Shown piece after piece: positions 1 through 39,589 of a DNA stretch of 39,589 bases. The notes below the pieces were generated by a model, which searched no databases, was not told the DNA's origin, and saw only the letters and a program-made list of their open reading frames with translations. Source of the DNA: Fidelibacterota bacterium (GTDB lineage: Bacteria; Fidelibacterota; Marinisomatia; Marinisomatales; JABMOV01). Position 1 is the first letter of the stretch. Every line of letters begins with the position of its first letter. The position numbers and the translations under genes were made by a program. The stretch lies in the NCBI GenBank assembly GCA_046861395.1, contig JBHHUC010000014.1, forward strand, positions 1 to 39,589. The letters are read 5' to 3'.

Positions 1-169
1 CGGGAAGCTAATCGCCCATATGTTTGTGTTATTATTTCAATAATCTTCAGCGATTTGCGAAGTTGCCTGTCCCGGTGAGAACCGTCAGAGTCGAAACCGG
101 GAAGCTAATCGCCCATATGTTTGTGTTATTATTTCAATAATCTTCAGCGATTAGCAAAGTTGCCTGTCC
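1..169. repeat. Direct repeat: two 72-bp copies (1-72, 98-169), period 97 bp, 2 mismatches; may continue beyond the window edge
   Basis: cgggaagctaatcgcccatatgtttgtgttattatttcaataatcttcagcgatt(t/a)gc(g/a)aagttgcctgtcc occurs twice; gcctgtcc recurs at 202-209. Confidence 0.95.
70..114 (-). pseudogene. tRNA-like 5' fragment (GGGCGATTAGCT, Val-like) fused to a TCCCGGT...ACCGGGA hairpin; second copy at 1-17 runs off the window
   Basis: Minus strand reads GGGCGAT-TA-GCT-TCCCGGTTTCGACTCTGACGGTTCTCACCGGGA; same TAGCT|TCCCG junction as the element at 39454-39566. Confidence 0.45.
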
Positions 170-259
170 ATCGTAACGCCCTGTCAGGAGAGTGAAGATG
201 GGCCTGTCCCTTGGAGCTCCATATCAGGGTAGTGTAATTGAAATCGCCGAAAAAAATTA

Positions 260-296
260 CCACTTTTCAATGATCAATGGTTAATGAAAAAAGTGG
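260..296 (-). terminator. Possible terminator of the cytochrome operon
   Basis: CCACTTTT...AAAAGTGG inverted repeat followed on the minus strand by GTAATTTTTTT; long, imperfect loop. Confidence 0.3.
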
Positions 297-458
297 ACAA
301 AGCTATCTGTCATTGTTCCTTTATCGCATTATAATATCTGCAACGGTCTTGATTTATCAATGGAATCGTTTCCAGGAATGTCTACGTCACATACCGCTTC
401 AAATGGCACAGCAACCATTACAGTGTAGGTAGATTCTTTAATATATATGCCGACGTCT

Positions 459-1655
459 CTAAGGTTTATTAATGCTGGAAAAGAAGGCATACAGATCAGC
501 CAGATCCCGGGCTGATAAATCCGGCCAATCCAGGTCTTTTTCAATAAGCTTTTCATCCATTGCCGGGGCATGACTCCACATTTTTGCAATCAGAGCTATC
601 GGTGAGTTTAAGTCTTCAATCTGAGCAAAGTCTTTTTTTGCCGTATTATTCCCAACACCGTTTAAGGTGTGGCAATCTAAACAATTTTTTTCCGCTATAA
701 GTTGATGTCCTTTCTCAATATCGCCTGGTTTGTCTTGTAATTTAGATTTATATATATATGTGATTATATCCGCCAATTCACCACTTTCAAAAGTTGGAAT
801 CTCCATGGCTTTTTCCTGCATGACTTCCCACATTTTGGGACCATGATTCCATAACCGCCCCGCAAATTCCAGTACAGTATAATTAAAATGCATTTCTTCA
901 AACCCCGGGCCAATATTTTCAGAACTCATTGAATCATGGCAGTTGGTACATCCTTTTTGATGAATTAGAGACTCACCCCTTTCTTCATCTCCCAACTCAA
1001 AAGAATTTGGAGGGAAAATTGTAGGTGACATAAAAGATTTTAGGCCGGCTGATAAATCAACAAAATCATTTTTAACAAATTTCGGTTGTTCTATACCATG
1101 TTCCTCAAACAATTCTGCCATTTGTGGTCCATGGTTCCACATGGCTTCAGCCAAATTCAGGGGCGATAAATATTCCTTTTTTTTGCTTATATCCGGTCCA
1201 ATATCGCCACCCTTTCCACCAAAAATATGACATTCAGTACAATTCATTGAATTCAACAGTTTTCTACCTCGGAAGACATTGCCCTTTTCTCCTGTAAATC
1301 TTAAAAATAATAGGTAGTCTATCAGACATGACATTTCATATTCTGAAATTGGTTGAAATTTTTCGCCCTTTTTTTCCATCTTTTTCTGCATCTTTGGAAA
1401 ATGACTCCACATTGTTGCTGCCAGTTCCAAGTGTGTACCATAATATTTTCTTCGGCCCAGGTCCGGACCGCCTTTTCCACCATTGCCATTGATAGCATGG
1501 CACATATCGCACCCCTTCTCGCTGAATACATCTTTCCCCACATATTGCGATTCAGCCGCATCACCAGCGAATATTGTATTTATCAATAACACAAAGAAAG
1601 CTATACGGAAAATTCTATTTCCTCCCCATTGATTTCTTATGGCAATAGTTTTCAT
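459..1655 (-). CDS. Periplasmic tetraheme c-type cytochrome (four tandem monoheme cytochrome c domains)
   Basis: CDMCH, CTECH, CTNCH, CLDCH, each followed by (M/L)W(N/S)HxPxM; hydrophobic signal segment; start moved to ATG 1655 because AAGGAGG lies just upstream. Confidence 0.9.
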   Translation of the reverse strand: MKTIAIRNQWGGNRIFRIAFFVLLINTIFAGDAAESQYVGKDVFSEKGCDMCHAINGNGGKGGPDLGRRKYYGTHLELAATMWSHFPKMQKKMEKKGEKFQPISEYEMSCLIDYLLFLRFTGEKGNVFRGRKLLNSMNCTECHIFGGKGGDIGPDISKKKEYLSPLNLAEAMWNHGPQMAELFEEHGIEQPKFVKNDFVDLSAGLKSFMSPTIFPPNSFELGDEERGESLIHQKGCTNCHDSMSSENIGPGFEEMHFNYTVLEFAGRLWNHGPKMWEVMQEKAMEIPTFESGELADIITYIYKSKLQDKPGDIEKGHQLIAEKNCLDCHTLNGVGNNTAKKDFAQIEDLNSPIALIAKMWSHAPAMDEKLIEKDLDWPDLSARDLADLYAFFSSINKP

Positions 1656-1722
1656 ATTTCCTCCTTGGTTCGCTGCATTACAATCGGTATAAAACAAAAC
1701 TCAATAAAACAGTGATCCTTTT

Positions 1723-2982
1723 TCAATTTTCTTTTTTCATTAATGTTTTTAGATACCAATAAATATTGCTCATTTCGCCCCCACTCAATTCCGGCCAGTC
1801 CACAACCTTTTTTGACGCTTTGGTTTCCATTAATGGGGCATGGTTCCACATTAATTGGGCCATGGTAATCCCTGACGATAAATTAAGATTCGCTCCAATA
1901 TTGTCAGGAAGTGAACCCGGATTTATTGCATGGCATTGTACACATCCCTTTTCTCTGAAGGCTTTTTCGCCTGATTCATAGTCTCCCGGATAATGATTAA
2001 ATCCCATAAAATATAAATAGGCAATTACATCTGCCATTTCGCTGCTGGTAAAGTGTGGCCAAATCAGATTCTTTTCTTCCATCAACTGATGCATGTCCAA
2101 ACTATGGTTCCATAGAATAGCTGCAATTTCATTCACACTCAGATCCCATTGACGGTATTCCAGATTGGGTGCTTCATCATTCCCCTCTTCACCAATTTTA
2201 TGACAATTGATGCATCCTTTTTCCCTAAACAACAATTTCCCGTTCTGAGGATTTCCAGGTGATTGAAATATCCTCTTTTTTTCTGCCTGCGATCCGGCCG
2301 ACCGGATGTAGGCCTGTAGGTCCACCATCTCCTCTTTTTGAAATTGAGGAAATTCCATGCCAGAGTTCTCTATTTCTTCTCCCATTTGTGGTCCGTGATT
2401 CCAAAGCGCTTGGGCTAAAAATAGTGGGGAAACAAATTGACTTAAGGTGTCTAGGGCCGGACCCCGGTTGCCCCCCTGACCGGCCAAAGTATGACATCTG
2501 GCGCACCCTTTTTGGGAAAATATTGTGGCTCCCGCTTCCGGTTTTCCCGGTTTGCCGAGGTATCTAAGGTAAAATATATAGGTTAACAAATCCGAAAATT
2601 CATTGGAAGTAAAATTAGGAAAAGATAAACCTTGATCCTTTATTTCGAGCATCATTCTGGGTAAATGATTCCACATTGTACTTGCCAGATCCAGGGCGGA
2701 ACCATAATATTCATTTTCCATCAGATCCGGTCCTGCTCCATCGGGCATGTGACATTTGACGCACCCTTTTTGTTCAAAGACATACCGACCCTGCAACGGG
2801 TTGGTTGGTAATTCCTCCTGGCCATATCCCACGTCCGATGTCGTTAAAAATAATACCAAAGATATTGGAAGTATCCTCGCCATGCGGACTGTGATTTTTA
2901 CCATGGTGAAAAGCCAGTCGGATTTACTTTGATGTATAATACTCATGAATTTCCCCAGGTTTGAACTCGTTGCCTCGATCAC
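1723..2982 (-). CDS. Periplasmic tetraheme c-type cytochrome, paralog of 459-1655
   Basis: CVKCH, CARCH, CINCH, CVQCH, each followed by WNHxxxM; GTGA overlap with the upstream gene; true start could be further downstream. Confidence 0.88.
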   Translation of the reverse strand: MIEATSSNLGKFMSIIHQSKSDWLFTMVKITVRMARILPISLVLFLTTSDVGYGQEELPTNPLQGRYVFEQKGCVKCHMPDGAGPDLMENEYYGSALDLASTMWNHLPRMMLEIKDQGLSFPNFTSNEFSDLLTYIFYLRYLGKPGKPEAGATIFSQKGCARCHTLAGQGGNRGPALDTLSQFVSPLFLAQALWNHGPQMGEEIENSGMEFPQFQKEEMVDLQAYIRSAGSQAEKKRIFQSPGNPQNGKLLFREKGCINCHKIGEEGNDEAPNLEYRQWDLSVNEIAAILWNHSLDMHQLMEEKNLIWPHFTSSEMADVIAYLYFMGFNHYPGDYESGEKAFREKGCVQCHAINPGSLPDNIGANLNLSSGITMAQLMWNHAPLMETKASKKVVDWPELSGGEMSNIYWYLKTLMKKEN

Positions 2983-3218
2983 GATTTTTCTGCCGGCTTA
3001 TTTCTTTGCAGACCAACAAAAACATATGTTAGGATTGTAGCAATCGTAAAAAAAAGTGGTATTGCCAATAAACCTATTGCTACAGAGGCATTAATTGCAT
3101 CGTTCAGGCGGTGTGCAACAAATAAAAGGCTTGCAATCCAGGTATTAACCGAAAACACAAAAATCCAGATAAGGCTGATGGATGCAACTTGTAGAATGAA
3201 AACGGTTTTATCCTTCAT
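2979..3218 (-). CDS. Small two-helix membrane protein of unknown function
   Basis: 79 aa with two long hydrophobic segments; 4-bp overlaps with both neighbours. Confidence 0.75.
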   Translation of the reverse strand: MKDKTVFILQVASISLIWIFVFSVNTWIASLLFVAHRLNDAINASVAIGLLAIPLFFTIATILTYVFVGLQRNKPAEKS

Positions 3219-4591
3219 GCTTTTTCTCCTGTCGCCGGTTGAATCAGTTCTTCAAGATTGTTAGGAGTATCGTCTGGCAGATAGGATTGTAGGCGTTTCG
3301 CAGTTTCCTTAACGCTCGTTTCGCGTCCCTCCCTGATTTCCCAGATTGAAATCAATGGGAAAAACTTCGCGAAGAGCATGAATCCCAGCATAAAGGCTGC
3401 AACACCGCCTCCAAATAATGCCCATTCCGTCAATGATGGAATATATATTCCCGTCGGATATTCCAATCTGGGATTGGATAATGACGGTACAACAATATTC
3501 AATCGTTCCAGCCACATACCAATAGTTACCGCTGCTGAAGCAATAAAAATTCCTGAGATTGTTTTTGTTTTTTTATTACTCAAAATAATGACCGGAATCA
3601 GGAAATTGCATATGACCATGGTCCAGAAATAGGGTGCATAAGCACCAGTAAACTTGTAAAAAAAGACTCTCATTTCATCCGGTTCATTACCGTAAAAGGT
3701 TGTAAGGTATTCGGAAAATGTAAAATAGAACCAGAGCAATGACATTACCAGCAATAGTGAAGAGAGATAATTAAAGTGAATATATTTGAGATATTTTTCC
3801 AGTCGGTATACTTTCCGAAAAATTATCATTACCATCAACAGGGCTGCGATTCCAGAAAAAATAGCTCCAACCACAAAATAGGGGCCGAATATTGTGCTAT
3901 GCCACCCCGGCTGGATGGTCATTGCAAATATATAGGATATTACGGTGTGTACAGATATGGCAATGGGTATGACCATAACCATTAAAATATTTATAGCACG
4001 ATTGAGTATTTTATGCTGTTTTTCTGTCCCCTGCCAGCCCCAGGATAAAAATTGATAAAGCCAGCGCGGCCTCACGCCCCGATCACGCAGGATTGCAATA
4101 TCTGGAATCATCGGTAGGTAAAGATAAACCGTACTGGCAGTGAAGTAGGCTGTAATACTTGTAACATCCCACAACAACGGTGACTGGAGACGTCCGTTGG
4201 TCACCAGATTCCACAGGCGGCCCGGTTGTCCCAGATCTAAGATAGGATGCAAACCGCCTATAGCCAATACGATGGCCGTAATCACCTCCGCCATGCGCGT
4301 TATTGGTCTACGCCACTCTGCTTTGGATAATCGAAGTATCGCCGAAATCAGCGTTCCCGCATGGCTGATGCCAATGAAAAACACAAAATTTATTATGTAA
4401 AATCCCCAGGAAACCGGTTGTGCCATACCGGTTACTCCCAAACCGAACCTGACTTGGTTGATAAATGCGTATAAAGCAAAAAATAAAAGGAACAGCAAAA
4501 TACCGTACATCCAATAGAATGCCGGCCCCGTTTCTTCTATTGAACGAAATATATCTTTATCCAGGTCTGCGCCCTTATTCTGATTCGTCAT
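3215..4591 (-). CDS. nrfD: NrfD/PsrC-family quinone-interacting membrane subunit (QrcD/ActC-like)
   Basis: WGFYIINFVFFIGISHAGTLISA, WRRPITRMAE, DLGQPGR, SPLLWD, VHTVIS, GMWLER; about 10 hydrophobic helices; GGAG 7 nt before ATG 4591. Confidence 0.92.
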   Translation of the reverse strand: MTNQNKGADLDKDIFRSIEETGPAFYWMYGILLFLLFFALYAFINQVRFGLGVTGMAQPVSWGFYIINFVFFIGISHAGTLISAILRLSKAEWRRPITRMAEVITAIVLAIGGLHPILDLGQPGRLWNLVTNGRLQSPLLWDVTSITAYFTASTVYLYLPMIPDIAILRDRGVRPRWLYQFLSWGWQGTEKQHKILNRAINILMVMVIPIAISVHTVISYIFAMTIQPGWHSTIFGPYFVVGAIFSGIAALLMVMIIFRKVYRLEKYLKYIHFNYLSSLLLVMSLLWFYFTFSEYLTTFYGNEPDEMRVFFYKFTGAYAPYFWTMVICNFLIPVIILSNKKTKTISGIFIASAAVTIGMWLERLNIVVPSLSNPRLEYPTGIYIPSLTEWALFGGGVAAFMLGFMLFAKFFPLISIWEIREGRETSVKETAKRLQSYLPDDTPNNLEELIQPATGEKA

Positions 4592-4595
4592 CCAA

Positions 4596-5279
4596 TTACT
4601 CCGTTTCAGATAAATAAAACACTTTGGGCTCCGTACCCAATTCTTCAAAAACTCGAAATGCTCTGGAGCTATGTTTCAGTCTGGAAACCCGACTTTCTTG
4701 ATCATTCAAATCTCCGAAACTGATCGCGTCCGTTGGGCAGGATTCGACGCATGCCGGAATATAATCACTCTCGTGGACGTCCCTTCCCTCCAGTGCGGCT
4801 TGTTCTTTTGCTTTCTGCAGGCGATGACCACAGAATGTACATTTTTCAACCACTCCGTCAGGGCGAACTGAAACATCCGGATTCAGTGAACGGTTCATAT
4901 CATCCGGCCAGACTGGTCTGTTCCAGTTAAATGATTTTACCGTATATGGACACGCTGCCATACAGTATCGACATCCAATGCATTGGGGAAATATTTGCGC
5001 AACTATTCCATCATCCGTCTTGTAGGTGGCGCGAACCGGACAAACCTTTATGCAAGGTGGATTGTCACACTGAAAACAGGGTCGGGGAAGATATCGAACT
5101 TTGGCGTGGGGATATTCACCTTCAATGGTTGTCAGCATATCCATCCATAACATTGTTCGTCCTTTGGCTGATTCCTCGGGTCCTACCATAGCCACATTAT
5201 TCTCTGTTTTACAAGCTGACGCACAACTCCCGCAACCTGTGCACTTCTGTAAGTCTATCACCATGCCCCATTTTTGCAT
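4596..5279 (-). CDS. 4Fe-4S dicluster electron-transfer subunit (NrfC/QrcC/DmsB-like)
   Basis: CTGCGSCASAC, CFQCDNPPCIKVCP, CIGCRYCMAACPY, KCTFC, PACVESCP, LGTEPKVFY. Confidence 0.95.
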   Translation of the reverse strand: MQKWGMVIDLQKCTGCGSCASACKTENNVAMVGPEESAKGRTMLWMDMLTTIEGEYPHAKVRYLPRPCFQCDNPPCIKVCPVRATYKTDDGIVAQIFPQCIGCRYCMAACPYTVKSFNWNRPVWPDDMNRSLNPDVSVRPDGVVEKCTFCGHRLQKAKEQAALEGRDVHESDYIPACVESCPTDAISFGDLNDQESRVSRLKHSSRAFRVFEELGTEPKVFYLSETE

Positions 5280-5298
5280 AAACGGTTACTCCTATTGA

Positions 5299-7692
5299 TT
5301 ATACTTGACTTTCACGAGTTGATTTCCGAATTCTGACGCGTGTGGAATACAACGAAGGAAACCCGCTTAATTCATCCATATCCTCCGAAAATAATTCGTA
5401 GATGTTTTCCTTTTTATTCCCAAAAAATCGCCCGAGCGGTAATACCACTGAATCCGGCATAACCGTCGGCCTGATTTTTACCTTTACCGTTAATGATCGA
5501 TTATCCGTAGTAATGTCAATCATATCATCTTCAGCAATATCATATAGCTTTGCCGTTTCTGGATTCAGCTCAGCCCAGAGTCGCCAATATTCCCTGGAAT
5601 GTAATCCGGACATTTCCTGAACTAGCCTCAATTCAGCTCCACTCTGATCCCAGTTACCGATTAACCAGAACGGAATCAGCTGAACAGGGAAATTTATATT
5701 ATGGCTAACCGGTTTTTCATAGTGGGGTAAATAGACATAATCACCACGGGCTTCGATATGAAGTTCGTTTAACAATTCACTAAAAACCTTACCATGTGAG
5801 CCAGGCGCCTGCAATCTCTGCTGGAATGCATTTTCCAGGAAGGATGAATAAAATTCAAACTTTCCTGATTCATTATTGAAAAGCAACCCGGTTTCCCTTA
5901 GATCGTACCCTGGATCCCACCAGCCCCCATTTTCCAGGAGTAGATTCCAGAATTCGTAAAATGACGAATGTTTCATGGGTTGCCATCCGCGTTCTTTTAG
6001 ATATTCGACCCAAGAGTAATCGGCGATCTCCGATACGATTACACCATTTCCGGAATTGTAGATCGCCTGGGCAAAATATTTGATATAATCAAGTTCATCA
6101 TTCCATGGTAACTTTTTCTTCATGGTCTGATTGAGGGATTTTCCAATCTTTAATAGGGTATCAACAAAAGGTCGCGTATCATCGACTCGTTCCATGACCG
6201 GTTGTTGAACAACAAAATGGGGGAAGTCGACAGTTGGCACTGAAAAACTGGCATTCCACCTTTCAAGATCCCCCGGTTCAGGTAAAATCAGATCGGCCTG
6301 AAGGGCGCTTTCGTTTTTGAATGACCCAACATAGACAACAAAGGGAATGTTATTAATAAATCTTTTGATCCGGTGAAGCCTTTTCCCCATGGATACGGGA
6401 TCAGACTGTTGTATAAACAATGTATCAATGACATCTTCGCCGGCCTCTGTTTTCGATAATAAATGTTCAAACGTATTTTCAGCCCTTGCGATATTCTTTT
6501 CATTATCAATCAACTCTAAATGACCATTATCCGGGAAATGGCTCAGTTCGGGGAAACGGATTCCACCTTTTTTATTTATATTACCTTTAAGGGCGTTTAA
6601 ACAATATACTGCATATTGACTATAAACGCCATTTGTGCTTTCAGATAATTGTCCCCCTCCGATTGCCAAACCTCGTTTTGAAAGAGCAAATTGACGTGCC
6701 AAATCAATAATGATTTCACTTGCCAAACCGGTAATATCAGACACTTTTTCCGGTGAATATTCTGAAAGAACAAATTGTTTAAATCCCAGATGAGACTGAC
6801 CGTTATTATCTGTCCAGTCATCAAAACCAAAACTGTGATTGCGTATAAAGGTAGAATCGTAGGTTCCATCGCGGACTATAACATTGGCTATCCCCAGTGC
6901 AAGAGCTCCCCCGGTACCCACCTTGATCGGATGCCATTCTGTCGATTTTACCGCTGTCCGGGACTGGTATGAACTAAGATGGATTATTTTTGCTTGGGAG
7001 TTGCCATAGATATGATTGAAATACACAGGAGCCAGCGGCTCATCCAAGGCATCAAAATCGAAATTTAAAATAAAATCCGTGTTGGTAAAATCGTACGTTG
7101 GTGATATTGTCTCACCGTGAGCCAGGCCGGCCGCCAGATTATAACTTGGATGATAACCTGAATACATCACGTTGGAACATCCCATTGTTTTAAAAATTTT
7201 TTGGATCAGGTTTGATGACAAACTGTATCCGTCATCGGTAATCAACGCCAGCTTTTCCATTGTGTTGTTTATCATCAATTGCTGAAGACGATTCGTAAGT
7301 ATATCGGTAGCCTCTTCCCATGATATACCCACCCATTCGTCAGAACCGCGACTACCGGTTTGTTTCAAAGGTTGTTTTATTCTATCCGGATGAAATATGG
7401 TTTCAATTCCTGAAGCAGCCAACGGACAAATCGCACCACGATTGATCGGGTAGTCTGGGTTACCGGTAATATTGACAGGGATATTATCAATCAGTCTGAT
7501 ACGAATACCACATCCACCTGAACATTTCGTGCATAAACTGGTCTTCCATGATTCCAGCAACGATCCGGTATGAATGCGATTAAATACTTTTTCCGGAATA
7601 TCAAGTAATAGGTGTGCCGTTCCCAAACCTGCTACCGTCGCGGTACCTGTTATACCGAGTAGTTTTAAAAATTCACGGCGGTTAATTTCCAC
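5299..7692 (-). CDS. Tat-exported molybdopterin-oxidoreductase-family subunit (QrcB/ActB-like), possibly lacking the cofactor
   Basis: NRREFLK twin-arginine signal; CTKCSGGC...GAIC Fe-S motif; HPDRIKQPL, ISWEEA, ADLILP; C-terminal LNPETAKLYDI domain; GTG start with AGGAG upstream. Confidence 0.88.
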   Translation of the reverse strand: MEINRREFLKLLGITGTATVAGLGTAHLLLDIPEKVFNRIHTGSLLESWKTSLCTKCSGGCGIRIRLIDNIPVNITGNPDYPINRGAICPLAASGIETIFHPDRIKQPLKQTGSRGSDEWVGISWEEATDILTNRLQQLMINNTMEKLALITDDGYSLSSNLIQKIFKTMGCSNVMYSGYHPSYNLAAGLAHGETISPTYDFTNTDFILNFDFDALDEPLAPVYFNHIYGNSQAKIIHLSSYQSRTAVKSTEWHPIKVGTGGALALGIANVIVRDGTYDSTFIRNHSFGFDDWTDNNGQSHLGFKQFVLSEYSPEKVSDITGLASEIIIDLARQFALSKRGLAIGGGQLSESTNGVYSQYAVYCLNALKGNINKKGGIRFPELSHFPDNGHLELIDNEKNIARAENTFEHLLSKTEAGEDVIDTLFIQQSDPVSMGKRLHRIKRFINNIPFVVYVGSFKNESALQADLILPEPGDLERWNASFSVPTVDFPHFVVQQPVMERVDDTRPFVDTLLKIGKSLNQTMKKKLPWNDELDYIKYFAQAIYNSGNGVIVSEIADYSWVEYLKERGWQPMKHSSFYEFWNLLLENGGWWDPGYDLRETGLLFNNESGKFEFYSSFLENAFQQRLQAPGSHGKVFSELLNELHIEARGDYVYLPHYEKPVSHNINFPVQLIPFWLIGNWDQSGAELRLVQEMSGLHSREYWRLWAELNPETAKLYDIAEDDMIDITTDNRSLTVKVKIRPTVMPDSVVLPLGRFFGNKKENIYELFSEDMDELSGFPSLYSTRVRIRKSTRESQV

Positions 7693-7723
7693 GATAAGAC
7701 TCCTTTGTCTTGCTCAATTTGAA

Positions 7724-8221
7724 TTAACGGTGACAGGAATTGCAATCAATTGTTATTAAATTTTCCTCATGACAGCTCTTGCACCAGTCCATTGTCATCT
7801 CTTTGTGCGGTTTAGTAAACGGCACTTCACGTTCCTGAACATTCCCATGACAGGTTGAACAATCTATTTCTCCGAGTGTTACATGACGCTGGTGTGAAAA
7901 GTAGGCATGATCCACGACTCGATGAACCTGAGTCCAGGGAATCGGCTTTCCTTCTGCAATATAGTCAGCGACTTTCTGTGCCTCTTCGATATCTGTATCC
8001 AAATCATCATGGCAATCAGAGCATACATCTATATTGGGTATCGTGGCGCGTCGATGCTTTTCAACCATCAAATGACAATCGTAACATTCTAATTCAACCT
8101 CTTCAATATGATATTTGTGATTAAACTGGATGGGTTGGGTGATGTTTGGTTCTTTGCCTAAACCGTAGGTAATAAATAAAAATAGTATACAAACTTGAAA
8201 ATGGGACCTATATACGATCAT
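7724..8221 (-). CDS. Pentaheme cytochrome c3-family protein (QrcA/ActA-like)
   Basis: QPIQFNHKYH; CYDCH, CSDCH, CSTCH, CKSCH, CNSCH; YFSHQRH; MDWC; AAGGAG RBS. Confidence 0.93.
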   Translation of the reverse strand: MIVYRSHFQVCILFLFITYGLGKEPNITQPIQFNHKYHIEEVELECYDCHLMVEKHRRATIPNIDVCSDCHDDLDTDIEEAQKVADYIAEGKPIPWTQVHRVVDHAYFSHQRHVTLGEIDCSTCHGNVQEREVPFTKPHKEMTMDWCKSCHEENLITIDCNSCHR

Positions 8222-8448
8222 TTTACTCCTTCTCTACACTGACAAAAGATGGAGCGTGTTCTCTTGATGTTCTTGTATCTCGTGTAATGCCCTCTATCTT
8301 AATGTTATCCGATACTATCAGTGTTACTTTTTAGTTTGTGAAACAATCTGTTAACTTAATTTACTACAATTTGTCGTTATTGAAAACACAATAATACCTA
8401 TATGATGATATTAATATACTTTTGTCTTATACTAAACCCTTGCATATA

Positions 8449-8462
8449 TTGATTTAGATTAA
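8449..8462. promoter_or_regulatory. Possible FNR/CRP-family binding site
   Basis: TTGATTTAGATTAA versus consensus TTGAT-N4-ATCAA (1 mismatch), upstream of the redox operon; AT-rich context makes a chance match plausible. Confidence 0.35.
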
Positions 8463-8800
8463 GATCTTACAAACCTTCTTCAAGTTATAAATGGATATAT
8501 CACCATTGATTTAACAAATGGAACTAGTGCCTGAATTCTTATATTCTGTAAATCAATATACACAATGGGTTAGAATATAATATTTGTTGTTATCACTAAT
8601 AGGAATGATGATTTTCAAAACAGTATCTATGTAAAATTATTGGGGTATACTTGGGTTGATTATTGCTGGCTTTTTCTGATTTTTATTGGAATAAGTGACA
8701 AATGATAGGCCATCGCAGATACGATGTTGTTTGGGATTAATACTACCGACATGATATTTTTATATCGTCAATAATTTTCAGATCTGCATATTTTCACAAC

Positions 8801-9127
8801 ATGAATTCTACAAATAATCCGAAAATTGAGCAGCTCGAAATTGTTAATGATAGCCTCCTCATTGCATGGAGCGACGGGACTGAAAGTATCATTGCACTGA
8901 AAGCATTACGGGATAATTGTCCCTGCGCCCACTGTGCCGGTGAAACCGACGTCCTGGGAAATATCTACATCGGTCCGGCGCGAACATTAAAGGAAGACAG
9001 TTACCGACTAATCCGGTTGAAACCAGTAGGACATTATGCCCTTCAGCCGATTTGGCAGGACGGCCATGATGACGGCTTGTTCACCTTTGATCTGCTGCGC
9101 AAAATCGCCAACTTCGGCGCGGAATAA
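8801..9127 (+). CDS. DUF971 / GBBH-N-like small metal-binding protein
   Basis: IAWSDG, LRDNCPCAHC, VGHYALQPIWQDGHDDGLFTF. Confidence 0.88.
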   Translation: MNSTNNPKIEQLEIVNDSLLIAWSDGTESIIALKALRDNCPCAHCAGETDVLGNIYIGPARTLKEDSYRLIRLKPVGHYALQPIWQDGHDDGLFTFDLLRKIANFGAE

Positions 9128-9131
9128 TAAG

Positions 9132-9156
9132 ACGACCGGGTATAAAGCCCGGTCGT
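9132..9156. terminator. Probable bidirectional intrinsic terminator between convergent genes
   Basis: ACGACCGGG-tataaag-CCCGGTCGT, perfect 9-bp stem between two stop codons. Confidence 0.75.
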
Positions 9157-9165
9157 TTCATTACA

Positions 9166-10878
9166 TTATAAATAACCTAATTGTTCGATTTTCAGCAGGA
9201 TTTCCTGGACCAGGACTTCCGGTTCCGTCGTAGATGAGTTGATTACAATTTCCGCATTTTCCGGAGCCTCGTAGGGATCGGAAATTCCCGTGAATTCCTT
9301 GATAATCCCTTGGCGAGCCTTGGCATAGAGACCTTTCACGTCCCGCGCTTCGCACACCGCCAGCGGCGTATCCACGAATACTTCAATATAGCCGCCTACC
9401 GCTGAAATGAGTTCCCGGTTAAAACGACGATCCTCGCGATAAGGGGCAATGGGAGCGCAAACGGCAATTCCGCCGTTCTTTGTAATCTCACTGGCCACGA
9501 ACCCGATCCGACGAATGTTCAGGGAGCGATGTTCCTTGGAAAATCCCAATTCGCTGGATAAATGGGTACGTACAATATCACCGTCCAGAAGGGTAACCGG
9601 CCGCCGGCCGTCTTCCAGTAGTTTAACCATCAAGCCATTGGCAATGGTCGATTTTCCGCTGCCGCTTAGTCCGGTAAAGAAAACGGTGAAACCACGTTTA
9701 TTCAGCGGAGGCTGGGCCCGGCGTAGTTCCGCCACCACTTCCGGATAACTGAACCATTCAGGAATATCCAAACCCTTATCCAGGCGACGACGAAGTTCGG
9801 TCCCTGAAATACTCAGGGTCCGCGCTCCTTCCGGAACCTCATCAATGGCCCGGTATTCGGCCCGGTCTTCAACATAAACCATTAACTTGAAAGGTACCAT
9901 TTTGATACCTAATTCTTCCTCATGCTCCCGCAATAGATCCTGGGCATCATAGGGTCCATAGAAGGGATTACCCTGGCTGTCATGGCCGGGACCGGCATGG
10001 TCGCGCCCCACAATCAGGTAATTGCAGCCATAATTTTTCCGGATAATGGCATGCCACAATGCTTCCCGTGGACCGCCCATACGCATGGCCAGCGGCAACA
10101 GACTCAGACTGGCCGTGCCCGTGGGATACTTATCCAGGACTTTTTCATAGCAACGGACCCGCGTGTAATGGTTCACATCGCCAGGCTTCGTCAGTCCGAC
10201 CACGGGATGAATCAGAACATTGGCGTTCAGATCCCGGGCGGCCCTGATGGTCAATTCAACATGAGCCCGGTGCATGGGATTCCGGGTCTGAAAGGCAACC
10301 ACCTTATCCCAGCCGTGTTTGCTAAACTGTTCCCGCAATTCGGCCGGTGTATGGCGCAATAATTGATAATCATAATGCTTAGGCAGAGCAAGACCTTCCA
10401 CGGGTCCTCCGGCATACACCGGGTTGGAATAATGCAGTAAATAATTCACGGCCGGATGTAAATCATCCGTTGATCCGAAAACTTTTTCAGCTTCCCGGTC
10501 CCGGTCCGGTGTCCACAAGTCTTCCACGGTCATCACAGCCAGGGCGAACCCTTCCTTATCCCGCAATACCAGTTTGTCGCCAGGGTTTAGGTTTTCGGCC
10601 ACCGCTTCGGTAATATCCAGCGTGATGGGCATGGACCACAATACGTTATTGGACAATCGCATATGATCGACCACGCCTTCATAGTCGGCTTTATTCATGA
10701 ATCCTTTCAGCGGTGAAAATCCGCCGTTCAGGATCAATTCCAGATCACATACTTGCCGGTCATTCAGTGTCCATGACGTATAATGTAGACTTTCTTTTTT
10801 CAATTCTTCGGCTCGTTCTTCGGAGACCATTAGGTTTGTCAATGCGCCTCCGTGAGGTACAATTAATTCAGGTGTCAC
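9166..10878 (-). CDS. sat: Bifunctional sulfate adenylyltransferase / adenylylsulfate kinase (Sat-CysC)
   Basis: GGFSPLKGFM, AFQTRNPMHRAH, AMRMGGPREALWHA, IVGRDHAG, ISGTELRR; C-terminal FTGLSGSGKST, LLDGD, DVKGLY, FTGISDPYE; GTG start chosen from the AAAGGA RBS. Confidence 0.96.
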   Translation of the reverse strand: MTPELIVPHGGALTNLMVSEERAEELKKESLHYTSWTLNDRQVCDLELILNGGFSPLKGFMNKADYEGVVDHMRLSNNVLWSMPITLDITEAVAENLNPGDKLVLRDKEGFALAVMTVEDLWTPDRDREAEKVFGSTDDLHPAVNYLLHYSNPVYAGGPVEGLALPKHYDYQLLRHTPAELREQFSKHGWDKVVAFQTRNPMHRAHVELTIRAARDLNANVLIHPVVGLTKPGDVNHYTRVRCYEKVLDKYPTGTASLSLLPLAMRMGGPREALWHAIIRKNYGCNYLIVGRDHAGPGHDSQGNPFYGPYDAQDLLREHEEELGIKMVPFKLMVYVEDRAEYRAIDEVPEGARTLSISGTELRRRLDKGLDIPEWFSYPEVVAELRRAQPPLNKRGFTVFFTGLSGSGKSTIANGLMVKLLEDGRRPVTLLDGDIVRTHLSSELGFSKEHRSLNIRRIGFVASEITKNGGIAVCAPIAPYREDRRFNRELISAVGGYIEVFVDTPLAVCEARDVKGLYAKARQGIIKEFTGISDPYEAPENAEIVINSSTTEPEVLVQEILLKIEQLGYL

Positions 10879-11087
10879 AATCTTTCCTTTCGTCAATAGG
10901 TTGTTTTTCGTTTAAATAAAGACATGAAAATTACAATCATACTGTACATCATGGCAGGATAATTCGTTCCGCATGTTTGCGGTCACACCCTTGTTATCCG
11001 GAGGCGGAACCGAAGAGGAATGCCCGTTGTCTTCCGGTCAAGGATTTTGCAGGAAATATCCCGATTTCTGAATAATTTCCCCCTGTA

Positions 11088-11756
11088 ATGGAATGGGAAA
11101 ATCAGATTCTCTTGGACGGAGTTAACTTCAGAAGTTGTTCCAACTCCATCCTGGAAAATATCAGCCTAACCCTTAGGGCCCGTTCCCGTCTGGGCATTAC
11201 CGGTCCCTCCGGATCAGGGAAGTCCACCCTGTTGCGTCTCATGAACGGACTGCTCAGTCCCACCAGAGGAACCGTGTATTTCCGAGGAAAACCACTGTCC
11301 AGCTACAATCCCTTTCTGGCACGGAAAAAGATTTGTCTCATTCAGCAAAAAGCTGTGTTTATCAAAGGCACCATTCGTGATAATCTCCTGCTGGCAGCCG
11401 GCTGGGATACCCGTTTTCAGCGGGATGAGACCACCTTACAGACCACCCTGGATCAGGTGGGCTTATTTGATCAGTCCCTCGATAAGGATGTCCGCTCTCT
11501 GTCCGGTGGTGAACAACAGCGGTTGGCTCTGGCCCGGGGATTGCTCAACCAACCGGAGGTCCTGTTGTTGGATGAACCCACGGCCCAGCTTGATCCACCC
11601 CTGGCCCGGCGCATCCTGAAAACCGTATCTGAACTCACCAGGGACAAGCAACTCTCCCTCGTTATTGTATCTCATCATCCAGAATTGATCCGGTCGCTGG
11701 TGGACGACACTGTCTACCTGGACCGGGGCCGGATAACCAACCCACCATCATCCTGA
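11088..11756 (+). CDS. ABC transporter ATP-binding protein (FetA/YbbL-like)
   Basis: GPSGSGKST, LSGGEQQR, LLLDEPT, VSH; adjacent to a UPF0014 permease. Confidence 0.9.
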   Translation: MEWENQILLDGVNFRSCSNSILENISLTLRARSRLGITGPSGSGKSTLLRLMNGLLSPTRGTVYFRGKPLSSYNPFLARKKICLIQQKAVFIKGTIRDNLLLAAGWDTRFQRDETTLQTTLDQVGLFDQSLDKDVRSLSGGEQQRLALARGLLNQPEVLLLDEPTAQLDPPLARRILKTVSELTRDKQLSLVIVSHHPELIRSLVDDTVYLDRGRITNPPSS

Positions 11757-11759
11757 ACC

Positions 11760-12572
11760 ATGGACACCATCCACAATAATTTTTATCACCTGACTTGGAT
11801 CGACATTCTCATTTCTCTGGTCTTCGTGCTGGCCACAATCATGATTTTGCGCTACTGGAAAATCGGACTGACCCGCACCTTACTCATTGGGACCCTGCGG
11901 ACCTTTGTTCAACTCACAGCCATGGGATATATCCTAACCTGGTTTTTTCATCAGGACAGTGTCTGGTTCATGGTAGGGCTGATCCTGTCCATGACTTTGA
12001 TTGCCAGCTATGAAGGCTATCGGCGGGTGCGGGAATTCCCTCTGAAAGCCGCCTTTCCCATTCTTTTCGCATCCATGACCATTACCCTGACTCTGGTCCT
12101 TGGAACCATCCTGAAACTGATTCTGAAAACTGAACCCTGGTATTACCCCTATGCCATGATCCCCATTGCCGGCATGATTATCGGCAATGCTCTCAATTCT
12201 GCCACATTATCGGTCAATCGCTTCGTGTCCGAATTGGAACACCGGGAAGATGAAATTGAAATGATGTTGTCACTGGGCGCCCCTGTACGGGCTGTAGTGG
12301 AACCATCCTTTCGGGCGGCCGTCAAAGCGGCCTTGCTACCAACGATTAATTCCATGATGATGGTAGGACTGGTTCAGCTCCCCGGCGTGATGACGGGGCA
12401 AATTCTGGCCGGGATAGATCCGTTAGTGGCTGTTCGTTATCAGATCATGATCATGTATATGTGGGTCACCACCGCCGCCTTGATGGACGTCTTGGTCCTG
12501 GGCTTCAGCTATAAGCAATTCTTCACGTCCCGGGGACAGTTTCGGGCCGATTTGTTCCGGTCCCGCCTCTAA
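11760..12572 (+). CDS. fetB: UPF0014-family ABC permease (FetB/YbbM-like, putative iron export)
   Basis: RTFVQL, IPIAGMIIGNALNS, GLVQLPGVMTGQILAGIDPLVAVRYQIMI. Confidence 0.9.
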   Translation: MDTIHNNFYHLTWIDILISLVFVLATIMILRYWKIGLTRTLLIGTLRTFVQLTAMGYILTWFFHQDSVWFMVGLILSMTLIASYEGYRRVREFPLKAAFPILFASMTITLTLVLGTILKLILKTEPWYYPYAMIPIAGMIIGNALNSATLSVNRFVSELEHREDEIEMMLSLGAPVRAVVEPSFRAAVKAALLPTINSMMMVGLVQLPGVMTGQILAGIDPLVAVRYQIMIMYMWVTTAALMDVLVLGFSYKQFFTSRGQFRADLFRSRL

Positions 12573-13390
12573 TGCCCAGATTGCTCCAACAGGCGGTCCA
12601 ATTCCAGATCTGGTCGTTTTAAGATTCGCTGAACCACCGGGTTGGGATCGAATCCCAGGCGCTGGCCGGCCAGGGTAATATCCAGAATGATATGGTTCAT
12701 TGCAATTTCCGTGATGGCCTGGTTCTGGGTCCAGATGGCTCGGCTGTTTTTATTAACAATGGCCGAGCCCATGACCGTCACTTTCTGGTCCGCCACCAGA
12801 ATGACTTTGGGACGCCAGATTTTACTTAAGTCCTGTTCATTGAGTCCGTAGGAAACCGTGGACCCGAATTCCCGGGACAGTTTACAGAACGAAAACAAGG
12901 TAATATCTACTCCTTTGTTTTCCGCCTCCGTCAATTCCTTTTCCATCGCCTTGATTTCCCGGGCCCAGGCACTCAGAAATACTTTTTCCGATGCATTCTT
13001 GATCACTTCCCGCATTTTCAGAATGACATTCCGATATCCCTTGATATGCCAGAAATCAAAGGCTTCGTCCTCTGTGTCCAGATCCTGGAAAGCCGTGGTC
13101 AGTTCCTGAACCCGGTCACTATGCAAATGGGTGAAATATTCAATCAGGGAGGAGACGGTCAGGGGAACATAGCGCTTGGGAGAATCACCGATGGAACTCG
13201 CAATTCCCATGCCTTCCAGTCGCGTGAGAACGGAATATATGGCTGAACGGGGAATCCCCGACTGGGTACTGATTTCATAGCCGGTGGCCGGGGAATGCTT
13301 TAACAAGGTCAGGTAAGCCTTGCTCCCATTGGAAGATAAACCGAACTCCTTCAAAATTTCAATAATGGTGCGCTCCTGGGTACTATTCAT
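12569..13390 (-). CDS. TrmB-family sugar-responsive transcriptional regulator
   Basis: N-terminal winged HTH (LKEFGLS..SKAYLTLL..ATGYEIS..SGIPRSAIYSVL..L..G...PKRY) plus effector domain (IKGYRNV, A.EKVFLSAW); AGGAGG RBS. Confidence 0.9.
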   Translation of the reverse strand: MNSTQERTIIEILKEFGLSSNGSKAYLTLLKHSPATGYEISTQSGIPRSAIYSVLTRLEGMGIASSIGDSPKRYVPLTVSSLIEYFTHLHSDRVQELTTAFQDLDTEDEAFDFWHIKGYRNVILKMREVIKNASEKVFLSAWAREIKAMEKELTEAENKGVDITLFSFCKLSREFGSTVSYGLNEQDLSKIWRPKVILVADQKVTVMGSAIVNKNSRAIWTQNQAITEIAMNHIILDITLAGQRLGFDPNPVVQRILKRPDLELDRLLEQSGH

Positions 13391-13475
13391 CGCCTGATGT
13401 CCTCCTGGATATGCTTCCTGATTTGAAGAATTATCCCTTGGGTTATGCGTTTAAAAATACTAATATTCACCTCTC

Positions 13476-13495
13476 GTAACTCACTTGTGAGTCAC
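13476..13495. promoter_or_regulatory. Palindromic operator 1 (candidate TrmB site)
   Basis: GTAACTCAC-TT-GTGAGTCAC in the trmB/GH13 divergent region; nearly identical to 24870-24891. Confidence 0.75.
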
Positions 13496-13525
13496 TAAAA
13501 TTAACACAATATAATTATAATAGTC

Positions 13526-15388
13526 ATGAGAATAATACAAATCGCGTTCACCATCCCAATTTTTACGGCTGCATTATTGTTCTCTGATTCACCGCCGGAC
13601 TGGGCCCGGGATGCCATCTGGTACCAGATTTTCCCCGAACGTTTCTACAACGGCGATCCGTCCAACGACCCCACGATCGAAAGCCTCATCGGTACCTGGC
13701 CCTGGGACGTGCAGACGGAATGGCAGGTCAGTCCCTGGACGTCCGATTGGTACGAATATCAACCGTGGGAAAAGGCCAATGGCCAACTCTACAATTACCA
13801 ATTCCAGATCCGTCGTTACGGCGGCGATATCCAGGGCATCATCGACAAGCTGGATTACCTGCAGGAATTAGGTATAAATGCAATTTATCTCAATCCTGTC
13901 TTCGACTCCCCTTCCAGCCATAAATATGGCGCCTCCTATTATCATCATATTGATCGCCATTTTGGACCCGATCCGGAAGGCGATGCCAGTCTCATGGCGG
14001 AGGAAGACCCGGCCGACCCTTCAACCTGGCAGTGGACTGCAGCCGACAAACTTTTCTTACAACTGATTCGGGATATCCATGATCGCAATATGCACATAAT
14101 TATTGACGGTGTATTTAATCATGTGGGACTTACTTTTTGGGCTTTTCAGGATGTGATCAACCGTGGGACCGACAGTCCCTACTATACCTGGTTCGGTATC
14201 GAAGGATCCGGTTTGTCGGATCTTTCCCATCTGAACGACTATCAGACCTTGCCGGAACTCTATCAGAAGGAGGACCGGCCGCCCTTGCGATACACCGGCT
14301 ATGTGGCCGACCTCCCCGCTTTCCGGCAGGACGAATACGGCCCGGTGGAACCGGTGCGAAACCACTTGGAAGCCGTAGTCGCCCGCTGGATGGACCCTAA
14401 TGGAGACGGCAATCCCGATGATGGTGTGGATGGCTGGCGGCTGGATGTAGCGGAACGGATTCAAATCAAATTCTGGGACCGCTTCGGTTCCTGGGTTCGC
14501 CAACATAATCCCCAAGCCTATATCACCGGTGAAATCTGGTGGGAAGATTACTGGAACAACAAACAATTCAATGCCGCTCCCTGGTTGTCCGACGATCGGT
14601 TGGATGCTGTCATGAATTATCGCTTCGGCAATGCCATGTTCCAGTTCTTTATTGATGAAAAACTGGCTGTATCACCGTCCCGTCTGGATCTGATGCTGGC
14701 CGAGGTCCGTACCGATTATCCCCCGGAAACCGCCTACGTCCTGCAAAATCTATTTGATAGCCATGACATGGAGCGGCTGGCCTCCTCCGTTGTCAATCCC
14801 GATCGCTGGATGGATCATGCTAACAATCTACAATACAATCTGGAGTTCGATATTCGCAAACCGAACGCCACCGAACACCAGGTGCAAAAAGCCATCATTG
14901 CTTTTCAATTTGCCTATCTGGGGGCTCCGTTTATTTATTATGGCGATGAAGCAGGCATGTGGGGCGCCGATGATCCCGATTGTCGCAAACCGATGCTCTG
15001 GCCCGAATTTTCCTACGACTCGGAAGTTGCTCATCCCTGCGATTATCGTGACGACTGCACCTATACGCGGCCGGTCGATACGGTGGCCTTCGACAGTACC
15101 ATGTTTCAGTTTTATCAGGATTTGATCGCCCTCCGCCAGAAACACCCTGCTTTGCGGCGCGGTACCTATGCCACGGTATTTACCGATGACAAAAAAGGAT
15201 TGTTTGCCTTCCGGCGACAATCGGAGGATGAAACAATACTGGCCGTTTTCAACCAATATACCCGCACGAAAAGATTACCCCGAACCCTGTTCCCCGGCGG
15301 TCGTTCCCGCTGGGAACTCATTTATCCCGTTCCGGGACATTCAACTTCCATCGATGGCAAGTCCTTTCAATTCTATCTTGCTCGCTAG
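13526..15388 (+). CDS. Secreted GH13 alpha-amylase-family enzyme (neopullulanase/cyclomaltodextrinase-like)
   Basis: WYQIFPERF.NGD, YGGDIQGI, IYLNPVF, IDGVFNH, DGWRLDVA (nucleophile), GEIW (acid/base), DSHD, YYGDEAGM; signal peptide. Confidence 0.95.
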   Translation: MRIIQIAFTIPIFTAALLFSDSPPDWARDAIWYQIFPERFYNGDPSNDPTIESLIGTWPWDVQTEWQVSPWTSDWYEYQPWEKANGQLYNYQFQIRRYGGDIQGIIDKLDYLQELGINAIYLNPVFDSPSSHKYGASYYHHIDRHFGPDPEGDASLMAEEDPADPSTWQWTAADKLFLQLIRDIHDRNMHIIIDGVFNHVGLTFWAFQDVINRGTDSPYYTWFGIEGSGLSDLSHLNDYQTLPELYQKEDRPPLRYTGYVADLPAFRQDEYGPVEPVRNHLEAVVARWMDPNGDGNPDDGVDGWRLDVAERIQIKFWDRFGSWVRQHNPQAYITGEIWWEDYWNNKQFNAAPWLSDDRLDAVMNYRFGNAMFQFFIDEKLAVSPSRLDLMLAEVRTDYPPETAYVLQNLFDSHDMERLASSVVNPDRWMDHANNLQYNLEFDIRKPNATEHQVQKAIIAFQFAYLGAPFIYYGDEAGMWGADDPDCRKPMLWPEFSYDSEVAHPCDYRDDCTYTRPVDTVAFDSTMFQFYQDLIALRQKHPALRRGTYATVFTDDKKGLFAFRRQSEDETILAVFNQYTRTKRLPRTLFPGGRSRWELIYPVPGHSTSIDGKSFQFYLAR

Positions 15389-16652
15389 CGTCTTGCTGGT
15401 GACGGCCTGTCAACAGTCCGGGCCCGAACCCGTGCTGACCTTCGGTCAACGGTCCGTGGCCTTACCGGAATTCCAGGATCGCTACCGGGCATTTCTGGAC
15501 GTCACCCATCTGAATGATAATTTACAGTTTCGCTATAATTTCAGTAATGGTCTGCTGGATGAGCTGGCAATTCTTTCCTATGCCGATGATATCCATTATA
15601 CCGACCAACCGGCCATCAGAACGGAGCTGGACCGCATTGCCGATCAGATTCTCCTGAACCGGTTGTATGCCGTGGAACTGGAACCGGAGCTGGCACCTAC
15701 CGAAGCCGAATTACAACGCCTCTTCGTATGGTCGCAATATCGGCTTCATGTACAGCATTTGTTTTGCCGCACGGAAGAACAGGCCCAGGCAGTTGCCCGT
15801 CGTCTGGCGGAGGGCGGGGACTGGAATGAACTGGCCCGGGAACTATTCGCCGATTCCACCCTGGCCAACAATGGCGGTGATCTGGGCTTCATCGTTCTGG
15901 GAGACATGGATCCGGCCTTTGAAGTGGTGGCCTTCACCCTGATCGACGGCGAAATATCCCAGCCAGTCCAGACCGAATACGGCTACAGCATCATCCGCAT
16001 CATTGAACGGGAAGTGGATCCCTTTTTGATTGAATCGGATTTTCAGCAGAAACGCAAACGTCTGACACGCATTGCCCGGAGCCATAAAAAACGACCGCTG
16101 GTTCGCCAATATACCGATGAAACCCTGGCAGCTCTTGATCCTGTTTTTCATCCGAAGGGTCGGAAACAGCTTTTCACGCACTGGGAAAATATCGCCTCCA
16201 CCAATGCCGAAATCACACTTCCCGGGGGCGACGATCCGTGTCTGACCCTTGGTGCTGCTGACAAAACCTATTCCGTGGCCGACGCCCTGGAATTGCTGCA
16301 GGAATTATCCCCGCGTCAGGCTCGTCTGCTTCATTCGCCGGAGCAATTGGAAAAGGCCCTGTTCGGGTTGGTGGCACGGGAAGCCCTGCTGGAACGAGCC
16401 CGGACCTTGGGACTGGATCGGGACCCGGAAGTACAACAGGATATTCGGCAGGCAAAACACGCCAGAATTATCAAAAATATTATCGCCGACGTCACCGCAC
16501 CGCTGCCGCAGGAGGACCTGACCGATAACCGGTCGCGATATATCTCCTTCCGGGACAGCCTGCGGAAACGCTATCCTTATTGCATGGACAGTCTGCAAAT
16601 CAAAACTTTTACTCTGGACACGCTGCCAAAAAATGAGAAACACAATGGTTAA
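15354..16652 (+). CDS. Parvulin-type peptidyl-prolyl isomerase lipoprotein
   Basis: Lipobox VTAC after the start MASPF (ATG 15354); HVQHLF, GGDLGF, MDPAFE, ISQPVQTEYGYSII. Confidence 0.88.
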   Translation: MASPFNSILLASVLLVTACQQSGPEPVLTFGQRSVALPEFQDRYRAFLDVTHLNDNLQFRYNFSNGLLDELAILSYADDIHYTDQPAIRTELDRIADQILLNRLYAVELEPELAPTEAELQRLFVWSQYRLHVQHLFCRTEEQAQAVARRLAEGGDWNELARELFADSTLANNGGDLGFIVLGDMDPAFEVVAFTLIDGEISQPVQTEYGYSIIRIIEREVDPFLIESDFQQKRKRLTRIARSHKKRPLVRQYTDETLAALDPVFHPKGRKQLFTHWENIASTNAEITLPGGDDPCLTLGAADKTYSVADALELLQELSPRQARLLHSPEQLEKALFGLVAREALLERARTLGLDRDPEVQQDIRQAKHARIIKNIIADVTAPLPQEDLTDNRSRYISFRDSLRKRYPYCMDSLQIKTFTLDTLPKNEKHNG

Positions 16653-19590
16653 ACACTTTTTATTCCCATGGATTCTGACCGCCGGACTGGTGCTGGCGGG
16701 AACAACCGGTAAACTGACTGGACACGTCACCGATGCCGAATCTGGTGAACCTTTGCCCGGCTGCAATATTATCGTAGTCGGAACCAATTTCGGTGCCGCT
16801 ACTGACATGAATGGTGAATATTTCATTCTGAATCTTCCCCCCGGAGCATATGACATCAAGGCTATGATGATCGGTTACACACCTAAAACTGTCACCGGTG
16901 TTCAAATCAATATTGACCTGACCACCCGCGTGGATTTTTCCCTTCCCATTCAAATTCTGGAAGGCGATGAAGTAACCGTTACGGCGGAACGGCCCAACAT
17001 CCAGATGGATCTCACATCCTCAGAAACGCGCGTGTCTTCGGACCAACTTGATGCCATGCCGGTGAACGAAATCTGGGATGTAATCAATGCCCAGGCCGGA
17101 GTCACCAAGGATGCTGGCGGCGGTATCCATATTCGCGGCGGCCGGGCCCGAGAAGTGGCCTATTGGGTGGATGGCGTATCCGTTACCGACGCCTATGATG
17201 GCGGCTTGTCCGTAGCCGTGGATAACGATGCCATTCAGGAACTCCAGGTGATCAGCGGAACATTTAACGCCGAATACGGTCAGGCCATGTCCGGTATCAT
17301 CAATCTGGTCACGAAGGACGGCGGACAGAAATTTGACGGCTATGTCTCTGCTTACAACGCCCAATACACCACGAATGACGATTTGTTAAAAGGAAAGGAT
17401 GAATTCAGTTTCGCCGATGACCAGAACCTGGAAGCCAGTCTTAGTGGACCCGTTCCATTGCTGAAAAATCGTCTAACCTTCTATGCCTACGGACGGGTGA
17501 ACCGTCAGAAGGGTTGGCTGTACGGCTGGAAAATCTTCGATAGATGGGGCCGGCTACAGTTGCCTCTGAACGCCTACGGACAACTGGAAGAGTTTAATCC
17601 CGAAGTCGTTCCCATGAATACCAGAGAAAAGTCGAATTTCAATACCAAACTCACCCTACGCCTCACTAATACCATGAAATTGCGGTACAATCTGATTACC
17701 AGCAATGAAACGTATCAGGATTATAATCACAATTCTCAGTATTCACCGGAAGGGGAACTCCATCGCTTTAATGAGGGGGTCAATCAGAAACTCAGTTTTA
17801 CCCATTCCCCATCTTCCCGCACTTTTTATACCATCGATATTTCCCGCTTTGCCAAAAAATATCACCATTATGCCTTCAAGGATCCCAACGACCCCCGCTA
17901 CGTAGACCCCTACTATTTCTTCCACCAATCATTAGTATTGGATATTAATACCTTTAAAATCTGGGGTGTGGATATGAGTCGCTTCAGCCGCTCCACAACC
18001 ACCGGTGTAGCCAAAATCGACATAACCAGTCAACTCAATTCAACCCACCAGATCAAGCTGGGTTTTGAATACCGGGAACACGATCTGATTCTGAATAGCT
18101 ACAGCCTGGAAGACGGCAATTTATCCGATACTGTCTTTACCGTCCGGGCTCCGGGAAGCTTCAGCATTGATCAAATCGGCGACGCCTGGACGGTACTGGA
18201 CACCGTCACAGGAAAATATTTCGGCTGGGAATGGAATCAATTTGCCTCTGCTGATACGGTCTATACGTTTTCGTCACGGAATGACGCCCGGTCTTTCGTG
18301 GATTATTACAATAAGTATATTCAGTTCGGACGCGGCTTCTATTATGAAAAACCGCAGGAAATGTCGGCCTATATTCAGGATAAGATCGAATTCAAGAATG
18401 TCATCATCAATCTTGGTTTGCGCTGGGACTGGTTCGATGCCAACGGTGTCACGCCGACCAACCCGGCGGAACCCTACATGGGCAATCCCCGCAATGCGAC
18501 GCTGGATTCCCTGACAATCCGGGAACGGAAGAATATTCACTGGGCGGATTACGCCGATTATTATGCCGGCGTCCTCCCCGATTCCGGAGCCGACCTGCGC
18601 ACCCGCACCGGATGGTGGAAACAGACATCGGTGAAACAACAGTTAAGTCCCCGGTTCGGCGTGGCCTATCCTATTACAGATAAAGGTGTGATTCACTTTT
18701 CCTTCGGACATTTCTTCCAGATACCGTCCTTTGAAAACCTGTACAAGGATCCGGGCATTAAACTGGCTGAAGAGAGCGGAAAATTCGGTGTCTTCGGCAA
18801 CCCCGATCTCAGTCCGCAAAAAACAGTCATGTATGAAATCGGGTTGCAGCAGGAGTTGGGGTTGGGTCTCACCATGGATATCACCGGGTATTACCGTGAC
18901 GTGCGGGACTGGGTCTCAACCGGTATTCCCATCGATATGGGCGGCGGCGCATCGTACTTTACCTACATTAATAAGGACTATTCCAATGTACGGGGCATAA
19001 CGCTGAATCTGGAAAAACGATTTTCCAGATTCTATGGTTTCAGTTTGAACTACACTTTCCAGGTCGCGGAAGGTTCCAATTCCAATCCTGATGAAGAATT
19101 CGGCGCCATTCAGAATAACAGTGAACCGGTACGGGCCATTCTTCCCCTGGATTGGGACCAGACCCACACCCTGAATGGAGCCCTTTTTCTGGGCGGTCGG
19201 TCCTGGAGTCTCAGCTTCCTGGGACAATTTGGAAGCGGTTATCCCTACACACCAACCCAAAACGTTGCAACGACCCAGGGCATCAATGTGTCCACGGATT
19301 TACCCCGCAACAGCCGCCGCAAACCCATTACATACAACCTGGACCTAAATTTCCAGTACCAGCTTCCGCTCCAAGTAGTAGAAAGTACCGTTTTTGTAAA
19401 AATCTTTAATGTCCTAGACCGGCGCAATGAACTGACGGTCTGGTCCGATACGGGGACCGCCAAAGAAACCTATAACATCCAGGGAACCGACAGTGAAAAT
19501 CGTCCTAATACCATTACCGAATATTACACGCATCCTGAATGGTTCAGCGCACCCCGGCAAGTCCAAATTGGAATCAAAATCAATTTCTAA
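16633..19590 (+). CDS. TonB-dependent receptor with N-terminal carboxypeptidase-regulatory-like domain
   Basis: AGTTGKLTGHVTD..GEPLPG; plug IHIRGGR, YWVDG, GTFNAEYGQAMSGIINLVTK; LSPRFG; C-terminal PRQVQIGIKINF; start may be 16645. Confidence 0.93.
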   Translation: MRNTMVKHFLFPWILTAGLVLAGTTGKLTGHVTDAESGEPLPGCNIIVVGTNFGAATDMNGEYFILNLPPGAYDIKAMMIGYTPKTVTGVQINIDLTTRVDFSLPIQILEGDEVTVTAERPNIQMDLTSSETRVSSDQLDAMPVNEIWDVINAQAGVTKDAGGGIHIRGGRAREVAYWVDGVSVTDAYDGGLSVAVDNDAIQELQVISGTFNAEYGQAMSGIINLVTKDGGQKFDGYVSAYNAQYTTNDDLLKGKDEFSFADDQNLEASLSGPVPLLKNRLTFYAYGRVNRQKGWLYGWKIFDRWGRLQLPLNAYGQLEEFNPEVVPMNTREKSNFNTKLTLRLTNTMKLRYNLITSNETYQDYNHNSQYSPEGELHRFNEGVNQKLSFTHSPSSRTFYTIDISRFAKKYHHYAFKDPNDPRYVDPYYFFHQSLVLDINTFKIWGVDMSRFSRSTTTGVAKIDITSQLNSTHQIKLGFEYREHDLILNSYSLEDGNLSDTVFTVRAPGSFSIDQIGDAWTVLDTVTGKYFGWEWNQFASADTVYTFSSRNDARSFVDYYNKYIQFGRGFYYEKPQEMSAYIQDKIEFKNVIINLGLRWDWFDANGVTPTNPAEPYMGNPRNATLDSLTIRERKNIHWADYADYYAGVLPDSGADLRTRTGWWKQTSVKQQLSPRFGVAYPITDKGVIHFSFGHFFQIPSFENLYKDPGIKLAEESGKFGVFGNPDLSPQKTVMYEIGLQQELGLGLTMDITGYYRDVRDWVSTGIPIDMGGGASYFTYINKDYSNVRGITLNLEKRFSRFYGFSLNYTFQVAEGSNSNPDEEFGAIQNNSEPVRAILPLDWDQTHTLNGALFLGGRSWSLSFLGQFGSGYPYTPTQNVATTQGINVSTDLPRNSRRKPITYNLDLNFQYQLPLQVVESTVFVKIFNVLDRRNELTVWSDTGTAKETYNIQGTDSENRPNTITEYYTHPEWFSAPRQVQIGIKINF

Positions 19591-19600
19591 GAGCCTATTT

Positions 19601-22600
19601 ATGAAACATTACAGAACTGGTTATCTCCTCCTCACTCTCCTGCTCTGTTCCGTTGGTCTGGGACAGCATGTTCCTTCCCCGGAACGAGGTAATCCTAATT
19701 TCCGCCGACAAACCGACATCGATGGCAATAAAGTCCGAACCTCCATCTTCAATTTCGGGTTGACGGGCCGGACCGGGGCTAACCCCGGTGAAATCCCATA
19801 TGAGTGGCCTATCAACTCCGGGAAACATTATATTGCTCTCACCGGACTTTTCGTTGGTTCACAAGTGGAAGTGGAAGAAAAGGAACCATACACCGATTTG
19901 AATGATAATCAATGGTATGACGAAGGAGAACCTTACGAAGATGTGAATGGCAACGGCGTCTGGGACGGCCGGGTAGCATTTGTCACCGTTCCCCTGGGTC
20001 GCACCGATAACCAGGGCAACTCCATGATGTTTGAACCGGTACCCGAATATTTGAATCCCAATTCCGATGGTATTGCCAAAAGTGATGAACCGGATTCATG
20101 GCCCCTCTTTTGGCCCGATAAGGAAGAAGATGAAACCGATCCCGGCTGGGCCGGGAGCTGGAACGGTTTTTTCGGCAAAAACCAGTTTAACGCCGACCAG
20201 GAAATCTATTTCAAGGTATCCGACGACAATAATTTCCTCCGCGGCTATACCTATTTACCCGATTCCACCGATATTTCACGGCGGGGCATGGGCGTTCTGT
20301 CCGGTGTACGCGTCATGGAATGGTCCCAGGTTCTGGTGGAAGATGTAGTATTCATTCTCTATGAAATCAAGAATGACGGAACCCGGGATTTGAACAATGT
20401 TTCCTTCTGTCTCTGGCTGGCCGATCTGGTGGGAGGAGACGGTGATTCCGGGGACGATACTCCTGATTTCGATCTCCTGTTTGATATTGCCTGGAGCATG
20501 GACGAAGACGGTATCGGAAATGCCGCTTTCGGATCGGATCCGGTGGGCGTGGCCGCCACGGCCTATCTGGAAACACCGGGCAATGATATTGACCGTATCG
20601 ACAATGACGGCGACGGAGAAACTGACGGGGTGGCTGTCACGGAAGAATGGGCGGAAACGGAAGACCGGACCAATGGCAAAGATGATAATTTCAATGGTCT
20701 GATCGATGAAAGCATGGCCCATGTTCCCTTCGGTAGCCAGGCCGGCGTCACCTTTAAGGACGGTATTGATGATAACGGAAACGGTGAATTGAACAGTCCC
20801 GTCATCACTCAGGAAATGATTCAGGCCGCTGCCAGTGATCTGACACCTACCTCCCCGACCTTACCCTATCCCGCCAACTGGCATCGCTGGCCGCCATCGC
20901 CGGAAAATGATGCCGTACAAAACGGCCGGATTCATTTGATCATGGTGGAAGATGACGATCTGGGGAAAGCCTTCGCCGACGGCATCGACAACGATGAAAG
21001 TCTGGAATATCCCATGGGCACCGGTGCCGACACGTCGGCCCCTCGTATCACCCAGGAAATCATCGATCAAGCCGCCAACGATATCTACCACCGTTACCAA
21101 GTCCCGGGCACCCAGATTATTCTCTATGATGTCGGTCCCGAAGATTTGGGGCTGCGCTATGCCGACGGTATCGACAATGACGGTGACGGCGCCATCGATG
21201 AAGGTATCGATGAAGGTGTTGATGAAATGATCGATGAATCCCGCGATAATGGAATTGACGATGATCTGGACTGGAATGCCCTGGCTGATGATGTAGGTCT
21301 GGACGGTGATGTGGCCACTTTCGATCCCGGTCAATCCGACGGACGTCCTACCTCCGGTTCCGGCACCAACCGTCCTGGAGAACCGAACATTGACAAGACC
21401 GATGTTTCCGAATCGGACCAGATGGGACTGACCCGGGTAAACTATGACGAAGCCGGCGGAATCCCCACGGCTCAGGATGCGGCGCTCTGGCTGTTTTACA
21501 TGGAACCGGGTGAATTCTGGCAACCACCTCCGGGAGGACAACCACCGGGGGATTATGATTTATTCGTAACGTCGGCCCTGTTCCCGCTGAAAGCCGGGGA
21601 CACGAAACGCATTTCCATGGCCGTATCCCTGGGCGAAGATGTGGAGGACGCCCGGCGCAACAAGGAAGTGGCCCAGCAGACCTACGACGAAGATTATCAG
21701 TTTGCCAAGGCGCCCCTGACACCACACCTGAAAGCCATCGCCGGAGATGGAAAAGTAACCCTCATCTGGGACGAAGTGGCGGAAACATCTTTTGATACCT
21801 ACATGGACGGAATCGGATCGGAAGGTCTGGACTTCGAAGGATACAAGATTTATAAGGCCACCGATCCCGAATTTGCCGATGCCTATGATATTACCGATGC
21901 CCAGGGTAATCTCACATTCTATACGCCGCTGGCCCGCTGGGATCTCATCGATGGAAAAGAGGGCTATCACCCCGTTGCTGTGAATGGAACCCATTACTGG
22001 CTGGGGGATGAAACCGGCCTGGTTCACAGTTATGTGGATGAAGATGTGGTCAACGGACAGACCTATTATTATGCCGTGGTGGCTTATGACTTTGGCGGCG
22101 ACATTACGAATAATATTCCCCCCACTGAATCATTGCGTCGGATTACGGTGAACAGTCTGACCGGCGAAATTAAAAAGGGTCCCAATGTCGCGGTGGTAAC
22201 ACCCAATCCGCCACCGGCGGGATTTGTCCCGGCAGCTATTGATAGCATGAAGCTAATTCAGGGGACAACCAGCAGTTTCCTGGGATATAGAATTGTGGAT
22301 CCCTTAGAGTTGAAACAGGATCATCGTTACCGGGTCACTTTCCAGGATACGACCATTCCCAAGAGTGGCGGCCCCTTCAGTCCTGGATATGATACCCTGA
22401 CCACTCGCTGTTTCACCCTGGCGGATATAACCGACACACTGTATGCTGACACTCTGATTAATTGCAGTGAGAAATTGAAAATCACCGATGAACAGCCGGT
22501 TATTGACGGGTTTCAGTTAATTCTGGATAATCAGGATTTCCTCTATCTCAATCAGAACACATCCCACTGGTCAGCCGATTCCATGTGGAAATTTGTCCTG

Positions 22601-23770
22601 AATGTATTCAGTCTTTCCACGGTGGTGGGGATTCCCCAACCGGCTGATTATCGCATTATCATGGACAAAAACAGCGAGGGCCGCCTCACCCTCACCTCGC
22701 CGCAAGGGACGACCATCATTGTGAGCGAAGGCTATTTTTCCGGCGACTTTGTCCAAACCGTGAAAGAATTTTCCGGCGAAAGGACACTGGGAACCTGGAC
22801 CCTAACAATCACAGACGAAGGACAGGATGGCGGTAACACAGCCAGTGGTATTTCATTACGGCTTACTGATACGACGAACACACATCATTATTACACTTTC
22901 CCGGATGGTCCCGCAGCCGACAGCTACACGACCACCACATCCTGGTCGCTGGATATCAATGATGACATGATTTTGGATGCTGTGCGGCTGACCTATACCT
23001 GGACGACCCAGGATACCGGGTTATTCCAAGCAACGGATTTTCAGGCCGGATTTACCCATTTTCAGGCCAAAGATGTCAATTTCCACGTGGAAAAACGAAC
23101 CCGGCTCACCGGTGATGAGACCGTGGACTGGGAAACCATTCCCTTTGCCTTCGGTGATTATTCACCTTTTGAAAGCGGTGGTGGCAATGGCCTGCTGGAT
23201 GCCGATTCGGTGGAAACGGACTGGGTCATTTTCCTTGATGGCGAAAAGAACGGAGAACCTCATCCCTCTTGGGTCTTTAAGATGTCTTTTCCTCGTCCCT
23301 GGCAGACCGAACCAATTTATGGTCCGGTTCCGGGTGATACCTGTCATCTCTTTATCAACAAGCCTTTCCTGTCGTCCGATATTTTCGAATTCACAACTAC
23401 CGCGGCTCATGTGGATAAAGATCTCATCAAGGAACAACTGGATAAGATCCGGGTGGTCCCCAATCCCTATATTGCGTCGGTCCCCTGGGAAAAACAGAAT
23501 TTATTCACATCCGGCCGGGGTCCGCGGTCCATCCATTTCAATCATTTGCCCCCGGTGTGCACCATCCGCATCTTCACCGTGTCCGGTGAACTGGTCCGGA
23601 CGATCCGGCATCGATCGGTTGATTTCAACGGAACCGCCGAATGGGATTTACTGACTAAGGATAACCTGTCAGCCGCTTACGGCGTTTATGTTTATCATGT
23701 CGAGGCGGAGGATCCGGATACGGGTCGCATACTGGGCAATCACATTGGCAAATTCGCAGTGATCAAGTAG
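19601..23770 (+). CDS. Large secreted acidic protein (1389 aa) with Ca-binding-type repeats, FN3-like domain and T9SS-like C-terminal domain
   Basis: Signal peptide from ATG 19601; DGIDNDGDG repeats; AGDGKVTLIWD...DFEGYKIYK...NGQTYYYAVVAYD; C-terminal IRVVPNPY...IRIFTVSGELVRTI...WDL...GVYVYHV...FAVIK. Confidence 0.85.
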   Translation: MKHYRTGYLLLTLLLCSVGLGQHVPSPERGNPNFRRQTDIDGNKVRTSIFNFGLTGRTGANPGEIPYEWPINSGKHYIALTGLFVGSQVEVEEKEPYTDLNDNQWYDEGEPYEDVNGNGVWDGRVAFVTVPLGRTDNQGNSMMFEPVPEYLNPNSDGIAKSDEPDSWPLFWPDKEEDETDPGWAGSWNGFFGKNQFNADQEIYFKVSDDNNFLRGYTYLPDSTDISRRGMGVLSGVRVMEWSQVLVEDVVFILYEIKNDGTRDLNNVSFCLWLADLVGGDGDSGDDTPDFDLLFDIAWSMDEDGIGNAAFGSDPVGVAATAYLETPGNDIDRIDNDGDGETDGVAVTEEWAETEDRTNGKDDNFNGLIDESMAHVPFGSQAGVTFKDGIDDNGNGELNSPVITQEMIQAAASDLTPTSPTLPYPANWHRWPPSPENDAVQNGRIHLIMVEDDDLGKAFADGIDNDESLEYPMGTGADTSAPRITQEIIDQAANDIYHRYQVPGTQIILYDVGPEDLGLRYADGIDNDGDGAIDEGIDEGVDEMIDESRDNGIDDDLDWNALADDVGLDGDVATFDPGQSDGRPTSGSGTNRPGEPNIDKTDVSESDQMGLTRVNYDEAGGIPTAQDAALWLFYMEPGEFWQPPPGGQPPGDYDLFVTSALFPLKAGDTKRISMAVSLGEDVEDARRNKEVAQQTYDEDYQFAKAPLTPHLKAIAGDGKVTLIWDEVAETSFDTYMDGIGSEGLDFEGYKIYKATDPEFADAYDITDAQGNLTFYTPLARWDLIDGKEGYHPVAVNGTHYWLGDETGLVHSYVDEDVVNGQTYYYAVVAYDFGGDITNNIPPTESLRRITVNSLTGEIKKGPNVAVVTPNPPPAGFVPAAIDSMKLIQGTTSSFLGYRIVDPLELKQDHRYRVTFQDTTIPKSGGPFSPGYDTLTTRCFTLADITDTLYADTLINCSEKLKITDEQPVIDGFQLILDNQDFLYLNQNTSHWSADSMWKFVLNVFSLSTVVGIPQPADYRIIMDKNSEGRLTLTSPQGTTIIVSEGYFSGDFVQTVKEFSGERTLGTWTLTITDEGQDGGNTASGISLRLTDTTNTHHYYTFPDGPAADSYTTTTSWSLDINDDMILDAVRLTYTWTTQDTGLFQATDFQAGFTHFQAKDVNFHVEKRTRLTGDETVDWETIPFAFGDYSPFESGGGNGLLDADSVETDWVIFLDGEKNGEPHPSWVFKMSFPRPWQTEPIYGPVPGDTCHLFINKPFLSSDIFEFTTTAAHVDKDLIKEQLDKIRVVPNPYIASVPWEKQNLFTSGRGPRSIHFNHLPPVCTIRIFTVSGELVRTIRHRSVDFNGTAEWDLLTKDNLSAAYGVYVYHVEAEDPDTGRILGNHIGKFAVIK

Positions 23771-23779
23771 GGTAAAACC

Positions 23780-24787
23780 ATGAAAAAATTATTATTCTCC
23801 ATCCTGTTTATCCTGAGTCTTCTGGCCGCTCAGAATGTCAATAAAACAGGGACAACGGCGGCCAATTTCCTGAAAATCGGTGTCGGGTCACGGGCCATCG
23901 GAATGGGAGGGGCCTTTGTGGCCCTAGCCGACGACGCTTCCGCCATGTTCTGGAATCCCGGCGGCACCGCCCGGCTGGAACGGTCGGAATTACTGGTCAA
24001 TCACACCCGTTGGCTGGCGGATATCGGATTTACCTATGTCGGCTATCTCATGCCCATTCCCCGCGTCGGGACGATTGGATTCAATGTCACATCCATGACG
24101 ATGGAACCCATGCTGGTAACGCGCTATGACCAGGAAGAAGGGACCGGGGAAACCTTTCGGGCCGGCAGTTATGCCGTAGGCGTGACCTATGCCCGTAAAT
24201 TGACGGATCGTTTCAGTATCGGTGGTAATGTTAAATATATCCGTGAATATATTTCCCAGAGTTCTTCCGGCGGTTTTGCCATGGATATTGGGACCATCTT
24301 CGTCACACCTTTCCGGGATATTCGTTTCGGTTCCAGCATTAGCAATTTCGGACAGAAATTGCAGATTTCAGGAAAAGATTTGCTGGTGAACAAGGATATT
24401 TCACCCATCGAAGGAAACAACGAAAGCGTAAATGCCTATTTATCCACGGATCGATTCGATCTGCCCCTCCTGTTGCGGGTCGGACTCTCCGGTGAGGCCA
24501 TCGACAACGATGCTCTTCGCATCACCTGGTCGGTGGACGGCATCCATCCTAATGATAATTCGGAATATGTCAATGCCGGACTGGAAATCGGACTTTTCCA
24601 TAATATGATCGCCCTGCGGGGAGGAATGAAATCATTGTACATGGAAGATGGCGAAGAAGAATTCACACTGGGCGGCGGATTGTACCTGCCGGTGAACCGC
24701 ACCATGAAACTGGATGCCAATTATGCCTTTGAGTCATTTGTTCATCTAAACAGCATTCATAAACTGACGATCCGGCTGATTTTTTAG
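23780..24787 (+). CDS. PorV/PorQ-like (UPF0164) outer-membrane beta-barrel
   Basis: GTTAANFLKIGVGSRAIGMGGAFVA.ADDASAMFWNPGG; alternating beta-strands; terminal Phe. Confidence 0.88.
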   Translation: MKKLLFSILFILSLLAAQNVNKTGTTAANFLKIGVGSRAIGMGGAFVALADDASAMFWNPGGTARLERSELLVNHTRWLADIGFTYVGYLMPIPRVGTIGFNVTSMTMEPMLVTRYDQEEGTGETFRAGSYAVGVTYARKLTDRFSIGGNVKYIREYISQSSSGGFAMDIGTIFVTPFRDIRFGSSISNFGQKLQISGKDLLVNKDISPIEGNNESVNAYLSTDRFDLPLLLRVGLSGEAIDNDALRITWSVDGIHPNDNSEYVNAGLEIGLFHNMIALRGGMKSLYMEDGEEEFTLGGGLYLPVNRTMKLDANYAFESFVHLNSIHKLTIRLIF

Positions 24788-24869
24788 CCATTTCTTCGCT
24801 CCGTCACTCCTCCGTTTTACGTCTTGTGAAAAACGTTTTGAGCAGGTAAATTCGCTCAATGATTTTAAG

Positions 24870-24891
24870 CGTAACTCATATGTGAGTTACG
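24870..24891. promoter_or_regulatory. Palindromic operator 2 (candidate TrmB site)
   Basis: CGTAACTCA-TATG-TGAGTTACG, perfect 9-bp arms, about 50 bp upstream of ATG 24943. Confidence 0.8.
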
Positions 24892-24942
24892 GAATTTTAT
24901 TGTTCCTTAACAATGGACAATCCTTAACGAAGGGGTCATAAC

Positions 24943-27453
24943 ATGAAAAGAATGTTAACAGTCCTTCTGTTGTTCTTCACCTCCTATTTGTTTGCAGCAA
25001 ATGTTACGTTTGTCGTAAACATGTCAACCTATGGAGACGGCGCAACAGATTCGACCAGTACCGTTCACATCCGCGGCAGCATGAATGGCTGGTCCGATGC
25101 CAATCCGCTGACCAATGTTGGTGGCGACTATTGGTCCACAACGATCGCTCTCACTGCCGGTGATGTAGCGGAATATAAATTTACACACACAGATGACCTG
25201 GGCAACCTGACCTGGGAAGGCGATCCCAACCGGACATTGACCGTCCCTACCAATGACACGACCGTCGTGCATTATTTTGGTCCGTCCGATTCGCCCTTGA
25301 CATACACCGACAGCACCGATGTCTGGTTCCGCGTAAACATGTCCGGCGTAGCCGGCTATGATGGCGGACAGGTTGATGTCCGCGGTGACTTTAACGGCTG
25401 GTCTGCCGGCAGCAACCTAACCCAGGAATCCAATACCGATTTCTGGTCCGGCCAAATCAGCATGGGTGCTGGCACCTACGGATACAAATTTGTCTGGACC
25501 GGCTCTGACGGAGCAACCAACTGGGAAAGTATTGACAACCGTATGATTACGGTCAGCGCCGATACAACCCTGGCCTGGAAATGGTTCAACAATGAAGCAC
25601 CGGCTGCCGCTGTGGATACCTTCACAGTCAAATTCACCGTAAATACTGCCACACAATCGGGCTTAACCGATTCCACCGTGGCCGGTTTTTATGTCAGTGG
25701 TAGCTTCAACGGTTGGTCGCAGGCCGATACTCTGATGGCCGACGGTGATTACTGGTCCAAATCCTTAGACATTATCGGCGACGCCGGCGGCGTTGATGTG
25801 GAGTATAAATTCCGCTATACCAGCCTGGCTGAGCAGGAATTCTGGGAAAGCATCAGCAACCGCACCGCTACGATATCCTCTGACACCATTCTGCCACTGG
25901 CCTACTGGGATGATGTGGCGCCCTACACTCCCACCGATAGCCTGGACGTCTGGTTCCGTGTCAACATGGAAGCGCAGTACGATTTTGGCTATAACGGCGA
26001 ACAAGTGGATGTGCGCGGCAGCATGAACGGTTGGTCCGCAGGCAGCGATTTGACTCAGGAAGCAGACAGCATGTACTGGTCAGGTCTTATCAGCTTGCCC
26101 AACAGTTCCGCTGGAACGCTCCAGGAATACAAATTTGTCTGGACGGGCAGCGATGGCTCCACCCACTGGGAGAGCATCGATAACCGTTCATTTACTGTCC
26201 ACCAGGACACGACCCTGGCCTACAAATATTTCGATAACATGGCACCTTCCACTGAAGATCCGGTGACGGCTTATGTCTATTTCACCGTTGACATGGCAGC
26301 CTATGAAGATATCGGAATCTTCAGCGTAGTACGCAACGATACGGTTCAGGTTCGCGGTGGCTTTAACGGCTGGAGCAGTTCCGCCCTACCGGACGGGTCC
26401 AATATCAATATGACCCGCATTCCCGGCACCACGGTGTATGAACTGGCAGCGCCGATCTTGAACTTCCCCGGCACACCGGATGAGTATAAATACTACATCA
26501 AGTGGAGCCCCGAATCCCTGACATTACTGGGAGATCCTTATCCCAACATCGACTGGAATGCCGACTGGGGCTATGAAGTCCCGCCGACCTACGGCGCCGG
26601 CAATCGTCCCTACACATTTGAAGGCGATCCCAACAATGTGCAGAATATCGGTTTGGAATATTACATGGACCTGCCTTTTGAAGGTATCATCCCCGAAGGT
26701 CATACCATCGACCTGACGTTCAGCGTTGATATGTCCGCCGCCCCGCTCTTTGACGGCAGTACTGACACCTTGTGGCTCTATGTCAAGGATCCCATCGCGG
26801 CGCATCTTTGGGGTTATTTCCCGGAAAGCACACCGTTTGATGATTTGCGGATGAATGACGACGGTTTGAATGGTGACACAACCGCCGGTGACGGAATCTA
26901 TTCCGTAACCGTGCCTTACACCGGAAAAGCACCCTATGCGATGGTCTATGTCTATCACTTTACAGGACCGACCAACGAACTGGAAGAAGGCGGTGGCTTT
27001 GCCTTCGGACGTTTCCGTTGCCGATTCATTGAACCATCCAGTGTGTCCCCGGACGGGCCTGTATGGCCTTCATATTTTACCTTCCCGCAGGATACCTGGA
27101 CTACCGATCCTCCTCTGACGGTTGAAACACCGCCGGATATTTTCACGGTCGGCACCGATCCGGAGCAGGTTCCCTATCAATTCGTTCTGGAACAGAACTA
27201 TCCCAATCCGTTTAACCCTGAAACGGAAGTGAAATTCACGTTACCGGAAGCCGGTGATGTGACATTTACCGTTTATAATGTCCTGGGACAAAAAGTGCTC
27301 TCCTATGATCGCACCTTCTCCCGTCCGGGTGTTTACGGGTTACGCTGGAATGGTTTGAACCAGGCCGGTATCGCGGTTCCCAGCGGTGTCTATTTCTATG
27401 AATTGAAAGCCGGTGATCACCGCGCGATCAAGAAAATGACATTGCTGAAATAA
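24943..27453 (+). CDS. T9SS type-A-CTD protein with about six tandem CBM20/CBM48-like modules; no catalytic domain recognised
   Basis: Repeated FxVNM...V(R/S)GxxNGWS...W...EYKF...WE...NR; MNDDGLNGDTTAGDGIYS; C-terminal LEQNYPNPFNP...GVYFY...KKMTLLK. Confidence 0.85.
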   Translation: MKRMLTVLLLFFTSYLFAANVTFVVNMSTYGDGATDSTSTVHIRGSMNGWSDANPLTNVGGDYWSTTIALTAGDVAEYKFTHTDDLGNLTWEGDPNRTLTVPTNDTTVVHYFGPSDSPLTYTDSTDVWFRVNMSGVAGYDGGQVDVRGDFNGWSAGSNLTQESNTDFWSGQISMGAGTYGYKFVWTGSDGATNWESIDNRMITVSADTTLAWKWFNNEAPAAAVDTFTVKFTVNTATQSGLTDSTVAGFYVSGSFNGWSQADTLMADGDYWSKSLDIIGDAGGVDVEYKFRYTSLAEQEFWESISNRTATISSDTILPLAYWDDVAPYTPTDSLDVWFRVNMEAQYDFGYNGEQVDVRGSMNGWSAGSDLTQEADSMYWSGLISLPNSSAGTLQEYKFVWTGSDGSTHWESIDNRSFTVHQDTTLAYKYFDNMAPSTEDPVTAYVYFTVDMAAYEDIGIFSVVRNDTVQVRGGFNGWSSSALPDGSNINMTRIPGTTVYELAAPILNFPGTPDEYKYYIKWSPESLTLLGDPYPNIDWNADWGYEVPPTYGAGNRPYTFEGDPNNVQNIGLEYYMDLPFEGIIPEGHTIDLTFSVDMSAAPLFDGSTDTLWLYVKDPIAAHLWGYFPESTPFDDLRMNDDGLNGDTTAGDGIYSVTVPYTGKAPYAMVYVYHFTGPTNELEEGGGFAFGRFRCRFIEPSSVSPDGPVWPSYFTFPQDTWTTDPPLTVETPPDIFTVGTDPEQVPYQFVLEQNYPNPFNPETEVKFTLPEAGDVTFTVYNVLGQKVLSYDRTFSRPGVYGLRWNGLNQAGIAVPSGVYFYELKAGDHRAIKKMTLLK

Positions 27454-27471
27454 ACCGAATTAAATCCTGAG

Positions 27472-27504
27472 AAAAAACGGGCTCGTTTGAGCCCGTTTTT
27501 TTTT
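27472..27504 (+). terminator. Rho-independent terminator
   Basis: AAAAAACGGGCTC-GTTT-GAGCCCG-T9. Confidence 0.92.
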
Positions 27505-27515
27505 AATATCCCCGC

Positions 27516-29489
27516 ATGGAATCTCCGTCGCAAACAGGGAATACTTCTCCACCTCCGCTTATTTTCCGAATCTTCCTTATCCTGCTTCCCCTGCTTTTTT
27601 TCCTGGGTCTGGAGCTGACCCTGAGACTGACCTGGGATGGAGCCACCAATCTGGCTCTATTTATTCCCGACCCCTATTCGTCACAGTATTTCACTGTGAA
27701 CCAGATTGCAGGAAAACGGTATTTCTCCGGCAATTCCTATGGTTCCTTCGGAACCCAGGATACTTTCCTCAAGCAAAAACCCGCTGACGGAATTCGAATA
27801 TTTGTCCTGGGCGGCTCTTCCACCGCCGGTTATCCCTATATGTATGCCGGTGGGTTTCCGGCCATGCTGCGACAACGCCTGGAAATCCTGTATCCTGAAA
27901 ATTTAATTGAAGTCATTAATCTTGGCATGACGGCCGTCAACAGCTACACTGTGCGCGACTTTGCCCTGGAATGCATGGATTATAATCCTGATGCCCTGGT
28001 GATCTATACCGGGCATAATGAATTCTACGGTGCTCTGGGAACCGGGTCGTCACAATCCTCTCTGTTCGGTGCCAATCGCCCTCTGATTTTCCTGGTGCTG
28101 AAAGTGCGCCGGCTGGCGACGTATCGCCTTATTCGGTCTCTGTTGACTCGGATTCGTCCATCAGGATTTTCCCCCGGTCATCAAACTCTCATGGCACGGA
28201 TGGCACGAAACCAGCACATCGAAAAAGACGGCCCGCTTTATCGGAAAACACTGGACGTTTTCCAGAAAAACATGCAGAACATTCTGGTTGAAGGGAAAAA
28301 CCATGGTATTCCTATCGTGATCGGGTCCCTGGCCAGTAATGTGAAAAATCAACCCCCCTTTGTATCAATCGTCCCGCAAGGCTGTGATTCCACCGCTATT
28401 GATCGGCGCCTGCAGCAGGCCAGAAACCTGATGGACTCCGGCCGGCATGAATCAGCCCACGCAGTCCTGGATTCCCTGATCCAGGCTTGTCCCGGACATG
28501 CTAAGGTTTTTTACACTGCGGGACAGTGTGCTACAGCCATGGGCGATTCAATTGCAGCATTGACCGACTATACCCGGGCCAGGGATTATGATGGACTACG
28601 GTTCCGCGCCAGCAGTGACCTGAACCATATCATCAAGACCCTGTGCCAGACCAATAAATCGGTTTATTATTCTCCGGTGGAAGAGGCGTTCCAAGATATT
28701 TCCCCCGGAGGTATCATTGGGAATAATCTTATTCTGGAGCATCTTCATCCCAATCTTTCCGGGTATTATCATATGGCCCGCACTTTCGCCGAGACATTGA
28801 TTGATTCCGTCTTACCTGCGCCCCGGCTCATGCTGGCGGCATCCGATACACCGGCCTCTCGGTCCCTGGCAGTGACCCGACTCGACTCTGTCATCGCGAA
28901 CATGCGGATTCGTCTTCTGACCTCCGGCTGGCCCTTCACCTCACACCGGCGGTTTCTCACCCTGGATGACATTCAACCGCAAAACGATATTGAACGCTTG
29001 GCTCTGGCGGTTCTGAACAAAACATCCAACTATGAAAAAGCCCACGTACAATTGGCTCAATCCTATGAAAAGGCCGGACAGTGGCGGCAAGCCGTCCGGG
29101 AATACAGAGCCTTGGCGGCTACCTTTACCAACAATGACAGTCCATTAAAAGCCATGGGTAAAATTCTGGTGGACCGACGGCAGTTTTCCCATGCCTTACC
29201 CATTTTATTGAAAACTCTACGGTTGGTTGACGATGGTTTCAGTTATAAATGGGCTGGAACCATTTTATTGAATCAGCAACAGGTTGACCGTGCCCTGCCC
29301 CTGTTGGAGAAGGGAAAGCAATATCTGGCGCGCGATACACAATTATTATATAATCTTTCCGGAGCCTATTATATCAGCGGACAAAAACAAAAGGCGATTA
29401 AAACACTGAATGATCTGCTCCGAATTGATCCCGGACAGGAGGAAGCCCGGCAATTCCTGTCCCGTATTCAGTCGGCCGGCGGTTCATGA
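27516..29489 (+). CDS. Membrane-anchored SGNH/GDSL-hydrolase-fold protein with TPR repeats
   Basis: N-terminal TM helix; FVLGGSS, INLGM, YTGHNEFYG, LEHLHPN; helical TPR-like C-terminus. Confidence 0.85.
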   Translation: MESPSQTGNTSPPPLIFRIFLILLPLLFFLGLELTLRLTWDGATNLALFIPDPYSSQYFTVNQIAGKRYFSGNSYGSFGTQDTFLKQKPADGIRIFVLGGSSTAGYPYMYAGGFPAMLRQRLEILYPENLIEVINLGMTAVNSYTVRDFALECMDYNPDALVIYTGHNEFYGALGTGSSQSSLFGANRPLIFLVLKVRRLATYRLIRSLLTRIRPSGFSPGHQTLMARMARNQHIEKDGPLYRKTLDVFQKNMQNILVEGKNHGIPIVIGSLASNVKNQPPFVSIVPQGCDSTAIDRRLQQARNLMDSGRHESAHAVLDSLIQACPGHAKVFYTAGQCATAMGDSIAALTDYTRARDYDGLRFRASSDLNHIIKTLCQTNKSVYYSPVEEAFQDISPGGIIGNNLILEHLHPNLSGYYHMARTFAETLIDSVLPAPRLMLAASDTPASRSLAVTRLDSVIANMRIRLLTSGWPFTSHRRFLTLDDIQPQNDIERLALAVLNKTSNYEKAHVQLAQSYEKAGQWRQAVREYRALAATFTNNDSPLKAMGKILVDRRQFSHALPILLKTLRLVDDGFSYKWAGTILLNQQQVDRALPLLEKGKQYLARDTQLLYNLSGAYYISGQKQKAIKTLNDLLRIDPGQEEARQFLSRIQSAGGS

Positions 29490-31303
29490 AACGACGTATC
29501 TTTCAATTTGGATTAATCCTGATACCGGTTGTCATCCTGATGCTCACGGAAGGATTCCTGCGACTCACCGGACTAGGTCCGGACACTCGACTTTTTATTC
29601 CCATTAATACTTCAACCGAACTATGGGGCGCCAATCCAAATGTTGTTCTGCGGTATTTTCCCCGGACTGGTCTCAGCGGTTTCGGGGCTGAGAATCTATT
29701 TTACCAACCCAAACCGGCCGGCGTGTATCGTATCATAGCCCTGGGTGGTTCCACCACAGCCGGGTTTCCTTATTATTTCAACGGCAGCTTCCCGGCTCGG
29801 TTACGGCAATATCTGGCGGCAGCCGATACGACACAAACCTATGAAATGATCAATCTTGGTATGTCAGCCGTGAATTCAACCACCATACGGGACATTATCG
29901 ATGAATGTCTGGCCATTGAGCCGGATCTCATCATTCTATATGCCGGGCACAATGAATTTTACGGTGCCTTTGGCCGGGCGGCGGAGCAGGGATTACTGCG
30001 CCTCCCTGGAATGAAACGCATGTTGTTGTTCCTGGAGAAATCGCGGCTCTATCAAACCATTCGGCGCCTGGTCTACAGTCTTCGGCCAGCACGGGATCAT
30101 GAAACACTAATGGCGATTATGGCCCAGGGACAGGTGTTTCCACCCGGGGATCGGAGTCGGCGGGATACCTTGGATGAATTTGAAGAAAATATGGCTCATG
30201 TATTATCGGTGACCGGTGAAAACGACGTTCCTCTGATCCTGTGCACGGTTGCTTCCAACCTCAGGAACCAGCGTCCCCTGCATTCCCTACCCGAACTCCG
30301 ACTGGCGGGCTATACAGCTGATGAACTCTACCTGGCCGGGCAGAATGCTCTGATTGCTGGACAGGATTCCATTGCCCGGGATTATTTTACCCTGGCACGG
30401 GACATGGATGCCATGCCCTTTCGGGCGCCATCGGCCATTAACCGGATCATCCGACAACTCGCCGGTCGTTATGCCATATCCCTGGCGGATGTGGCGGCGG
30501 AATTTGAGGCTTACGCCCGGTACGGGATTCCCGGTGATCCCCTGTTTCTGGAACATGTCCATCCGACGCCGGTTGGAACCGATTTAATTGTCCAAACCAT
30601 ATGGAATACTATGCAGCGGGATACAATGTATTTTGGCCTGTCCCGACCGTTTCAGGTGAAAAATGATCATCCCCCTTCCCGTTTGACGGCCCTGGATTCG
30701 GTCATCGCCCGAATGCAACTGGACATTCTCACATCCAATCCACCCTTTACTTCAGCGGCGGGAAAATCCCTGGCCTCAATCACGCCGACGAATCAGATTG
30801 AAAAGATTGCCTGGGATATTCTGGCGGGGAAAAAAGACTTTAAATCCGGACACCTGGCCCTGGCGGCCTATTATCAGTCCCAATCCTTACATGAACAGGC
30901 TGTCCGGGAATGTCTGGCCCTGGTTGCCGCGCTGCCCCTTGACAAAGCTGTACACCGGGCTCTGGCATCAGCCGGAATGACGGGGAAGAACCCGGCCCTT
31001 GTGCGAAAAGCCACCAATGCTATCCTGGCTTTGGATTCGCTGGACGCCTTTGCCAATAAATGGGGCGGCATCTATGCCTTGCAGAACCGGCAGGAGGAGA
31101 AAGCGCTGCGCCTGTTAAAACGGGCCAAACGTCTCCGGGATGATGACCAGATTCGTTACAATCTCAGCGGTGCCTACGTGGCGCAAAACAAGCTCGAAGC
31201 GGCCGCCGCGGAACTGGATACTCTGCTGCAACGCAATCCGGACTACTCTCAGGCCCGATCATTTAGGGCCTTTCTCCGCACGCAAATGTCATTTCAACAA
31301 TAA
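29486..31303 (+). CDS. Second SGNH/GDSL-TPR protein (tandem paralog)
   Basis: IALGGST, INLGM, YAGHNEFYG, LEHVHPT; ATGA overlap with the previous gene. Confidence 0.85.
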   Translation: MKRRIFQFGLILIPVVILMLTEGFLRLTGLGPDTRLFIPINTSTELWGANPNVVLRYFPRTGLSGFGAENLFYQPKPAGVYRIIALGGSTTAGFPYYFNGSFPARLRQYLAAADTTQTYEMINLGMSAVNSTTIRDIIDECLAIEPDLIILYAGHNEFYGAFGRAAEQGLLRLPGMKRMLLFLEKSRLYQTIRRLVYSLRPARDHETLMAIMAQGQVFPPGDRSRRDTLDEFEENMAHVLSVTGENDVPLILCTVASNLRNQRPLHSLPELRLAGYTADELYLAGQNALIAGQDSIARDYFTLARDMDAMPFRAPSAINRIIRQLAGRYAISLADVAAEFEAYARYGIPGDPLFLEHVHPTPVGTDLIVQTIWNTMQRDTMYFGLSRPFQVKNDHPPSRLTALDSVIARMQLDILTSNPPFTSAAGKSLASITPTNQIEKIAWDILAGKKDFKSGHLALAAYYQSQSLHEQAVRECLALVAALPLDKAVHRALASAGMTGKNPALVRKATNAILALDSLDAFANKWGGIYALQNRQEEKALRLLKRAKRLRDDDQIRYNLSGAYVAQNKLEAAAAELDTLLQRNPDYSQARSFRAFLRTQMSFQQ

Positions 31304-33052
31304 TATTTTCTGTACCTGACGCGTCCCCAGGGAACCGACTTCCAATAAATATTGGCCGGAGGAAACATTCAACAGTGAAAAATGAATTTCATGCCGCCCC
31401 GGCATTAATAGTCCCACCTGGCGGGACCAGACCTGCCGTCCGGCAATATTGCGCACGGCAACACTTATTTCTCCTTCCGATCGGACCATGACCGGGACGG
31501 TGAAGTGGCCGTTGAAAGGATTGGGATAGACCGGCAAAATAGTAAAGGTCGTCGGCGATATTTCCGATTCAGTGGTCAAGGGAGTCCAGCCCCCATTTTC
31601 CGTGAATAAGTAATATTGATTGATAGAAAGATTCCAATAGTGTTCCGCGATTCCCGACGGCCATAGGATTTCCAAGGTGTCTACCATCGTAGCGGTATCC
31701 AGACCAAACCAGGACCATTCGGAATTCTGGGAACAATAGCCGGTTCCCGTTACTCGATGCTGCCGCTGAATGTGGGAACCGACTCGTAATCGGATGGTGG
31801 CGCCAATGCCGGAAAGGTTGGAAGTTACACCCTCCAGCCGGACGGCAATCCAGTTTCCCGTGACGGTTTCATTCCGATACAGTTTCAGGGAACCTTCCGT
31901 TGTCGGCGTGCCCACCAGGATCATGTCCAGATCCCCGTCGCGATCAAAATCACACCAGGCCGATCCTATGCCGTCATTCCAGCTCTGAACCCCGGCCACT
32001 GCAGAAATTTCCTCAAAACTGCCGTTGCCCAGATTGCGAAATAGCGAATTGGGGACCTGACCGAAACCGGATTGATTATTATTATATATATCCAAGCAGC
32101 CGTCAAAATCGGCATCGAAGAAAAAAGTTCCCCAGGCCATGCTATTGACCGCATCAGCCACACCGGCAGCAGCGGTCACATCGGTGAATGTTCCATCGCC
32201 GTTATTCCGTAACAGCGAATTCTCATCCAGATTGGTGGTATAAATATCATCCCAGCCATCCCTGTCATAATCCCCAACGGCCACGCCCATGCCCTGGACG
32301 GCCAGATGAACCCCGGCCGCATTGCTCATGTCGGTATAGGCACCGTAGGCTTCCCGTCGCAACAGGATATTTCCTTTATAGCCGTCCTGTGTAATGAAAA
32401 TATCTTCATCCCCGTCATTGTCATAATCCAGGGCTGAGCAGCCCATGACCAGACCACCCGATTGCGGTCCCGTGGCATTGACCTGACTTGCCACTTCCAT
32501 GAATGTGCCGTCCTGATTATTCCGGTAAAGCAGATTCTGCTGGGTCAATCGTCCCACATAGAGATCCAACCAGCCGTCACGGTTTTCATCGAACCAGAAT
32601 CCGCCCCGGACATCACCGTCCACTGTAATGCCGGCCGGGATCGTGGCATCCGTAAAAGTACCGTTGCCTTCATTATGGTAGAGTCGGGAAGATCCTCCTG
32701 TAGCACCCAGGAAAAGGTCTGTGTATCCGTCATTGTCATAATCTCCGGCGGTAGCCAGGCGCAGTGGTTCAGTGGTCCCAATTCCGGCAGTTTCACTTGA
32801 TTCGCTAAACTGAAGATTTCCCAGGTTTTTCAGCAATAAATGCTCTCCCTGATGATCTGCGATAAACACATCTTCCCAACCGTCCCCGTCATAGTCCAAA
32901 ATGCAAACACCTTCGCCCTGGAAGGACCAGGTCAATCCGGCGGCCAGAGTCTGATCGGTGAATACCGGAGATTGCGGCAGGGCACGGTTAACCAGGAGGA
33001 CCGGAAGCATGCCGCCCACTAGCGTGATGAGACGTGTGATATTGAATGGCAT
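31289..33052 (-). CDS. ASPIC/UnbV (CRTAC1-like) FG-GAP repeat protein with T9SS CTD
   Basis: Repeated DYDxDGxxD and LYxNxGxGTF; GIGA...GYCSQN...FGL...ILWPSG; VYPNPFN...ILLLK; start moved to ATG 33052 to give a signal peptide and avoid overlap with tlpA. Confidence 0.88.
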   Translation of the reverse strand: MPFNITRLITLVGGMLPVLLVNRALPQSPVFTDQTLAAGLTWSFQGEGVCILDYDGDGWEDVFIADHQGEHLLLKNLGNLQFSESSETAGIGTTEPLRLATAGDYDNDGYTDLFLGATGGSSRLYHNEGNGTFTDATIPAGITVDGDVRGGFWFDENRDGWLDLYVGRLTQQNLLYRNNQDGTFMEVASQVNATGPQSGGLVMGCSALDYDNDGDEDIFITQDGYKGNILLRREAYGAYTDMSNAAGVHLAVQGMGVAVGDYDRDGWDDIYTTNLDENSLLRNNGDGTFTDVTAAAGVADAVNSMAWGTFFFDADFDGCLDIYNNNQSGFGQVPNSLFRNLGNGSFEEISAVAGVQSWNDGIGSAWCDFDRDGDLDMILVGTPTTEGSLKLYRNETVTGNWIAVRLEGVTSNLSGIGATIRLRVGSHIQRQHRVTGTGYCSQNSEWSWFGLDTATMVDTLEILWPSGIAEHYWNLSINQYYLFTENGGWTPLTTESEISPTTFTILPVYPNPFNGHFTVPVMVRSEGEISVAVRNIAGRQVWSRQVGLLMPGRHEIHFSLLNVSSGQYLLEVGSLGTRQVQKILLLK

Positions 33053-33122
33053 TACTGACGATAAATCTATTTTTATCCCGGTGATATTACGGTAATTTTT
33101 CAGGCAAGGAAGAAAATATCCA

Positions 33123-33593
33123 ATGAAAATAATACTCCCCATACTCCTCTTTTCATTAACCCTGATCCAGGCGGAAAATCCGCCCTTGGATTGGAGCCGG
33201 TTTCGCGCCAAGACCGTCGCCGGGGATACGGTTCTTCTCACAACCGTACTGGATGATACTAAACCTACACTACTGTATTTCTGGTCTATTTACTGCTCAG
33301 TCTGTGCCCGTGATCTGCCGAAAACGGAAGCCCTCTTCGCCAAATATAACGATCAGGTCAATATGCTGGGAATTGCCTGGCGGGAATCCCCGGACAAGGT
33401 AAACCGTCATTTCGAAAAGAAAAAGCATCGCATTCATACCGTCATCGATTTATCCGGTAATTTATTCTCCCAGTTCGGTGTAGGGACAACACCTACCATT
33501 ATTATTTTGGACCGCAACCGGGAGATTGTCCTGCAGGGATATCCGTCCCGGCGCAAGATTACCAAAACCCTGGCGTCCCTGCTGGTACTATGA
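33123..33593 (+). CDS. Exported TlpA/ResA-like thioredoxin-fold protein
   Basis: Signal peptide; LLYFWSIYCSVC; FGVGTTPTIIILDR (cis-Pro loop). Confidence 0.88.
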   Translation: MKIILPILLFSLTLIQAENPPLDWSRFRAKTVAGDTVLLTTVLDDTKPTLLYFWSIYCSVCARDLPKTEALFAKYNDQVNMLGIAWRESPDKVNRHFEKKKHRIHTVIDLSGNLFSQFGVGTTPTIIILDRNREIVLQGYPSRRKITKTLASLLVL

Positions 33594-34537
33594 AGCGCTG
33601 GTCCATTCTGCTCTTTATTCTGGTAACCCTGCAGTGGGGACTGGCGCAGGGCGGAATCAGCTGACGGCGGCCAACCCTCCCGGGCGGGAGCCTGCTGCAA
33701 CAAACGGTTCAGGATGAAAATCAACTTCTCCTGGGCTTTTCTTATTATCACGAATATCTGGATTCGCCGCTATACGGCACCAAACCGATTCCGAATATCA
33801 ACCGGGAACGAACCAATAACAGTACCGTGTCCCTCCTTCTGTCATATACCTTTCTCCGCAACTGGGGTCTGACGGTCGTGGTTCCCTATCAATCGGTCCT
33901 TAATGAAAAAATCCTATTTCGGGGACAATATGACGAACAGTATGACGGTGGAAAATATTTCCGGGAAGCGAAAGGTATAGGAGATATTTTCTTTCTGGTC
34001 AGCCGTTCCTTCTCTTTTTATCTGCCGGTAACCCTTTCCGCCGGAATAAAATTGTCCAACGGGTCCATCAATGCGGTGGATATCTATGATAAACGCATAT
34101 CCGATAACCTGCAAATCGGGTCGGGGTCCATCGATCCCCTGCTTGCCATCTACGTCAATCAATTCGCCGGATCGTGGGTGCTCTCCGGCGGCCTCTATAC
34201 TAAAATTAGTTTACGGGAAAATATTTACGGTTATCAGTTTGGCAATGAATTGAACGGACTTCTGGAAGGGAATTTCGTCGCGGCTGATGACTGGTACGGC
34301 GGCCTCCAGCTCCATTATCTCTTCACGACACGCGATCGGTATGAATACGGCAAGATTGCCCGGGATCGTGGCGGTCGCTGGCTGTTCGTTGCGCCTCGTT
34401 TCGGAATTCATATTACTGACGAACTGGATGTGGAAGCCCAGTTCCATCTTCCCGTCTATCAGAACGTAAACGAAAGCCAGCTCACGTCGGATTATGCCCT
34501 GACCCTCTCCCTGGCCTATCGGTGGCAGCATGAATAG
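33590..34537 (+). CDS. Outer-membrane beta-barrel 'transporter' (MetA-phenol-pathway-like), candidate selenoprotein with in-frame TGA at 33662-33664
   Basis: ATG 33590 overlaps the tlpA stop (ATGA) and encodes MKRWSILLFILVTLQWGLA-QGGIS-[TGA]-RRPTLPGG..., in frame with ORF 33827-34537 and with no other stop; barrel motifs GIGD, LQIGSGSIDP, YQFGNE, PVYQNVNESQL, LSLAYRW. Confidence 0.75.
33665..33697 (+). promoter_or_regulatory. Candidate bacterial SECIS element
   Basis: Directly after the TGA: CGGCGG-CCAACC-CTCCC-[GGGC]-GGGAG-CCTGCTG; upper 5-bp stem, G-first loop beginning 17 nt after the TGA, lower stem with G-U pairs. Confidence 0.65.
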
Positions 34538-35585
34538 ATTTCTTGCCCCTGTCTTCCTGATCCTTTTTTCCGGCTGTTCTCTTTATACCGATGAGGGGAA
34601 ACCCGATATTTTTTATACGTTTGAGGATTTCGATATTTTATCCCTGGGTAACAGCATTGCCGATATGCAGGCCGGCCCCGACGGGAATTATCTCTATTTG
34701 GCCGACTATAACAATCATGCCATTCTACAAGTGGATGTTACCGGGTCCATGGCCCTCCACGGTCAAGTCTGGGTTGGCGCCCGGCCCGTGGCCCTGGATA
34801 TTTCTCCCGATCAGACGAAACTGGTGGTGGCGCTAAACGGTGAATCGCGTATCGTAATCATTGATCTGGCTTCCTTTACCGTGGTGCAGTCGGTTCCCAT
34901 TTCGCTGAGCAACGTCACAGACTTGGCCTGTGTCACCAATGACTTGGTCTATGTTTCATCAGCCACCGATCCCAGTGCCATTTCCCTGTCCCTGGCAGAT
35001 TCCACGGAAACAGGTCAATCGGTGCACAGCGGCATGCTAACGGCCCTTCCGGCGGATACGTCCCTGTTGGTAGCCACTTCCGTAACGCTTAAAAAATACC
35101 GGGCCGCCACCCCGCTGGCCACGCAATATCCCTTCATTGCCGATCCCTACGGATTTACTGCCCATCTCTACGATGCCGTTCTCAGTCCGGATACCAGGAC
35201 GCTCTTCATCGGTCTGGGCGATGAAAACAATCCTCATGCCGTCACGGAAGTTTGGGCCTATGATACGGACAATTTAACCTTGCAGGGAAAATACAAGACC
35301 AATTCCGCCGGACTGGGAATTGCCGTGCGACCTGACGGACAGCGGGTGTTCGTAGCGCCCATGGATGCCGATCCGGCCGGTGTATTCATCATCGAATTTG
35401 ACACGGCAACCAAGCTGGAAACCCATTATTATCTGGTGGCCGGTAATTTGAAGGCCAAGGGATTGGTGGCGGACCCCGGTGGACGATATATTTATGCCCT
35501 GGTCAATTCCCCGGGAGATGGGGATTCATTCGAACCGTATAATAGTTTCTCCTACGATCTACAGCGAATTCGAATTGTGGAATAA
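34530..35585 (+). CDS. YncE/YVTN-like beta-propeller lipoprotein
   Basis: Lipobox FSGC; repeated PDGxxLY, SPDQTKL, RPDGQRVFV, DPGGRYIY blade motifs; overlaps the upstream stop. Confidence 0.82.
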   Translation: MNRFLAPVFLILFSGCSLYTDEGKPDIFYTFEDFDILSLGNSIADMQAGPDGNYLYLADYNNHAILQVDVTGSMALHGQVWVGARPVALDISPDQTKLVVALNGESRIVIIDLASFTVVQSVPISLSNVTDLACVTNDLVYVSSATDPSAISLSLADSTETGQSVHSGMLTALPADTSLLVATSVTLKKYRAATPLATQYPFIADPYGFTAHLYDAVLSPDTRTLFIGLGDENNPHAVTEVWAYDTDNLTLQGKYKTNSAGLGIAVRPDGQRVFVAPMDADPAGVFIIEFDTATKLETHYYLVAGNLKAKGLVADPGGRYIYALVNSPGDGDSFEPYNSFSYDLQRIRIVE

Positions 35586-35810
35586 TTAAAAGATTTCCCA
35601 TTGCACATATTAATTGCTTTAGGGTGAATTATTTTAGGAACCAACGGAAAATCACTTTTCGGTATGCATCAACCTTGTTGATACATGGATTGAGGTGCTC
35701 AATCCCCTCCATATAAGACAATTAAAAACAAAACTGGTTTAGCTCGATATCGTTACCTGGCCTGTCGTAATACTGTTTTATAGTAAAAATTTTCTACTGT
35801 GCACAACGGG

Positions 35811-35969
35811 TTAAAAGATTGTATAAATAAAGGGGGCCAGGGCCGATCCCTCGGCAAAAATGGCAATCAAGGCCAGCAGCAGCAGAATCCCGACGATGGG
35901 TCCCAGCCACCACTTTTTCCGCACCTTCAGAAAGGCCCAGAATTCTTTTATAATGCTCCACTTTCCCAT
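35811..35969 (-). CDS. DUF5989 / SxtK-like small membrane protein (52 aa; absent from the ORF track)
   Basis: MGKWSIIKEFWAFLKVRKKWWLGPIVGILLLLALIAIFAEGSALAPFIYTIF; TAATG overlap with the SxtJ-like gene. Confidence 0.9.
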   Translation of the reverse strand: MGKWSIIKEFWAFLKVRKKWWLGPIVGILLLLALIAIFAEGSALAPFIYTIF

Positions 35970-36367
35970 TAAAACATCCGTTCCATGTTGGGCGGGTTAT
36001 CTTTCCTGATCCAATACGTGTCCGGGTCGGGCCGGCGGTTATTTTTCAGTGCCCGACGTCCCTGAAGAATCAAACCGATCATGGTTATGACCGTGAAATA
36101 TACGATAAGCAGGATGAAATGCAGGATAATAAAACCTATGATCCGGACAATGACCATCCAGGGGTAATAAACCAGACGCAGCGGTTGCTGGAAGAACAAG
36201 GCACTTATTACCAGCAGGATGGCCAGGGTCGCTTCACCGTGGAATTCGCGATGCAACACAAGATTTCGGTACACACCGACAGCAAAGATGATTCCGGACA
36301 GAACGAGTCCGAAGGATTGAACCGCCTTCTGACTTTTATCGAATTTCAGATGCTCAGTCCAGGGCAT
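35969..36367 (-). CDS. SxtJ-family membrane protein
   Basis: SFG, PL..VY.PWM, IL..VYF.VIT.IG, TYWIR, MERMF; lies between the carbamoyltransferase and DUF5989. Confidence 0.85.
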   Translation of the reverse strand: MPWTEHLKFDKSQKAVQSFGLVLSGIIFAVGVYRNLVLHREFHGEATLAILLVISALFFQQPLRLVYYPWMVIVRIIGFIILHFILLIVYFTVITMIGLILQGRRALKNNRRPDPDTYWIRKDNPPNMERMF

Positions 36368-38168
36368 AGGTTTGTCTCCAGTCAATGGAATCGGAAAAGG
36401 CCGGCTGATCCTCTTTCTCCAGCAGGAATGATCCCAGGATCAGGGCATCCATTTCCGTGCGCATGAAACAGCGGTAAGCGTCCAGCGGCGAGGCTACAAT
36501 AGGTTCGCCCCGCACATTGAAAGATGTATTCACAATGACGGGGCAGCCGGTGATGTCCCGGAAGGCTGAAATCAGACGATGATACAAGGGATGTATTTCC
36601 CGTGATACGGTCTGGATACGAGCCGAATAATCCACATGGGTGACCGCCGGAATGGCGGATCGCTTTAGCTGGAGTTTTGCCAGACCCTGTAAATCATTCT
36701 CCGCAGCTTCTGTGCGATGTCGGTCCAGGACCTCCGCCACCAGCAGCATATAGGGACTGGGACGGTCAAGAGCAAACCAGGCTCCCGCCTCTTCCTCCAG
36801 AACCGAAGGTGCAAAGGGCCGGAATGATTCCCGGTATTTTATTTTCAGGTTCATGGTTTTCTGCATGGTTTCGGACCGGGCATCGCCCAGAATGGATCGG
36901 TGTCCCAGCGCCCGGGGACCAAATTCCATACGACCCTGGAACCAGCCCAGGACTTTTCCTCTGGCGATTAGATCGGCTCCCGTTTCCGCCGGATTTGCCA
37001 GGAATTTATACGGTAATTGATGCGTCTCAAGGAAGGACCGGATGGCATCGTCATCATATTCCGGTCCCAGACAGGACCCTCCCTGAGCGTCCGGTTTTAC
37101 CGGTTCCCGAGAAGATTGAAAATGCTGATAATAGACGGCCAGGGCCGCACCCAGGGCACCTCCGGCATCTCCCGCCGCCGGCTGAATCCATATATCGTCA
37201 AAAATACTACGGCGCAATAATTTTCCATTGCTGACACAGTTCAAGGCCACGCCGCCGGCCAGACAACAATATTTCTCTCCCGTTTCCGCGCGGACATGAC
37301 GACTTACTTTTTCCATCACCATTTCGGTCACTTCTTGAATCGAACGAGCCAGATCCATATCCAGTCGGGTGGGTTCGGTGTCTGGTTTCCGCGGCTGACG
37401 ACCGAATAAGCGATGAAATTTCCGTGATGTCATACGCAGTCCCGTAACGTATTGGAAATAATCCATATTCAAACGAAAGGAGCCGTCTTCCTTGAGATCC
37501 AGTAATGTATCCAGGATAGTCCGGACATACCGTGGTTCGCCGTATGGGGCCAAACCCATGAGTTTGTATTCACCGGAATTCACACGGAATCCCGTGTAAT
37601 AGGTAAAAGCGGAATAGAGCAATCCCAGAGAATGGGGAAAATGTTGTTCCGCGAGGAGTGTGATATCATTGTCCCGGCCTTGGCCGTAACTGGAGGTGGC
37701 CCATTCGCCCACACCATCCATGGTAATGATTGCAGCCTGTTTGAACGGCGACGGAAAAAAGGCCGAAGCGGCGTGGGATTGATGGTGCTCCGGAAAAAAT
37801 ATCTTGCCGGAATAGTCCAGTTTTTTCTGAATAATATCCTGAATCCAGAGTTTTTCCTTTAGCCAGACCGGCATGGCTTTCCAGAAAGATCGAATTCCGC
37901 GGGGGGCATGATAGAGATAGGTTTCCAGCAGTCGTTCGAATTTCAGTAACGGTTTATCATAAAAGGCCACGGCGGTGATATCCGCCATCGTGAGTCCCGC
38001 CTGACTCAGGCTGGCTTTCACGGCCGCGGTAGGAAACCCGGCATCGTGTTTTCGTCGCGAAAACCGCTCCTCCTGGCAGGCCGCCAGAATCCTACCTTCC
38101 TGGATGATACAGGCGGCCGAATCATGGTAAAAGGCCGAAAGGCCCAGAATGGTAATTGGGGCTGACAT
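36354..38168 (-). CDS. O-carbamoyltransferase (NodU/CmcH family)
   Basis: ILGLSAFYHDSAA, QEERFSR.KHD, EHHQSHAASAF, DGVGE, GEYKLMGLAPYG, AGGVALNC, EFGPRALG.RS, RESFRPFAP, NTSFNVRGEPIV. Confidence 0.96.
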   Translation of the reverse strand: MSAPITILGLSAFYHDSAACIIQEGRILAACQEERFSRRKHDAGFPTAAVKASLSQAGLTMADITAVAFYDKPLLKFERLLETYLYHAPRGIRSFWKAMPVWLKEKLWIQDIIQKKLDYSGKIFFPEHHQSHAASAFFPSPFKQAAIITMDGVGEWATSSYGQGRDNDITLLAEQHFPHSLGLLYSAFTYYTGFRVNSGEYKLMGLAPYGEPRYVRTILDTLLDLKEDGSFRLNMDYFQYVTGLRMTSRKFHRLFGRQPRKPDTEPTRLDMDLARSIQEVTEMVMEKVSRHVRAETGEKYCCLAGGVALNCVSNGKLLRRSIFDDIWIQPAAGDAGGALGAALAVYYQHFQSSREPVKPDAQGGSCLGPEYDDDAIRSFLETHQLPYKFLANPAETGADLIARGKVLGWFQGRMEFGPRALGHRSILGDARSETMQKTMNLKIKYRESFRPFAPSVLEEEAGAWFALDRPSPYMLLVAEVLDRHRTEAAENDLQGLAKLQLKRSAIPAVTHVDYSARIQTVSREIHPLYHRLISAFRDITGCPVIVNTSFNVRGEPIVASPLDAYRCFMRTEMDALILGSFLLEKEDQPAFSDSIDWRQTYALD

Positions 38169-38220
38169 GATGGTGGATTTATGAAATAAATTGAATTATT
38201 AATTTACGAGGAAATCCTTC

Positions 38221-39372
38221 ATGTTCGCACCTGCCATCCCACGCCGATTCCTGGGTCTGCTCCTGCTCCTGAGCGGATGCAGTCCCAAATATCATGTGGA
38301 TGTTACCGTGAAGGCACCGCCGCACACTAGTCGCGTTGTCATGGTTGGCAACACCGCTGAGCTGGGAAACTGGGATCCGGCTGAGGCACCGCGGCTGGAA
38401 CAAGATTCCGATACCACCTTCCAGGTGACACTCGTGATCAGACAACCTCAGATCGAATATAAATTCACTCGCGGATCCTGGGAGACGGAAGCATTGCAGG
38501 CCGATTCATCCATTCCGGGAAATTATAGCGCAAACTTATCCCCGCAGACTACGCTGGCCCATTCCATTCCCCTGTGGCGGGACGATATTGGTCCATTATC
38601 CGTGGATCGCTTGAAGGGAATCACTGGTACCGTCGAGGTATATGACAGTGTTTATTCTCCACAACTGGATAATTATCGTACCGTTACTGTCTGGCTGCCG
38701 CCTTCCTATTACGGCACATCCTACAACCATTATCCCGTCCTTTATTTACAGGATGGACAAAATGTATTTTCGTCAGCCCTGTCACTTTCCCACGAAGAAT
38801 GGGCCCTGGATGAAACAGCCATGGATTTGATCAACCGGGGGCAAATGGCAGAAATCATCATGGTGGCTATCGATCATGGGGCCGATCGCACAGGTGAATA
38901 CAGTCCGGCTCACCGGGGAAATGATTACAGCGCATTTCTGATCCGGACGGTAAAACCATGGATCGACACCACATACCGGACCAGACCGGGGGCGGAGCAT
39001 ACGGCGGTCATGGGTTCGTCCATGGGCGGAATCATTGCCTTTCACCTGGCCTGGGAATATCCTAACGTATTCGGTATGGCGGCCGGATTGTCACCGGCCT
39101 TTCTGGTGGATGACAGTGAAATCGTCCGCCGCGTCCAGACCGGTTCGCTTCCCGATCCCCGGCCGTTTTTCATTATTTACAATGGAACGGAAGAATTGGA
39201 AGCACGGCTGCAGCCGGCTATTACTGCGCTGGTAGAGGCACTGGAAAGCCGGGGATTTGATCGTGACCGAGACTTTCGCTATCAGATTTTCACCGGTGCA
39301 TTGCACACCGAGGCGGCCTGGGCGGAACAATCCCGGTCAGTTTTACTCGCTTTTTTCGGTAACAAGAAATAA
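38221..39372 (+). CDS. Lipoprotein: CBM20-like module plus alpha/beta-hydrolase (putative esterase)
   Basis: Lipobox LSGC; VGN..ELGNWDP...IEYKFTRGSWET; VWLPPSY, YPVLYLQDGQN, GSSMGG, HTEAAW. Confidence 0.88.
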   Translation: MFAPAIPRRFLGLLLLLSGCSPKYHVDVTVKAPPHTSRVVMVGNTAELGNWDPAEAPRLEQDSDTTFQVTLVIRQPQIEYKFTRGSWETEALQADSSIPGNYSANLSPQTTLAHSIPLWRDDIGPLSVDRLKGITGTVEVYDSVYSPQLDNYRTVTVWLPPSYYGTSYNHYPVLYLQDGQNVFSSALSLSHEEWALDETAMDLINRGQMAEIIMVAIDHGADRTGEYSPAHRGNDYSAFLIRTVKPWIDTTYRTRPGAEHTAVMGSSMGGIIAFHLAWEYPNVFGMAAGLSPAFLVDDSEIVRRVQTGSLPDPRPFFIIYNGTEELEARLQPAITALVEALESRGFDRDRDFRYQIFTGALHTEAAWAEQSRSVLLAFFGNKK

Positions 39373-39419
39373 TCATACGCTAAACATTTATTTTTATTTC
39401 ACGGTGAAAAACCATTTCT

Positions 39420-39427
39420 TAACTTTG
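39420..39427 (+). promoter_or_regulatory. Candidate promoter element upstream of the tRNA-like sequence
   Basis: TAACTTTG matches the Bacteroidota TAnnTTTG element and is followed by GC-rich CGCCCGCC, as in stable-RNA promoters. Confidence 0.45.
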
Positions 39428-39453
39428 CGCCCGCCTTTTTGGTGGATAATGTT

Positions 39454-39566
39454 GACTCCGTAGCTTCCCGATGGGTCGGGAGTAGAGCAGTGGCCTTTTC
39501 CCGCCTGCGTTATTACTTCGGCAGGTAAAAAGCCAGGAGCCGACAGTTTGAATCTGCCCGGGGTCA
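39454..39566 (+). pseudogene. Degenerate tRNA-Lys(TTT)-like gene with hairpin insertions in the D-arm and anticodon loop
   Basis: Acceptor GACTCCG/CGGGGTC plus A; TA-GCT...GTAGAGC-A; anticodon arm TGGC-CTTTT[insert]AA-GCCA; T-arm GACAG-TTTGAAT-CTGCC (one mismatch, TTC changed to TTT). Confidence 0.7.
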
Positions 39567-39589
39567 TATACCTGCTACTTTGAAAAATT

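What the first reader, a model, noticed from the sequence alone, without database searches (positions are those of the whole stretch)
33590..34537. Candidate selenocysteine-containing outer-membrane beta-barrel hidden behind an in-frame TGA
Seen: the ORF track starts this gene at 33827 with no signal peptide. An ATG at 33590, coupled to the tlpA stop, encodes a clean signal peptide, then QGGIS, TGA, and continues in frame to give 315 aa. The TGA would be residue 6 of the mature protein and is followed immediately by a hairpin with a G-first apical loop 17 nt downstream. Other genes in the window stop at TGA, so the genetic code is not reassigned. Known: bacterial Sec insertion uses a SECIS directly 3' of the UGA, and as I recall barrels of this type often carry Cys just after the signal peptide. 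Inference: an exported selenoprotein channel with Sec in its N-terminal plug region, an uncommon class that pipelines would truncate.
Basis: partly seen in the sequence, partly recalled or inferred. Interest (0 to 1): 0.85.

Follow-up and report, generated by a model that had tools for sequence, protein, structure and literature searches.

The report
Selenocysteine outer-membrane channel, new family
A gene that annotation cuts short at an internal stop codon almost certainly encodes a complete outer-membrane channel with the rare amino acid selenocysteine near its mature start, and it represents a selenoprotein family, missing from the current catalogue, that probably works with a partner lipoprotein on the cell surface.

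Summary
Confirmed and extended. The TGA at 33662-33664 is codon 25 of a 315-codon gene (33590-34537) and mature residue 6. It is TGA in 115 of 115 related loci that cover the codon, across five named phyla. The genome has selA, selB, a TGA-containing selD and tRNA-Sec. The downstream hairpin fits the bacterial SECIS model and shows repeated compensatory changes at two wobble pairs; its folding energy alone is unremarkable. With only the barrel used as anchor, 69 of 89 distant homologues have Cys at exactly this position, nearly all as the first Cys of a Q-x-C-C/C-x-C motif. TGA also ends 38 of 100 of these genes, so the code is not reassigned. The fold is a COG4313/FapF-type barrel (Z 26.1). 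New here: a conserved downstream beta-propeller lipoprotein (87 of 102 loci) is predicted to bind the barrel's outer loops (0.62 against best control 0.00), and a TlpA gene lies upstream in 39 of 103. The family is not among 119 catalogued prokaryotic selenoprotein families. Sec is near certain; the substrate is inferred only.

The parts
33123..33593 (+). TlpA/ResA-like exported thioredoxin (CSVC motif, no Sec); its TGA stop overlaps the barrel ATG
   Evidence: Pfam AhpC-TSA/Redoxin/Thioredoxin_8; a homologue lies directly upstream in 39 of 103 loci with at least 700 nt upstream, never with an internal stop
33590..34537 (+). Full gene of the Sec-containing COG4313/FapF-type outer-membrane beta-barrel, 315 aa
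   Evidence: AlphaFold2 model of the mature protein pLDDT 92; Z 26.1 to 4rl8
33590..33646 (+). Cleavable signal peptide (19 aa, G-L-A|Q), judged from sequence; no signal-peptide predictor was run
   Evidence: 103 of 113 homologous loci have an in-frame ATG 15-36 codons before the mature Q plus a hydrophobic core; Ala at -1 in 104 of 113
33662..33664 (+). In-frame TGA, the Sec codon (residue 25, mature residue 6)
   Evidence: TGA in 115 of 115 loci covering it; Cys at the equivalent position in 69 of 89 homologues
33677..33690 (+). Bacterial SECIS hairpin CTYCCR-GK-YGGRAG (+13 to +26), encoded within L-P-G-G-S; invariant G at +19
   Evidence: Covariation at +15:+24 and +18:+21; apex G at +18/+19 also in this genome's selD, ushA-like and two WUxxC genes
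34530..35585 (+). YncE/lactonase-like beta-propeller lipoprotein whose start overlaps the barrel gene end; predicted partner on the barrel's outer loops
   Evidence: Pfam Lactonase, Atlas; directly downstream in 87 of 102 loci with at least 1500 nt downstream; complex score 0.62 against best control 0.00

Best explanation
The gene makes a full-length exported selenoprotein. SelB reads the in-frame SECIS and inserts Sec at UGA-25; after signal cleavage the protein folds as a 12-stranded COG4313-type barrel whose N-terminal segment (Q-G-G-I-S-U-R-R-P) plugs or gates the lumen from the periplasmic side. Sec takes the place of the first Cys of the Q-x-C-C motif of the wider family. It is the only S/Se residue in the mature protein, and two Arg residues follow it. 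The co-encoded beta-propeller lipoprotein sits on the outer loops as a lid or substrate-capture subunit. Most likely job: the selenolate captures a soft-metal ion or a sulfur/selenium-reactive solute passing the outer membrane, and the exported TlpA (fused as a C-terminal thioredoxin in relatives) keeps it reduced or releases the adduct. Shown by computation: conserved UGA, covarying SECIS, Sec machinery, Cys/Sec correspondence, fold, gene linkage. Predicted: the barrel-propeller contact. Inferred: position of Sec in the lumen, the TlpA-Sec reaction, the substrate. My odds: Sec insertion about 0.95, propeller partnership about 0.7, metal or thiol-reactive solute as substrate about 0.45. The confidence given is for the whole mechanism.
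For: TGA in 115 of 115 loci. WC pairing at +15:+24 in 72 of 78 distinct sequences (shuffle mean 42.5, maximum 60) and at +18:+21 in 72 of 78. A-U and G-C versions of +15:+24 in two further genomes (L162, L163). The Leu codon in the stem is CTY in 78 of 78, against 30% elsewhere in these genes. Pair swaps recur on separate branches of the tree. selA in 18 of 19 gene-bearing genomes of the phylum sample; the 19th has selB and tRNA-Sec. Cys at the position in 69 of 89 homologues. No Cys after the Sec in 100 of 100 complete genes, so a redox partner would have to be external. TlpA upstream in 39 of 103; barrel-thioredoxin fusions in 8 of 24 hand-picked relatives. Cys-type relatives lie next to DUF3179 proteins (10 loci), MerB plus an HMA/pyridine-nucleotide oxidoreductase (L189), zf_CopZ (L174) and AhpC-TSA (L024). 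Complex score 0.62, best of 3 controls 0.00; the mark was reached by 116 of 157 solved complexes and 2 of 215 mismatched pairs; runs agree in at least 55% of contacts; partner pLDDT at least 86. The 15 propeller-less paralogue loci have changed both predicted contact loops.
Against: No experiment or proteomic data. I saw no metal-handling gene among the neighbour clusters of the Sec-type loci (top 40 clusters read by eye, not scanned against Pfam); the metal links come from 2 of 14 Cys-type loci with only 1.5 kb flanks. TlpA is absent from the neighbourhood in 64 of 103 loci. Two members nested in the clade have Ser in place of Sec, not Cys (P0005, P0009), so the chalcogen can be lost. No selA, selB or tRNA-Sec over cut-off was found in 2 gene-bearing MAGs of unreported completeness (G305, G332). 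selA is common in the phylum anyway (224 of 301), so co-occurrence is weak evidence. The N-terminal 20 residues are modelled at pLDDT 64-68. Characterised COG4313 channels take up hydrophobic molecules (PMC4493636). The propeller-less paralogues form one clade, so they are one event.
Confidence: 0.5

Rival explanations
1. Same selenoprotein, but the barrel is an export or anchoring channel (FapF-like) for the propeller lipoprotein or another surface protein; Sec and TlpA handle the redox state of the cargo or of the plug.
For: FapF, a polypeptide secretion channel, is the top Foldseek hit and the second VIA hit, Z 23.6. A lipoprotein gene is adjacent in Sec-type loci (propeller) and a DUF3179 gene in Cys-type loci.
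Against: Pput2725, an uptake-type channel, scores higher (Z 26.1). Only 19 residues separate the Sec from the first strand, so there is no room for a long N-terminal domain. 15 paralogue loci lack the propeller.
Confidence: 0.2
2. Sec is inserted but is chemically idle: the UGA acts as a selenium-dependent on-switch for making the channel.
For: The UGA is early, so failed read-through gives only a 24-residue peptide. Two nested members use Ser. There is no intramolecular Cys partner.
Against: The Sec is in the mature chain and in exact register with a conserved Cys of 69 of 89 homologues, which points to a side-chain function. The flanking G-[IV]-S-U-R-R-P is nearly invariant.
Confidence: 0.13
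3. An ordinary COG4313 channel for hydrophobic or small organic solutes, in which Sec only stabilises or redox-gates the plug.
For: TcpY, SphA and Pput2725 are implicated in uptake of hydrophobic compounds (PMC4493636); the fold matches.
Against: Invariant columns are rich in charged and polar residues. Identity to Pput2725 is 10%. I saw no aromatic-degradation genes among the neighbour clusters (read by eye).
Confidence: 0.12
4. The TGA is a real stop (pseudogene, sequencing error or leader peptide), or is read as Trp or Gly under an alternative code.
For: Some database proteins show W at this position (9 of the proteins printed, and P0135). The hairpin's energy is not above shuffles.
Against: The W proteins also read through their terminal TGA as W (P0008 against L094, P0022 against L068). 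38 of 100 genes end in TGA, and 415 of 1063 long ORFs in the genome do. The only tRNA with a UCA anticodon is tRNA-Sec. The signal peptide is conserved upstream, and 1 of 115 matches has a second stop.
Confidence: 0.04

Closest known systems
COG4313 / Pfam PF13557 (Phenol_MetA_deg) channels: Pput2725 (PDB 4rl8), TcpY, SphA
   Same: Barrel fold, Z 26.1, rmsd 2.2 A over 252 residues; similar size; an N-terminal segment before strand 1; PF13557 hits in 3 of 34 aligned relatives.
   Different: 10% identity; the query itself has no Pfam hit; the N-terminal segment is about 11 residues longer and carries Sec; linked to a propeller lipoprotein and TlpA, not to aromatic degradation.
FapF amyloid secretion channel (PDB 5o65)
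   Same: Same fold, Z 23.6, rmsd 2.7 A over 244 residues.
   Different: 14% identity; no amyloid-like operon seen; short Sec-bearing N-terminus.
Unnamed Q-x-C-C 'transporter' barrels (P0143-P0268 here)
   Same: Profile-profile probability 100%, E 3e-43; Sec is in register with their first Cys.
   Different: 20-25% identity; the second Cys is replaced by Arg; the neighbour is a propeller lipoprotein in place of DUF3179. None of the Cys-type proteins among the 14 scanned has an NCBIfam model.
Catalogued outer-membrane selenoproteins: GSU2204 family (MtrB/PioB barrel, NF041027) and FCYXU TonB-dependent receptor (NF049945)
   Same: Predicted outer-membrane barrels with Sec (PMC13188914 Table 1).
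   Different: No NCBIfam match for the query or for the barrel part of 34 relatives; a small 12-stranded fold; lone Sec with no CxxU or CXXCH motif.
Barrel-plus-surface-lipoprotein lid complexes such as SusCD or BtuB-BtuG (recalled, from no call)
   Same: An outer-membrane barrel with a co-encoded lipoprotein on its outer loops (predicted).
   Different: Those are large TonB-dependent transporters; this is a small barrel with no TonB-type plug domain.

Membership tests
Bacterial UGA/SECIS selenoprotein | Conserved in-frame UGA with coding conservation on both sides | tested here: met
   115 of 115 loci; 19 of 19 in the phylum sample, overlapping set
Bacterial UGA/SECIS selenoprotein | selA, selB, selC and selD in the genome | tested here: met
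   All over their cut-offs in G000; selA in 26 of 31 handles of gene-bearing genomes, with no marker found in G305 and G332
Bacterial UGA/SECIS selenoprotein | SECIS model: 3-9 nt loop, 4-16 bp stem, G in the first two loop positions (N1-G-[GU]-N-N2 with N1:N2 paired), 16-37 nt spacing, MFE of -7.5 or lower (PMC13188914 Fig. 2 legend) | tested here: met
   5-bp stem, 4-nt loop, spacing 17, covarying +18:+21 pair; UGA to +32 folds at -13.4 kcal/mol, the bare stem at -7.0. bSECISearch itself was not run.
Bacterial UGA/SECIS selenoprotein | Homologues with Cys at the Sec position | tested here: met
   69 of 89, anchored on the barrel alone; all are distant, and the two close non-TGA members have Ser
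Bacterial UGA/SECIS selenoprotein | Selenium shown in the protein | not testable with these tools
   Needs MS or 75Se labelling
COG4313 / PF13557 channel | 12-stranded barrel superposable on Pput2725 | tested here: met
   Z 26.1, rmsd 2.2, 252 of 268 residues aligned
COG4313 / PF13557 channel | PF13557 match above the gathering score | tested here: not met
   No hit for the query; hits in 3 of 34 relatives, best E 1.2e-5, and in 10 of 24 more distant ones
COG4313 / PF13557 channel | N-terminal segment inserted in the lumen | tested here: inconclusive
   The range from model residue 12 aligns with Pput2725 from residue 1; residues 1-20 have pLDDT 64-68; coordinates could not be inspected
COG4313 / PF13557 channel | Uptake of hydrophobic solutes | not testable with these tools
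   Needs transport assays
GSU2204 (NF041027) or FCYXU TonB-dependent receptor (NF049945) selenoproteins | NCBIfam model match | tested here: not met
   0 families for the query at E up to 0.01 and 0.1

The most novel reading that the evidence does not exclude
A family of small outer-membrane channels in which a lone selenocysteine flanked by arginines acts as a chemical gate, capturing a soft metal or a sulfur/selenium species handed over by a surface beta-propeller lid and reset by a periplasmic thioredoxin. [quoted passage not shown]
Probability: 0.25. Interest if true: 0.88.

Novelty: new variant of a known kind. Interest (0 to 1): 0.7.

Why it matters
Catalogued bacterial selenoproteins are mostly soluble redox enzymes; only two outer-membrane barrel families stand in the 119-family list I read, and neither is a small COG4313 channel. 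Public protein sets truncate this family, dropping the signal peptide and the reactive residue, or mistranslate it with Trp. It occurs in Marinimicrobia (Fidelibacterota), KSB1, Calditrichota, Latescibacterota and Gemmatimonadota. It places a function-marking residue on the large, unannotated Q-x-C-C barrel group: the first Cys is the one that turned into Sec. It also gives a concrete three-gene module (TlpA, barrel, propeller lipoprotein) with a predicted interface that can be tested. Its Cys homologues are only 20-25% identical, which may be why screens based on Cys/TGA pairs missed it (inference).

Tried and rejected
Hairpin folding energy: not significant against shuffles; replaced by covariation. 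Viral contigs: no relative. PDB sequence search with the barrel profile: 0 hits at E up to 1. NCBIfam and Pfam: no family for the query. Sequencing runs: no RNA holder listed, which says nothing about expression; the 4 DNA runs laid are one sample. Promoter and terminator scan: nothing informative, no terminator-like site between the three genes on the + strand apart from a weak one inside tlpA. My crude genome-wide TGA-plus-hairpin scan flagged 60 of 4577 TGAs, mostly noise; I used it only to read the SECIS of recognisable selenoproteins. My recalled lead that Geobacter ExtI is a selenoprotein porin was wrong: the passages read name ExtKL as the selenoprotein. Aligning by eye on the mature Gln suggested that Sec did not match the Cys pair; barrel-anchored counting showed that it does. 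The idea that the upstream TlpA is also a selenoprotein was rejected: no stop in any match. No ESM Atlas look-alike result was obtained for the barrel, so that comparison is open. The DNA of the Ser members and of the thioredoxin fusions was not obtained.

Full report
OBSERVATION. The sequence is as described. An ATG at 33590 overlaps the TGA stop of an upstream TlpA-like gene. The frame reads a 19-residue signal-like peptide, then QGGIS, TGA (33662-33664), and 290 more codons to TAG at 34535-34537. The last codons overlap the ATG of the next gene at 34530. The ORF track and the public protein collection both start the gene at 33827. Contigs of 4 of 4 runs carry the same letters at the TGA, but they are one sample and may be the source.

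SEC MACHINERY AND CODE. The genome (G000, 94% complete) has selA (E 5e-158), selB directly after it (over cut-off), selD with one in-frame TGA, and tRNA-Sec. TGA is an ordinary stop here: it ends 415 of 1063 ORFs of 300 aa or more. The record titles of the closest named relatives point to Marinimicrobia/Fidelibacterota. The sequencing runs are labelled hydrothermal vent metagenome.

CONSERVATION. I examined 121 loci: 3 from genome searches including this one, 56 from named genomes and 62 from metagenomes. Six do not cover codon 25. The other 115 all have TGA there, and they reduce to 78 distinct 42-nt sequences. Named hosts are Marinimicrobia/Fidelibacterota, KSB1, Calditrichaceae, Latescibacterota and Gemmatimonadota. 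The context is Q-[GP]-G-[IV]-[SN]-TGA-R-R-P-x-L-P-G-G with few exceptions. 103 of 113 loci with enough upstream DNA have an in-frame ATG and a hydrophobic core before the mature Gln; the other 10 have the core but no ATG in range. Of 100 complete genes, 38 also end in TGA, so one gene uses TGA both ways. Database proteins with Trp at this position also read their terminal TGA as Trp (P0008 against L094, P0022 against L068), so they are table-4 artefacts. Most other database homologues begin just after the TGA.

SECIS. The hairpin's energy is not above shuffled sequence. Its conservation is. Over 78 distinct sequences, pairs +13:+26, +14:+25, +16:+23 and +17:+22 are WC in 75, 76, 78 and 78. The two wobble-position pairs covary: +15:+24 is C-G in 48, U-A in 24 and U-G in 6 (72 WC; shuffle mean 42.5, maximum 60 of 10,000), and +18:+21 is A-U in 39 and G-C in 32. 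These two were the top-ranked of all wobble pairs tested. All four combinations of the two pairs occur, over wide and overlapping ranges of locus GC, which argues against base composition as the cause. Two further genomes use A-U and G-C at +15:+24 (L162, L163). The Leu codon in the stem is CTY in 78 of 78, against 30% elsewhere in the same genes. A formal count on 30 hand-picked loci gave 96.7% of cells paired and 22 double changes, 0 of 500 shuffles as high, with slid controls far lower; related sequences inflate such counts, but on the tree the swaps recur on several separate branches. The element fits the consensus given in PMC13188914, including the paired N1:N2 around G-[GU]. In this genome's selD, ushA-like and two WUxxC genes the hairpin apex G falls at the same +18/+19 (these family labels are my reading of the motifs).

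CO-OCCURRENCE. 19 of 301 genomes of the phylum carry the gene, all 19 with TGA. 18 of them appear in the selA list; the 19th (G250, 84% complete) has selB and tRNA-Sec. None of the 65 genomes in the three families that almost wholly lack selA carries the gene. selA is in 224 of 301, so this is only modest support. Of 31 handles chosen from gene-bearing genomes, 26 have selA. Of the five without, G250 and G327 are one genome, G321 has tRNA-Sec, and G305 and G332 gave no Sec marker over cut-off; their completeness is not reported.

CYS HOMOLOGUES. A profile search of 1.84 billion representatives returned 1661 proteins at E up to 0.001, of which the best 150 were listed. I built an HMM from the barrel only and counted back without gaps from strand 1. 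Of 151 homologues examined, 89 had an anchored, intact N-terminus. 69 of them have Cys exactly at the Sec position, 61 have Cys at +1 and 10 at +2. Sec therefore replaces the first Cys of a Q-x-C-C/C-x-C motif, and Arg replaces the second. The two profiles match at E 3e-43. The Sec forms make one clade (support 100/99), with two Ser-bearing proteins nested in it (62 rows, midpoint root, many long branches outside the clade). No Cys follows the Sec in 100 of 100 complete genes.

FOLD. The mature read-through protein models at pLDDT 92, pTM 0.88, with the first 20 residues at 64-68. It matches Pput2725 (4rl8; Z 26.1, rmsd 2.2 A, 252 residues, 10% identity) and FapF (Z 23.6) ahead of autotransporters (Z about 20) (an earlier model gave the same families). 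In Pput2725 the first 14 residues fill the lumen from the periplasmic side (PMC4493636). The aligned range starts at our residue 12 against its residue 1, so the Sec lies on an extension of that segment; whether it is inside the pore was not determined. The query has no Pfam or NCBIfam hit. PF13557 hits 3 of 34 aligned relatives.

NEIGHBOURS AND PARTNER. A beta-propeller lipoprotein gene follows directly in 87 of 102 loci with enough downstream DNA, and a CxxC TlpA gene precedes it in 39 of 103. The barrel (the part after the TGA) and the propeller were folded together: score 0.62, best of 3 controls 0.00; the mark was reached by 116 of 157 solved complexes and 2 of 215 mismatched pairs, counts that hold only roughly with my own alignments; runs agree in at least 55% of contacts; partner pLDDT at least 86. 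This supports binding and does not show it. The contact uses barrel residues 62-72 and 108-113 (the IPNINR and FRGQ loops), the distal loops of the first two hairpins, which standard barrel topology puts outside the cell. The propeller would then be a surface lipoprotein (inference). The 15 paralogue loci that lack the propeller have QEVT and LPGQ in these loops, against mostly [RK]ERT and [FL]RGQ in the others; they are a single clade. Eight of 24 hand-picked relatives are fused to a C-terminal thioredoxin. Of 14 Cys-type loci from this phylum (1.5 kb flanks), 10 have an adjacent DUF3179 gene, one has MerB plus an HMA-oxidoreductase and one has zf_CopZ (part of the output was cut). DUF3179 is itself on the selenoprotein list.

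MECHANISM. The best reading is a Sec-gated barrel with a propeller lid, in which a lone, Arg-flanked selenolate captures a soft metal or a thiol-reactive solute and is reset by TlpA. Sec insertion is about 0.95 likely, the partnership about 0.7 and the substrate class about 0.45. Rivals are an export or anchoring role (0.2), a selenium-dependent expression switch (0.13), an ordinary hydrophobic-solute channel (0.12) and a true stop or other code (0.04).

LITERATURE. Of PMC13188914 (2026 review) I read passages and parts 1-2 of 3 of section 7, including all of Table 1: 119 families, none a COG4313-type barrel; the outer-membrane entries are the GSU2204 family and a TonB-dependent receptor. I read passages only of PMC9312934, PMC12013277, PMC5877670 and bioRxiv 2022.07.06.499078, and parts 1-2 of 5 of PMC4493636. 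Nine full-text searches listed no paper on this family. Subscription journals are largely outside the library, and I opened no supplements; the deep-Sep supplementary tables could bear on novelty. This scan has earlier, unchecked AI notes on what looks like the same family in another genome (e1-6846687, Sec at mature residue 6) and on U-x-x-U barrels of the same fold in copper and mercury clusters. They are leads, not support, and they mean the family is not new to the scan.

VERDICT. A real feature: a new selenoprotein family, a Sec variant of COG4313-like outer-membrane barrels, with a probable lipoprotein partner. Interest 0.7.

Noticed in passing
P0129, P0130, P0136, P0138, P0139, P0140, P0154, P0199: Related barrels fused to a C-terminal thioredoxin domain (one cluster is named as Poribacteria). 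All lack a signal peptide as called, which hints at a hidden upstream TGA as well.
   Followed up: partly
G000:C66, minus strand: UshA-like gene with a C-G-U motif and a SECIS-like hairpin, 346 codons after the TGA; probably a known selenoprotein family.
   Followed up: no
G000:C1, plus strand near 8131 and 9724: Two neighbouring thioredoxin-like genes with W-U-x-x-C and almost identical SECIS hairpins, followed by 424 and 199 codons.
   Followed up: no
L055-L060, L064, L065, L069-L073, L077, L119: Latescibacterota/Gemmatimonadota genomes hold two Sec-barrel paralogues: one keeps the propeller and lacks TlpA, the other keeps TlpA, lacks the propeller and has altered outer loops.
   Followed up: partly
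P0005, P0009: Members nested in the Sec clade with Ser at the Sec position; TGA to TCA would be a single base change, but their DNA was not seen.
   Followed up: partly
L164-L173: Cys-type (Q-x-C-C / C-x-C) barrels pair with DUF3179 proteins that look like lipoproteins, a parallel barrel-plus-lipoprotein module.
   Followed up: partly
window 19493-27453 and 31289-33241: Large secreted proteins with what look like C-terminal sorting domains and a PorV-like gene lie upstream of the module (labels from my reading of the sequences, not scanned).
   Followed up: no
window 27516-31303: Tandem pair of GDSL/SGNH-hydrolase plus TPR membrane proteins (the first confirmed by Pfam).
   Followed up: no
G000:C75 end and C58 start: selB appears split across two contigs (model positions 1-293 and 459-577), probably an assembly break.
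   Followed up: no
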